NCBI GenBank assembly: GCA_036166115.1
Contig: JAYZHY010000032.1
Span: 1 to 32,561, forward strand
Reading direction: 5' to 3'
DNA: 32,561 nucleotides
Origin: Pseudomonadota bacterium
Lineage (GTDB): Bacteria; Pseudomonadota; Gammaproteobacteria; Steroidobacterales; Woeseiaceae
Shown here: positions 1 to 32,561 of the stretch, piece after piece
How positions within the stretch are numbered: position 1 is the first letter of the stretch
How the letters are laid out: each line of letters begins with the position of its first letter
Position numbers and translations under genes: made by a program
The notes under the pieces: generated by a model
Seen by the model: only the letters and a program-made list of their open reading frames with translations
What the model was told of the DNA's origin: nothing
Databases searched by the model: none

Positions 1-486
1 GCAGCAAGAGAAGATATAGTGGAAGTAATTAATAACTCAGGAGGATTTCTGCATGGTCACACTTATGCAGGAAACCCCTTAGCCTGTGCTGCAGGTCTTG
101 CGGTAATAAAAGAAATCACAGAGAAACAACTTACTGAAAATGCCTTAATTCAAGGAGAGAAATTACGTAACAATCTAGAGAAATTAAAGAATCAATTTTC
201 TTTGATCGGAGATGTTCGCGGGAAAGGGCTGTTGATGGCATTCGAATTGGTAGCTGACCGTGAAACTATGGAGCCACTGCCAAGCTCCGCAGAAGCTCAT
301 ATACATTTAGTTGAAGAGGCATACAAAAGGGGTTTAATAATATATTCCAGGCGAACCCGGGGAGGGACAATTGGCGATCATTTTATGATATGCCCGCCCC
401 TTATAATCGAAGCGAGACAAATTGATGAAATTTGTGAAATACTTAAAGACAGTCTGGATGCCATGATAAAGAAAATGAATCTTTAA
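1..486 (+). CDS. Class-III (omega/aspartate-family) PLP aminotransferase, C-terminal fragment; the 5' end lies upstream of the window
   Basis: Frame 1 is open from nt 1 (AAREDIVEV...) into tracked ORF 19..486. GFLHGHTYAGNPLACAAGLAVI is the typical C-terminal-domain signature of class-III aminotransferases (SpuC/GabT/omega-TA-like). It is followed 15 nt later by the next gene. Confidence 0.8.
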   Translation, partial: AAREDIVEVINNSGGFLHGHTYAGNPLACAAGLAVIKEITEKQLTENALIQGEKLRNNLEKLKNQFSLIGDVRGKGLLMAFELVADRETMEPLPSSAEAHIHLVEEAYKRGLIIYSRRTRGGTIGDHFMICPPLIIEARQIDEICEILKDSLDAMIKKMNL

Positions 487-500
487 ATCACAATTAAGCA

Positions 501-995
501 ATGAAACACCCAAATGTCACAATTCAGCCCGGAAATAAAAACGATGTCGATGATATACATCGTTTGCTTGCAGCTTTAGCAAAAGAAACCGGATTTCAAG
601 ATAAAATGATTAGCACGCCGACCAATCTCATTAAATTTGGCTTCTCATCAACACCATTATTTGAAACGTTGCTCGCTAAACACAACAATAATAGCATTGG
701 TTTATGCCTTTACTTTTTCACATTCTCATCGTGGTTAGGTTCTCCAGGCATTTATATACAAGATCTTTTTGTGGAAGAAAAATACCGTAAATTTGGTATT
801 GGCGAACAATTACTGATAAAAACTGCTCAACTCAATGAAGCTGAAGAGATAACACACATAAGATTAACCGTTGATGAAAACAATAAAAAAGCACAGGACT
901 TTTATCGTAAAATAGGTTTTCAATATCAAACTAAAGAACGAACGCTTCACATTAAAAAAGAAAAGCTCATCAAATTAACTGGAAAAATTTCGTGA
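501..995 (+). CDS. GNAT-family N-acetyltransferase (diamine/spermidine acetyltransferase-like)
   Basis: 164 aa. GIYIQDLFVEEKYRKFGIGEQLL followed by AQDFYRKIGF matches the GNAT acetyl-CoA-binding core (motif A, R/Q-x-x-G-x-G/A) as in SSAT/SpeG-like enzymes. Its stop overlaps the next start (GTGA at 992-995). Confidence 0.75.
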   Translation: MKHPNVTIQPGNKNDVDDIHRLLAALAKETGFQDKMISTPTNLIKFGFSSTPLFETLLAKHNNNSIGLCLYFFTFSSWLGSPGIYIQDLFVEEKYRKFGIGEQLLIKTAQLNEAEEITHIRLTVDENNKKAQDFYRKIGFQYQTKERTLHIKKEKLIKLTGKIS

Positions 996-2023
996 AAGTT
1001 GTTTTCAAGGACAGTCAATTACTCCACACCCCCAAGAAATTCATGGTTGGTGGTCACATGGTCCCTCATCCAGAAAAGTCAGAAAGAGCTGAGACACTTT
1101 TGCAAGCTTCCAAAAAATTTGGGCTTACTGTAGAAGAGCCACAAAACTACAACCTTACTTACATAGAAAAACTTCACACTGAGAGATACATTCATTATCT
1201 GCAAACTATCTATCAGAGATGGGAACGCAGGAATAATACTTCTGATGAAGTGACACCTGGAATTCATCCTGATCAAAGAAATTGCGGTTATCCTGACTCT
1301 GCAGAAGGTCAAATTGGTTTTCATCATGCAGATTTATCCAGCCCCATTGGTCCAAATACATGGGAATCGGCATTTTGGAGTGCACAGACCGCAGCGCATG
1401 CAGCAAAACTCGTCAAAGATGGAGAGAAGTTCTGTTATGCATTATCACGCCCTCCTGGGCATCATGCTGCCAAAGATTACGCTGCAGGCTTTTGTTATTT
1501 TGGAAATACTGCAATTGCTGCCGAGTCATTGCGATCTAAATATAATAGAATCGCCGTGTTGGACATCGACGTACATCACGGTAATGGCACCCAAGATATC
1601 TTTTATGAGCGTGCTGATGTGTTGACCATTTCCATACATGCCGACCCCATTCGTTTTTACCCTTTCTTCTGGGGCCATGCCAATGAAATCGGAGAACATG
1701 AAGGCACTAACTACAATATCAATCTGCCTCTCAAACGAGGCACAAAAGATAATGAATATTTATTAACTTTGGAAAAAGCAATTAATCTTATCACTGAGTT
1801 TTCTGCTGATGCACTCGTGATTGCGCTTGGATTAGACGCTTATGAAAAAGATCCTCTGCAAGGGCTTTCAATTACCACTGAAGGCTTCAAGAAAATTGGT
1901 CGTGTAATTGGTGATACAATGTTGCCAACGGTTATCGTTCAAGAAGGCGGTTACCTTTCTCCAGAACTCGGAGAGAATCTCTATTCTTTTCTGGAAGGTT
2001 TCACAAGCGGAGGCAAAATATAA
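992..2023 (+). CDS. Histone-deacetylase-family amidohydrolase, acetylpolyamine amidohydrolase (APAH)-like
   Basis: 343 aa with a GTG start. RPPGHHA, DIDVHHGNGTQDIFY and GLDAYEKDP are the Zn-dependent HDAC/arginase-fold motifs. Length and the N-terminus (MKVVF...GG.MVP.PE...RAE) resemble bacterial APAH as I remember it. Confidence 0.8.
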   Translation: MKVVFKDSQLLHTPKKFMVGGHMVPHPEKSERAETLLQASKKFGLTVEEPQNYNLTYIEKLHTERYIHYLQTIYQRWERRNNTSDEVTPGIHPDQRNCGYPDSAEGQIGFHHADLSSPIGPNTWESAFWSAQTAAHAAKLVKDGEKFCYALSRPPGHHAAKDYAAGFCYFGNTAIAAESLRSKYNRIAVLDIDVHHGNGTQDIFYERADVLTISIHADPIRFYPFFWGHANEIGEHEGTNYNINLPLKRGTKDNEYLLTLEKAINLITEFSADALVIALGLDAYEKDPLQGLSITTEGFKKIGRVIGDTMLPTVIVQEGGYLSPELGENLYSFLEGFTSGGKI

Positions 2024-2025
2024 AT

Positions 2026-3438
2026 ATGATAACCGATCCCCAATGGTATTCAGTTCTTCCACCAATCATTGCAATTATTCTCGCTATCCGAACTAAACAA
2101 GTTATCCCCTCATTGTTTGCTGGTATCTGGATAGGTTGTTCGCTGTTATATGATTTTGACCCTATCAAAGGGCTGGCAATTAGCTTCGATAGCATTATAA
2201 ATGTCTTTAGTGATCCTGGGGATACAAGAGTTTTGATATTTACGCTGCTCATCGGTGCATTAATTACCACCATAGAAAAATCGGGTGGTGTCAGTGGTTT
2301 TGTAAAATTTTTAGAAAATCGTGAATGGGTACACACGGGTTTTCGAGCTCAGATGCTAGCTTGGATGACTGGAATTATCATCTTTATTGAGTCCAATATA
2401 ACTTTATTGGTTGCTGGCTCAGTCAGCAGACCGTTGTTTGATCGATATCGTATTTCCAGAGAAAAACTTGCGTACCTTATTGACGCTACCTCGGCACCAG
2501 TTTGCGTCATGGTGCCATTAAATGCCTGGACAGCTGTTATCATAGGGCTGATTGCATCAACGGGAATGGATAATGCTTTTTCAGTATTTATTAAATCCAT
2601 ACCATACAATTTATATGCAATAAGTGCGATTCTCTTGGCCGCATTCGTTGTATGGAAAAACTTGGACATTGGACCCATGTCCGCAGCTGAAGAACGGACC
2701 AAGAATGGTCAAATAAGTTGGCATGAAAATAGCCATACTGAAGAAAAAGAATCGATAACTCCTGAATCAACCGCCAATCAAAAAGATGCAGGATTAATGA
2801 TATTCCCAATACTAACCATGACATTCGCAATGCCAGCTGGACTCTTTTTGACCGGTGATGGAGATATAATGAAAGGCAGTGGCTCAACCGCAATCTTCTG
2901 GTCGATATGTGCCGCTCTATTTGTTTGCTGGTGTATGCTGCTTACAAAAAAGAGAGCCAATGTAAATGGATTGATGCAATATTTCATGGAAGGCGCAGGC
3001 AAACTTTTACCCATCGCTGCAATACTTCTCATGGCACTGGCATTGGGTGATGTAGCTAAATTACTTGGAACCGGTCCGTACGTGGCTGGTGTGGCTGGTG
3101 CAAATGTGCCATATGTATTCTTAGCGCCACTGGTTTTTCTGGTGTCAGGTTTTATCGCCTTCTCAGTTGGTTCGAGCTGGGGGACTTTCGCAATAATGAT
3201 TCCAATCGCGCTCTCGATTGCTACTTCATTGGATCTCTCCTCCTCCCTGATGCTTGGTGCCGCTCTCTCTGGCGGTATATTTGGTGATCATGCTTCACCC
3301 ATTAGCGATACCACTGTTGTGGCATCAATGGCCGCAGGTACTGATCATATTGAACACGTTAGAACACAGCTTCCTTATGCGCTGATTGCTGGTTTTATCT
3401 CAATTATTGGATTCATGCTTTTGAGTGTACTGCCATAA
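2026..3438 (+). CDS. NhaC-family Na+/H+ antiporter-type transporter (substrate uncertain)
   Basis: 470 aa, polytopic and hydrophobic. FGDHASPISDTT near the C-terminus and the overall pattern are typical of the NhaC family. It starts 2 nt after the stop of the deacetylase gene, so it is probably the last gene of that operon. Confidence 0.75.
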   Translation: MITDPQWYSVLPPIIAIILAIRTKQVIPSLFAGIWIGCSLLYDFDPIKGLAISFDSIINVFSDPGDTRVLIFTLLIGALITTIEKSGGVSGFVKFLENREWVHTGFRAQMLAWMTGIIIFIESNITLLVAGSVSRPLFDRYRISREKLAYLIDATSAPVCVMVPLNAWTAVIIGLIASTGMDNAFSVFIKSIPYNLYAISAILLAAFVVWKNLDIGPMSAAEERTKNGQISWHENSHTEEKESITPESTANQKDAGLMIFPILTMTFAMPAGLFLTGDGDIMKGSGSTAIFWSICAALFVCWCMLLTKKRANVNGLMQYFMEGAGKLLPIAAILLMALALGDVAKLLGTGPYVAGVAGANVPYVFLAPLVFLVSGFIAFSVGSSWGTFAIMIPIALSIATSLDLSSSLMLGAALSGGIFGDHASPISDTTVVASMAAGTDHIEHVRTQLPYALIAGFISIIGFMLLSVLP

Positions 3439-4311
3439 GCCGCTGTATGAATAAGCAACCGGGCCACTCATACTGACCGAAGCATCATCTGAAACTTCAA
3501 TCACCATTTTACCGGCAGGCATAATAACATCCATTTTTTTGGCAACGTTCATATCTCTTGCATTGGCTGCAAAAACTGCAGCACAAGCCCCAGAACCACA
3601 AGCCGTTGTTAAACCAGCGCCTCGTTCATAAACCTTAAGCTGTAGGTTATGCTTGTCAATAACTTCCGCGATGCCTACATTGACTCCTTCTGGAAATAAC
3701 TCATCTGCTTGGATTTTTGGTGCCCATTTTTCGATATCAATATTATCAATGCTCTCAACAAAAAAAGTAATATGAGGATTTCCGATACTCGATATTACTG
3801 GATTAATCAATGGACCAATCTGAAAATCAGCATTAAGAGTATTCACTTCTTTAGAAAGTGGAATACTTTCTGGTGTCATGGATATCCTGCCCATTTCACA
3901 TTTAACCCAATTGTTTTCTAATAAAGAGCAATTGAGTACACCGGCAAGAGTCTCAATATTGACCCCTTGAGTTCTATCCATTGTCATAAGCAACCAAGCG
4001 ACACATCTGGTTGCATTGCCACAAGCCTCTGCCTCTCTACCATCAACATTTAAAATTCTCATGAAAACAGTAGCGCCAGCTGTTAACCCTTCTTCTGTTG
4101 GTTTTTCCAAAATTATTACCTGATCTGCGCCGATGCCTTTCCTGGGGTCACATATGCTCGAAATCTGATATTTGTCGGGCAAAAAAATCTCGTCACGCCC
4201 ATCAAAAATAGCAAAATGGTTTTCTAAACCATGCATCTTGATAAAATTTCTGCCTTTCACAGAATCCGTATCGATGAGCGAAAATAAGTTCTCTTTAGTA
4301 TTTCTATTCAT
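3400..4311 (-). CDS. dapF: Diaminopimelate epimerase
   Basis: KMHGLENHF (KMHGLGNDF-type N-terminal motif), ACGNATRC (first catalytic Cys), GNPHITFFV and ACGSGACAA (second catalytic Cys). The tracked ATG gives a ~22-aa N-terminal extension. An in-frame GTG (residue V18, ...SVKGRNFIKMHG) would give a canonical length. The 3' end overlaps the convergent transporter gene by 39 nt. Confidence 0.9.
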   Translation of the reverse strand: MNRNTKENLFSLIDTDSVKGRNFIKMHGLENHFAIFDGRDEIFLPDKYQISSICDPRKGIGADQVIILEKPTEEGLTAGATVFMRILNVDGREAEACGNATRCVAWLLMTMDRTQGVNIETLAGVLNCSLLENNWVKCEMGRISMTPESIPLSKEVNTLNADFQIGPLINPVISSIGNPHITFFVESIDNIDIEKWAPKIQADELFPEGVNVGIAEVIDKHNLQLKVYERGAGLTTACGSGACAAVFAANARDMNVAKKMDVIMPAGKMVIEVSDDASVSMSGPVAYSYSGLWQYTQKHESNN

Positions 4312-4406
4312 TTGGATTTAAAATTTATGTATTCAATTAAATTAAGCTATGATGTTTTAATATAATCTGACTAAATATAGCATTGGATATATCAAAGTGG
4401 TGAAAT

Positions 4407-5108
4407 GTGACAATAAAGTTATACACAGATGATGCTTATCTCGCCTCAAATGACAGCATTGTAGAGTCATTAAAAGACAATGAAGTTGTACTTGAAAGCA
4501 CCGTATTTTATCCAATAGGTGGCGGTCAACCTGGCGACACGGGGACGTTATCCTGGGAAAATAATAAAGCCGAAGTAATCAATACTTATTGCGACGAGGG
4601 TGGTTCAATTCGTCATGTCTTGTCCGAAGATAGCTCACTACCAGCAATAGGCCAAACGATAACAGCCTCGATTAATTGGGAAAGACGGTATCTGCATATG
4701 CGAATGCATACCGGTCTTCATCTACTTGGCTCCATTCTTCAGTATGGTGTGACAGGTGGAAACATTTCTTCTGTAAAGAGTCGTTTGGATTTTGACATGG
4801 AAGAAACTGTTGACAAAGAAGCTGTCGACGCACAATTACAACAACTCATCGCAGAAGATCACCCTATTAGCTCAACATGGATAACCCAAGAAATACTTAA
4901 AGAACAACCTGAATTAGTTAGAACAATGTCCGTCAAACCACCCGAAACGAACGAGAGTATCAGATTGTTAAAAATTGGCGATATTGATCTTCAGCCTTGC
5001 GGTGGCACACATTTAAAATCTACCATTGAAGTTGGCAAAATAAAAATAGGGAAAGTCGAAAAGAAAGGCAAACGCAACCGACGTGTAAATATAGTATTGA
5101 TGGATTAG
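4407..5108 (+). CDS. Free-standing alanyl/threonyl-tRNA synthetase editing-domain protein (AlaX-type)
   Basis: 233 aa with a GTG start; the preceding in-frame codon at 4401-4403 is TGA. HTGLHLL (HxxxH) and CGGTH (CxxxH) zinc motifs of the tRNA-synthetase second additional domain are present. The N-terminus MTIKLYTDDAYL is typical of AlaX-like proteins. Confidence 0.8.
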   Translation: MTIKLYTDDAYLASNDSIVESLKDNEVVLESTVFYPIGGGQPGDTGTLSWENNKAEVINTYCDEGGSIRHVLSEDSSLPAIGQTITASINWERRYLHMRMHTGLHLLGSILQYGVTGGNISSVKSRLDFDMEETVDKEAVDAQLQQLIAEDHPISSTWITQEILKEQPELVRTMSVKPPETNESIRLLKIGDIDLQPCGGTHLKSTIEVGKIKIGKVEKKGKRNRRVNIVLMD

Positions 5109-5150
5109 GGTATTATTTTAACAGCACCATAAAAAGTTTATCGGAGAACA

Positions 5151-5240
5151 ATGATGGCCATGGAAATCACAAGACGTTCAGTTATTAATAGCATACTGGC
5201 AGGAACTGCATCCTTAACTGTAAGTCCATCTGTATTTTCT
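5151..5240 (+). other. Predicted Tat (twin-arginine) signal peptide of the HisC-like aminotransferase
   Basis: MMAMEITRRSVINSILAGTASLTVSPSVFS: T-R-R-x-V-I resembles the S/T-R-R-x-F-L-K consensus. It is followed by an uncharged h-region and a small-residue c-region, and the conserved aminotransferase core starts about 10 aa later. Confidence 0.55.
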
Positions 5241-6251
5241 ATGGTAGGGCCTTCACCCAATATAATTCGCCTTAGCTCCAATGAAAATCCTTATGGGCCA
5301 AGCAAGAAAGCATTACAGGCCGCAGCTCAAGCTTCATCAAAAGGTGCATATTATCCCAGCAAAATAACAATGGAATTAGTGCAATTAATTGCTGAGAAGA
5401 ATAATCTCGACACCAGTCAAGTTACCTTAAGCTCAGGGTCCAATGAGGCTTTATCTGCTGCAGTGGTTGGTTGGGGGAAAAACGGTAGCATTCTTTGTCC
5501 TGCATTTACCTATGATCTGCATCTGGGTTACGCCCAAAAAATTGGGACTAAAGTTATCCGTGTTCCATTAGATAAAGAAATGTCAATTGATCTGAATGCT
5601 CTTGAAGATAGATTGGATGATTCGGTCAGTATGGTTTATGTCTGCAACCCAAATAACCCGACAGGGAAAACCATAGATGGCGATGTCTTAAGAGATTTTT
5701 GTCGTATTATAGGCAAGAAAGCAACGGTCCTGGTTGATGAAGCTTATAACGAACTGACTCTCGATCCAGGCTACTCTTCGATGGTGGACTTGATCAAAGA
5801 AGGTGAAAATATCATTGTGGCAAGAACATTTTCAAAATTGTATGGCATGGCAGGTATGCGAATAGGTTATGCCATGGGCAGATCAGATTTGATTAGCAAA
5901 GTTCAAAATCATGTCATGGCATGGCCAAATATTGTTGGACTGGCAGCAGCACATGCCAGTTATACAGAAGAAGATTTTATAAAATTCTCATTAAATAAAA
6001 TCAATGAAGGAAGGGCTCTAGTTAATGATACCTTCACAAAACATGATATCGAACCTCTTCCATCAGAAACAAATTTCGTTTGCGCGGACATCAAAAGAGA
6101 CGTCAGTCAATTTGAAGCAAAACTACGTCAACAGAATGTTTTGGTACATCGCGCCTACTCACTTTATCCAACACACCTTAGAGTCAGCATGGGGAAAATT
6201 GAAGAGCTAGAAATATTCAGTGAAGTATTTGGTCAAGCTTATACAAGTTAA
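5151..6251 (+). CDS. Class-I/II PLP aminotransferase, histidinol-phosphate aminotransferase (HisC)-like, with an N-terminal twin-arginine leader
   Basis: 366 aa. LSSNENPYGPS, NPNNPTG and TFSKLYGMAGMRIGY (PLP lysine) are HisC-family motifs. GGAG lies 4 nt upstream of the ATG. Confidence 0.8.
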   Translation: MMAMEITRRSVINSILAGTASLTVSPSVFSMVGPSPNIIRLSSNENPYGPSKKALQAAAQASSKGAYYPSKITMELVQLIAEKNNLDTSQVTLSSGSNEALSAAVVGWGKNGSILCPAFTYDLHLGYAQKIGTKVIRVPLDKEMSIDLNALEDRLDDSVSMVYVCNPNNPTGKTIDGDVLRDFCRIIGKKATVLVDEAYNELTLDPGYSSMVDLIKEGENIIVARTFSKLYGMAGMRIGYAMGRSDLISKVQNHVMAWPNIVGLAAAHASYTEEDFIKFSLNKINEGRALVNDTFTKHDIEPLPSETNFVCADIKRDVSQFEAKLRQQNVLVHRAYSLYPTHLRVSMGKIEELEIFSEVFGQAYTS

Positions 6252-6252
6252 A

Positions 6253-6666
6253 TTATTGACTCTTAGGTGAATATAGCTCAGCTTCGTCTCTCGAAAGCTC
6301 CTTAACCTTAAAATTCCACGTGGTCAAAGTTGAACTGACTCGCAAACGATATCGTCCGCTTAAATCAAACAATTTAACGCCATTACCTGCGTATTTTGTT
6401 TTAAAAATCCTGCCAATAAGAAATCCCGTGTCAGCATCCACTAACGATATTTCCAGCCCCATGCTCTCTTTATAATTGCTGTTAACACGCCAATCAAGTA
6501 ACCATGGTGCTTGCACCTCAAATTCGGCGGTTGTGACGGACCTGTCACCTGAAAATTCACGTATAATCTTGGCTGCCTCTAGCTTCCAAGGCATCACAAG
6601 GAATAAGCCTAATAAGTAAACTAGATAGATACCATTTTGCTTTAACATTTGATTTGATCGTTGCAT
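6253..6666 (-). CDS. Hypothetical small secreted protein
   Basis: 137 aa. It has an N-terminal hydrophobic segment (IYLVYLLGLFLVMPWKLEA), then a beta-strand-like alternating sequence. I recognise no motif. Its stop lies 1 nt from the stop of the convergent aminotransferase gene. Confidence 0.55.
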   Translation of the reverse strand: MQRSNQMLKQNGIYLVYLLGLFLVMPWKLEAAKIIREFSGDRSVTTAEFEVQAPWLLDWRVNSNYKESMGLEISLVDADTGFLIGRIFKTKYAGNGVKLFDLSGRYRLRVSSTLTTWNFKVKELSRDEAELYSPKSQ

Positions 6667-6823
6667 ATTTGAAAATATTTATTACTTATCATTCATAAAA
6701 TAATTTTACTTAATTCTCCAATATGATGTCTCAAACCCATAGGATTAACAAATCTTATCTAAACAAATCAATAAAATTAAGGCATAATTCTTTTTTATTT
6801 TCCCAAGTGAAGTACAACTCAAA

Positions 6824-9256
6824 ATGATTTGGTTGACCCAAAAAAAATGCCTTAGGCTTAATTATTTTTTAGCAATTCTGTCATTTTCGATCATAACTGA
6901 TCCTATATTTTCTCAGGAAAATCCGGAATCCATTCAATTTCAATTAGACAGCAACCAAATCATAAATGTTCAAAAGAAAGACGTTAACGTTAAGATAAAA
7001 ATTGATGGAAAAATTGATGAGCCAGAATGGCAGGATATTACTTCCTATGATCCCTATAAAGTAACTAAACCGGATACCCTTGCCGACACATCTTACGAAA
7101 GCAATTTAAGATTCTTTTATACTGCCAATGGATTCTATATTTCAATGGATATGAAACAACCAAAAGACACCCTAGTTAAACGCTTCAAACCCAGAGATGA
7201 CTGGCAAACCCAATCGGATAAAACGGGATTTTCAATTGATACGTCTGGAGAGGGGAAATACGGCTATTGGTTCTCAGTATCATTAGGTGGCTCAGAAGGT
7301 GATGGCACATTGATGCCCGAAAAAATTTATACTTCTGATTGGGATGGTGCATGGTATGCCGCCACATCAGAGACAGAAGATGGCTGGTCCGCAGAGTTCT
7401 ATCTGCCATGGTCGCAAGTTGCGATGCCAAAAGACGCGGATGACCGAATTATAAATTTATATAGTTTCCGAGAAGTCGCTCATTTAAACGAGGAATGGGG
7501 ATGGCCAGCACTTCCCGAATCTATGCCTCAATTCATCAGCCTTTTTCAACCAACCAGAATGAATAACGTCAACCTCAAGCAACAATGGAGTGTATTTCCT
7601 TATGCTTCGGCATCCTACGATCGAATTGACAAAGAACAATCAAATAGAGCTGGTGCCGATCTTTTCTGGCGCCCTTCAACCAACGCTCAAATAACCGCCA
7701 CAATTAATCCAGATTTTGGTGCCGTTGAAGCAGATAATGTGGTGGTAAATTTATCGGCTAACGAAACATTTTTTCCAGATAAAAGACTCTTCTTTCAAGA
7801 AGGCAATGAAGTGTTTGTCACTTCCCCTAGAGCAAGCAATCATAACTGGGGGCGCAGCAGAGTCAGTATCATAAATACCCGACGCATTGGAAGCACGCCA
7901 GATCTGCCGTCACTACCAGAAGGCGTGAGTTTTTCTGAGCGCATTAAGAAAACCACCAAAGCAGATTTGACCGGCGCTCTAAAAACTACCGGTGAATTCA
8001 ATAAATTCCGTTATGGAATCCTTGCTGCCTCTGAAGATGACACCGATTTTAAGGCTGATGACGATAAAATATACAATCAGGTAGGTCGAGATTTTGGAGC
8101 ATTGAGACTCCTGTATGAAGATACAGATCAAGGAAAGACCAAAGGCTTAGGGTTTTTGTCAACCATAGTCACAAAACCCGATACGGATTCCGTGGTCAAT
8201 GCAGTCGACATCCATTACTTGAGCGAATCTGGGGCTTGGAAAGCAGATGGTCAATATATTCATTCTAAAACACATGAAGACGGTTCTGGCCAAGGAGGTT
8301 TCTTGGATTTAGTGTACGCGCCAACCAAGGGTAGAAGCAGTCAACTCAAACTGACTGTATTTGATAAAAATATGCAGATAAATGATTTTGGGTTCAATCA
8401 AAGACGAAATACGCGTGATGCTCAGTATAATTTCACAGCCATAAATTCAAATTCAAAACGCTTTAGAGACACCTTAATGAGTGGCTATGTTCGCTATGCT
8501 GAGAACTTCGATGGACATCGAACATCAAATGCCATTGGCGGTAATTTTGATGTGACTCTCAATAGTTTGAATAAAATTAAAGGGTCTTTTGCTCATTGGC
8601 CACTTCGATTTGAAGATCGAGAGAGTTACGGCAATGGAACTTTCAAGCTTCGACCCAGATCGAGACTCAGATTTGAATATTCCACAAACAAAGCAGAGAA
8701 AATAGCTTACGGTGCGACCGTCACCTACCAAGAAGAAGACATGAAGGGCAGGAAACTTGAGGGAGAGATTGAATATACATGGTACCCAAAAACTAATATA
8801 AGTTTCGATATGAAATTAAAATATGTTGACGGGAGTGGTGGTTGGTTACTTCACCAACAAAGTAAAGACTTCACTTCGTTTTATCATCAGAAATGGGAAC
8901 AAGAGTTTAAGTTCAATTACTTTATCAACGCCAAACAACAACTGAGCATTAATCTTCAATGGGTGGGCATACAAGCGCATGAAAATAAATTTTATGTTAT
9001 TGATGCCGATAACTATAGATTAAATGAAATAAATAAACCCTATGAAGCAAGCGATAACTTCAGCATCTCAGACCTAAATATACAATTACGCTATCGCTGG
9101 CAAATAGCCCCTTTGTCTGATGTTTACTTGGTTGCCACTAAAACAGGAGCACACAGAAAACAACTTACTGCATTCAGTGATTTATTTGATGACACCATGG
9201 ATAATCCCTTGAGCGATCAAATTATCTTAAAAGTTCGTTACCGTTTTGGTTCGTAA
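6824..9256 (+). CDS. Secreted CBM9-like / DUF5916-like protein, probable outer-membrane beta-barrel (paralog 1)
   Basis: 810 aa with a signal-like N-terminus. IDGKIDEPEWQD is the D-G-x-hydrophobic-D-E-x-x-W signature I associate with family-9 carbohydrate-binding-like domains. The long C-terminal part has alternating amphipathic strands and ends ILKVRYRFGS. The family name is from memory and not verified. Confidence 0.6.
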   Translation: MIWLTQKKCLRLNYFLAILSFSIITDPIFSQENPESIQFQLDSNQIINVQKKDVNVKIKIDGKIDEPEWQDITSYDPYKVTKPDTLADTSYESNLRFFYTANGFYISMDMKQPKDTLVKRFKPRDDWQTQSDKTGFSIDTSGEGKYGYWFSVSLGGSEGDGTLMPEKIYTSDWDGAWYAATSETEDGWSAEFYLPWSQVAMPKDADDRIINLYSFREVAHLNEEWGWPALPESMPQFISLFQPTRMNNVNLKQQWSVFPYASASYDRIDKEQSNRAGADLFWRPSTNAQITATINPDFGAVEADNVVVNLSANETFFPDKRLFFQEGNEVFVTSPRASNHNWGRSRVSIINTRRIGSTPDLPSLPEGVSFSERIKKTTKADLTGALKTTGEFNKFRYGILAASEDDTDFKADDDKIYNQVGRDFGALRLLYEDTDQGKTKGLGFLSTIVTKPDTDSVVNAVDIHYLSESGAWKADGQYIHSKTHEDGSGQGGFLDLVYAPTKGRSSQLKLTVFDKNMQINDFGFNQRRNTRDAQYNFTAINSNSKRFRDTLMSGYVRYAENFDGHRTSNAIGGNFDVTLNSLNKIKGSFAHWPLRFEDRESYGNGTFKLRPRSRLRFEYSTNKAEKIAYGATVTYQEEDMKGRKLEGEIEYTWYPKTNISFDMKLKYVDGSGGWLLHQQSKDFTSFYHQKWEQEFKFNYFINAKQQLSINLQWVGIQAHENKFYVIDADNYRLNEINKPYEASDNFSISDLNIQLRYRWQIAPLSDVYLVATKTGAHRKQLTAFSDLFDDTMDNPLSDQIILKVRYRFGS

Positions 9257-9280
9257 CTAATACACTATATAATCCTTGCC

Positions 9281-11695
9281 ATGAACTCTATCAAACCCAT
9301 CAACTTGGGAGGTATCTTAACGCTTTACTTATCCATATTCTTCTCATCAACACTAGCTGCACAAGACAATTCTGAGTCCCTTCAAATTTCTCTTAATGAC
9401 AGCAAAATCATCGATGTTCAACAACGAGATTTAGATGTTGAAATTAAAATTGATGGTAAGATTGATGAAGCTGCATGGCAAGATATTACTTCGTTTGAGC
9501 GAATGAAGGTATCAAAGCCAGACACCCTTAAAGATCCCATTTACAAAAGCATTGTGCGCTTTTTCTATACAGTAGATGGCTTCTATTTTTCTGTAGAGAT
9601 GGAGCAACCCAAAAACACGTTAGTAAAACGCTTCACCAATAGAGATGATTGGAGAACTAAATCCGACAAAGTATCTGTCAGTATAGATACCTCAGGTGAA
9701 GCTAAATATGCTTATTGGATGGCATTGTCTTTGGGTGATTCAGAAGGGGATGGAACTTTACTTCCAGAAAGAAGGTATAGCATGGATTGGGACGGTGCTT
9801 GGTATGGAGCCACAGCTGAAACAGACAACGGTTGGTCTGCTGAGTTCTATATCCCGTGGTCACAGATGGCAATGCCTAAAAAAACCGGTGATCGAATTAT
9901 TAATATTGAAACTCACCGCATGGTGGCTCATCTTAATGAAGAGTGGTCTTGGCCGCCACTCCCAGATTCTATCCCGCAATTTTTGAGTCTTTTCCAACCC
10001 ACAAGAATGAATAACGTAAACCTCAAGCAACAATGGAGTATCTTTCCATATATGTCAGTCACACGTGATCGGATTGATGATAAGACCGCATATCAAGCTG
10101 GGGCTGATTTCTTTTGGCGTCCCTCAACCAATGCGCAAATTACAGCAACTATTAAACCTGATTTTGGAGCTGTTGAGTCTGATAATGTAATCGTCAATTT
10201 GACCGCAAACGAGACATTCTTTCCTGAAAAAAGATTGTTCTTCCAAGAAGGAAATGAAATCTTTAACGCCACACCTAGATCGGGACATCATGGGGGGCGG
10301 AACCGTTTTACTGTTATCAACACGCGCCGCATTGGCAGTGCGCCAGCACTTCCTGAATTGCCTGAAAATGTAAGTATTTCACCTCGAGATCAAAAAACTA
10401 CAAAAGCAGATCTAATCGGTGCGCTTAAAACCACGGGCCAATACAAAAAACTGCGTTATGGTGTATTGACAGCCTTCGAAGAGGATACTAATTATCGAGC
10501 AGATAACAACCAAATATACAGTCAAGTTGGACGAGACTTTGGGGCACTGCGGTTACTTTACGAAGACAGCGAGCAGGGAGACATCAAAAGCCTCGGTTTA
10601 TTATCAACCATAGTGACTAAACCAATCAGTGATTCGGTGGTGCATGCCATGGATTTCCATTACTTAACTGCATCCGGTGCTTGGAAGCTTGATGGTCAAT
10701 ATATCAATTCTGATACAGCTGACGGCAAAGGGAATGGGGGTTACACGGATATTTCATTCACGCCAAAACGAGGAAAAAAACACGATTTAAAACTGACCGT
10801 TTTTGATAAAGGCATGCAGGTCAATGACTTTGGTTATAACCAAAGAAACAATATACGTGACGTCCAATATAATAATAATTTTATTAACTCGAATACAGGT
10901 CGATTTAAAAATAGAGTAATCAGAAATTGGTTTAGGTATGGAGAAAACCTTAATGGCCAACAAGTGACCGGTGGTTTTGGCTCAGGGGTAGAGCTGCTAT
11001 TTAATAACTTACATGAAATTAAAACTGGTTTTGCTTATTTTCCGGCTCGTTATGAAGATAGAAATAGTTTTGGTAACGGGACTTATAAAATCAAACAACG
11101 CAATCGATTTGAATTTGAATATTCCACGAATGAAGCTAAGAAAATATCAGTCAAAGGGAAAATAACTTATCAGGATGAGAGTTTATATGATGGAAAACTG
11201 ACTTCTAAACTGGAAATGCTGTGGTATTTAAAAAGCAATCTAAGTATTGACGCCGAATTAGAATATGTTGAAGCAAGCGGCTGGTTATTACACCAAGAAG
11301 ACACTAATTTTACAACATTTCGGGCGCAGAAATGGCAGCCTGAGATCAAGCTCAATTATTTTGCCACCGCAAAGCAACAACTAAGTCTCAACCTTCAATG
11401 GGTGGGGATTCAAGCTAATGAAGATAAATTCTATATCATCAATAATGATAATCTCAATCTAATAGAAACGACAAAGCCAGCTGGTGACTCTGATAATTTT
11501 AGTATCTCTCAATTGAATATTCAATTTCGTTATCGCTGGCAAATAGCACCTCTCTCTGATCTTTATATCGTTGCCACCAAAACTGGTTCAAACAGAAGTA
11601 CGCTAACTTCATTCAACGAATTATATGAGGACACTATGGACAATCCGCTCAGCGATCAGATTATTTTGAAGATTCGCTACCGTTTTGGATCTTGA
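9281..11695 (+). CDS. Secreted CBM9-like / DUF5916-like protein (paralog 2)
   Basis: 804 aa, colinear with the upstream gene over the full length. Shared blocks include IDGKIDE..WQDITS, DWDGAWY, FQPTRMNNVNLKQQWS, FWRPSTNAQITATI.PDFGAVE and LSDQIILK.RYRFGS. It has a signal peptide (LSIFFSSTLAAQD). Confidence 0.6.
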   Translation: MNSIKPINLGGILTLYLSIFFSSTLAAQDNSESLQISLNDSKIIDVQQRDLDVEIKIDGKIDEAAWQDITSFERMKVSKPDTLKDPIYKSIVRFFYTVDGFYFSVEMEQPKNTLVKRFTNRDDWRTKSDKVSVSIDTSGEAKYAYWMALSLGDSEGDGTLLPERRYSMDWDGAWYGATAETDNGWSAEFYIPWSQMAMPKKTGDRIINIETHRMVAHLNEEWSWPPLPDSIPQFLSLFQPTRMNNVNLKQQWSIFPYMSVTRDRIDDKTAYQAGADFFWRPSTNAQITATIKPDFGAVESDNVIVNLTANETFFPEKRLFFQEGNEIFNATPRSGHHGGRNRFTVINTRRIGSAPALPELPENVSISPRDQKTTKADLIGALKTTGQYKKLRYGVLTAFEEDTNYRADNNQIYSQVGRDFGALRLLYEDSEQGDIKSLGLLSTIVTKPISDSVVHAMDFHYLTASGAWKLDGQYINSDTADGKGNGGYTDISFTPKRGKKHDLKLTVFDKGMQVNDFGYNQRNNIRDVQYNNNFINSNTGRFKNRVIRNWFRYGENLNGQQVTGGFGSGVELLFNNLHEIKTGFAYFPARYEDRNSFGNGTYKIKQRNRFEFEYSTNEAKKISVKGKITYQDESLYDGKLTSKLEMLWYLKSNLSIDAELEYVEASGWLLHQEDTNFTTFRAQKWQPEIKLNYFATAKQQLSLNLQWVGIQANEDKFYIINNDNLNLIETTKPAGDSDNFSISQLNIQFRYRWQIAPLSDLYIVATKTGSNRSTLTSFNELYEDTMDNPLSDQIILKIRYRFGS

Positions 11696-11784
11696 TTTGA
11701 CAAATATAACAGCTAGCTTTATTGCATTTATTTTTCTCTACGTGATAAGTTAATACTTAATATTATTTAACTAGAGATACAAAA

Positions 11785-12303
11785 TTGAGCGAAAATACAA
11801 AATTAAAAGAGATGTTAATAAACTACGCATCATCTCATCAACACAAAATCAACGTTCTATTTCATTTAATTGGTATTCCAACGATCATGCTGGGTATCTG
11901 TATACCTCTTAGTTGGTTAAATTACGAGGTCTTCGGCCAATCCTTCACCGCTGCTCATGCAGTCATATTTGGTTTATTTCTCTTTTATATGACACTAGAT
12001 ATAGCTTTCTCAATTGTTTTTCTCATACTGGGATTATTGATTAATCAGTACGCAATTAACTTAAGCTTGCAATCATCTGCTGGAACTATTGCTGCAATAG
12101 CTTTTTTTGGTGGTTACACATTACAATTTATCGGACATGCAATCGAGAAATCCATGCCTGTTCTAGTTAAACACCCAATCCAGGCAAATATCGCTGCGCC
12201 GTTTTTTGTGATTGTGGAAATCTTTGGAATCCTTAAACTGAGACAAGATTTATTTGAAGAAATAAATCTTCTTGTTCAACATCACAGAGAAAAAGAGAGT
12301 TGA
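11785..12303 (+). CDS. DUF962 / Mpo1-like membrane protein
   Basis: 172 aa with a TTG start. YASSHQHKINVLFHLIGIP near the N-terminus, a later GH..E motif (FIGHAIEKS) and 3-4 hydrophobic helices fit the Mpo1/YGL010w-like family as I remember it. Confidence 0.55.
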   Translation: MSENTKLKEMLINYASSHQHKINVLFHLIGIPTIMLGICIPLSWLNYEVFGQSFTAAHAVIFGLFLFYMTLDIAFSIVFLILGLLINQYAINLSLQSSAGTIAAIAFFGGYTLQFIGHAIEKSMPVLVKHPIQANIAAPFFVIVEIFGILKLRQDLFEEINLLVQHHREKES

Positions 12304-12339
12304 TTGTCTTAATATAAAAAGAAAGATTGAGGGGTTACT

Positions 12340-12414
12340 ATCAAAAACAAAAAGAATAAATCCAAAAGAATAACAAGGCGTGCCTTTATTGGAACGTCAG
12401 CTGGTGCCGCTGCA
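12340..12414 (+). other. In-frame twin-arginine leader upstream of the tracked start of the ThDP enzyme; no ATG/GTG/TTG is available
   Basis: The codons between the in-frame TGA (12328-12330) and ATG 12415 read G V T I K N K K N K S K R I T R R A F I G T S A G A A A. TRRAFIG is a near-consensus Tat motif. GAGGGG (12329-12334) sits 5 nt upstream of ATC 12340. Confidence 0.55.
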
Positions 12415-14244
12415 ATGCTAGGTAATGGCGCTAATTCGAAGGAATCAATACAATCCGATCAAAAAATAACTGCTCCAGCACCCTCAAAATCCGAGCTTGA
12501 TCGAGATGTTGGGAGCACTGCACCACCAAATAAAATCTTAAGAGCAGCTCAACGCCCCGGATCCGACTTAATGGTTCAAACATTAAGAGATCTCAATATA
12601 GAATTTATTGCTGCAAATCCTGCATCCAGTTTTGAAGGACTCCAAGAATCCATTGTAAATTATGGAACTCCTCCAAATACTATGCCAGAACTTATAACTG
12701 CGCTTCATGAGGAATCTGCTGTAGATATGGCGCATGGTTATGCAAAATCTCAAGGTCACCCTATGGCGGTTATGCTACATGGTACAGTTGGATTGCAACA
12801 CGCGTCCATGGCGATTTATCAATGCTATCACGATAAAACCCCCGTAGTTATAATAGTCGGTCGTGATGATAAATTTTTTCGACAAGAACAAACTGCAAAT
12901 GATATTGCCGGACTGACACGAGCATTTACAAAATGGGACGCCCAACCAACTACCCTTAAAGGCGCGTTAAGCGACATTCAGCAAGCTTTTAATGAGGCGA
13001 TCACGCCGCCAATGGGGCCAACAATTGTTGTCATTGACGTTGAGTTGCAGAAAGAAGAAGCTGGAGATTTAAAAATACCAAGCTACAAACCTCCAATTTT
13101 TCAAGCTATTAGCAAAAAGGAAGCAAAACAAATAGCACAAAACCTACTTAAAGCAAATAACCCAAGACTCCAAGTTGGCAAACTAAGAACGCCAAATGGC
13201 ATTGAGAATGCGATTAAATTAGCAGAATTATCAGGTTGCTCGGTAAGAACAGCTGCTACAGGCGGACCCATGAGCTTCCCAGAACGTCATCCGCAATGTG
13301 GCAAAGGTCAAGATGATAATTATGATTATATCCTGGGTTTAGAATCCGATGGTAGGGACACATCAATTCAAGGTCCAACATTGCTCTCAAATGCTAATAA
13401 TAGAGATTTATCTGATATTGGTTTTGGTTTCATTAGAGAACCAGTTGTTCCGCCAAGGAGGGATCTCTCCGGAAATAATGATATAACCTCTGACGCTGAA
13501 GTGAGCATCCCAATTATCATTGAACAATTTAAACGTATTCAAGCAAAAGAAGATGTAAATACTATCGCCAACAGACGAAAAATACTTGCTACTGCAAACT
13601 CACAGAATTACCGACAAGCTCTAAAAGTAACGCTTGAGAAAAAAAGAAAAGGATGGAATTCAAGTCCAGTGAGCCTGGCAAGGCTATATTCTGAGTTATG
13701 GCCACTTATCAAAGATTTAGATTGGTGCCTTTCATCGCCAACTGTTTTTTCAAGCAGGCATCACATTGGGCTATGGGATCACAATAAACCATACAGCTAT
13801 CTCGGCATGCATGGTGCCGGAGGTATTGGTTACTGTATAGGTGCTTCTGCTGGAGCAGGTCTAGCTGCCAGAAGTCGTGATAGGATTGTGATCAATATTC
13901 AATGTGACGGCGATCTGAATTATACACCAGGATCTTTGTGGACGGCAGCACATCACAACCTCCCTTTATTAACCATTATGCATAATAACCGAGGATATCA
14001 TCAGGAAGTCATGTATCTGCATTATATGGCTGGCGTCCGAGGAAGAGGCACTGATCGTATGCACATTGGTACGACTCTGCGAGAACCGTTTATCGATTAC
14101 GCTAAGTTAGCAGAAGCTTATGGGGTGCAGAGTGAAGGTCCAATAGATAACCCTGAAAACCTTACAGCCGCTTACAATCGAGGTATTGAATCCGTTTTAT
14201 CAGGCAAGCCATATCTAATTGACGTAATAACAGAACCAAGATGA
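12415..14244 (+). CDS. Thiamine-diphosphate-dependent enzyme (acetolactate synthase/pyruvate oxidase superfamily), probably Tat-exported; the true start is likely upstream (about 12340)
   Basis: 609 aa from the tracked ATG. The N-domain carries the catalytic-Glu region (ALHEESAVDMAHGYAK). The C-domain carries the ThDP/Mg motif CDGDL-(X)-MHNN (x-D-G, 24 residues, N-N). The stop overlaps the next start (ATGA at 14241-14244). Confidence 0.8.
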   Translation: MLGNGANSKESIQSDQKITAPAPSKSELDRDVGSTAPPNKILRAAQRPGSDLMVQTLRDLNIEFIAANPASSFEGLQESIVNYGTPPNTMPELITALHEESAVDMAHGYAKSQGHPMAVMLHGTVGLQHASMAIYQCYHDKTPVVIIVGRDDKFFRQEQTANDIAGLTRAFTKWDAQPTTLKGALSDIQQAFNEAITPPMGPTIVVIDVELQKEEAGDLKIPSYKPPIFQAISKKEAKQIAQNLLKANNPRLQVGKLRTPNGIENAIKLAELSGCSVRTAATGGPMSFPERHPQCGKGQDDNYDYILGLESDGRDTSIQGPTLLSNANNRDLSDIGFGFIREPVVPPRRDLSGNNDITSDAEVSIPIIIEQFKRIQAKEDVNTIANRRKILATANSQNYRQALKVTLEKKRKGWNSSPVSLARLYSELWPLIKDLDWCLSSPTVFSSRHHIGLWDHNKPYSYLGMHGAGGIGYCIGASAGAGLAARSRDRIVINIQCDGDLNYTPGSLWTAAHHNLPLLTIMHNNRGYHQEVMYLHYMAGVRGRGTDRMHIGTTLREPFIDYAKLAEAYGVQSEGPIDNPENLTAAYNRGIESVLSGKPYLIDVITEPR

Positions 14245-14669
14245 ATCAAGTTATAACGAAAATCATAAATAAACGAGCATGGATTATAATTTTTCTAGGT
14301 TTTCCGATCTTTGCCGCTTCTGCTGACCTAGATAATGGGGTTTCACTCTATCTGGATCATGGGTGTTACAGCTGTCACGGATACAATGGAACTGGCAGAT
14401 ATCCATTGGCAAATGATGTCAGTGGGATTATGACCAGCGAAGAACTTTTTATTATCTTCTTACGATTAAGAGCAGATTTGAACCCAATGACCCCAACAAA
14501 CAGTATGCCAAATTATAGCGAATCGGTTATTAGTGACAAAGAAGCCAAAGATATATACGCTTATATGAAAACTTTTAAAGACGATCCACCGGAAATTGAA
14601 AATATACCCGTGCTCAAAGAAATTCTAGACAATGCAAACAGGAACCAAAATGATGAACAAAATAAGTAA
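14241..14669 (+). CDS. Monoheme class-I c-type cytochrome, secreted
   Basis: 142 aa. It has a signal peptide (AWIIIFLGFPIFAASA), a single CXXCH heme-attachment site (CYSCH) and a downstream Met-Pro (NSMPNY) that is a candidate axial ligand. Confidence 0.8.
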   Translation: MNQVITKIINKRAWIIIFLGFPIFAASADLDNGVSLYLDHGCYSCHGYNGTGRYPLANDVSGIMTSEELFIIFLRLRADLNPMTPTNSMPNYSESVISDKEAKDIYAYMKTFKDDPPEIENIPVLKEILDNANRNQNDEQNK

Positions 14670-15900
14670 AATTTTAAAACTATTCTTCACATCTTTACTG
14701 ATAATTTATTTTTACCAGCCTCTGATGGCACATCACTCAGCAGTGGCTTTCGATAAAACTAAAACTGTGACCATTTCTGGAACAATAACTCGATCAGTAT
14801 GGCGCAATCCGCATATGGCCATCAATATGGATGTAACAAATGACGATGGCAGCTCAGATTTATGGAAAATTGAAGGGCCTGGTACAACTATTCTCTCTGG
14901 ACAAGGCTTTAATAAAAAAATGTTAACCGATGCCACAAAGTCAAAAGAAAATATTACTGTAACTGTTCATCCTCTTCGGACAGGTGCCCCAGGAGGATTA
15001 CTGCAAAAAATTACGCTTGCAAATAGTGAGACATACACAGTTGGCGAAGATTACGAAGAAGTGGCAACGAATGTTCAAGAAAGAATTATTCCTTCGCTTG
15101 TAGAATGGTCACCACCTCCAGAGGGTGAAACTATACAAGAAAGAGAAGCAAAAACTCGACCAAAACAGCTGCCATTATTGGCAAACAGCCCTCGTCAAAC
15201 AAGTTTGGGGGCACTTGACCCAGAAAATCTTAATAAAAAGAGGCCTCCTGCACCCTTTGATGTAACTGGTATATGGTCTTTTAGAGGCGAAGACAGAGGG
15301 GAAACAAACTATACATCGATGTATGGTTCTTATGAGTTCAAACCACATCCAAAATTTACTGAAAAAGGTCGCAAAACTCTGGACGAGTATCTCAGCTTTG
15401 CTCGTGCTGGTAAGCGATATTATGAGCCAACGGCAAGGTGTTATCCCGCTGGGATGCCTCGCCTAATGACTCGTTATGGTGCATTAATGATGCTGCAATA
15501 CCCTACTGCAATTTACATGGTTTCCAGGCTTAATAACGAATACAGAGTTATTTGGCTGGATGGTAGAGATAGAGAACCCGTTGATACTCGCGACAACAAT
15601 TGGAATGGCGAATCCATAGGTCATTGGGAAGGCGACACCTTGGTTGTAGAGACGCTTGGATTTACCGATGAAAATCATTTAATTCAACAAGGCATCTTTA
15701 CTGGCGATCAATTAAAAATAGTTGAACGTTACTCTATGCTAAATGATGGAAATACCTTACAAATTGATTTCACAATGACTGACCCAGAACACTGGGAAGG
15801 GGAATGGAAGCATACAAAATTTAGAGATCTAACATTACGCGCCGATATCAGGGAAGCAAATTGCATTGCGGCTGATAATGAATTACTGCCAGGTATGTAA
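14650..15900 (+). CDS. Secreted two-domain protein: N-terminal HHS domain (DUF6152-like) + linker + C-terminal two-cysteine domain (called X here)
   Basis: I prefer ATG 14650 (AGGA 7 nt upstream) to the tracked 14632. Signal peptide KILKLFFTSLLIIYFYQPLMA, then HHSAVAFDKT..W.NPH. After a ~65-aa low-complexity linker comes GIW...CYPAGMPRL...RVIWLDGR...GHWEGDTLVVET...ANC. The DUF6152 name is from memory. Confidence 0.7.
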   Translation: MMNKISKILKLFFTSLLIIYFYQPLMAHHSAVAFDKTKTVTISGTITRSVWRNPHMAINMDVTNDDGSSDLWKIEGPGTTILSGQGFNKKMLTDATKSKENITVTVHPLRTGAPGGLLQKITLANSETYTVGEDYEEVATNVQERIIPSLVEWSPPPEGETIQEREAKTRPKQLPLLANSPRQTSLGALDPENLNKKRPPAPFDVTGIWSFRGEDRGETNYTSMYGSYEFKPHPKFTEKGRKTLDEYLSFARAGKRYYEPTARCYPAGMPRLMTRYGALMMLQYPTAIYMVSRLNNEYRVIWLDGRDREPVDTRDNNWNGESIGHWEGDTLVVETLGFTDENHLIQQGIFTGDQLKIVERYSMLNDGNTLQIDFTMTDPEHWEGEWKHTKFRDLTLRADIREANCIAADNELLPGM

Positions 15901-15916
15901 GAATTAAGGAAATACT

Positions 15917-16948
15917 ATGTTTAACAAGAAACGATTAACCATATATTGTTATTTATTAAGCCTATTCTTTATATTTAATAATTCTTTTGTTCAAGCACAT
16001 CATTCTCACGCCAATCTTAACAGAGAAGACATAAGAATCTACAGCGGTGTCGTGACAAGATACAGCTGGACCATGCCTCATGTGTTTCTAAAAGTAAAAG
16101 CGCCTGATCAATCTGGCGAGGTGGTTGAATACAGTATTGAAATGCTGCATCCGCCTGCCATGGCTAAACGAGGTTGGAATAAAACGAGTTTCAGGCAAGG
16201 GGATCTCATTACTTGGGAAGGACCTCATGACTTTAATGAATCAAGACATTATACCGGATTGAGTTGGGCAGAAAGGAATGATGGTTCTCGGCTTTCAATG
16301 ACTGAACAAGAAGAAGGAGAAATCAATCCTTCTACCGACTTTTCAGGTTTATGGAAAAGATCCGATTACGACCCAGAGACAGGAAAAGCAAAATTTAATC
16401 CTCATTACAAACCGCCAAAAGGTTGGCCGCTTACAAAAGTCGGTCAAAACTTGGTTGATAATTTCCATGAAGATCAAAATCCCATGGTTAACTGCGGTAA
16501 CCCTGGCCCACCCAAAGCCATGATTGTGCCTTACCCAGTAATGATAACGAGGCCTAATGATGAAACGATTGTGTTTGAGAGAGAATTAATGCAAACAGCT
16601 AGAGTTATTCATTTGGATCACCAAAAAGAGAAGGGTGCCCCATCAAAACTTGGGCACTCAATCGGACGGTTTGAAGATGGCGGCTTGATTGTTAAAACCG
16701 ATAATTTTGTTGATGATCCATGGGGATCGCATACGGGTATAGATTCCAGTAAACAAAAACACTTAACTGAGAAATTTACTCTATCAGAAGACGGTTTGTT
16801 CTTATATGCAGAAATTACTGTTGATGATCCTGTGTATTTATCAAAACCACATACCTTTTATCATCGTTGGAAAAAGATTGCTGACCGTGAAGTCATTCAA
16901 GCGCCATGCACAATGGAAAGCGCAAAATTATACCTACAAGGCGGATAA
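15917..16948 (+). CDS. Secreted two-domain protein, paralogous architecture (HHS domain + X domain)
   Basis: 343 aa with AAGGA upstream. Signal peptide ...FVQA, then HHSHANLN...W.MPH. The C-terminal half has GLW...NCGNPGPP...RVIHLDH...GRFEDGGLIVKT...APC, colinear with the preceding gene but strongly diverged. Confidence 0.7.
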   Translation: MFNKKRLTIYCYLLSLFFIFNNSFVQAHHSHANLNREDIRIYSGVVTRYSWTMPHVFLKVKAPDQSGEVVEYSIEMLHPPAMAKRGWNKTSFRQGDLITWEGPHDFNESRHYTGLSWAERNDGSRLSMTEQEEGEINPSTDFSGLWKRSDYDPETGKAKFNPHYKPPKGWPLTKVGQNLVDNFHEDQNPMVNCGNPGPPKAMIVPYPVMITRPNDETIVFERELMQTARVIHLDHQKEKGAPSKLGHSIGRFEDGGLIVKTDNFVDDPWGSHTGIDSSKQKHLTEKFTLSEDGLFLYAEITVDDPVYLSKPHTFYHRWKKIADREVIQAPCTMESAKLYLQGG

Positions 16949-16955
16949 GAAATAA

Positions 16956-17786
16956 CTACATATCATTCTTATTGATTTTCATAGAAGCCACCAAGCAACC
17001 GCAAGCAAATTCTGGGATAGGTTTGTAAAAATAAATTTTTCCTTTTCCTCCTGCAGCACCTGCCACAGCAATTGATGTTCTTATTTCAAATGCGCCTTGA
17101 CCTGCTTTTGCTAAAATATCTTCATCTTTGTAATCAGTCATTGCACAACGATCATTCTTTTGCCAGTTACTAAGAAACTCCCTGTCCCATTCCTCATTTA
17201 TTTTGCCGCTATCAGGAGTGCATGGCCAATGTGAAGTCCCACCGGTACCAATTAAAGCTATTCTCTCTGGAATGCTTTCAAAAACTTCTCTAATAGCGAC
17301 ACCAAATTTATAGCTTCTGGAAAAAGGTGTTAAAGGAGGAGATTGACAATTTATATTGGCGGGGATGATTGGAATATCATAACTTGGTGTGAGGTGATGC
17401 AAAGGCACCATCATACCGTGATCAAATTTCCACTCCTCTGAATAAGAAACATCAATTTCATTTAAGAGTAACGAAATTATCCTTTTTGATAGCTCTGCAT
17501 CACCAGGTATTCTTACTTTCTCTATACCTAACCACTGTGAATCTTCAATTGGTCCTTCATAATATTGCCCCATTCCAATCGCATAGGTTGGCATATTATT
17601 ATTGAAAAAATTTGCATAATGCTCTGCAGAAATTATGAATATAGCATCAGGCTCCACTTCTTCAATTTCTCTTTTGAGTCGAGAAAATTGAATTTTTAAT
17701 TCAGCAAGATCATTTTGATTGGCTGCTTCTGGACGGCTGGTAATTCCAGGAGCATGGCAACAAATTCCCGCATACACCAGACTCAT
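16956..17786 (-). CDS. Class-III extradiol ring-cleavage dioxygenase (LigB/MhpB family)
   Basis: 276 aa. CCHAPGI (N-terminal metal His), IISAEHY, KFDHGMMVPL and IGTGGTSHWP match the LigB-family Fe(II)-ligand and active-site blocks (compare MhpB LSHSP, APDHY, VDHG, GSGGLSH). Confidence 0.75.
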   Translation of the reverse strand: MSLVYAGICCHAPGITSRPEAANQNDLAELKIQFSRLKREIEEVEPDAIFIISAEHYANFFNNNMPTYAIGMGQYYEGPIEDSQWLGIEKVRIPGDAELSKRIISLLLNEIDVSYSEEWKFDHGMMVPLHHLTPSYDIPIIPANINCQSPPLTPFSRSYKFGVAIREVFESIPERIALIGTGGTSHWPCTPDSGKINEEWDREFLSNWQKNDRCAMTDYKDEDILAKAGQGAFEIRTSIAVAGAAGGKGKIYFYKPIPEFACGCLVASMKINKNDM

Positions 17787-17826
17787 AAAAAGATCATCTT
17801 GTTAGCATTTATTTTAAACATAATGC

Positions 17827-18480
17827 TTATTTGTCAGTAATATTCTCAGCAGTAACGCCTTCGGCTTTTAAGGCAATCTTAGTGGCTTCTCTTGCCTCCA
17901 TCCGTTTGCGATGCGCCATCCAATTTGGCATATCAGCAACATGCTCTACAACATCTTCTCTTTGGCTCCAAATATGAAATACAAATAAATAAGCATCACA
18001 AACACTATAAACGTCACCCAACGCCCATTTTTTTCCTGACAGTCGCCTTTCAACCTCCATGAGTGTATTTTTTAGATTGGGTATGCCGACCTTCAATAGT
18101 TCCGAATACAATTCCTTGCTATCGACCAATAAATTCGGTCTAAATAAAGGTCGAAATGCAATGTGGACTGTACTTGATAGAAAATTCATCCATTCGTGTG
18201 CCCTTGCCCGAGACAAAGGGTCATTCTTAGGTATAAGCTCAACAGAAGCTTTATCAGCAATATAAGATAATATTGCGTGAGTTTCAGTTAACACTTTATC
18301 CCCCGTTAGAAGTGTCGGTATCTTGCCCCAAGGATTCATTTTCTTGTAAGCGCTTTCTTTATGCTCACCCTTTCTAATTCTCACTGGCATCGCTTCATAA
18401 GCGAGGCCAGATTCTTCCAGAGCAATGTGACAGGCAAGTGAACATGCCCTGGGGCTAAAAAATAGTTTTAAATCAGTCAT
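17827..18480 (-). CDS. Glutathione S-transferase
   Basis: 217 aa. The N-terminal thioredoxin-like part (LKLFFSPRACSLACHIALEE..., NPWGKIPTL, ETHAILSYI) and the helical C-domain are typical of bacterial beta-like GSTs. It lies 40 nt upstream of, and co-directional with, the dioxygenase gene. Confidence 0.8.
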   Translation of the reverse strand: MTDLKLFFSPRACSLACHIALEESGLAYEAMPVRIRKGEHKESAYKKMNPWGKIPTLLTGDKVLTETHAILSYIADKASVELIPKNDPLSRARAHEWMNFLSSTVHIAFRPLFRPNLLVDSKELYSELLKVGIPNLKNTLMEVERRLSGKKWALGDVYSVCDAYLFVFHIWSQREDVVEHVADMPNWMAHRKRMEAREATKIALKAEGVTAENITDK

Positions 18481-18648
18481 GTTCGATTCCTAATAATCTT
18501 ATATATTTCCATAATATGGCAAACGTTATCGTGATGTTTTTTAAACTCTAATCAAAAAATAAATTCGACTTTGGTCAATCCTACTCATAACATTAATATT
18601 TGCTATGCATTATTGAAAAATAACGTAAACATAAAAATACATAAAACC

Positions 18649-19449
18649 ATGAATATCTATAAAACTACAATAATATTCTTTATTTTCTTCTTGGGATCAG
18701 TTTCTGCTAAAGATGAACAAGAAATTCCCGATTGGAGTGGCATTTGGGAGCGATATGAAGACAATGGAGGAATGTTTGATGTGTCTACAACTAAACCTCC
18801 AGAAGGTCGTGCCGGCAGCCCAAATGTTAGACAATTTCCACCTTTGACTCCCCTTTGGGAAGAAAAATACAAGAAAAACCTAGCATTGGTTGCAAGAGAC
18901 AGATTGCCCGATCCAATATCCATTTGTGGAACACCAGCTGGCTATCCTCGACTGCTTGCTTTACCTGATGTCTATGAATTTATAGTGCGTCCTGAAAAAA
19001 CATGGATAGTTACTGAAAACGGGCCAAATATCATGAGAATCTATACAGATGGAAGAGGCCACCCCAAAGAAAATGAGCGCTGGCCAACCTACACTGGAGA
19101 ATCTGTAGGTTCATGGGAAGGGGATGTCTTGCATTTTAAGACAGTAAGCATGATTGGAGAAAAAAACACTGTTCTAGACAGGAGTGGAATGACCTTAAGT
19201 GAAAAAGCAACTATCTCAACCAGTATTTTTAAGAATGAAGCAGGCTTACTTCGCGCGGAATTAACGATAGTCGATCCAATTGCATTAACTCAACCATGGC
19301 ATGTAACTCGTCATTTCAGAAAACTGCCCAAAGAAACACGAATATTTGATTATGCTTGTGCTGAAAATAATCGGAACCCAATTACAAACACAGGAAAAAC
19401 GCTAACTCTTGGTCCAGATGGGATACCAATCGATAAGAACATCGAATAA
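18649..19449 (+). CDS. Secreted stand-alone X-domain protein (homologous to the C-terminal halves of 14650..15900 and 15917..16948)
   Basis: I prefer ATG 18649 (MNIYKTTIIFFIFFLGSVSA|KDE signal peptide) to the tracked non-ATG start at 18571. Motifs: GIW...ICGTPAGYPRL...RIYTDGR...GSWEGDVLHFKT...YAC. Confidence 0.7.
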   Translation: MNIYKTTIIFFIFFLGSVSAKDEQEIPDWSGIWERYEDNGGMFDVSTTKPPEGRAGSPNVRQFPPLTPLWEEKYKKNLALVARDRLPDPISICGTPAGYPRLLALPDVYEFIVRPEKTWIVTENGPNIMRIYTDGRGHPKENERWPTYTGESVGSWEGDVLHFKTVSMIGEKNTVLDRSGMTLSEKATISTSIFKNEAGLLRAELTIVDPIALTQPWHVTRHFRKLPKETRIFDYACAENNRNPITNTGKTLTLGPDGIPIDKNIE

Positions 19450-19459
19450 AGAGGTTATT

Positions 19460-19855
19460 ATGCTAATACATCGAATACATAAATACTGCTTTTTAATATT
19501 AAGCCTAATATTAATTTGTTGGGGAAATTTATACGCGCATCACTCAAGCGCAATGTTTGATAAAACACACGTCCTTAAAGTAAAGGCTGTTGTAAAAGAA
19601 TTTCAATGGGCCAATCCGCATGTTTGGATACAGATATACATCCCAAATCAAAATAACAAAGAAGAATGGAGCATTGAAGGAATAGGAATAAATACATTAT
19701 TTAGAAGAGGGTGGAGGCCAAATTCTTTCCAGCCTGGTGATGAAATAGACATTAGTTTCAACCCGATGCTTGATGGTTCTCATGCAGGGCTCTTTATTGG
19801 TGCCAGATTTGAAGATGGGAAAATATTAGGAAAGTGGGAGAATACGAATAATTAG
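19460..19855 (+). CDS. Secreted stand-alone HHS-domain protein (DUF6152-like)
   Basis: I prefer ATG 19460 (GAGG 5 nt upstream, 10 nt after the previous stop) to the tracked 19409. Signal peptide ...GNLYA, then HHSSAMFDKTHVLKVKAVVKEFQWANPHVWIQ. It is 131 aa, the size I recall for this family. Confidence 0.7.
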   Translation: MLIHRIHKYCFLILSLILICWGNLYAHHSSAMFDKTHVLKVKAVVKEFQWANPHVWIQIYIPNQNNKEEWSIEGIGINTLFRRGWRPNSFQPGDEIDISFNPMLDGSHAGLFIGARFEDGKILGKWENTNN

Positions 19856-21153
19856 CTGCGTAATGTTCGAATTCCTTTTAATAAAGTTTCACAAAAAGCA
19901 TTCACATCAGAGCGATCCATTACTGTAGAACAAACTCCAGTCAATCCAGGAGTTAACCAATATCCTTTGCTAAACATATAATAATGCAATCCATTGCTCT
20001 TATAGACCTTTCCCCTTTCACTGCAATCCGATAATATCGTATCGTTAATCGTCATTCCAAAGATTGAAAATTGCCCTTCCACCCTTCCATCCACGTCGCT
20101 TAATTCAAAAACCTCTTTAATACCACTGCGAAATAACGCTCCAAGTTTATTAAGTTCAATGAATGCATCTTCTGTTAGCATTTCCATGGTCTTCTTGCCT
20201 GCAGCCATACTGACCGGATTTGCATTAAATGTTCCGCCATGAGGTAATTTTGCCCTCTCACCATGTGACTCAAAAACGTCCATGACATCATTATGACCGG
20301 CAACCGCTCCAATCGGAAATCCGCCACCTATAATCTTTCCTAGTGCAGTTAAATGCGGATTGATTTGTCTTTCAGTTTGACAGCCAGAATATCCAGCCCT
20401 AAAAGAGACAACTTCATCCGCAATCAATAAAATATGATATTTTTCACACACATCTTCTAGCATCTCAAGAAATTCGTCACTGGGTATTGATCTGCCATAT
20501 GTTTGACCAAATGGGTCAATTAGGATGGCGGCCAATTCATGAGCACTGTCCTCGATTATTTTCTTGGCAACGGATGCATTATTAAAAGGAATAATAACTA
20601 CATCATTGAGAACTCCTTGAGGTGTTCCTGATGAATAGGCCATCGATTTTGGTTTTAATTCTTCAGGGCTAGTTTTATCAACACCAAGGCTGACTTCTGC
20701 ATAGTCGTAACTGCCATGGTAAGAATTCTCACACTTTACAATCTTACTTTTACCGGTATAAGCTCGAGCTGCTTTAATTGCATTCATGACAGCTTCAGTG
20801 CCTGAATTCATGAATCTTATTTTTTCAAAATTTTGATTACGACTGCATAACATTTCAGCATAGGAGTACTCGGTTTCACTGCCAAATGAAAAACCAGTGC
20901 CTTTTTTTATTTGACTAATTGCAGCTTTGGTAACCTCAGGATGCGCATGTCCGTGTATAAGAGCAGTATAATTATTATTTAAGTCAAAATAACGATTGCC
21001 ATCAATATCATTAAGATACTTTCCTTTGGCTGACTTAATATAGATCGAATGTGGTGACAGACTGATTGTGCTCCTCGACCCTCCATCGGGAAGCACCTCT
21101 TTTGCAGTCTCAAAACTCCTTCGTGATTCTTCTAAGGAGACCTCTTTTGCCAT
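19852..21153 (-). CDS. Class-III aminotransferase, glutamate-1-semialdehyde 2,1-aminomutase (HemL)-like
   Basis: 433 aa. VLPDGGSRS, NSGTEAVMNAIKAARAYTGK, DEVVSFRAGYSG and LGKIIGGGFPIGAV (PLP lysine) are colinear with HemL-type enzymes. Whether it is a true HemL or a paralogous aminotransferase cannot be decided from the sequence. Confidence 0.75.
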   Translation of the reverse strand: MAKEVSLEESRRSFETAKEVLPDGGSRSTISLSPHSIYIKSAKGKYLNDIDGNRYFDLNNNYTALIHGHAHPEVTKAAISQIKKGTGFSFGSETEYSYAEMLCSRNQNFEKIRFMNSGTEAVMNAIKAARAYTGKSKIVKCENSYHGSYDYAEVSLGVDKTSPEELKPKSMAYSSGTPQGVLNDVVIIPFNNASVAKKIIEDSAHELAAILIDPFGQTYGRSIPSDEFLEMLEDVCEKYHILLIADEVVSFRAGYSGCQTERQINPHLTALGKIIGGGFPIGAVAGHNDVMDVFESHGERAKLPHGGTFNANPVSMAAGKKTMEMLTEDAFIELNKLGALFRSGIKEVFELSDVDGRVEGQFSIFGMTINDTILSDCSERGKVYKSNGLHYYMFSKGYWLTPGLTGVCSTVMDRSDVNAFCETLLKGIRTLRS

Positions 21154-21177
21154 CAGTAATTTATTGCATACTTTCTG

Positions 21178-22815
21178 TCAATTGATGTTATTTGCAACAC
21201 TGTTATCTAGAAAAGCAGAGAATTGATCCAGATTAATACCAGGTGTCGATTTGATCTTAGCGCGCATTTCTTCAGCGAGAATCAAATCTTCACTTCCACT
21301 TGCTGCTGCAATTAACCCCACAATTGAGGGAGTTCGGTTTGGCACCCAGTTTAAGGATCGTTTATAAGCAATAACGGCTTCGTCAAACCTGCCTGCCGCT
21401 GCCAATATCTCACCGTATAACTCAGAAGCCGGTTTCATTGGCATAGGTGGTCCAGAAGGAGTAGACATATTATTCAATTCAATGTCAGAAGCTTCTTTAG
21501 CTAGATTAACTGCATCATCATATTCACCAGCAGCCAATTTCATCATCGCCTCCACTTCTTTTTCAAGAATCTGAATCTGCAGGGCATTGTATGCACGGCC
21601 CGAACTTTCTGCTTTCATGCGAAGACCTTCCAGTCTATCTATCGCTGCAGAGACAGTCTGCATATCTCGTTCAATCGCCGCACACATCCCAGCAGCAGCA
21701 ATTAATGCACTATGCTGACCTTCAGTGCTATCAGAACTGTCCAATTCAACTCTTGAACAATCCGCAGTCTCAATTGCATGTCTTGCAAGAACATTTAAAT
21801 ATCCATAATGCGCAAAATTATTACCTGGATTCATCTCAACTGCTTTTAAGGCTATGTTTAAGTTCTCTTCTGCTCGATCATAGTGACCCAACATAAGATT
21901 GCCATAATGCAGCCATTGGAGCGCATGAAAATCTTCACGGCCCACCGCTGAATTTGCTAGATTCGTCACATTGTTCGCCATCAATGTCTTGGTATGACTT
22001 ACTGCCGAAGCATAGGACTCAATATTAGAGTTCACCACACGCTCCCACATCCCAAGCTGTAAAAATATGTGTGAAGGCATATGCAGAGCATGAGCCGAGG
22101 ATGGAGCAATCTCTGCATAAGCTTTTGCGGCAGGTAATGCAAGAATTGCGTGATCCGGATCATCTAAAGAATGAATTGTAAAGTGTGCTGCCCCTGGATG
22201 TGACTTATTTTCAGCATGAATCGGCATCACAATTGAAGCCGCAAGTGCTTGCCTCTTATATCCATCATCGCCAGGACGAATGGTTCCAAGCAGTGACAGA
22301 GCATAAAAGATTGATATCTCATGATCATCAGGCCATTTTATGTGCATTTTTTCCATGGCGTTGGAATATGCAATGTCTCTTTCAAGCTTATCTTCTGAGC
22401 TAAAAAACAAGCCTTCAATCGCAGTCATATATGCTTTTTCTTTTTCAGTTTCTGCTAGCGCAAGACGACCCTCAAAAGTTGGAGCAAATCGGCTCAAAAG
22501 TTCCCTGCCTTCATTTAAATTTTGCCTTGCCCATAGCGGAAAATTGTTGCTCATGGCCTGGCCCCAATAAGCCATTGCAAATGTTGGGTCTATGATTGTT
22601 GCGTCCTCAAAAGCTAATCGTGCAACATCAAATTGAAAATTATGCAGCCCTTTAACACCAGTTAAAAATGCTTCTTGAGCATCGGGTGAACCTGAGTTAT
22701 TAAAACTGATATTTCCTAGATCCGGTGTATTTGAATCTTCTATTTGAGAGCATCCAACAAAAGCTCCCAAAAAAAACATAATTAATGAAATTTTTGCTAT
22801 TTTTTCTACTTTCAT
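21178..22815 (-). CDS. TPR-like repeat lipoprotein, function unknown
   Basis: 545 aa. The N-terminus has a lipobox-like LGAFVGC|S. The rest is an Ala/Leu-rich helical-repeat pattern (AYWGQA, YYALSL, and the C-terminal ...EAVIAYKRSL) consistent with TPR-type repeats. Confidence 0.55.
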   Translation of the reverse strand: MKVEKIAKISLIMFFLGAFVGCSQIEDSNTPDLGNISFNNSGSPDAQEAFLTGVKGLHNFQFDVARLAFEDATIIDPTFAMAYWGQAMSNNFPLWARQNLNEGRELLSRFAPTFEGRLALAETEKEKAYMTAIEGLFFSSEDKLERDIAYSNAMEKMHIKWPDDHEISIFYALSLLGTIRPGDDGYKRQALAASIVMPIHAENKSHPGAAHFTIHSLDDPDHAILALPAAKAYAEIAPSSAHALHMPSHIFLQLGMWERVVNSNIESYASAVSHTKTLMANNVTNLANSAVGREDFHALQWLHYGNLMLGHYDRAEENLNIALKAVEMNPGNNFAHYGYLNVLARHAIETADCSRVELDSSDSTEGQHSALIAAAGMCAAIERDMQTVSAAIDRLEGLRMKAESSGRAYNALQIQILEKEVEAMMKLAAGEYDDAVNLAKEASDIELNNMSTPSGPPMPMKPASELYGEILAAAGRFDEAVIAYKRSLNWVPNRTPSIVGLIAAASGSEDLILAEEMRAKIKSTPGINLDQFSAFLDNSVANNIN

Positions 22816-22915
22816 CTTACCTAACTCCTATAACATCAATGAGATCATCCTAAAGCTTCCAGATATGTGTGTCTAGAACTCAATTGAAAAGAATCGTTAA
22901 TTAACTGTAAAGCTC

Positions 22916-24220
22916 TTATCTGTAGTCTTCTGATAACGCTTCAAGGGTTCTTTTTCTAGTTTCAGGCATAAAGAATACTACAAAAATCAATTGCAATACC
23001 ATCATCATGGCAAAAAATACAAAAATTGCATAAGGTTCAAACCTGCTTAGAAAATAAGGCATAACCAATGCAATTATTGCCGCCAAAACCCAATGTGTTC
23101 CGCTCCCTAATGATTGCCCTTTTGTGCGCACATTATTTGGGAATATCTCAGCAAAGAACACCCAAATAACGGCTCCTTGGCCAATAGCGTGAGACGCAAT
23201 AAAAAGAAAAACGAAGAACACCACAATGACGCCACTCGCATCTTGATAAAATGCACTGGCAATTGCAGATAGCGAAATTATATAACCCAAAGAACCAATT
23301 TTCATCAGTACTCTTCTTCCAAAATTGTCTATCAACATCATCCCAAGCAATGTAAATAATAAATTAACCAATCCAACTCCAGCAGTTGATAAAAGTGCAG
23401 TTGCATCACTTAATCCTGCTAAAGAAAATACTCGTGGTGCAAAATAAATAATGAAGTTTATACCGGACAACTGATTAAATAGGGCAATAAAAAATGCCAG
23501 TAAGATCGGGATGGTATATGCTCTTGAGAATAGACGATCCATCAAAACAGCTTGTGAGTTTTTAATGCTCGCTATGGTCTCTGAAGTGACCTTTGGATCA
23601 ATGATATCCAAAATCTTCTTGCATTCTTCTTCGTCATTTTTCCTCAATAAAATCCATCTTGGGCTCTCAGGGACACGCACAACTAACATCAGAAATACTG
23701 CTGCTGGTATCAATTCAATTCCAAGCATCCAGCGCCAATTCAATGAGAAGAACTCGGACAAGAGGTAATTGGACAAAAAGGCAATTAAAATACCAAATAC
23801 AATCTGAAACTGATAAAGAGCAACCAGCCTCCCTCTGATTGGAGCTGGTGCAATCTCAGCAATATACGCTGGAACCACAATTGAAGACATGCCAACACCA
23901 AAACCACCTAAAAACCTCATAAAAGCAAAGAAATAGGGATCGGATGCAACTGCGGAACCTAATGCAGAAACAAAATATAATATGGCTACAGTAACCAAAA
24001 TTCTCTTTCTGCCAAAACGCTCACAAATTACTCCACCGAAAAGTGCACCGAATACGGTTCCCCAGAGCGCAGAAGACATAACCATTGCGCCATGCATCAA
24101 ATCACTGGACTGCCATAATATTTGTAATGGCTGATCAGCTCCCGATATAACAGCCGTATCAAACCCAAAAAGAAAACCGCCAAAGGCTACAGCTAAAGAC
24201 CAAAAGAAAATATTTTTCAT
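22916..24220 (-). CDS. MFS sugar-porter-family transporter
   Basis: 434 aa with 12 predicted hydrophobic segments. GRKRILV (loop 2-3 motif), VPESPRWIL and PETRKRTLEAL are hallmark sugar-porter (XylE/GalP-like) signatures. Confidence 0.8.
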   Translation of the reverse strand: MKNIFFWSLAVAFGGFLFGFDTAVISGADQPLQILWQSSDLMHGAMVMSSALWGTVFGALFGGVICERFGRKRILVTVAILYFVSALGSAVASDPYFFAFMRFLGGFGVGMSSIVVPAYIAEIAPAPIRGRLVALYQFQIVFGILIAFLSNYLLSEFFSLNWRWMLGIELIPAAVFLMLVVRVPESPRWILLRKNDEEECKKILDIIDPKVTSETIASIKNSQAVLMDRLFSRAYTIPILLAFFIALFNQLSGINFIIYFAPRVFSLAGLSDATALLSTAGVGLVNLLFTLLGMMLIDNFGRRVLMKIGSLGYIISLSAIASAFYQDASGVIVVFFVFLFIASHAIGQGAVIWVFFAEIFPNNVRTKGQSLGSGTHWVLAAIIALVMPYFLSRFEPYAIFVFFAMMMVLQLIFVVFFMPETRKRTLEALSEDYR

Positions 24221-24273
24221 AACGATTATCTCATTTAATAAAACTTTTAAATTACATTAACATTCTTATATGC

Positions 24274-24302
24274 TTGTCAATACTAAATAGAGCTTGTATA
24301 AA
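24274..24302 (+). promoter_or_regulatory. Candidate sigma70-type promoter for the DUF3604 operon
   Basis: TTGTCA (24274-24279), a 17-nt spacer, then TATAAA (24297-24302), about 68 nt upstream of ATG 24370. The region is AT-rich, so chance matches are common. Confidence 0.3.
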
Positions 24303-24369
24303 TTAAAAGCTGTGTAAGATTTATTACTTAAACTAGACACTTTAATCAAATAAAAATCGAAGGAAAAAT

Positions 24370-26712
24370 ATGGCTCTTACTAAATCTTTAAAAAGAATCT
24401 TAATTGTTGTGTCTGCAATAGTCTCTATAACCGTAATTATTTTTTATGCTCTGGCCTTTGGCTGGCTCGGCATACACGATGGTCCTGGAAATATTACTAA
24501 TAAAGCGATACCCACCTCAATTATTAAAGAAAGAACCAATATACAATCTGCATCAGCCACTAAGATTGGATCAAACAATGCCAAGCAAATATTGTTCGGA
24601 GACCTTCACGCCCACACGACTTTATCCTTCGATGCATTTATAGGTAGCCTTCCAATGATGCAAGGGGAAGGTACGCATCCATTGGCTGATGCTTGTGATT
24701 TTGCAAGATTCTGCTCGGCTTTAGATTTCTGGTCAATTAACGATCATGCAGAAGCGTCTACTCCGAGACGCTGGTCAGAAACGGTTGAATCAATTCAACA
24801 ATGTAATGCTGTTGGCGGCAATGGACAAAACCCAGATACGGTAGCTTTTCTTGGCTGGGAGTGGACTCAAGTTGGTGGAACACCAGACAGGCATTACGGT
24901 CATAAAAATGTAATATTCAAGGACATTGAAACTGAAAAAGTACCCAAACGACCCATTCACTCAGGCGGAATCGCTAGCGAAGCTTTAAGGGGTTTGCCGC
25001 TAAGAAATGGTCCGCTTTTATTTGCACTTGACCCCAATCAACGCATGTTAGATTTTAATTTATACCTCCATGAGCTCAGGCAAACTGAAGAATGCGAAGA
25101 GGGAAAATCTGTCTGGGATTTACCCAGTAACTGCAAAGAAGGAGCTGACACGCCAGCAAAACTGTTTGCAAAACTCGATGATTGGGGGTTTGAATCAATT
25201 GTTATACCACATGGAACAACATGGGGTTTTTATACGCCACCAGGATCGGAATTCAATAAACAGCTTAGTGGAGATTTGCATGATCCAAAACGACAAACCC
25301 TTTTAGAGGTTTTTTCTGGTCATGGAAATTCAGAGGAATACCGTAACTATCGAGCGATAGTTATGAATGAATTAGAACAACCAGTTTGCCCAAATCCCAC
25401 TAACAATTACCTGCCTTCCTGTCACCGTGCTGGCCAAATTATTGAGCAGCGTTGCTTGGAATCAGGAGAAACAGAAGCCGAGTGCTCTCGTCGCGCGGCA
25501 ACTGCCAGACAAGATTATGTAAATGCCGGCACTGCTGGGCATTATACGGTTCGCGGCGAAAGCCCTGAGGAATGGTTAGATTCAGGGCAATGCAGAGATT
25601 GTTATCTGCCGGCATTCAATTATCGTCCTGGTGGAGCTGCGCAATATATTATGGCTCTGACTAACTTTGATGATCCTGACAATCCGCGTCGTTTCAGATT
25701 TGGTTTTATGGCCTCAAGCGATAATCATTCCGCAAGACCAGGAACTGGTTATAAAGAATTCTCAAGAAGAGGCATGACTGAATCGGTCCTCGGTCCAATA
25801 AATAAAAGAGCCGAAAAAGGCTTTCGATTTAATGACGGGGAACCAACAGCTGTCAGTGATGATATCGACCTAGGAGAGATGTTAATGGCTGGGAGGAGGG
25901 AATTAAATCTCATCAAAACCACATCCAAAACAAGAAGGCTCGATATCATCCCACTTCTAATTACCGAAAGAGAAAGACAGGCATCATTCTTCACCACAGG
26001 AGGATTAATTGCAGTTCATTCAGAAGGTAGAAATAGAAATGCCATATGGAATTCAATGAAAAAAAAATCCGTATATGGGACCAGTGGAGATAGAATCTTA
26101 TTGTGGTTTGATCTTAAAAATGCAAATGGAGAAAAAACAGTCGGCATGGGCGGCGAAACAATTATGTCAGATTCACCACAATTCGAAGTGAAGGCAGTGG
26201 GTGCTTTTGAGCAAAAACCTGGATGCCCTGACTACAGTTATAATGCCTTATCTCCTGAAAGACTAAATAATTTATGTCGTGGTGAATGTTACAACCCCTC
26301 TGATATCAGAAAATTAATTACACGCATTGAAGTTATTCGGATATTGCCTCAAATAAATCCAAATGAAGATATCGCAACACTTATTCAGGACCCGTGGAAA
26401 ACCATAGAATGTCCTCTTGACCCAGATGGTTGTAATGTTAATTTTATCGATGAAGAATACACATCCCTTGGAAGAGATGCAGTATATTATGTTCGTGCTA
26501 TTCAAGCACCTTCCCCAGCGGTCAATGCAGCAAATATGAGATGCGAATATGATGAATTCGGTAATTGTAAAAAAGTTAATCTCTGTCATAACGATCACAG
26601 AGGAGACCCAAATGATGATTGCATGGCAATGAATGAAGAACGTGCCTGGTCATCGCCCATATTTGTTGATTCAGCAAATCTTCACAATAGCATCGCACAA
26701 GTAATAGAATAA
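24370..26712 (+). CDS. Membrane-anchored DUF3604-family protein (PHP-like metal-dependent hydrolase fold), extracytoplasmic
   Basis: 780 aa with AAGGA upstream. It has an N-terminal signal-anchor helix (ILIVVSAIVSITVIIFYALAFGW). FGDLHAHTTLSFDAF, INDHAE, IPHGTTWG, SSDNHSARPG and the C-terminal ERAWSSPIF match the family as I remember it. There are 20 Cys after the anchor. Confidence 0.75.
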   Translation: MALTKSLKRILIVVSAIVSITVIIFYALAFGWLGIHDGPGNITNKAIPTSIIKERTNIQSASATKIGSNNAKQILFGDLHAHTTLSFDAFIGSLPMMQGEGTHPLADACDFARFCSALDFWSINDHAEASTPRRWSETVESIQQCNAVGGNGQNPDTVAFLGWEWTQVGGTPDRHYGHKNVIFKDIETEKVPKRPIHSGGIASEALRGLPLRNGPLLFALDPNQRMLDFNLYLHELRQTEECEEGKSVWDLPSNCKEGADTPAKLFAKLDDWGFESIVIPHGTTWGFYTPPGSEFNKQLSGDLHDPKRQTLLEVFSGHGNSEEYRNYRAIVMNELEQPVCPNPTNNYLPSCHRAGQIIEQRCLESGETEAECSRRAATARQDYVNAGTAGHYTVRGESPEEWLDSGQCRDCYLPAFNYRPGGAAQYIMALTNFDDPDNPRRFRFGFMASSDNHSARPGTGYKEFSRRGMTESVLGPINKRAEKGFRFNDGEPTAVSDDIDLGEMLMAGRRELNLIKTTSKTRRLDIIPLLITERERQASFFTTGGLIAVHSEGRNRNAIWNSMKKKSVYGTSGDRILLWFDLKNANGEKTVGMGGETIMSDSPQFEVKAVGAFEQKPGCPDYSYNALSPERLNNLCRGECYNPSDIRKLITRIEVIRILPQINPNEDIATLIQDPWKTIECPLDPDGCNVNFIDEEYTSLGRDAVYYVRAIQAPSPAVNAANMRCEYDEFGNCKKVNLCHNDHRGDPNDDCMAMNEERAWSSPIFVDSANLHNSIAQVIE

Positions 26713-26728
26713 TTTCTGCAGCTGTTTT

Positions 26729-27574
26729 ATGAGTTCAGAGATTATATTTAAACGCTTAACTTGGCTTATTGTCGGAGGGCTTTGTGGTTTATTATTTGCT
26801 GGTTACGGTATATTTACAAAAATCTCCATTAATCAAACTCTTGACAGTAATACAATCGCGACCGTCAATAATGCTCTAATTACAAGAGAAACTTATTTAC
26901 GTGCAATTGATCGATACAATAGTGACACAAAAGATGCTTTGGACAAGAATGACCGTGCATGGGTTTTGCAAAGACTAATAGAAGAAGAGTTACTTGTTCA
27001 ACGTGGGTTATCGTTAGGCATAATAACAACAGACAATGATGTAAGGGGAGCCATAGTTCGCGCTCTTATCGCCTCAATAAATGCTGAGGCAGCTGCAATG
27101 ATGCCGAATGAAGAAGAACTGTTCGAATATTACAACTCAAACGAAGAAAAATTCACTTACCCAGCTACCATTTCAATTCAAGCTTGGGTCTCATCAACTG
27201 AAGAAGATGCCTTATTACTAAAAAAAGGCCTCCTTGAGAACAAGGAATCTGAAAAGTACGAAAATATTAGACTTTTGAAAAATATACCCAGTGGTCTTTT
27301 AACTTTAAATAAAATTAGAGAATATCTCGGCCCTTCTATCGCATCGGCAATCAAATTAGAAACTGAAAATAATGTAATTATTCAATACTCACAGGACAGA
27401 TGGTACATCGTCTACATTATTGAAAAAAACGTTGGTGTAGTGGAACCTTTTGAAAATATTAAACACCAAATACACAATGAATTCATTAGATCTGAAGCCG
27501 ATAAGAAGTTAAGAGAATATATCAATAACCTCAAAGACAATGCATCCATCGCTTACTCCAATGAAGCGCTATGA
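26729..27574 (+). CDS. Membrane-anchored PpiD/SurA-like periplasmic chaperone / degenerate parvulin-type PPIase
   Basis: 281 aa with an N-terminal TM helix (LTWLIVGGLCGLLFAGYGIF). IATVNNALITRETYLRAI and LIEEELLVQRGLSLGI resemble the SurA/PpiD N-terminal chaperone domain. The C-terminal part is only weakly parvulin-like. The assignment is tentative. Confidence 0.45.
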   Translation: MSSEIIFKRLTWLIVGGLCGLLFAGYGIFTKISINQTLDSNTIATVNNALITRETYLRAIDRYNSDTKDALDKNDRAWVLQRLIEEELLVQRGLSLGIITTDNDVRGAIVRALIASINAEAAAMMPNEEELFEYYNSNEEKFTYPATISIQAWVSSTEEDALLLKKGLLENKESEKYENIRLLKNIPSGLLTLNKIREYLGPSIASAIKLETENNVIIQYSQDRWYIVYIIEKNVGVVEPFENIKHQIHNEFIRSEADKKLREYINNLKDNASIAYSNEAL

Positions 27575-28791
27575 ATAGACACATATCAACCCCAAGCTTA
27601 ATGATATGGATAATTTTTTGCATGTTCTTTGCAACTGCGCATGCTCATACTAAAAGTGAAAGTTATTCAAATTGGACATTGAATCAAAACAACATTACCG
27701 GCGTTATTACGATACCTTCATATGAGGTAACCCGTTTACCTGAAATTCAATCAAGCAATCAATCCTTAACAAGGGTATTTCTTGAACACGCAAAAAACAC
27801 AATAAATATAAAAACAAAGGATCAAAGTTGTACTCTTAAATCAGATCAATCTTTGAATGCTTCGGAAGAATTCGTCCGAATTGAATTACAGTATCAATGC
27901 AATACCGATTCAGTTTTTAATATAGATTACAGAGCCATCTTTGATGTATCTCCTTCTCATACTCACTACGCCAAAATATACAAACAAGGAATCTTAATCT
28001 CAGAATTACTCCTCAATAATTCATCTGGAATATGGAAGATTGATCCCACGATTATTGCAAAAGAAAATAGCTCTCTCCAAAGCTTCTTTAAACTCGGACT
28101 TGAACATATCCTTGGCGGGTATGATCATCTGGCTTTTTTATTTGGCATACTCTTAGTTGCCAATACAATGTTACGAAGTGTTATTGCTATTTCTGGATTT
28201 ACTCTGGGTCACAGTGCCAGTTTATTTGTAGCAACTATTGGTTTGGTGGAGGCAAACAGCAGGATAGTGGAAGTTTTTATTGGCTTCACCATAGCATTGA
28301 TGGCCATTGAATACGCTAACAAAAGACACTCAAAATACTCGTCACAACTCTCAAAAGTATTCCCTTTAATATTATTTTTCATCGCTATATTGGGATTAAT
28401 GTCAGGAAATATCTCACTCAAAGCAAGCATTGGTTACTTAGGTTTATGTTTGTTTACCTATTGCTACTTAAATACAGAAAGACTGTTAACTGTAATAAAT
28501 TCAGATAAAACAAAATATCTGCTTCTCTCAACAGCATTAATATTTGGCTTTATTCACGGGCTAGGGTTTGCAGGATTTCTCAGAGATAGTGGTATTGAAA
28601 ATACTGGTATTTTATGGCCATTACTCGGATTTAACCTTGGTCTTGAATTCGGTCAATTGTGTATAATTGTATTAGTTTGGGTTATTTTTCGAAAAACAAA
28701 ACATTTAATTAAAGAGCCGATACCATCTATGGCATCAGGCGGACTCTTTGGAATTGGTTTTTATTGGCTGATTTTCAGAACATTTACTTAA
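27571..28791 (+). CDS. HupE/UreJ-family (type 2) putative metal permease with an extra N-terminal periplasmic domain
   Basis: 406 aa; the start overlaps the previous stop (ATGA at 27571-27574). Signal peptide ...FATAHA|HTKS, then a ~145-aa soluble domain, then ~6 TM helices beginning EHILGGYDHLAFLFGILL (H-x5-D-H at nt 28105-28128) and a later FGFIHGLGFAGF. Confidence 0.65.
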   Translation: MNRHISTPSLMIWIIFCMFFATAHAHTKSESYSNWTLNQNNITGVITIPSYEVTRLPEIQSSNQSLTRVFLEHAKNTINIKTKDQSCTLKSDQSLNASEEFVRIELQYQCNTDSVFNIDYRAIFDVSPSHTHYAKIYKQGILISELLLNNSSGIWKIDPTIIAKENSSLQSFFKLGLEHILGGYDHLAFLFGILLVANTMLRSVIAISGFTLGHSASLFVATIGLVEANSRIVEVFIGFTIALMAIEYANKRHSKYSSQLSKVFPLILFFIAILGLMSGNISLKASIGYLGLCLFTYCYLNTERLLTVINSDKTKYLLLSTALIFGFIHGLGFAGFLRDSGIENTGILWPLLGFNLGLEFGQLCIIVLVWVIFRKTKHLIKEPIPSMASGGLFGIGFYWLIFRTFT

Positions 28792-28828
28792 AAAAATCAT
28801 ACTTAACCATATAGAGAGGAATGTATAC

Positions 28829-30175
28829 ATGGAGCACGCAGGAATAATAACATTGGTACCTACATTTGTAGTTCTTGCCACCGCTATTATCACTCATCGT
28901 CCCGTTGCATCACTCATTGTAGGTGTTCTGGTCGGCATATTATTAAATACCCCAAAAAATATACTCGGGTCTTTCTCTGAAATTACATTGGAGGTTATGC
29001 AAGACCCACAGATTGCATGGGTAATTATGGTCTGCGGTTTAATGGGCAGTCTTTTTTATTTACTGATGGCTGCAGGAGGTGTAGAAGCATTTACATTGGC
29101 CATGGCTAAAAGAGCAAATACCAGAAAAAAATCACTCCTAATTACTTGGTTTCTGGGTTTAACAATGTTTTTGGATGACTACCTGAGTGCCATTGTAATT
29201 GGTAACTCAATGAAAAAAGTAACCGATAAATTTAAGGTTTCACGTTCTATGTTGGCATATATCGTTGACTCTACTGCTGCACCAATATGCGTCTTAGTTC
29301 CAATATCTACATGGGCGGTATACTTCTCAGTAATACTTGAATCAACCGATAACATTTCTTTAGGCGAAGGGATGCAATACTATATCTCAGCAATTCCATT
29401 TATGTTCTATCCAATTGTTGCGCTGCTCTTAGTCCCGCTGGTTGCTTCCGAACGCTTTCCGCTTATTGGGCCAATGAAAGAAGAAGAATTAAAAGCCAGT
29501 CATATGAATTCGATCTCTCAGTCAAAAGATCAAGATTCAAAAAACATAAGAACACAATCAAACATATGGGTGTTTGTGCTGCCATTGCTAACCCTTATTT
29601 TATTTTCTTGGTTTAACAATATTGATTTGCTTCGTGGAATTATTGCAACTTTAATGCTCGTCATACCAATTATGATTGGATTAAAGATAATTGACATGAA
29701 TAGCGCCTTTGACGCAATACTTGATGGTTTTAAAGTCATGATCCCGCCGTTAATGATTGTTGTCGCGGCTTTTATGTTTAAAGTCATTAATGATCAATTA
29801 GGAATGCCTCAATATGTTATCGAGACGATGAAACCAATATTGTCGCCAACTTTGTTTCCAGTAATCGTTTTTATCACAATGGCTTTTGTCTCATTTGCCA
29901 CCGCCTCAAATTGGGGGATCTACCTTATTGTAATACCAATAGTTCTTCCTTTGGGAATCGCTCTTGAGGTTCCAATACCTCTAATCATTGGCGCTGTTCT
30001 CTCGGCAAGTACATTTGGAAGTCATGCGTGTTTTTATACTGATGCCACAGTACTTGCCGCACAAAGTAGTGGTGTCGATACCATAAAGCATGCCTTAACA
30101 CAATTTCCATATGCACTTATTGCCGCGTTAACCGCATCGATCGCTTATATCGCCTATGCTTATATAGTAATATGA
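28829..30175 (+). CDS. NhaC-family transporter (second copy in the window)
   Basis: 448 aa, polytopic, and colinear with 2026..3438. Compare LAYIVDSTAAPICVLVPISTWAVY with LAYLIDATSAPVCVMVPLNAWTAV, and the C-terminal FGSHACFYTDATV with FGDHASPISDTTV. GAGAGGA lies upstream. Confidence 0.75.
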   Translation: MEHAGIITLVPTFVVLATAIITHRPVASLIVGVLVGILLNTPKNILGSFSEITLEVMQDPQIAWVIMVCGLMGSLFYLLMAAGGVEAFTLAMAKRANTRKKSLLITWFLGLTMFLDDYLSAIVIGNSMKKVTDKFKVSRSMLAYIVDSTAAPICVLVPISTWAVYFSVILESTDNISLGEGMQYYISAIPFMFYPIVALLLVPLVASERFPLIGPMKEEELKASHMNSISQSKDQDSKNIRTQSNIWVFVLPLLTLILFSWFNNIDLLRGIIATLMLVIPIMIGLKIIDMNSAFDAILDGFKVMIPPLMIVVAAFMFKVINDQLGMPQYVIETMKPILSPTLFPVIVFITMAFVSFATASNWGIYLIVIPIVLPLGIALEVPIPLIIGAVLSASTFGSHACFYTDATVLAAQSSGVDTIKHALTQFPYALIAALTASIAYIAYAYIVI

Positions 30176-30219
30176 AATGCGTAAATTTATGATACAACAC
30201 CCTAGGAGCTAGATGGAGC

Positions 30220-31767
30220 ATGAAAACCATCCAAAAATTTTCAAATAATCTCTCTGGAATAAACATACTGCTTACCTCTCTGGCTACATTAATTGTTCTA
30301 GTTTTTCTTGCTTTTATCCTTGCCAATCCTGCTCTTGTTAATGATTTTGCCGACTTCTGGAAAAGATTGATTGCAAAATATTTTGCAGGTTATCTAATAT
30401 GGATAGTGACGATTGTTGCAATCTTTAATATTGCGGTTGCCTTAACCCCATTTGGTAAGATTAAATTAGGTAAGGATCATGAAAAACCTGAGTTCAGCCG
30501 TTTCTCATGGTTTTCAATGTTATTTGGTGCTGGCGTCGGCACAGGTATTTTGTTTTATGGTGTAGCCGAACCTATATCCCATTTACAGAATAATCCATTC
30601 TTGGGGATAGAAAATGTTGCACCTATCACAACTGAAGCAGGAGTCATTGCACAACGAATCACTTTATTTCATTGGGGCTTGCATGGCTGGGCTTGCTATT
30701 CATTTGTTGGATTATGTTTAGGTTACTTTTCTTATCGCAAAGGTCTACCGCTTACTATTCGATCAGCGCTTCATCCTTTTTTGGGCGACAAAATATATGG
30801 ATTTACAGGGGATATTGTTGATCTCGTCGCCGTTTTTAGCACGCTCTTTGGTATTACCGTATCTCTTGGGTTAGGTGCCTCACAAATGTCTAGTGGCTTA
30901 GAATATTTATTTAATATAGAAATAACGCCAATATTTAAACTTGGGGTTGTGCTAGTTGTATCTGCTATCGCCACAATATCGGTTGTGTCTGGACTAAACA
31001 AAGGAATAAAGCTGCTTAGCGAGATAAACATATGGTTATGCATTATCTTGTTATCATTTATCATACTAGCAGGCCCCACACTTATAATATTTTCTGGCTT
31101 AATAACAGGAACAATTGATTATTTTGCAACCCTTATACCACTTAGTGTTTGGGTCGACCCTACCGAAGAAAAGAGTTGGCAAACTGCTTGGACCCTATTT
31201 TATTGGGGATGGTGGATTTCATGGGGGCCTTTTGTTGGAATGTTTATGGCTAGAATATCGAGGGGTAGAACAATCAGGGAATATGTCGCTGGGACCTTAC
31301 TCTTTCCAGTTCTGATTGGATTTGTGTGGTTGATTGTTTTTGGCGCAACTGCGTTGCACCTTCAATTAAATGGCCCTGGTGGGCTTGTGGAGGCTGTCAA
31401 TAAAGATATTACTCAAGCCATATTTACCGCTTATGAATTATTGGATGTAAAGTGGGCAACCTGGTTTATTTCCCTCCTTACTACTGTATTAATTGCTTCT
31501 TGGTTTGTTACATCTTCTGACTCGGCCACACTGGTAATCTGCACAATCCTGTGCCTTGGGAAGAAACGACCACCCAAGCCTCTCAGAATATTTTGGGGGG
31601 TCGTTATTGGTTTTGTGGCAGGACTGCTATTATTATATGGTGGATTAGGCGCCCTTCAAATTGCCTCCACATCAATAGCTATTCCATTTTCTATTGTCCT
31701 GATATTAATGATATTTGGTTTATCTAAATCTCTCTATCAATCAGAAAAAAACAATTTAAATAATTAA
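30220..31767 (+). CDS. BCCT-family (betaine/carnitine/choline) transporter
   Basis: 515 aa. WTLFYWGWWISWGPFVGMFMARISRGRTIREY is the BCCT signature tryptophan box, and FGAGVGTGILFYGVAEP is also family-typical. Confidence 0.85.
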   Translation: MKTIQKFSNNLSGINILLTSLATLIVLVFLAFILANPALVNDFADFWKRLIAKYFAGYLIWIVTIVAIFNIAVALTPFGKIKLGKDHEKPEFSRFSWFSMLFGAGVGTGILFYGVAEPISHLQNNPFLGIENVAPITTEAGVIAQRITLFHWGLHGWACYSFVGLCLGYFSYRKGLPLTIRSALHPFLGDKIYGFTGDIVDLVAVFSTLFGITVSLGLGASQMSSGLEYLFNIEITPIFKLGVVLVVSAIATISVVSGLNKGIKLLSEINIWLCIILLSFIILAGPTLIIFSGLITGTIDYFATLIPLSVWVDPTEEKSWQTAWTLFYWGWWISWGPFVGMFMARISRGRTIREYVAGTLLFPVLIGFVWLIVFGATALHLQLNGPGGLVEAVNKDITQAIFTAYELLDVKWATWFISLLTTVLIASWFVTSSDSATLVICTILCLGKKRPPKPLRIFWGVVIGFVAGLLLLYGGLGALQIASTSIAIPFSIVLILMIFGLSKSLYQSEKNNLNN

Positions 31768-32343
31768 ATCAATACCAAATTCACCGCCAGCATGCTCAAG
31801 CCACCTCGCAACATATTCAGCATAACTGCGTCGCACAATAAGGTTGAACTTTGGAGAGCCATCGATTAATGACAGCAATATATTGGCTTTTGATAACCCT
31901 GTTTGAGCACATTGACCTTGCAAAAATACACCTTCATCCACATTTAGAGTGCAGCCTTTAGCAAGTATGTCTCTAACATGTTTTCCTTGGAGTGTCATTT
32001 GAACTAGGCCTCCTGTTTGATCAATTGCATGCATATTGACCTCTGATTTTATATTTTTGATAAGCCCTTTAATATCAGACTGACTGGCAACTAACCATTC
32101 ATTGGGACTCATCCAATACATCACATGCCTATCAACATTAAAAATATTAAAATCTAATGGTAGTGATTGCCCAAAAAGCTCTTCTGCATGCATTAAAAAT
32201 TCATTATCTTTAGAAGAACCTCGAATGATTAAGAAATTATAATTGGTTTCCACCTCAACGATTAACCCAGCTGAACCTGTATCAAGTGATTGTCGATTTT
32301 TTAGATAATCCTCAAGTGCATGACCTATAGAGTTACTTGACAT
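31756..32343 (-). CDS. soxG: Sarcosine oxidase gamma subunit
   Basis: 195 aa, immediately downstream of and overlapping by 11 nt the 3' end of a soxA-like gene. The size and SPNEWLVAS (compare GPDEWLL) fit SoxG. Similarity in this family is generally weak, so this rests partly on context. Confidence 0.6.
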   Translation of the reverse strand: MSSNSIGHALEDYLKNRQSLDTGSAGLIVEVETNYNFLIIRGSSKDNEFLMHAEELFGQSLPLDFNIFNVDRHVMYWMSPNEWLVASQSDIKGLIKNIKSEVNMHAIDQTGGLVQMTLQGKHVRDILAKGCTLNVDEGVFLQGQCAQTGLSKANILLSLIDGSPKFNLIVRRSYAEYVARWLEHAGGEFGIDLII

Positions 32344-32561
32344 GTTGTCTTGCTCCTTTTAGATCATAAAAAATTGGCTTAACGACTGAAACTTCTACCT
32401 CATTACCATCAGATGAAACTGCCAATAATTTCTCATCATAACGGTTTCTTCCAGATTCAAGTAATGCTAGTGCAATAGGGTGATCTAATATTGGGCTATA
32501 ATAACTTGAACTAACATGGCCACACATTGCTGTAGGTCCTGAGTCGGCTATTCTTTTTATT
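32333..32561 (-). CDS. soxA: Sarcosine oxidase alpha subunit, C-terminal fragment; the 5' end lies beyond the window
   Basis: The minus-strand frame stays open to the window edge (...IKRIADSGPTQMCGHVSSSYYSPILDHPIALALLESG...). G.V.S..YSP.L..PIALALL is the C-terminal barrel of the aminomethyltransferase (GcvT)-like domain found at the end of SoxA. Confidence 0.7.
   Translation of the reverse strand, partial: IKRIADSGPTAMCGHVSSSYYSPILDHPIALALLESGRNRYDEKLLAVSSDGNEVEVSVVKPIFYDLKGARQHVK

Follow-up and report, generated by a model that had tools for sequence, protein, structure and literature searches.

The window, i.e. the whole stretch of 32,561 nucleotides that was analysed, comes from a marine bacterium and contains between positions 12340 and 19855 eight open reading frames (ORFs) encoding a Tat-signal ThDP enzyme, a cytochrome c, secreted proteins composed of two domains denoted HHS and X, a LigB-type dioxygenase and a GST. 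These genes and the adjoining features are as follows.

6824..12303, + strand: two secreted DUF5916 proteins and an Mpo1-like membrane protein, upstream, with short gaps
12329..12334, + strand: putative ribosome-binding site GAGGGG, 5 nt ahead of the proposed ATC start
12340..14244, + strand: Tat-signal ThDP enzyme of the decarboxylase superfamily (Pfam TPP_enzyme_N and TPP_enzyme_C)
14241..14669, + strand: secreted monoheme class I cytochrome c (PF00034, one CXXCH)
14650..15900, + strand: HHS-X protein 1, of about 415 aa, made up of a signal peptide, a DUF6152 domain with predicted OB fold, a conserved long linker and a predicted X barrel
15917..16948, + strand: HHS-X protein 2, of 343 aa, made up of a signal peptide, a DUF6152 domain, a short linker and X
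16956..17786, - strand: cytoplasmic LigB-type (class III) extradiol dioxygenase (PF02900, 124.5 bits)
17827..18480, - strand: cytoplasmic glutathione S-transferase, GstA/MaiA-like (GST_N and GST_C)
18649..19449, + strand: secreted X-only protein (family HMM)
19460..19855, + strand: secreted HHS-only (DUF6152) protein (PF19649, E = 1.3e-26)
19852..21153, - strand: class III aminotransferase, convergent, with a 4-nt overlap with the HHS-only gene

The gaps between successive genes, from the ThDP gene to the aminotransferase, are -4, about -17, 16, 7, 40, 168, 10 and -4 nt. A sequence-only reading had described eight genes in this interval, with three HHS and three X domains, six exported products and an ATGA that couples the ThDP gene to the cytochrome c gene; each ORF was found where it had been placed, and the domain tally, the six leaders and the overlap of stop and start (14241-14244) were all borne out. 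Signal peptides were identified by eye from the translations: none was seen on LigB or GST, and Sec-type cleavage (marked by a slash) was read as ASA/D in the cytochrome c and as LMA/HHS, VQA/HHS, LYA/HHS and VSA/KDE in the others. A family-HMM search of the whole window returned exactly three X and three HHS domains, with E-values of 1e-37 to 8e-81, far beyond chance. The upstream DUF5916/Mpo1-like genes form a syntenic context, possibly within the same operon; this block is syntenic in six of the compared loci (L007, L009, L052, L073, L076 and L077), its place being taken in others by a TonB-dependent receptor. On the opposite side, the class III aminotransferase is a recurrent neighbour, also adjoining the module in L003, L010, L012 and L076. 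A PtaA-like Tat aminotransferase, scoring below the equivalog cut-off, is present in the window as well.

The first ATG of the ThDP gene is at 12415, and the two Pfam domains were matched in ORF 12415-14244. The reading frame is open in the 5' direction as far as 12331, and the upstream stretch encodes KSKRITRRAFIGTSAGAAAMLG with a twin-arginine motif (TRRAFIG) that precedes the ATG. No ATG, GTG or TTG was found 5' of this motif in the open frame; the gene likely begins at a non-canonical ATC at 12340, in agreement with the start coordinate proposed earlier, and the GAGGGG listed above is likely its ribosome-binding site. The RR motif is kept in relatives despite synonymous codon changes, and a Tat motif is present in 68 of the 70 complete ThDP N-termini; the periplasmic location of the enzyme is backed by these conserved export signals.

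For the ThDP enzyme, whose AF2 model is of moderate quality only (pLDDT 64), Foldseek alignments of ~600 columns were obtained to BFDC, the nearest solved structure, as well as to HKA synthase, CEAS, BAL and AHAS, with ThDP-dependent 2-hydroxyacyl-CoA lyases also among the fold matches. With the BFDC/BAL/AHAS/POX superfamily the enzyme shares the three-domain fold and an intact active site, comprising the catalytic Glu, the equivalent of BFDC His70 and the CDGD...NN Mg-ThDP motif. It differs from this superfamily in its low identity (~18-20 % over the Foldseek alignments), its scores under all NCBIfam cut-offs (BFDC, 151 vs 493 bits; PRK08327, 156 vs 456 bits), the lack of a Pfam TPP_enzyme_M match in the central domain, a ~40-residue insertion and a long helical segment in the model, the twin-arginine leader and the cytochrome c neighbour. 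To our knowledge, neither such a leader nor such a neighbour is known for any characterised member of the ThDP decarboxylase superfamily.

The Tat-leader ThDP enzyme and the Sec-signal monoheme cytochrome c constitute a tight two-gene module. Of 61 metagenome loci with enough downstream DNA, 51 have the cytochrome c gene directly 3' of the one for the Tat-ThDP enzyme, the remaining 10 ThDP genes having no downstream cytochrome c. Loci with the pair span 37-70 % GC, the pair stays intact where it is inverted relative to HHS-X (L037 and L045), and cultured members of Burkholderia, Caballeronia and Novosphingobium have it too. Both CYxCH and the axial-Met motif M-P are invariant across 82 cytochrome c orthologues. 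In a few loci, L125 and L127 among them, ThDP is followed by HHS-X-X without a cytochrome. The “redox” label given to the locus by the sequence-only reading derives solely from the conserved cytochrome c partner.

Both HHS and X had been described as uncharacterised domains, and this holds: HHS corresponds to a domain of unknown function, DUF6152 (PF19649), and X falls into no family of Pfam or NCBIfam. PF19649 was matched above the gathering threshold in ORFs 14632-15900 (8e-21), 15917-16948 (4e-14) and 19409-19855 (1.3e-26), and a full-text literature search returned no paper that mentions DUF6152. The start of HHS-X 1 lies inside the 3' end of the cytochrome c gene, and its orthologues in Gamma- and Alphaproteobacteria are 58-80 % identical; in the comparative loci, HHS-X 2 is nearly always accompanied by HHS-X 1. 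The HHS-only ORF opens at TTG 19409, with a likely start at ATG 19460, 10 nt past the X-only gene. Across 184 HHS sequences, the His-His pair that forms the predicted mature N-terminus is conserved at 100 % and 99 %, the Pro-His histidine at 100 %, a Glu at 91 % and the Ala at position -1 at 89 %. This conservation suggests that HHS probably contains a metal site. A mature N-terminal His together with further His also characterises the histidine-brace copper proteins (LPMO, CopC and the CuB site of PmoB), in line with such a site. The modelled OB fold and the conserved Trp (W-x-x-P-H) recall CusF, which binds metal in the periplasm through an OB fold and has a Trp close to its metal site. HHS is homologous to neither, differing from the braces in fold (OB vs Ig/cupredoxin) and from CusF in its predicted His/Glu rather than Met ligands.

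The three X copies are 25-28 % identical to one another and have two invariant Cys in common, family-wide invariants being two Cys, Arg, Asp, Ser, Glu and Asp; no conserved His/Cys/Met cluster was found besides the disulfide. The X-only ORF opens at TTG 18571 (likely start, ATG 18649), and its product matched nothing in Pfam, even at E <= 10; for X in general, no family match was obtained among Pfam, NCBIfam and PDB sequences. The model of X is a disulfide-braced, calycin-like barrel of ~10 strands with a preceding helix, as in FABP, CRBP, lipocalins, ZinT and YceI, a likeness that pertains to the model. The best PDB fold matches (CRBP1, FABP1, iFABP and SAHS) are weak (E >= 1e-3, TM 0.5-0.57), and X is distinguished from calycins by its ~200-220 residues, a disulfide joining a conserved N-terminal segment to the C-terminus, and the lack of sequence similarity. 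The family comprises about 11,000 clusters at 50 % identity, all without annotation, with several paralogous sets per genome and, in Acidobacteriota, a fusion to a metallo-beta-lactamase hydrolase domain.

The co-localisation proposed earlier is supported by homologues that cluster across very different lineages in varied gene orders. HHS and X travel together, either as fusions (121 proteins) or as neighbouring genes: both are present in 24 loci, compared with 26 for X and 32 for HHS, and numerous loci, including those of cultured Sphingomonadales, contain an X gene followed by an HHS gene. HHS/X sets are the most frequent partner of the ThDP-cytochrome c pair. Of 23 ThDP-seeded loci flanked on both sides by 4 kb or more, 13 contain them (12 within 3 kb), while any other family is found near ThDP in at most 7 of 80 loci; reciprocally, the pair is present in 19 of 63 HHS-X-seeded genome loci. 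HHS/X genes lie downstream of the pair, divergently upstream, in the order ThDP-HHS-X-X, or separated from it by mau genes. No HHS/X lies within reach in roughly half of the loci with ThDP-cytochrome c, and the pair itself is missing from the majority of HHS-X loci, so that HHS/X is not an obligatory subunit; for many HHS/X sets, neither a cytochrome c nor a dehydrogenase is encoded in the vicinity. Of the eight genes once viewed as a single unit, those for ThDP, cytochrome c, both HHS-X proteins, X and HHS recur together, whereas LigB and GST form a cassette specific to one clade, limited to a subset of loci from closer Woeseiaceae-like relatives and missing from the corresponding intergenic position in L009, L010, L075, L076 and L104. 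The nearest NCBIfam families of LigB (PRK13364 and MhpB-like) are both under cut-off, as is GstA for the GST (127 bits, cut-off 198); a GST recurs in 10 HHS-X-seeded loci.

An aromatic or quinone-type substrate had been guessed for the locus. This guess receives modest support from BFDC as the nearest structure and from the recurrence of LigB, FAH, HpaI-aldolase, aldehyde dehydrogenase and tannase genes in other loci, but the comparative context points to amines and amino acids at least as strongly. In sister loci, TTQ amine dehydrogenase genes (mauBEDA-like, the MauA/B-like proteins being under equivalog cut-offs) lie between HHS-X and ThDP-cytochrome c, and pairs of a Tat-signal flavin amine oxidase and a cytochrome c adjoin HHS/X sets. 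Elsewhere, HHS/X is adjoined by Tat DgaE-like and CuyA/ACC-deaminase-like deaminating PLP lyases, to which 2-oxoacid formation is ascribed. TonB-dependent receptors stand beside HHS/X in 16 loci, LysR, TetR and MarR regulators are found nearby, and HupE/UreJ_2 and weak Nramp-like transporters (20.7 bits vs a cut-off of 29.8) occur in several loci. The substrate class is a guess from neighbours, which vary among lineages.

Our tentative reading, to which we give somewhat less than an even chance, is that the locus represents a conserved catabolic gene set of the periplasm, in which a ThDP 2-oxoacid/aldehyde:cytochrome c oxidoreductase and metal-binding HHS/X ligand handlers act on imported amine, amino-acid or aromatic compounds. 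The ThDP enzyme would fold and load its cofactor in the cytoplasm, be exported by Tat and partner the cytochrome in the periplasm, as SorA does with SorB. Its substrate would be a carbonyl compound formed in the periplasm from the imported one; this 2-oxoacid (or aldehyde) would be decarboxylated on ThDP, the enamine oxidised through two one-electron transfers to haem, and the acyl-ThDP hydrolysed, with electrons passing to the respiratory chain. The HHS-X proteins would be periplasmic partners, X providing a calycin-type ligand-binding barrel and HHS an OB domain in which the two N-terminal His, the His of Pro-His and a Glu hold a metal, probably Cu(II) or some other divalent cation; jointly they may capture the substrate or prepare it chemically. 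In this clade, LigB, GST and the aminotransferase would complete catabolism in the cytoplasm.

Parts of this scheme have parallels. In SorAB sulfite dehydrogenase and similar periplasmic two-subunit dehydrogenases, the gene of a Tat-signal catalytic subunit with an organic or complex cofactor is next to that of a small Sec-exported, electron-accepting monoheme cytochrome c. The ThDP-cytochrome c pair has the same gene-pair architecture and export logic but differs in its cofactor (ThDP vs molybdopterin), its lack of sequence relationship and its additional HHS/X partners, and electron transfer is here a proposal. Oxidative decarboxylation of 2-oxoacids on ThDP with electrons leaving to an external acceptor is the chemistry of pyruvate oxidase/PoxB and pyruvate:ferredoxin oxidoreductase; these employ an FAD or Fe-S relay, in the cytoplasm or at the inner face of the membrane, whereas no flavin or Fe-S relay was detectable in the ThDP enzyme, and we know of no precedent for direct electron transfer from ThDP to haem. 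The TTQ amine dehydrogenases and PtaA, the Tat-exported periplasmic transaminase of pyoverdine maturation, are likewise periplasmic and amine-acting, with the cofactor loaded before or during export, and their relatives are neighbours, not homologues, of the locus proteins.

Rather than forming an energy-yielding dehydrogenase, ThDP and cytochrome c could feed reductant to a copper centre in HHS, with HHS-X acting as the actual catalyst, a periplasmic mono-oxygenase or oxidase, on the ligand of the X barrel, much as cellobiose dehydrogenase or c-type cytochrome domains reduce histidine-brace LPMOs. The predicted mature N-terminal His and two further invariant His of HHS, an arrangement resembled by the PmoB CuB and LPMO braces, argue for this, as do the translational coupling of ThDP, cytochrome c and HHS-X 1, the enzyme-like conservation of HHS-X 1 and the lack, in operons of the window type, of another periplasmic enzyme to supply a ThDP substrate. 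We consider it unlikely, given the OB rather than Ig-like/cupredoxin fold, the HHS/X sets that lack redox neighbours, and the X-metallo-beta-lactamase fusion, which suggests substrate handling independent of redox.

Two further proposals appear improbable, to a similar degree. HHS/X could be periplasmic metallochaperones or metallophore binders between a TonB-dependent receptor or DUF5916 protein and an inner-membrane importer, with ThDP-cytochrome c as a periplasmic reductase system. The His-rich N-terminal site on a CusF-like OB fold, the adjoining receptors, the HupE/UreJ_2 and Nramp-like transporters, and ZinT, a Zn protein of calycin-like build whose N-terminus is rich in His, are consistent with such a role. 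Against it, X has no metal-ligand cluster besides its disulfide, the numerous diverged X clusters and paralogous sets better fit diverse organic ligands, the Nramp match is weak, and the neighbours are catabolic enzymes with LysR/TetR/MarR regulators, not Fur/Zur/NikR or metal ABC systems. Alternatively, the ThDP protein may be an exported plain decarboxylase, lyase or carboligase, HHS/X mere binding proteins, and the cytochrome c a servant of another enzyme or of the general respiratory chain. BFDC, benzaldehyde lyase, HKA synthase and CEAS, which are closest to it in structure, are all non-redox, a flavin-binding signature was not found in the ThDP enzyme, and L125 and L127 dispense with the cytochrome; this proposal is countered by the prevalence of the cytochrome c gene directly 3' across a wide GC range, its overlap and joint inversion with the ThDP gene, and the shared dehydrogenase-plus-cytochrome logic of the flavin amine oxidase pairs in sister loci.

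Envelope shortening of 2-hydroxy/2-oxo fatty acids or sphingoid-base derivatives by alpha-oxidation, with X as a fatty-acid-binding barrel, seems very unlikely. It would accommodate the Mpo1-like gene directly 5', syntenic in the closest relatives, the FABP matches and invariant Arg of X, and the 2-hydroxyacyl-CoA lyases among the ThDP fold matches, but Mpo1 is limited to the low-GC Woeseiaceae clade, fatty-acid transport and beta-oxidation genes are not recurrent in the compared loci, and amine-related and PLP neighbours prevail elsewhere. Chance juxtaposition of unrelated secreted proteins, as the variation of LigB/GST and many flanking genes among lineages might suggest, is hardly credible and already contradicted by the comparative data, in which the ThDP-cytochrome c and HHS-X adjacencies are kept in dozens of unrelated contigs, with rearrangements, fusions and stop/start overlaps.

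If true, the proposed ThDP:cytochrome c oxidoreductase system with its HHS/X partners would represent an undescribed route for oxidising imported organic compounds outside the cytoplasm.

Eight open reading frames were found within positions 12340-19855, on the strands proposed by the sequence-only reading, and Pfam assigns domains to all of them except the seventh:

12340-14244, forward strand: Tat-ThDP enzyme (TPP_enzyme_N and TPP_enzyme_C)
14241-14669, forward strand: cytochrome c (Cytochrom_C)
14650-15900, forward strand: HHS-X 1, secreted fusion (DUF6152, E = 8e-21)
15917-16948, forward strand: HHS-X 2, secreted fusion (DUF6152, E = 4e-14)
16956-17786, reverse strand: LigB
17827-18480, reverse strand: GST (GST_N and GST_C)
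18649-19449, forward strand: X-only protein (no Pfam domain assigned)
19460-19855, forward strand: HHS-only protein (DUF6152, E = 1e-26)

Because PF19649 matches all three proteins in which the HHS domain had been recognized, scoring 74.4, 52.9 and 93.0 bits against a gathering threshold of 27 bits, HHS is equated with DUF6152. The three X regions share 25-28 % mutual identity and two invariant cysteines in an alignment, and HMMs built from the copies in the window (E = 1e-37 to 8e-81), run over its entire length, recover three domains of each kind, X and HHS, and no more, the number originally proposed for each. The ATGA overlap between the ThDP and cytochrome c genes is likewise present, the start of HHS-X 1 is overlapped by the cytochrome c gene over about 17-20 nt, and 10 nt separate the X-only from the HHS-only gene. 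In all three HHS proteins a Sec-type signal peptide, judged by eye like that of the cytochrome c, ends exactly before His-His-Ser, as had been noted. LigB (PF02900, 124.5 bits against a threshold of 26.3) belongs to the class III extradiol dioxygenase superfamily and does not reach the NCBIfam equivalog cut-offs of PRK13364 (125 of 290 bits) or the MhpB-like model (124 of 286), and the GST (GST_N 62 bits, GST_C 22.8 bits) stays below that of GstA (127 of 198 bits). An Rfam scan of the window returned no riboswitch and no other RNA family, and promoter and terminator scans gave a signal no higher than that of shuffled controls. The base composition is uniform along the window, so the locus looks native to its genome.

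The two terminal domains of the ThDP enzyme are recognized by PF02776 (N-terminal PYR domain, 63 bits) and PF02775 (C-terminal PP domain, 72.7 bits). In the former, the glutamate of 'ALHEES' aligns with Glu47 of benzoylformate decarboxylase (BFDC), the cofactor-activating glutamate; in the latter, 'CDGD...MHNN' aligns with the BFDC sequence 'GDGS...MNN', and the Mg-ThDP motif (GDG-X(24-27)-NN) retains its aspartate and both asparagines with cysteine in place of the first glycine. The equivalent of BFDC His70 is also present, and BFDC is the best solved relative by sequence (E = 4e-27). The central domain yields no match to PF00205 (TPP_enzyme_M); in an AF2 model of moderate quality (pLDDT 64), helices and strands alternate over residues 259-334. 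A Foldseek search with this model aligned about 600 columns to BFDC, HKA synthase, carboxyethylarginine synthase, benzaldehyde lyase, AHAS, glyoxylate carboligase and pyruvate oxidase (E ~1e-23 each), and, as these are three-domain enzymes, the modelled protein thus appears to be a full three-domain member of no characterised subfamily; matches to several subfamilies are comparable, and the fold search with this moderate model left the subfamily unnarrowed. By sequence, the enzyme falls below the cut-off of every NCBIfam model: an orthologue of BFDC (NF005485) is ruled out at 151.4 bits against a cut-off of 493 bits, and the PRK08327 'thiamine pyrophosphate-requiring protein' (NF006203) was rejected at 155.8 against 456 bits, though the two align over their full length (72-631 to 9-568). 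The ThDP-cytochrome c core reaches no threshold that defines any characterised ThDP family, and no flavin or Fe-S signature was found in the ThDP enzyme. To our knowledge no periplasmic ThDP enzyme has been described, and the part of the literature that was covered holds nothing relevant on periplasmic Tat ThDP enzymes with a cytochrome c.

The export of this enzyme is obscured by the start of its gene. The ORF listing begins at ATG 12415, but the frame is open from 12331 and encodes ...KSKRITRRAFIGTSAGAAAMLG, with a leader (T-R-R-A-F-I-G-TSAGAAAMLG) that matches S/T-R-R-x-F-L-K followed by a weakly hydrophobic h-region; the predicted N-terminus thereby carries a textbook twin-arginine motif. 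The open frame in the window holds no ATG, GTG or TTG upstream of the RR motif, which is preceded by GAGGGG and then an ATC codon at 12340. In four Woeseiaceae loci of about 80 % identity (L007, L008, L052 and L010; L-numbers denote homologous loci fetched for comparison) no canonical start lies between the upstream stop and the RR motif either, while the codons of the motif vary synonymously (CGT CGA, CGC CGA, CGG CGA, AGG CGT). The absence of a canonical start in the clade, together with the synonymous changes of the motif codons, argues that the Tat leader is under purifying selection. In this low-GC Woeseiaceae clade the leader is probably translated from a start at AUC, AUA or AUU, the likely start of the ThDP gene being ATC (12340 in the window), ATA or ATT. 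An ATG precedes the RR motif in more distant homologues (database entries P0117, P0118 and P0120, loci L014 and L016), and in a ThDP-seeded metagenome scan, in which 80 loci of 38-99 % identity and 37-70 % GC were kept, the Tat motif is retained in 68 of the 70 complete N-termini. Where the gene caller chose a TTG start for entry P0005 ('MGTSAS...'), the window reads ATT and L052 reads CTT. Because callers start inside or after the RR motif, public entries (P0001, P0005 and P0093 among them) lack a signal and look cytoplasmic; the non-canonical start would be the source of an annotation artefact, in which the clipping of the Tat leader by gene callers makes these entries seem cytoplasmic. We predict Tat-dependent export of the ThDP enzyme, with translation initiated upstream of the motif.

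The cytochrome c (PF00034, 41 bits) is a class I protein with CXXCH, a distal Met and a Sec signal, and its 82 orthologues form one monoheme family (CYxCH in 100 %, M-P in 99 %). A CXXCH cytochrome lies directly downstream of the ThDP gene in 51 of the 61 ThDP-seeded loci with at least 700 nt available. HHS or X is present in 13 of the 23 loci with at least 4 kb on both sides, in 12 of them within 3 kb; across all 80 loci, 26 have X, 32 have HHS and 24 have both, and the commonest other gene family occurs in at most 7. Iterated HHS and X HMMs found no further divergent copies in the loci apparently devoid of these domains. These counts point to a tight core of Tat-ThDP enzyme and cytochrome c with a second layer, HHS and X, that is frequent but not obligatory; its arrangement around the ThDP gene varies (downstream, divergent upstream, or ThDP-HHS-X-X). 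Identity is 99 % for metagenome contig L072 and 95 % for L073; among named relatives, Woeseiaceae MAGs come closest, with ThDP and HHS-X proteins at ~80 % identity. The ThDP-cytochrome c pair also resides on replicons of cultured Burkholderia sp. SFA1 (AP022311) and Caballeronia zhejiangensis (NZ_CP084287), and in the cultured Novosphingobium sp. KACC 22771 (NZ_CP117882) another cytochrome c gene and one for a TonB-dependent receptor come after it. Aminotransferases adjoin the ThDP gene in L079, L082 and L083; examined for export, they proved to have no signal.

A second scan, seeded with HHS-X 1 over GTDB species representatives, yielded 63 loci, onto whose six-frame ORFs the window proteins and family HMMs were mapped. 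They span Woeseiaceae, further Gammaproteobacteria (SAR86, Pseudohongiellaceae, Steroidobacteraceae, Pseudomonadales), Parasphingopyxis (Alphaproteobacteria) and Vicinamibacterales (Acidobacteriota), and the pair of HHS-X 1 and HHS-X 2 is nearly universal among them. Tat-ThDP (40-81 % identity) and cytochrome c adjoin the HHS-X pair in 19 of the 63; the order is HHS, HHS-X 2, HHS-X 1, further genes and ThDP-cytochrome c in L028 and L050, and the ThDP-cytochrome c pair is inverted in L037 and L045. The complete periplasmic set of six (ThDP, cytochrome c, HHS-X 1, HHS-X 2, X and HHS), as in the window, is found again in L003, L007-L012, L014, L016 and L052. LigB and GST occur in only a subset of these six-gene loci and are missing between the same genes in L009 and L010. 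Pfam-annotated contigs encoding homologues follow the same pattern. The main claim of the sequence-only reading, an undescribed conserved periplasmic locus, is upheld, and conservation across loci is strong; LigB and GST are peripheral, and the terms 'redox' and 'aromatic' stay inferred.

An AF2 model of HHS-X 1 based on 80 sequences (pLDDT 82.9, pTM 0.75) gave no Foldseek match in the PDB below E = 1e-3, and a sequence search of the PDB found no relative, either with the single protein or with a 77-sequence profile. Its N-terminal domain resembles OB folds (SSB, AB5 toxin B subunits). Among 184 distinct HHS domains the conserved positions are Ala at -1 (89 %), His (100 %), His (99 %), Ser (93 %), Trp (85 %), Pro-His (100 %) and Glu (91 %); the conserved set comprises three histidines and one glutamate, with the first histidine at the predicted mature N-terminus. 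This residue pattern reads as the signature of a metal site, and we consider it fairly probable that HHS binds metal. In the histidine-brace copper proteins the N-terminal histidine of the mature chain and a second histidine bind Cu; in HHS the N-terminal His-His and the Pro-His are invariant, and it may work like the brace, but the scaffold of those proteins is Ig-like or cupredoxin whereas that of HHS is an OB fold, and HHS is not a member of that group. The literature, which was covered in part, yielded no paper on DUF6152.

In HHS-X 1 the two domains are joined by a linker (residues about 130-205, at about 15040-15265 of the window) that is ~70 residues longer than its counterpart in HHS-X 2. 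It is near-invariant across orthologues (e.g. PPPxGETWQERExKTRPxQLP), little secondary structure is predicted for it, and a partner protein may dock there.

The C-terminal domain of the same model resembles calycin barrels, with CRBP1, FABP1 and SAHS as top, weak Foldseek matches (E = 1e-3 to 1e-2, target TM 0.5-0.57). The calycins (FABP/lipocalin) are up-and-down barrels of 8-10 strands enclosing a ligand pocket; X shows no sequence signal. Two Cys together with Arg, Asp, Ser, Trp, Glu and Asp are conserved in X, with no conserved cluster of His, Cys or Met; the two cysteines likely form a disulfide, as would suit a periplasmic protein. In a search of cluster representatives (50 % identity) with a profile built on the three copies of the window, 10,981 matched at E <= 1e-3, and 4,800 did so at E <= 1e-10. 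Against Pfam, X has no match at E <= 10, none of 139 diverse representatives has a Pfam domain over X, and the cluster members read, whatever their source, bear only the name 'hypothetical protein'. With ~11,000 such clusters and no Pfam, NCBIfam or PDB relative, X is a large annotation blind spot.

DUF6152 is fused to X in 8 of the 139 representatives, and the fetched loci encode 121 HHS-X, 101 X, 76 HHS and 2 X-X proteins. Fusions of cytochrome c to HHS or X, searched for as Rosetta-stone evidence, were not found. In Vicinamibacterales (Acidobacteriota), large X proteins of 595-703 aa carry X fused N-terminally to a metallo-beta-lactamase-fold domain and cluster with further X and HHS genes (L055, L057, L059, L060, L064, L065). 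Cultured carriers among the Sphingomonadales include Croceibacterium atlanticum 26DY36 (NZ_CP011453; gene order DUF6152-DUF6152-X-TonB receptor) and Novosphingobium humi (X-DUF6152). HHS has a DUF number only and X not even that, and the HHS/X module could be categorically new.

Outside the eight genes, the window holds further products with export signals, all on the forward strand:

5151-6251, forward strand: PtaA-like class I/II PLP aminotransferase (NCBIfam) with a Tat-type leader (EITRRSVINSILAGTASL)
6824-9256 and 9281-11695, forward strand: tandem pair of secreted DUF5916 proteins, 800 aa, upstream of the ThDP operon and on the same strand
27571-28791, forward strand: HupE/UreJ_2 protein, signal peptide ending ...ATAHA|HTKSES

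The aminotransferase scores 209 bits (cut-off 500) against PtaA, the periplasmic pyoverdine transaminase and one of its named NCBIfam matches; to judge from its leader, it is likely a second exported organic-cofactor enzyme in the window. TonB-dependent receptors directly adjoin HHS/X in 16 genome loci, and OMP_b-brl_4/CarboxypepD_reg receptors recur near ThDP-cytochrome c. In loci of the window type and of a second type the position of the receptor is taken by secreted DUF5916 proteins, which have no PDB relative by sequence and may be an outer-membrane entry point. Sister loci have a DUF5916/CBM9 protein or a TonB-dependent receptor where the window has the DUF5916 pair.

Several further dehydrogenases and lyases accompany HHS/X. 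Genes resembling mauB-mauE-mauD-mauA of TTQ amine dehydrogenases lie between HHS-X 1 and ThDP-cytochrome c-cytochrome c in L028 (11718-15100) and L050, and similar genes occur in L013; no amicyanin gene was recognized, and a 140-aa ORF beside them has no Pfam match. An assignment of the five intervening genes in L028 and L050 to TonB/ExbBD was refuted, the genes being mauB/E/D/A-like. In L044, L047 (about 700-2900) and L048 a flavin amine oxidoreductase with a Tat signal is followed by its own cytochrome c, the pair adjoining LysR, three HHS/X genes and a TonB receptor; the coupling of a dehydrogenase to a cytochrome follows the same logic as in the ThDP pair. L008, a close relative of the window, contains a further Tat amine oxidase (15891-17357). 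Two Tat DgaE-family ammonia-lyase-like paralogues are divergent from HHS-X 1 and 2 in five loci (L023, L024, L026, L027, L039), and a CuyA/D-cysteine desulfhydrase/ACC-deaminase-like PLP protein with the Pfam TAT_signal occurs in L029 and L032. Characterised PLP enzymes of the DgaE and CuyA/ACC-deaminase types form 2-oxoacids by deamination, and for PLP lyases of either family export is in itself unusual. Recurrent cytoplasmic catabolic genes encode LigB, fumarylacetoacetate-hydrolase family proteins, HpcH/HpaI aldolase, aldehyde dehydrogenase and GST, and the regulators near HHS/X are LysR, TetR and MarR. Judged by these gene contents, the common thread of the neighbours would be periplasmic chemistry on amines, amino acids and carbonyls, by enzymes whose cofactors are presumably loaded before Tat export and which would act downstream of outer-membrane uptake.

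In an alternative type of locus (L004, L013, L015, L017, L019, L020), neither a Tat enzyme nor a cytochrome c is present, and a cytoplasmic ThDP enzyme of the PRK08266 family (next-best NCBIfam match, 2-ketoarginine decarboxylase AruI) directly precedes HHS-X 1. The order is DUF5916 - (MFS) - weak Nramp-like transporter - PRK08266 ThDP - HHS-X 1 - HHS-X 2 - further HHS/X - Tricorn-like peptidase/amidohydrolase, which suggests that some lineages may process the same substrate intracellularly.

The HupE/UreJ_2 protein is expected to have an N-terminal histidine after signal cleavage, and genes of this family recur near HHS-X loci (L005, L013, L015, L017). In the window it closes a block (21178-28791) of TPR lipoprotein, MFS sugar-type transporter, DUF3604, SurA-like PPIase and HupE/UreJ_2, which is syntenic with the ThDP locus in the closest relatives (L007, L008, L104, L106) but lies there on the opposite side; the ThDP locus has been inverted relative to its flanks. 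Amine-related functions are also encoded at both ends of the window (19-2023 and 30220-32343): one end has a fragment of a class III aminotransferase, together with a GNAT acetyltransferase and a protein of the histone-deacetylase family (acetylpolyamine amidohydrolase-like), and the other a BCCT transporter and a SoxG-like sarcosine oxidase subunit.

The mechanism proposed here starts from features established in this analysis: signals for export, a module of ThDP enzyme and cytochrome c, the linkage of HHS with X, their modelled folds and a set of invariant residues. The cytochrome c would accept electrons from the ThDP enzyme, because small class I cytochromes c that are translationally coupled to a Tat cofactor enzyme generally serve in electron transfer; on balance we favour redox coupling of the pair. 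In SorAB, a class I cytochrome c serves a Tat-exported cofactor enzyme, the sulfite dehydrogenase, and in SorAB-type heterodimers the Tat catalytic subunit and the cytochrome are encoded side by side, as are ThDP and cytochrome c; the likeness is one of architecture only. On this view the ThDP enzyme is a putative oxidoreductase that links a 2-oxoacid (or aldehyde) to cytochrome c; its substrate would be either a carbonyl compound left by deamination in the periplasm or an aryl or alkyl 2-oxoacid taken up by the cell, any one specific substrate class being improbable at best. The proposed chemistry would be similar to that of pyruvate oxidase and PFOR, but no flavin or Fe-S relay like theirs was found in the ThDP enzyme. 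HHS-X would hold an organic ligand in X and a metal in HHS, either ferrying or presenting the substrate between receptor and enzymes, or catalysing a step that depends on the metal. In this clade, further processing of the product would fall to LigB, GST and the aminotransferase in the cytoplasm. This overall picture, a periplasmic ThDP:cytochrome c oxidoreductase with ligand handling by HHS-X, is put forward tentatively, as plausible though a little short of favoured.

ThDP enzymes are regarded as cytoplasmic or organellar. A Tat-exported one wired to cytochrome c would, if the proposal holds, add a cofactor class to periplasmic bioenergetics and provide a new route for oxidising 2-oxoacids or aldehydes. 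A bolder version, which we regard as doubtful, is that HHS and X constitute an unrecognised periplasmic metalloprotein module which, together with Tat-exported enzymes of the ThDP, PLP and flavin types and with c-type cytochromes of their own, would form an extracytoplasmic pathway that deaminates and oxidises TonB-imported organic nitrogen or aromatics, releasing ammonia and passing electrons straight to respiration; its ThDP enzyme would be the first periplasmic one and the first with direct enamine-to-haem transfer, with no flavin or Fe-S relay, and the pathway would be widespread among Woeseiaceae and SAR86 in the sea and among Acidobacteriota and Sphingomonadales in soil. Since cultured carriers exist, the hypothesis is directly testable. 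DUF6152 and X mark loci holding TonB-dependent receptors and exported PLP, flavin and TTQ enzymes, and if these loci constitute an extracytoplasmic route for dissolved organic nitrogen or aromatics, they would bear on the turnover of such compounds by abundant marine (Woeseiaceae, SAR86) and soil bacteria.

What the first reader, a model, noticed from the sequence alone, without database searches (positions are those of the whole stretch)
12340..14669. ThDP enzyme with a twin-arginine leader, translationally coupled to a monoheme cytochrome c
Seen in sequence:
- Catalytic-Glu block HEESAV.
- ThDP/Mg motif x-D-G-(24 aa)-N-N.
- An in-frame upstream peptide KNKKNKSKRITRRAFIGTSAGAAAM.
- An ATGA stop/start overlap with an ORF carrying a Sec signal, CYSCH and a downstream MP.

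Established knowledge: the acetolactate synthase/pyruvate oxidase ThDP superfamily is classically cytoplasmic. The Tat pathway exports proteins folded around cofactors. CXXCH marks covalent heme c.

Inference: this is a periplasmic oxidative ThDP enzyme (2-oxoacid or aldehyde-forming) that passes electrons to a dedicated cytochrome c. I am not aware that such an arrangement has been characterised.
Basis: partly seen in the sequence, partly recalled or inferred. Interest (0 to 1): 0.7.

Follow-up and report, generated by a model that had tools for sequence, protein, structure and literature searches.

The report
Exported thiamine enzyme paired with cytochrome c
A thiamine-diphosphate enzyme carries a conserved export signal for folded proteins and is always followed by its own small cytochrome c gene in more than 80 bacterial species; this looks like an uncharacterised kind of periplasmic oxidising enzyme.

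Summary
Window 12340-14244 encodes a ThDP enzyme (Pfam N- and C-terminal ThDP domains, catalytic Glu124, D-G-X24-N-N). An in-frame twin-arginine leader (TRRAFIG) precedes it, and its stop overlaps (ATGA) the start of a Sec-signal monohaem cytochrome c (CYSCH, Met89).

An RRxFLK-type leader is present in 78 of 83 related loci from Gammaproteobacteria, Acidobacteriota and one Hyphomicrobiales. A cytochrome c gene directly follows the ThDP gene in all of them. It also follows four subfamilies of only 36-44% identity, including cultured Rhizorhabdus wittichii RW1.

Two corrections. The 634-aa frame has no ATG/GTG/TTG; in this Woeseiaceae clade an AUC/AUA/AUU codon behind a Shine-Dalgarno-like stretch is the likely start. 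The FAD-binding loops of pyruvate oxidase and acetolactate synthase are absent; the nearest solved relatives are FAD-free benzoylformate decarboxylase and benzaldehyde lyase.

Best reading: a periplasmic, flavin-free ThDP-dependent 2-oxoacid (or aldehyde):cytochrome c oxidoreductase. Substrate and electron transfer are inferred, not shown. Every source name seen was generic, and five completed literature searches found no description. Long DUF6152 proteins are frequent neighbours.

The parts
12329..12334 (+). Shine-Dalgarno-like GAGGGG, 5 nt before the proposed start
   Evidence: Read from the sequence. Purine-rich stretches sit at the same place in related loci: AGGTGG in L044, TAGGAA in L001 and L007.
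12340..12342 (+). ATC, the probable non-canonical initiation codon of the ThDP enzyme
   Evidence: No ATG/GTG/TTG lies between the stop at 12328-30 and the RR codons. The aligned 'I-K' codon pair is ATA, ATC or ATT in at least 7 distinct Woeseiaceae-type sequences. Amino-acid conservation begins at this codon.
12340..12435 (+). Twin-arginine (Tat) leader, residues 1-32: Lys-rich n-region, TRRAFIG, uncharged h-region GTSAGAAAMLGNGAN
   Evidence: RR is AGG CGT at 12376-12381. 78 of 83 related loci carry RRx[FLIMV][FLIMV]x followed by at least 12 uncharged residues, most often RRxFLK. Leader codons differ synonymously between lineages.
12340..14244 (+). ThDP-dependent enzyme, 634 aa as extended (609 aa from ATG 12415)
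   Evidence: Pfam PF02776 and PF02775. Nearest solved sequences are benzoylformate decarboxylases, E 3.6e-27. The fold search returns benzaldehyde lyase, BFDC and AHAS (low-confidence model).
12559..12873 (+). N-terminal pyrimidine-binding (PYR) domain, residues 74-178, with catalytic Glu124 (12709-12711). Ser96 and His147 align with BFDC Ser26 and His70.
   Evidence: Pfam hit. HMMER alignments to BFDC chains 4q9d and 4mzx. These residues are invariant in alignments A1 and A2.
13774..14226 (+). C-terminal diphosphate-binding (PP) domain, residues 479-629, with the ThDP/Mg motif D523-G...N549-N550 (13906-13989)
   Evidence: Pfam PF02775. The motif is invariant in the family.
13981..14013 (+). 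Clade signature H548-N-N-R-G-Y-H554-Q-E556-V-M558, directly after the Mg motif
   Evidence: H548, H554, E556 and M558 are conserved in the cytochrome-linked Tat clades but in 0-10% of 20 leaderless relatives. The alignment to a BFDC chain shows a 4-residue insertion here. That this is the BFDC substrate-pocket position (A460/L461) is from my own knowledge.
14241..14244 (+). ATGA stop/start overlap between the ThDP gene and the cytochrome c gene
   Evidence: The -4 overlap is kept in all Woeseiaceae-type loci. Most other loci have spacers of 1-32 nt by automated start choice, with a few overlaps of up to 26 nt and a few larger gaps.
14241..14669 (+). Monohaem class I cytochrome c, 142 aa. Signal peptide about residues 1-28 (..FAASA|D), CYSCH at 14364-14378, distal Met89 at 14505-14507.
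   Evidence: Pfam PF00034 E 5e-10. CxxCH and a downstream MPx[FYW] are present in 83 of 83 partner ORFs; the His-to-Met distance is 38-52 residues.
14632..15900 (+). Long DUF6152 protein A (422 aa; start may be ATG 14650). Signal peptide, then mature N-terminus HHS.
   Evidence: Pfam PF19649 E 8e-21. AF2 model with mean pLDDT 72: beta-barrel N-domain with weak OB-fold-like matches and a C-terminal beta-barrel. It lies directly downstream of the pair in Woeseiaceae-type loci.
15917..16948 (+). Long DUF6152 protein B (343 aa), a paralogue with 27% identity to A
   Evidence: Pfam PF19649 E 4e-14. Alignment A3.
18571..19855 (+). Split version of the same module: a 292-aa protein related to long DUF6152 protein A but without a DUF6152 Pfam hit (18571-19449), plus a 148-aa DUF6152 protein (19409-19855)
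   Evidence: phmmer hits of 1e-11 and 1e-12 to DUF6152 proteins A and B. Pfam PF19649 E 1e-26 for the 148-aa ORF and no hit for the 292-aa ORF.
16956..18480 (-). LigB-type extradiol dioxygenase (16956-17786) and glutathione S-transferase (17827-18480). These are lineage-specific neighbours, not part of the conserved core.
   Evidence: Pfam. LigB is present in 5 loci and GST in 6-8 loci only.

Best explanation
A two-gene unit encodes a periplasmic redox enzyme.

Proposed mechanism:
1. The large subunit is a three-domain ThDP enzyme of the decarboxylase (BFDC/ALS/POX) superfamily. It folds and binds ThDP-Mg2+ at its dimer interface in the cytoplasm.
2. It is therefore exported folded through the Tat pathway, using a conserved RR leader. 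In this Woeseiaceae lineage the leader is translated from an AUC/AUA/AUU start.
3. The small subunit is a Sec-exported monohaem class I cytochrome c, matured in the periplasm.
4. In the periplasm the ThDP enzyme binds a 2-oxoacid (or an aldehyde), forming the hydroxyalkyl-ThDP enamine.
5. With no flavin present, the enamine is oxidised in two one-electron steps by the partner cytochrome c. This resembles the way pyruvate:ferredoxin oxidoreductase passes electrons from the same intermediate to an Fe-S cluster.
6. The acyl-ThDP is hydrolysed to the carboxylic acid.
7. The reduced cytochrome c feeds the respiratory chain. In some lineages it may feed the neighbouring periplasmic DUF6152 proteins.

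Shown here: domain content, the catalytic and cofactor motifs, conservation of the leader, strict adjacency of the cytochrome, and absence of the FAD loops.

Inferred: export, electron flow, substrate class and the hydrolytic step.
For: - **ThDP enzyme:** Pfam N- and C-terminal ThDP domains, Glu124 and the DG-X24-NN motif.
- **Leader conservation:** RRxFLK-type leader in 78 of 83 loci from three phyla. Two exceptions are cut by a contig end, two miss the rule narrowly, and one is disrupted.
- **Leader is translated:** in the clade without a canonical start, the RR pair is encoded by AGG CGT, CGC CGA, CGG CGA, CGT CGA or AGA CGA. Over 17 leader codons there are 161 synonymous against 83 non-synonymous pairwise differences.
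- **Cytochrome adjacency:** a cytochrome c ORF with CxxCH and MPx[FYW] directly follows the ThDP gene in every locus examined (85 of 85 including duplicates; 83 of 83 non-redundant).
- **Distant subfamilies:** the same Tat-ThDP plus cytochrome c pairing is found at 36-44% identity in P0123, P0128 (R. wittichii RW1), P0130 (dihaem partner) and P0133. Two leaderless relatives at 34-36% identity show no cytochrome c downstream.
- **No flavin:** the Gly-rich and RFxxR loops shared by IlvI, PoxB and Gcl are replaced by VGKL-R and LESDGRD. Pfam TPP_enzyme_M is not detected. The nearest solved relatives are BFDC and BAL; that these two are FAD-free is established knowledge.
- **Clade-specific residues:** H548, H554, E556 and M558 flank the ThDP/Mg motif at the active site. 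They are absent from leaderless relatives, consistent with a chemistry specific to the cytochrome-linked clades.
- **Established knowledge:** hydroxyalkyl-ThDP intermediates of non-redox ThDP enzymes are readily oxidised by one-electron acceptors such as ferricyanide. Tat exports cofactor-loaded, oligomeric proteins.
Against: - No biochemical data exist for any member.
- The substrate is unknown. Apart from DUF6152 proteins, no neighbour is conserved across clades.
- The AF2 model of the enzyme is poor (mean pLDDT 60.8). No electron path, docking site or active-site geometry could be examined.
- Absence of FAD is inferred from loop motifs, not from a structure.
- A ThDP active site is normally buried, so direct transfer to a haem in another protein needs a relay that I could not identify.
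- The window gene lacks a canonical start. Initiation at AUC is inferred from conservation only.
- The leaderless comparison rests on two short contigs.
Confidence: 0.5

Rival explanations
1. The enzyme is exported but not oxidative. It would be a periplasmic decarboxylase, lyase or carboligase like BFDC or benzaldehyde lyase. The cytochrome c would serve a different enzyme of the same pathway, such as an aldehyde dehydrogenase acting on the product, or have a structural role.
For: - The nearest characterised relatives are BFDC and BAL; that they are non-redox enzymes is established knowledge.
- The equivalents of BFDC Ser26 and His70 are conserved.
- No flavin or other redox cofactor site was found in the large subunit.
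Against: - The cytochrome c is adjacent in every locus across three phyla and in four distant subfamilies. No third redox enzyme is conserved beside it.
- The genes overlap or lie within about 30 nt in most loci, which suggests two subunits made together.
Confidence: 0.22
2. It is a pyruvate-oxidase-like flavoenzyme. The middle domain binds FAD, which relays electrons from ThDP to the cytochrome. This would be a periplasmic counterpart of PoxB, once called 'pyruvate dehydrogenase (cytochrome)'.
For: - It has the same three-domain superfamily fold.
- Tat export would also suit a flavoprotein.
- The distant subfamilies do give Pfam TPP_enzyme_M hits.
Against: - The Gly-rich loop (VGGGAI / CGSG / AGGGVI) and the RFxxR loop of IlvI, PoxB and Gcl are absent from all Tat-clade members aligned.
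- The window protein gives no TPP_enzyme_M hit.
- Sequence similarity is highest to enzymes known to be FAD-free.
Confidence: 0.1
3. In this window the leader is not translated. The protein would start at ATG 12415 (609 aa) and be cytoplasmic, with the RR peptide a decaying remnant.
For: - There is no ATG/GTG/TTG upstream of the RR codons.
- Gene callers chose downstream starts for all close relatives, giving 557-621 aa.
Against: - The leader is kept in frame, free of stops and conserved at the amino-acid level, with mostly synonymous codon change, in at least 7 distinct lineages.
- An SD-like stretch and an AUH-AAA codon pair sit at a fixed aligned position.
- A start at Met25 would remove the RR motif and most of the hydrophobic region while the Sec-exported cytochrome partner is retained.
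Confidence: 0.05
4. The pair is an electron-supply module for the neighbouring DUF6152 proteins rather than for respiration. On this reading the ThDP enzyme burns a cheap 2-oxoacid and the cytochrome c reduces a metal centre on periplasmic DUF6152 proteins. Fungal cellobiose dehydrogenase feeds lytic polysaccharide monooxygenases in a similar way.
For: - DUF6152-family ORFs lie within 6 kb in 33 of 82 loci. They are directly downstream in the Woeseiaceae-type clade.
- After the predicted signal cleavage, the mature proteins begin with invariant His-His-Ser, and a further invariant His61 follows.
- The N-domain model is a small beta-barrel.
Against: - Most loci have the pair without any DUF6152 gene nearby.
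- Metal binding by DUF6152 is a guess. The fold matches are weak (E above 1e-3), and there is no PDB or further Pfam match.
Confidence: 0.1

Closest known systems
Benzoylformate decarboxylase / benzaldehyde lyase (FAD-free ThDP decarboxylase-family enzymes)
   Same: Best sequence and fold matches. It has the same three-domain layout and the same catalytic Glu. The equivalents of BFDC Ser26 and His70 are conserved, and no flavin loops are present.
   Different: - Only about 17-25% identity.
- The NCBIfam BFDC model scores 151 bits against a cut-off of 493.
- A simple positional alignment puts Ser342 at the position of BFDC His281.
- A 4-residue insertion with His, Glu and Met lies where I place the BFDC substrate pocket.
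- It has a Tat leader, a roughly 45-residue N-terminal extension and an obligatory cytochrome c partner.
- BFDC and BAL are cytoplasmic and non-redox.
Pyruvate oxidase PoxB (pyruvate:quinone oxidoreductase, formerly 'pyruvate dehydrogenase (cytochrome)')
   Same: A ThDP enzyme of the same superfamily that oxidatively decarboxylates a 2-oxoacid and feeds the respiratory chain.
   Different: PoxB uses FAD, sits on the cytoplasmic face of the membrane and reduces quinone. Here the FAD loops are absent, the protein has a Tat leader, and the candidate acceptor is a soluble periplasmic cytochrome c.
Pyruvate:ferredoxin oxidoreductase and other 2-oxoacid:ferredoxin oxidoreductases
   Same: The proposed chemistry is the same: one-electron oxidation of hydroxyalkyl-ThDP without a flavin, through a radical intermediate.
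   Different: The protein family and fold arrangement differ. PFOR has Fe-S clusters within the enzyme, is cytoplasmic, needs CoA and is usually oxygen-sensitive. No Fe-S motif is seen here.
Periplasmic dehydrogenase-cytochrome c pairs (PQQ alcohol/methanol dehydrogenases with cytochrome c; flavocytochrome c sulfide dehydrogenase; membrane-bound FAD sugar dehydrogenases with a Tat-signal subunit and a cytochrome c subunit)
   Same: The same logic: a cofactor-bearing catalytic subunit in the periplasm, a dedicated c-type cytochrome encoded next to it, and electrons passed to the respiratory chain.
   Different: The catalytic cofactor would be ThDP. To my knowledge, and in the five literature searches that completed, ThDP has not been reported for a periplasmic dehydrogenase.

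Membership tests
ThDP-dependent decarboxylase (POX/ALS/BFDC) superfamily | N-terminal PYR domain with the cofactor-activating glutamate | tested here: met
   PF02776 E 2.5e-17. Glu124 aligns with BFDC Glu47 and is invariant.
ThDP-dependent decarboxylase (POX/ALS/BFDC) superfamily | C-terminal PP domain with the GDG-X(24-27)-NN ThDP/Mg2+ motif | tested here: met
   PF02775 E 4e-20. The motif is C-D523-G-D...N549-N550; D, G and NN are invariant, and the first Gly is Cys, Gly or Thr within the clade.
ThDP-dependent decarboxylase (POX/ALS/BFDC) superfamily | Central Rossmann-like middle domain | tested here: inconclusive
   There is no PF00205 hit for the window protein, but there are hits in distant Tat-clade members. 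Whole-chain fold matches to BAL, BFDC and AHAS reach TM 0.5-0.65 on a low-confidence model.
Pyruvate oxidase / acetohydroxyacid synthase type flavin-binding ThDP enzymes | FAD-contacting Gly-rich loop after the first middle-domain strand, and the RFxxR loop | tested here: not met
   IlvI has VGGGAI / RFDDR, PoxB has CGSG / QFPYR and Gcl has AGGGVI / RFANR. The window protein has VGKL-R / ESDGRD, and other Tat-clade members are similar. That these loops contact FAD is established structural knowledge, not tested here.
Biosynthetic acetolactate synthase large subunit (the name given by several sources) | Score above the curated equivalog cut-off | tested here: not met
   TIGR00118 scores 97 bits against a cut-off of 538. 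All ALS models are far below their cut-offs.
Benzoylformate decarboxylase | Curated model score, and catalytic Ser26 / His70 / His281 | tested here: not met
   NF005485 scores 151 bits against a cut-off of 493. Ser96 and His147 align with Ser26 and His70. The region of His281 is not aligned by HMMER; a simple positional alignment gives Ser342.
Tat (twin-arginine) exported proteins | N-terminal S/T-R-R-x-F-L-K motif followed by an uncharged, weakly hydrophobic stretch | tested here: met
   The window has T-R-R-A-F-I-G followed by 19 uncharged residues. 78 of 83 relatives pass the rule, and 55 have the exact FLK.
Tat (twin-arginine) exported proteins | Export that depends on TatABC; periplasmic location | not testable with these tools
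   This needs fractionation, reporter fusions or a tat mutant. SignalP and TatP were not available.
Class I c-type cytochromes | Sec signal, a single CxxCH, and a distal Met about 40-50 residues downstream | tested here: met
   PF00034 E 5e-10. C42YSCH46 and Met89-Pro are present; both motifs occur in 83 of 83 partner ORFs.
DUF6152 (PF19649) | Pfam model above the gathering score | tested here: met
   74.4, 52.9 and 93 bits against a cut-off of 27 for the ORFs at 14632, 15917 and 19409.

The most novel reading that the evidence does not exclude
This would be the first periplasmic ThDP enzyme class. On this reading it is a flavin-free ThDP dehydrogenase whose enamine intermediate is oxidised directly by a dedicated c-type cytochrome. 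That would let soil Acidobacteriota and marine and sediment Gammaproteobacteria respire 2-oxoacids or aldehydes outside the cytoplasm. In some lineages the electrons might go to N-terminal-histidine DUF6152 proteins, a possible bacterial analogue of the cellobiose dehydrogenase-LPMO couple.
Probability: 0.35. Interest if true: 0.85.

Novelty: new variant of a known kind. Interest (0 to 1): 0.68.

Why it matters
ThDP enzymology has so far been described for cytoplasmic or organellar enzymes. The known oxidative versions hand electrons to FAD, lipoamide or Fe-S clusters. A Tat-exported, flavin-free ThDP enzyme wired to a cytochrome c would add a new compartment and a new electron acceptor to this cofactor's repertoire.

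It would also define a new periplasmic dehydrogenase type beside the PQQ, flavin and molybdenum ones. It could explain how abundant uncultured soil and marine bacteria gain energy from small oxo-acids or aldehydes without importing them.

The family is large: 171 species-level genomes in one scan, and 401 clusters at E below 1e-30 among 50%-identity representatives. Wherever a source name was seen, it was 'acetolactate synthase-like' or 'thiamine pyrophosphate-binding protein'. Close relatives are often truncated by gene callers so that the export signal is lost.

A cultured carrier of a related subfamily, Rhizorhabdus wittichii RW1, makes the idea directly testable.

Tried and rejected
- **AF2 model of the ThDP enzyme:** built from a 20-sequence alignment, it gave mean pLDDT 60.8, with the family-specific segments below 50. 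It was usable only to confirm the overall fold, not for active-site or docking analysis.
- **DUF6152 protein A:** the fold search gave only weak OB-fold and avidin-like matches (E above 1e-3). A profile search of PDB sequences gave nothing. Pfam at E up to 10 found nothing for the C-terminal parts or for the 292-aa ORF.
- **Neighbour clustering across 82 loci:** it found no conserved partner other than the cytochrome c and the DUF6152 family. Other clusters were lineage-specific or were antisense artefacts in high-GC genomes.
- **NHL-repeat beta-propeller beside the pair in 9 loci:** I tested the idea that it is a glyoxylate-releasing amidating lyase. It matches only generic NHL repeats, so I dropped the idea.
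- **Rfam scan of the window:** no RNA family reached its gathering score, so no TPP riboswitch was detected.
- **Promoter and terminator scan:** nothing above the shuffled background.
- **Literature:** five searches ran and found no description of such a system or of DUF6152 (two hits read were irrelevant). In particular, papers on R. wittichii RW1 could not be screened.
- **Metagenome scan:** it added only 13 loci.


Full report
**1. What is in the window**

The ORF tool starts the ThDP gene at ATG 12415 (609 aa). The frame is open from the stop TGA at 12328-12330. The extra 25 codons read IKNKKNKSKRITRRAFIGTSAGAAA.

Pfam finds the N-terminal (residues 74-178, E 2.5e-17) and C-terminal (479-629, E 4e-20) ThDP domains. 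It finds no middle-domain hit. HEESAV is at residues 123-128, and Glu124 aligns with the cofactor-activating Glu47 of benzoylformate decarboxylase (BFDC). His147 aligns with BFDC His70 and Ser96 with Ser26. The Mg/ThDP motif is C-D523-G-D...N549-N550.

The stop TGA (14242-14244) overlaps the ATG (14241-14243) of a 142-aa ORF. That ORF has a signal peptide, C42YSCH46 and Met89-Pro, and matches Pfam Cytochrom_C at E 5e-10.

**2. Is the leader real? Comparative test**

Close relatives (77-83% identity; source names 'Woeseiaceae bacterium') were called at 557-621 aa, without the leader. Relatives at 67-70% identity start with ATG and carry M...(L/V)(T/S)RR(A/G)F(I/L)G.

A scan of one genome per species found 171 genomes with a relative. 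I analysed the 80 best loci. They come from Woeseiaceae and other Gammaproteobacteria (Pseudomonadales, Steroidobacteraceae, Pseudohongiella), from Acidobacteriota (Bryobacterales, Terriglobia, Vicinamibacterales) and from one Hyphomicrobiales. One record is labelled Cellulomonas. All are uncultured genomes (MAGs or single-cell assemblies).

- Extending each match upstream in frame shows an RR leader in essentially all loci.
- 78 of 83 non-redundant loci pass the rule 'RRx[FLIMV][FLIMV]x plus at least 12 uncharged residues'; 55 have the textbook RRxFLK.
- Of the five failures, two are cut by contig ends, two miss the rule narrowly and one is disrupted.

**3. The start codon**

In the window and in the other AT-rich Woeseiaceae-type loci, no ATG, GTG or TTG lies between the upstream stop and the RR codons. 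These loci are L001/L007/L096, L006/L095/L101, L009/L097, L044 and L098. The exception is L094, which has a TTG five codons before the aligned Ile.

All of them have an Ile codon followed by AAA at one aligned position: ATC in the window, ATT in L094 and L098, ATA in the rest. It sits a few nucleotides after a purine-rich stretch (GAGGGG, AGGTGG, TAGGAA). Amino-acid conservation starts at that codon, while the sequence upstream of it is unrelated between loci.

The leader is clearly under protein-level selection. The RR pair is encoded by AGG CGT, CGC CGA, CGG CGA, CGT CGA or AGA CGA. Over 17 leader codons, pairwise differences are 161 synonymous against 83 non-synonymous.

I conclude that the leader is translated and that initiation is most likely at AUH. 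This is an inference; no tool here can show initiation. The relative at 71% identity (L099) uses ATG at the equivalent place.

**4. Is the cytochrome c a dedicated partner?**

I searched stop-to-stop ORFs of all loci with the window proteins. A cytochrome c homologue directly follows the ThDP gene in every locus (85 of 85 with duplicates; 83 non-redundant).

- The spacing is a 4-nt overlap in the Woeseiaceae-type loci. In most others it is a 1-32 nt spacer by automated start choice, with a few overlaps of up to 26 nt and a few larger gaps.
- All 83 carry CxxCH and a downstream MPx[FYW] 38-52 residues after the haem histidine. 77 keep a D-I-Y-A-Y-I-like motif.

The search of 1.84 billion representatives shows further Tat-leader ThDP clusters at 36-44% identity, and leaderless relatives from about 34%. 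Context look-ups gave these results:

| Protein | Identity to window | Downstream gene |
|---|---|---|
| P0123 | 44% | cytochrome c, 124 aa |
| P0128 (Rhizorhabdus wittichii RW1, ABQ67889.1) | 38% | cytochrome c, 121 aa (overlapping); a 178-aa hydrophobic protein lies upstream (overlapping) |
| P0130 | 39% | dihaem cytochrome c, 234 aa |
| P0133 | 36% | cytochrome c, 125 aa |
| P0126 | 39% | contig ends after the gene |
| P0134 (leaderless) | 34% | none called |
| P0141 (leaderless) | 36% | convergent epimerase gene |

The leaderless sample is small and the contigs are short. The second refutation criterion (cytochrome c not syntenic) is also not met. The pairing is older than the family that contains the window gene.

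**5. What kind of ThDP enzyme?**

By sequence, the nearest solved structures are BFDCs (E 3.6e-27 and weaker), followed by acetohydroxyacid synthases. No NCBIfam equivalog is reached. The best is the uncharacterised PRK08327 model at 156 bits against a cut-off of 456; BFDC scores 151 against 493 and ALS 97 against 538.

The AF2 model is of low confidence (mean pLDDT 60.8). It still matches benzaldehyde lyase, BFDC, AHAS and glyoxylate carboligase over the whole chain.

- The three flavoenzymes share a Gly-rich loop after the first strand of the middle domain (VGGGAI, CGSG, AGGGVI). They also share an [RQ]FxxR loop (RFDDR, QFPYR, RFANR).
- The Tat clade has VGKL-R or ADRLAR, and LESDGRD or LELTDFW, at those places.
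- That these loops contact FAD is established structural knowledge.

On that basis the enzyme is most likely flavin-free, like BFDC and BAL.

Residues conserved in the cytochrome-linked clades but not in 20 leaderless relatives are M78, D188, E335, H539, H548, H554, E556, M558 and G570. Several of them cluster in the signature MHNNRGYHQEVMY, directly after the Mg motif. The alignment to a BFDC chain shows a four-residue insertion there. From my own knowledge this corresponds to the BFDC substrate-pocket position (A460/L461).

**6. Mechanism proposed**

The ThDP-Mg site of this superfamily lies between two subunits, and the cofactor is made in the cytoplasm. This explains export of a folded dimer by Tat (established knowledge applied here).

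A cytochrome c that is always encoded next to the enzyme, and often translationally coupled to it, is most simply its redox partner. With no flavin, the hydroxyalkyl-ThDP enamine formed from a 2-oxoacid (or from an aldehyde) would be oxidised in one-electron steps by the haem protein. The acyl-ThDP would then be hydrolysed. PFOR does the first step with Fe-S clusters, and ferricyanide does it artificially with non-redox ThDP enzymes.

I put about 0.9 on 'Tat-exported ThDP enzyme with a dedicated cytochrome c partner' and about 0.5 on the electron-transfer mechanism. The substrate is open. BFDC-like Ser and His residues suggest a 2-oxoacid carboxylate pocket, but neighbouring genes give no consistent clue.

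**7. Surroundings**

In the window the pair is followed by several related genes.

- Two long DUF6152 proteins lie at 14632-15900 and 15917-16948.
- On the other strand are a LigB-type dioxygenase and a GST.
- A split DUF6152 module follows at 18571-19449 and 19409-19855.
- An Mpo1-like gene precedes the pair, and two DUF5916 paralogues lie further upstream.

DUF6152-family ORFs occur within 6 kb of the pair in 33 of 82 loci. These include Acidobacteriota and the Hyphomicrobiales locus. They are directly downstream throughout the Woeseiaceae-type clade.

The long form has a signal peptide, and its mature N-terminus is invariant His-His-Ser, with a further invariant His61. The AF2 model (mean pLDDT 72) has a small beta-barrel N-domain and a C-terminal beta-barrel. 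Fold matches to OB-fold and avidin-like structures are only weak.

An N-terminal-histidine metal site is a speculation. If it were real, the pair might feed electrons to these proteins. LigB and GST are restricted to a few gammaproteobacterial loci and are not part of the core.

**8. Comparison with what is known, and novelty**

The enzyme is a member of the ThDP decarboxylase superfamily. It fails the tests for ALS, BFDC and the flavin-binding POX type.

It works like a periplasmic dehydrogenase-cytochrome c pair (the PQQ and flavocytochrome types), but with ThDP as the catalytic cofactor. Its chemistry would be like PFOR or PoxB, but without Fe-S clusters or FAD.

Five literature searches that ran found nothing on such a system or on DUF6152. 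Later searches failed technically, so the literature check is incomplete. To my knowledge no periplasmic ThDP enzyme has been characterised.

All source names seen are generic. Close relatives are often mis-started, so the export signal is invisible in databases.

I class this as a new variant of a known kind: a ThDP-dependent 2-oxoacid oxidoreductase with a new compartment and a new acceptor. Interest is 0.68. The pattern is very robust and surprising for the field, and R. wittichii RW1 offers a direct experimental handle. Function and substrate are still inferred.

Noticed in passing
window 12329-12342; L001 7933-7946; L044 5980-5995; L094, L098: A whole Woeseiaceae-type clade appears to start this Tat-substrate gene at an Ile codon (ATC, ATA or ATT) followed by AAA, a few nt after an SD-like stretch. 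No canonical start lies upstream of the RR motif, except a TTG five codons upstream in L094. All three AUH codons occur at the same aligned position in different lineages.
   Followed up: partly
public protein clusters P0001-P0116: Gene callers truncated the close relatives to 557, 579, 584, 591, 609 or 620/621 aa by choosing internal ATG or TTG codons. The Tat leader is therefore missing from the database entries of this clade.
   Followed up: yes
window 14632-15900, 15917-16948, 19409-19855: After the predicted signal cleavage, the DUF6152 proteins begin with invariant His-His-Ser, and another invariant His lies about 27 residues later. The N-domain is modelled as a small beta-barrel with weak OB-fold-like matches. 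A metal-binding N-terminal histidine site is possible but untested.
   Followed up: partly
window 18571-19449 with 19409-19855, compared with 14632-15900: The same two-part module exists fused and split. The fused form is the long DUF6152 protein with a C-terminal barrel domain. The split form is a 292-aa protein related to long protein A (no DUF6152 Pfam hit) plus a 148-aa DUF6152 protein. Split pairs also lie near the ThDP-cytochrome pair in Acidobacteriota loci (L035, L043, L057, L073).
   Followed up: partly
L087 3465-6324 (Rhizorhabdus wittichii RW1, CP000699.1 about 1694064-1696923): A cultured bacterium carries a three-gene version: a 178-aa hydrophobic protein, a Tat-ThDP enzyme (652 aa) and a cytochrome c (121 aa). 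All start/stop junctions overlap. An alpha/beta-hydrolase, a thiolase and an acyl-CoA synthetase gene follow.
   Followed up: partly
L051 5848-10566: There are two ThDP-cytochrome c pairs in tandem, in the order ThDP1-cyt c1-cyt c2-ThDP2, so the second pair is in reversed gene order.
   Followed up: no
L089 532-3160: One distant subfamily (P0130) pairs the Tat-ThDP enzyme with a 234-aa dihaem cytochrome c instead of a monohaem one.
   Followed up: no
window 11785-12303: An Mpo1-like gene (DUF962 family, named after a 2-hydroxy fatty acid dioxygenase) lies 36 nt upstream on the same strand. It also lies inside the cluster in L001, L006 and L007. I note from my own knowledge that alpha-oxidation elsewhere uses a ThDP lyase. 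The link is lineage-specific and may be coincidental.
   Followed up: no
window 6824-9256 and 9281-11695: Two tandem paralogous genes of about 800 aa match DUF5916. The second has a hydrophobic N-terminal stretch that looks like a signal peptide. Their function is unknown.
   Followed up: no
ThDP protein residues 630-634 (window 14227-14241): The very C-terminus, (I/V)T(E/Q)PR, is conserved in most Tat-clade subfamilies aligned (RW1 has HAEAR). It differs in the leaderless relative P0141 and in E. coli IlvI and PoxB.
   Followed up: no

What the first reader, a model, noticed from the sequence alone, without database searches (positions are those of the whole stretch)
14650..16948. Secreted domain with predicted mature N-terminus His-His-Ser and invariant W24, P27, H28: histidine-brace-like metal site?
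In all three copies (nt 14731, 15998 and 19538 onward) the predicted signal-peptidase site (LMA|, VQA|, LYA|) is followed directly by HHS. Counting from that His, W24, P27 and H28 lie at identical positions: HHSAVAFDKTKTVTISGTITRSVWRNPH, HHSHANLNREDIRIYSGVVTRYSWTMPH and HHSSAMFDKTHVLKVKAVVKEFQWANPH. The rest of the domain is much less conserved.

A free N-terminal His paired with a second His is the architecture of the copper histidine brace in LPMOs and CopC-type proteins. So a mononuclear Cu (or other metal) site is a reasonable hypothesis. I believe the domain corresponds to Pfam DUF6152, which as far as I remember has no assigned function.
Basis: partly seen in the sequence, partly recalled or inferred. 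Interest (0 to 1): 0.7.

Follow-up and report, generated by a model that had tools for sequence, protein, structure and literature searches.

The report
Secreted OB-fold domain, His-His N-terminus
Three exported proteins in this marine bacterial contig carry an uncharacterised small barrel domain (DUF6152) whose processed end always starts His-His and probably holds a metal ion, and it nearly always comes paired with a second, undescribed barrel domain.

Summary
All three ORFs hit Pfam DUF6152. In 150 representatives of about 11,400 clusters (50% identity), H1, H2, P27 and H28 are invariant and position 24 is aromatic. The His-His always directly follows an AXA-type signal-peptidase site, and the HH-to-PH spacing is fixed at 24 residues.

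The AlphaFold model (pLDDT 89) is an OB fold, not the LPMO or CopC sandwich. I could not measure the His1-His28 distance, because the tools give no coordinates. A metal site built from the processed N-terminus is still the best reading, with Cu favoured. Zn, Ni or Co trafficking, or haem ligation, are not excluded.

New findings:
- DUF6152 forms a conserved module with a roughly 210-residue calycin-like barrel ("X") that has no Pfam model. X is fused twice here and is a separate adjacent gene once. About 70 of 80 loci from several phyla show the pairing.
- Both fusions sit in an operon with a cytochrome c and a TPP enzyme that carries a twin-arginine export signal, so all four products are predicted to be periplasmic.

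No paper in the library mentions the family, and no solved structure is related by sequence.

The parts
12340..14244 (+). Context: TPP-dependent enzyme, first gene of the operon. It probably starts at a rare ATC codon (12340) after a GAGGGG Shine-Dalgarno-like sequence. The N-terminus KSKRITRRAFIGTSAGAAAML is a twin-arginine (Tat) export signal.
   Evidence: Pfam TPP_enzyme_N and TPP_enzyme_C. The in-frame, stop-free upstream extension and the RRxF(L/I)G motif are conserved in orthologues in L020, L022, L025, L026 and L032. The start codon is an inference.
14241..14669 (+). Context: monohaem cytochrome c with a signal peptide and a CYSCH motif. Its start overlaps the TPP gene's stop codon.
   Evidence: Pfam Cytochrom_C, E 5e-10. 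Sequence. The same position is kept in L004-L007.
14650..14730 (+). Signal peptide of fusion protein A (MMNKISKILKLFFTSLLIIYFYQPLMA|).
14731..15039 (+). DUF6152 OB domain of fusion A (mature residues 1-103). Codons: H1-H2 14731-14736, W24 14800-14802, P27-H28 14809-14814, E48 14872-14874.
   Evidence: Pfam PF19649, E 8e-21. AF2 model md5c3200bf929 has strands 13-25, 28-36, 42-48, helix 52-57, then strands 74-82 and 88-95.
15040..15255 (+). Conserved linker of fusion A (IPSLVEW.PPP.GET.QERE.KTRP...GALDP). Partly low pLDDT, but with invariant P121, R138 and R143.
   Evidence: Alignment A2; per-block pLDDT.
15256..15900 (+). Domain X of fusion A: a roughly 10-stranded beta-barrel with a G-x-W start motif (FDVTGIW), two invariant Cys and no Pfam model.
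15917..16948 (+). Fusion protein B: signal peptide 15917-15997, DUF6152 domain from 15998 (H1-H2 15998-16003, W24 16067-16069, P27-H28 16076-16081, E48 16139-16141), domain X from about 16337 (DFSGLW).
   Evidence: Pfam PF19649, E 4e-14. BLASTP against fusion A matches both domains. Orthologues of about 340 aa hold the same operon position in L004-L012, L022, L025, L026 and L032.
18649..19449 (+). Stand-alone domain X protein (266 aa from ATG 18649; signal peptide MNIYKTTIIFFIFFLGSVSA|), directly upstream of the stand-alone DUF6152 gene.
   Evidence: BLASTP E 1e-14 to the C-terminal part of fusion A. 1210 homologues, none with a Pfam domain or an informative name. Public annotation uses the 266-aa start.
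19460..19855 (+). Stand-alone DUF6152 protein: signal peptide 19460-19537, mature OB domain 19538-19852 (H1-H2 19538-19543, W24 19607-19609, P27-H28 19616-19621, E47 19676-19678).
   Evidence: Pfam PF19649, E 9e-27. AF2 model m239a6acb7831, pLDDT 89.4, pTM 0.82. Foldseek matches OB folds.

Best explanation
DUF6152 is a Sec-exported OB-fold domain of about 100 residues. Signal peptidase I cuts after an AXA site, so the mature protein begins His1-His2.

I propose that the free alpha-amine and the imidazoles of His1 and His2, together with invariant His28, hold one metal ion. His28 lies in the W-x-N-P-H turn between strands 1 and 2. Glu48 on the neighbouring strand 3 probably contributes, and the aromatic residue at position 24 probably packs over the site. 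A redox-active type-2 copper is the most likely metal.

The domain does not work alone. It is fused to, or translationally coupled with, a calycin/lipocalin-like barrel (domain X). X varies between paralogues while the His site never does. I therefore read X as the part that binds a small molecule and gives specificity, and DUF6152 as the part that supplies constant metal chemistry.

In this window the two fused copies are co-transcribed with a periplasmic cytochrome c and a Tat-exported TPP enzyme. The module therefore most likely acts in periplasmic oxidative processing of an organic substrate, with the cytochrome as electron partner.

Shown: family membership, export signal, invariant residues, fixed spacing, OB fold, D-X linkage, operon structure.
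Inferred: His1/His2 lie next to His28; a metal binds; the metal is Cu; the role is catalytic; cytochrome c is the redox partner.
For: Export and invariant residues:
- H1, H2, P27 and H28 are invariant, and position 24 is aromatic, in 150 diverse representatives and in 41 remote members. In every one of these sequences that keeps its N-terminus, His-His directly follows an AXA site.
- The HH-to-PH spacing is exactly 24 residues in 375/377 sequences. The N-terminal segment therefore tolerates no indels, as expected for a packed element rather than a floppy tail.
- The N-terminal decapeptide is modelled with pLDDT 77 and contains a helical turn and a beta-bridge.

Site layout:
- By OB topology, H28 (start of strand 2) and E47/E48 (end of strand 3) are cross-strand neighbours (inference).
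- Loss of E48 is enriched in members where Ser3 is Ala: 8/26 against 4/497. This amounts to only about two clades.

Partner domain:
- X is fused to, or adjacent to, DUF6152 in about 70 of 80 loci from Woeseiaceae, Acidobacteriota, Steroidobacteraceae, Caulobacterales and Acidimicrobiia. The median intergenic gap is 4 nt. Arrays reach 7 pairs.
- The fused form has 1974 homologues.
- X paralogues share about 25% identity, while the His site stays constant.

Periplasmic redox context:
- The TPP(Tat)-cytochrome c-fusion-fusion operon is conserved down to 67% identity.
- ORFs with a CxxCH motif are enriched within 3 genes of the module (27/481 vs 8/353, p = 0.02).
- PQQ quinohaemoprotein dehydrogenases neighbour the module in 14 loci.
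- Several other neighbours carry signal peptides.

Own knowledge: an N-terminal His amine plus imidazole with a further His is the Cu site of LPMOs, CopC, PmoB and X325. NH2-Xaa-His is a high-affinity Cu(II) motif. Aromatic capping of Cu occurs in CusF and LPMOs.
Against: - The geometry was never measured: no coordinates are available from the tool, and the mean-field DCA was uninformative.
- In an OB fold, strand 1 starts at the end of the barrel opposite the strand 1-2 turn. Residues 1-12 must therefore run back along the barrel for His1 to reach His28. This is possible but not shown.
- The fold is unrelated to any known histidine-brace family.
- No cop, cus or multicopper-oxidase genes recur nearby.
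- Neighbours also include a Co-type nitrile hydratase operon (12 loci) and TonB-dependent receptors. These fit metal or ligand uptake as well as catalysis.
- The CxxCH enrichment is modest, and the loci are phylogenetically non-independent.
- Six loci have tandem DUF6152 genes with no X, so X is not obligatory.
Confidence: 0.4

Rival explanations
1. Metal trafficking rather than catalysis. The N-terminal His-His/His28 site binds Zn, Ni, Co or Cu. The protein then acts as a periplasmic metallochaperone, buffer or uptake component, comparable to ZinT, CopC or CusF. It would hand the metal to transporters or to periplasmic enzymes. X would serve as a docking or metallophore-binding barrel.
For: - The same invariant His set and export signal as for the best explanation.
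- The X-DUF6152 pair sits in one operon with an amidohydrolase and a Co-type (VCTLCSC) nitrile hydratase in 12 loci.
- TonB-dependent receptors are interleaved with D-X pairs in L065, L066 and L072.
- A HupE/UreJ-type membrane protein lies 8 kb away in the window.
- Own knowledge: ZinT is a calycin-like periplasmic Zn chaperone whose mature N-terminus is His-rich (HGHHSH). N-terminal amine plus His coordination is typical of Ni/Co proteins such as NiSOD, RcnR and HypA.
Against: - Metal chaperones are usually single-copy. Here there are 3 modules in 5 kb, and up to 7 pairs per locus, with strongly diverged X barrels.
- No znu, nik, cop or cus genes recur nearby.
- The operon partners in this window are a cytochrome c and a TPP enzyme, not transporters.
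Confidence: 0.25
2. Cofactor ligation. His1, His2 or His28, or the N-terminal amine, act as axial ligands to a haem or other tetrapyrrole held in or near the X barrel. The D-X module would then be an electron carrier between periplasmic dehydrogenases and c-type cytochromes.
For: - Association with cytochrome c and PQQ quinohaemoproteins.
- X resembles calycin barrels, and X has no invariant His of its own.
- Foldseek lists the OB-fold haem chaperone CcmE among the matches, at rank 28.
- A SOUL haem-binding-family gene lies near the module in L005-L007.
- Own knowledge: some calycin barrels (nitrobindin, nitrophorin) bind haem. Cytochrome f uses its N-terminal amine as a haem ligand.
Against: - The CcmE match is generic OB similarity (TM 0.46).
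- No haem-binding motif is present.
- DUF6152 also occurs in tandem arrays with no X.
- Three invariant His plus a Glu look more like a mononuclear metal site than an axial ligand pair.
- The SOUL neighbour is seen only in close relatives.
Confidence: 0.1
3. No metal or cofactor. The invariant N-terminal His-His and the NPH turn are structural, for example a plug or latch of the OB barrel or the interface with X. Alternatively they act as general acid/base or ligand-recognition residues in a binding protein linked to TonB-dependent uptake.
For: - Fixed spacing and conserved F7/D8 show that the N-terminal segment is an integral, packed part of the fold.
- OB folds are classic ligand-binding modules.
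- The D-X multiplicity next to TonB-dependent receptors resembles families of substrate-binding proteins.
Against: - Absolute invariance of three His across more than 11,000 clusters, while hydrophobic core positions vary, is unusual for a purely structural role.
- Selection for the His-His to sit exactly at the signal-peptidase cut implies that the free amine or terminal position matters.
Confidence: 0.15

Closest known systems
Histidine-brace copper proteins (LPMOs AA9-AA17, CopC, PmoB CuB site, X325, YcnI)
   Same: They are secreted, signal-peptide cleavage exposes His1, at least one further conserved His is present, and a conserved aromatic residue lies nearby. LPMOs also take electrons from cytochrome domains (own knowledge). 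A cytochrome c gene is co-transcribed with the module here.
   Different: - The fold is an OB barrel, not an Ig/FnIII/cupredoxin-like sandwich.
- No Pfam or sequence relationship exists.
- His2 is invariant here but not in brace families.
- Cu binding and the T-shaped geometry are untested.
CusF / SilF (periplasmic OB-fold Cu(I)/Ag(I) chaperone)
   Same: A small periplasmic OB fold, a metal site using a His on strand 2 with a Trp cap, and a His-rich mature N-terminus (own knowledge).
   Different: - The CusF ligands are His36, Met47 and Met49. DUF6152 has no conserved Met or Cys.
- No cusCBA genes are nearby.
ZinT/YodA (periplasmic zinc chaperone)
   Same: A calycin-like barrel combined with a His-rich processed N-terminus in a periplasmic protein (own knowledge). 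X is calycin-like.
   Different: - In ZinT the His-rich tail and the barrel are one domain. Here the His-His sits on a separate OB domain.
- X does not hit the ZinT Pfam model or any other Pfam model, even at E <= 10.
- No znu context is present.
TIMP N-terminal domain
   Same: A secreted OB fold whose function depends on the free alpha-amine of residue 1 created by signal-peptide cleavage. In TIMP this amine chelates a metal, the protease's Zn (own knowledge).
   Different: TIMP uses Cys1 and ligates a partner's metal. It is eukaryotic and disulfide-rich. It shows no sequence relationship and was not among the Foldseek top hits.
Generic OB folds found by Foldseek (LysRS anticodon-binding domain, ExoVII large subunit, Rim1/SSB, CcmE)
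   Same: Five-stranded barrel with a helix between strands 3 and 4; TM 0.45-0.57, probability 1.0.
   Different: All are intracellular nucleic-acid binders, apart from CcmE. Sequence identity is 5-14%, and none has the N-terminal His-His or the NPH turn.
Lipocalin/FABP/avidin (calycin) barrels, compared with domain X
   Same: A beta-barrel of about 10 strands. Foldseek matches CRBP4, SAHS, the dinoflagellate luciferase domain and wilavidin. X has a G-x-W motif on its first strand and a conserved Arg near its C-terminus, like lipocalin SCR1/SCR3 (own knowledge).
   Different: The matches are weak (E 7e-3 to 8e-2, TMt 0.23-0.55). X matches no Pfam lipocalin model. X also has a long conserved N-terminal helical insert and two invariant Cys.

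Membership tests
Pfam PF19649 (DUF6152) | Match to the family HMM above the gathering score (27 bits) | tested here: met
   74.4, 52.9 and 93.4 bits for the three ORFs.
OB fold | Five-stranded closed beta-barrel with a helix between strands 3 and 4 | tested here: met
   AF2 model with pLDDT 89.4: strands 13-25, 28-36, 41-47, helix 51-56, strands 69-77, 83-91. Foldseek probability 1.0 and TM 0.45-0.57 to LysRS, ExoVII, SSB and CcmE OB domains. This rests on a predicted structure, not a solved one.
Histidine-brace copper proteins (LPMO / CopC / PmoB type) | Mature N-terminus is His1, created by signal-peptide cleavage | tested here: met
   A|HHS junction with -1 Ala in 130/143 and -3 small or aliphatic in 141/143. 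This is a prediction from sequence rules; SignalP and protein sequencing were not available.
Histidine-brace copper proteins (LPMO / CopC / PmoB type) | A second His side chain lies within bonding distance of the same metal as the His1 amine and ND1 (T-shaped N3) | not testable with these tools
   Structure prediction returns no coordinates. The DCA was uninformative. The only indirect hints are the fixed 24-residue spacing and the Ser3/Glu48 co-variation.
Histidine-brace copper proteins (LPMO / CopC / PmoB type) | Immunoglobulin/FnIII- or cupredoxin-like beta-sandwich fold, and homology to AA9-AA17, CopC or PmoB | tested here: not met
   The fold is OB. Only PF19649 is hit in Pfam. There is no PDB sequence relative.
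Histidine-brace copper proteins (LPMO / CopC / PmoB type) | Stoichiometric Cu binding | not testable with these tools
   This needs purified protein (ICP-MS, EPR).
CusF family | Sequence homology and the His/Met/Met Cu(I) ligand set | tested here: not met
   hhalign probability 1.5%. No conserved Met or Cys in DUF6152. No CusF Pfam hit.
Calycin/lipocalin superfamily (domain X) | Eight- to ten-stranded antiparallel barrel with a G-x-W motif on strand A and a conserved Arg near the C-terminus | tested here: inconclusive
   The AF2 fusion model shows about 10 strands in residues 180-367. Foldseek matches to CRBP4, SAHS, luciferase and avidin are weak. The D[WF][ST]G.W and F-R motifs are conserved. 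No Pfam lipocalin model matches, even at E <= 10.
Tat-exported proteins (the neighbouring TPP enzyme) | Twin-arginine motif S/T-R-R-x-F-L-K followed by a hydrophobic stretch at the N-terminus | tested here: met
   ITRRAFIGTSAGAAAML is in frame upstream of the listed start, and the same motif is present in five orthologues. The start codon (ATC at 12340) is inferred.

The most novel reading that the evidence does not exclude
DUF6152 plus X is a new class of periplasmic mononuclear-copper oxygenase or oxidase. It would be a histidine-brace-type centre built on an OB fold, reduced by c-type cytochromes. It would act on small organic substrates held in a diversifying lipocalin-like barrel. In effect this would be LPMO- or pMMO-like chemistry for dissolved or hydrophobic organic matter in abundant sediment bacteria, and in this operon it would work together with the first described Tat-exported, periplasmic TPP enzyme.
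Probability: 0.15. Interest if true: 0.9.

Novelty: new variant of a known kind. Interest (0 to 1): 0.68.

Why it matters
Metal centres built from a processed N-terminal His underlie LPMOs, particulate methane monooxygenase and CopC-type copper handling. All known examples sit on beta-sandwich folds.

DUF6152 would put such a centre on an OB fold. The family has more than 11,000 clusters at 50% identity and is spread across Pseudomonadota, Acidobacteriota and Actinomycetota. It includes Woeseiaceae, which I know as core members of marine sediments.

The conserved coupling to an undescribed barrel domain, to cytochromes c and to a Tat-exported TPP enzyme points to an unrecognised periplasmic redox or catabolic system.

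Even if the site turns out to be a Zn, Ni or Co trafficking site, a large DUF and a family absent from Pfam would gain a testable function. The stand-alone 105-residue protein is an easy experimental target.

Tried and rejected
1. Measuring His1-His28 geometry: impossible. Structure prediction exposes only pLDDT and secondary structure, and no model files appear in /data.
2. Mean-field DCA on 479 unique domain sequences (Meff 249), to locate the N-terminal segment: the top couplings were gap artefacts and nothing was usable.
3. PDB sequence and profile searches for DUF6152, the fusion and X: only noise.
4. Pfam for X at E <= 10, and NCBIfam for all D/X proteins: nothing.
5. hhalign against CusF: no homology.
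6. Literature: 'DUF6152' and 'PF19649' return 0 papers. Every query on 'histidine brace' or 'YcnI' timed out. Comparisons with known brace proteins therefore rest on my own knowledge.
A1 was used instead, which biases the 80 loci towards the stand-alone subfamily.
8. Riboswitch or regulatory RNA in the window: none. The promoter/terminator scan was not above the shuffled background.
9. LPMO or CopC membership: rejected on fold and on lack of homology.
10. A purely copper-homeostasis role: disfavoured, because no cop or cus genes recur among 355 neighbouring ORFs.
Full report
**1. The observation**

The + strand carries three ORFs: 14632/14650-15900 (422 or 416 aa), 15917-16948 (343 aa) and 19409/19460-19855 (148 or 131 aa). 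Each begins with a basic n-region and a hydrophobic stretch, followed by LMA|HHS, VQA|HHS or LYA|HHS. Counted from His1, W24, P27 and H28 align without gaps in all three copies. Overall identity between the copies is only 26-32%.

**2. The pattern holds across the family**

A profile of the three copies plus ten relatives finds 11,438 clusters (50% identity) at E <= 1e-3, and 4,598 at E <= 1e-10.

In the best 150 representatives:
- H1 and H2 are present in all 145 sequences that are not N-terminally truncated.
- P27 and H28 are present in 150/150.
- S3 is present in 140 (otherwise Ala).
- Position 24 is W in 130, F in 11 and Y in 5.
- N26 is present in 145, E48 in 147, and F7, D8, G17, W45, G59, G68, D69 and P77 each in 132 or more.

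The residue before His1 is Ala in 130/143 (Gly 8, Ser 2). The -3 residue is A, V, S, L, T or I in 141/143. Wherever a gene call has a long N-terminal extension, a hydrophobic stretch still directly precedes HHS, which indicates a mis-called start rather than an internal His-His.

Forty-one weak members found in related loci (E 1e-11 to 1e-28) keep H1, H2, P27 and H28 without exception. In these members S3 relaxes to A, G or E, and E48 to Q, A or D. The distance from HH to PH is exactly 24 residues in 375 of 377 sequences. The minimal invariant set is therefore His1, His2, an aromatic residue at 24, Pro27 and His28. Selection keeps His-His precisely at the predicted signal-peptidase cut.

**3. 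The fold**

With a 76-sequence alignment, AlphaFold2 gives a confident model of the mature stand-alone protein (pLDDT 89.4, pTM 0.82). It has strands 13-25, 28-36 and 41-47, a helix at 51-56, and strands 69-77, 83-91 and 96-98. The first ten residues average pLDDT 77 and contain a helical turn (4-6) and a beta-bridge at residue 7. Foldseek against the PDB returns only OB folds: the LysRS anticodon-binding domain, ExoVII, Rim1/SSB and CcmE. These have probability 1.0 and TM 0.45-0.57 but only 5-14% identity.

The domain is therefore an OB barrel, not the beta-sandwich of LPMOs or CopC. W24-x-N26-P27-H28 is the turn between strands 1 and 2. E47/E48 ends strand 3, so by topology it is a cross-strand neighbour of H28 (inference).

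The tool does not release coordinates. The decisive His1-His28 distance therefore could not be measured. A DCA attempt was swamped by gap artefacts.

Three indirect hints suggest that the N-terminus belongs to the same site:
- The N-terminal segment never gains or loses a residue.
- Its modelled confidence is moderate rather than tail-like.
- Loss of Glu48 is enriched among members with Ala3 (8/26 against 4/497), although this amounts to roughly two clades.

**4. A conserved partner domain**

The C-terminal ~210 residues of the two long ORFs are homologous to each other. They are also homologous to ORF 18571/18649-19449, which has its own signal peptide and ends 10 nt before the stand-alone DUF6152 gene (BLASTP E 1e-14). 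The window thus holds three DUF6152-plus-X modules: two fused in the order D-X, and one split in the order X then D.

Features of X:
- It has no Pfam match, even at E <= 10, and no NCBIfam model.
- It has 1210 homologues, all unnamed.
- The fused architecture has 1974 homologues.
- The fusion model (pLDDT 82.9, pTM 0.76) shows a barrel of about ten strands for X.
- The barrel weakly resembles calycins: CRBP4, SAHS, the dinoflagellate luciferase domain and an avidin.
- It keeps a D[WF][ST]G.W motif on its first strand, a conserved Arg near its C-terminus, two invariant Cys and no invariant His.

Distribution of the D-X pairing:
- In 80 loci recovered from species-representative genomes, X is adjacent or fused to DUF6152 in about 70. 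The genomes are Woeseiaceae, Vicinamibacterales and other Acidobacteriota, Steroidobacteraceae, Caulobacterales, Rariloculaceae and Acidimicrobiia. The median gap is 4 nt.
- Arrays reach seven pairs (L065).
- Six loci instead carry three or four tandem DUF6152 genes with no X.

**5. Genomic context**

The two fusions are the last genes of a tightly packed operon. The TPP enzyme's stop codon overlaps the cytochrome c start. Fusion A starts inside the end of the cytochrome c gene. Fusion B follows after 16 nt.

The order TPP enzyme, cytochrome c, fusion of about 415 aa, fusion of about 342 aa is kept in relatives with stand-alone copies about 80% identical (L005-L007), and in a 5.8-Mb Woeseiaceae chromosome whose fusion A is 67% identical (L004). 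In both cases a separate X-then-D pair lies nearby.

The TPP enzyme has an in-frame upstream extension reading KSKRITRRAFIGTSAGAAAML. This is a twin-arginine signal, and orthologues carry it too. In the window it lacks an ATG, GTG or TTG start, and it probably initiates at ATC 12340 after a GAGGGG sequence. All four operon products are therefore predicted to be periplasmic.

Recurrent neighbours of the X-D pair elsewhere:
- PQQ quinohaemoprotein dehydrogenases (14 loci)
- FAA-hydrolase-family proteins (13 loci)
- nitrile hydratase (12 loci; Co-type, checked in L001)
- the TPP enzyme (10 loci)
- GSTs
- amidohydrolases
- TonB-dependent receptors
- cytochromes c

Several of these neighbours have signal peptides. 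ORFs with a CxxCH motif are about 2.6-fold enriched within three genes of the module (p = 0.02, not corrected for phylogeny). No cop, cus, znu or nik genes recur.

**6. Most likely mechanism**

Shown: Sec-type export signal, AXA cleavage context, invariant His1/His2/His28, rigid spacing, OB fold, obligate-like pairing with a diversifying barrel, and a periplasmic redox context.

Inferred: the free N-terminal amine and imidazoles, with His28 (and probably Glu48, capped by Trp24), bind one metal ion. X presents a small-molecule ligand. The cytochrome is the electron partner.

I favour copper for two reasons. An N-terminal His amine plus imidazole with a further His is the copper brace, and NH2-Xaa-His is a strong Cu(II) motif (own knowledge). 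Also, a constant metal site with variable barrels, multiplied in catabolic and periplasmic neighbourhoods, looks more like an enzyme family than a chaperone.

My confidence in this full reading is about 0.4. My confidence that some metal site involves the processed N-terminus is about 0.65.

**7. Rivals**

- Non-catalytic Zn, Ni, Co or Cu trafficking, supported by the Co-NHase operons, TonB-dependent receptors and the ZinT analogy (0.25).
- His or amine ligation of a haem or tetrapyrrole, making the module an electron carrier (0.1).
- A structural or ligand-recognition role with no metal (0.15).

**8. Comparison with known families and novelty**

Membership in DUF6152 and in the OB fold is met. 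Membership in LPMO, CopC or PmoB families is not met on fold or on homology, although the proposed working principle may be the same. CusF shares only the fold class (hhalign probability 1.5%). TIMP is a functional analogy: an OB fold whose free residue-1 amine chelates a metal.

No paper in the searchable library mentions DUF6152 or PF19649, and no solved structure is related by sequence. I rate the finding as a new variant of a known kind: a metal centre built from an N-terminal His, on a new scaffold and with a new partner domain. Interest is 0.68.

The most novel reading that the evidence does not exclude is a cytochrome-fed periplasmic copper oxygenase family (probability about 0.15).

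Noticed in passing
window 12331-12414 (upstream of the ORF listed as 12415-14244): The TPP-dependent enzyme carries a twin-arginine export signal (KSKRITRRAFIGTSAGAAAML) in a stop-free, in-frame extension with no ATG, GTG or TTG. A GAGGGG Shine-Dalgarno-like sequence precedes an ATC at 12340, which suggests a rare start codon. Orthologues in L020, L022, L025, L026 and L032 have the same RR motif. To my knowledge, a Tat-exported periplasmic TPP enzyme next to a cytochrome c has not been described. Pfam finds only the N- and C-terminal TPP domains, not the middle domain.
   Followed up: partly
window 18649-19449; 15256-15900; 16337-16948: Domain X is a large family (1210 or more stand-alone and about 1970 fused homologues) with no Pfam or NCBIfam model. 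It is predicted to be a calycin-like barrel with a G-x-W motif and two invariant Cys. It deserves a family definition of its own.
   Followed up: partly
L065 (2068-17114), L044 (6238-16596), L066, L072: Arrays of up to seven DUF6152/X pairs within 20 kb, interleaved with TonB-dependent receptor genes. The gene order within a pair varies (D then X, or X then D).
   Followed up: partly
L070, L071, L078, L082, L085, L086: Three or four tandem DUF6152 genes with no X in Micropepsaceae and other Alphaproteobacteria and in a MAG labelled uncultured Bordetella sp. They are always flanked by a GNAT acetyltransferase and a divergently transcribed protein of about 208 aa with no Pfam match. In three of the six loci (L070, L071, L085) an MFS transporter lies just downstream.
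   Followed up: no
L001 7198-12849 and 11 other loci: The X-DUF6152 pair is co-transcribed with a signal-peptide-bearing amidohydrolase and a cobalt-type (VCTLCSC) nitrile hydratase whose beta subunit is split into two genes. FAA-hydrolase-family and PQQ-dehydrogenase neighbours also carry signal peptides.
   Followed up: partly
window 6824-9256 and 9281-11695: Two adjacent paralogous DUF5916 proteins of about 800 aa. The same pair stays near the DUF6152 cluster in relatives L005-L007, although the gene order around it is rearranged. An Mpo1-like gene (11785-12303) travels with the cluster in the same way.
   Followed up: no
window 24370-28791: A DUF3604 protein (780 aa), a SurA-like PPIase and a HupE/UreJ_2 membrane protein lie in one + strand run. 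HupE/UreJ proteins are linked to Ni/Co transport, which may be relevant to which metal DUF6152 binds, but the cluster is 8 kb away.
   Followed up: no
window 16956-18480 (- strand): A LigB-type extradiol dioxygenase and a GstA-like glutathione transferase sit between the fusion operon and the X/DUF6152 pair. They are conserved there in L005-L007, and the GST also in L004. Neither has a signal peptide. They hint at catabolism of aromatic compounds.
   Followed up: no
fusion A linker, window 15040-15255: The ~75-residue segment between the OB domain and X is highly conserved (invariant P121, R138, R143; motif PPP.GETWQERE.KTRP), although part of it is modelled with low confidence. It may be a docking element rather than a passive linker.
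   Followed up: no
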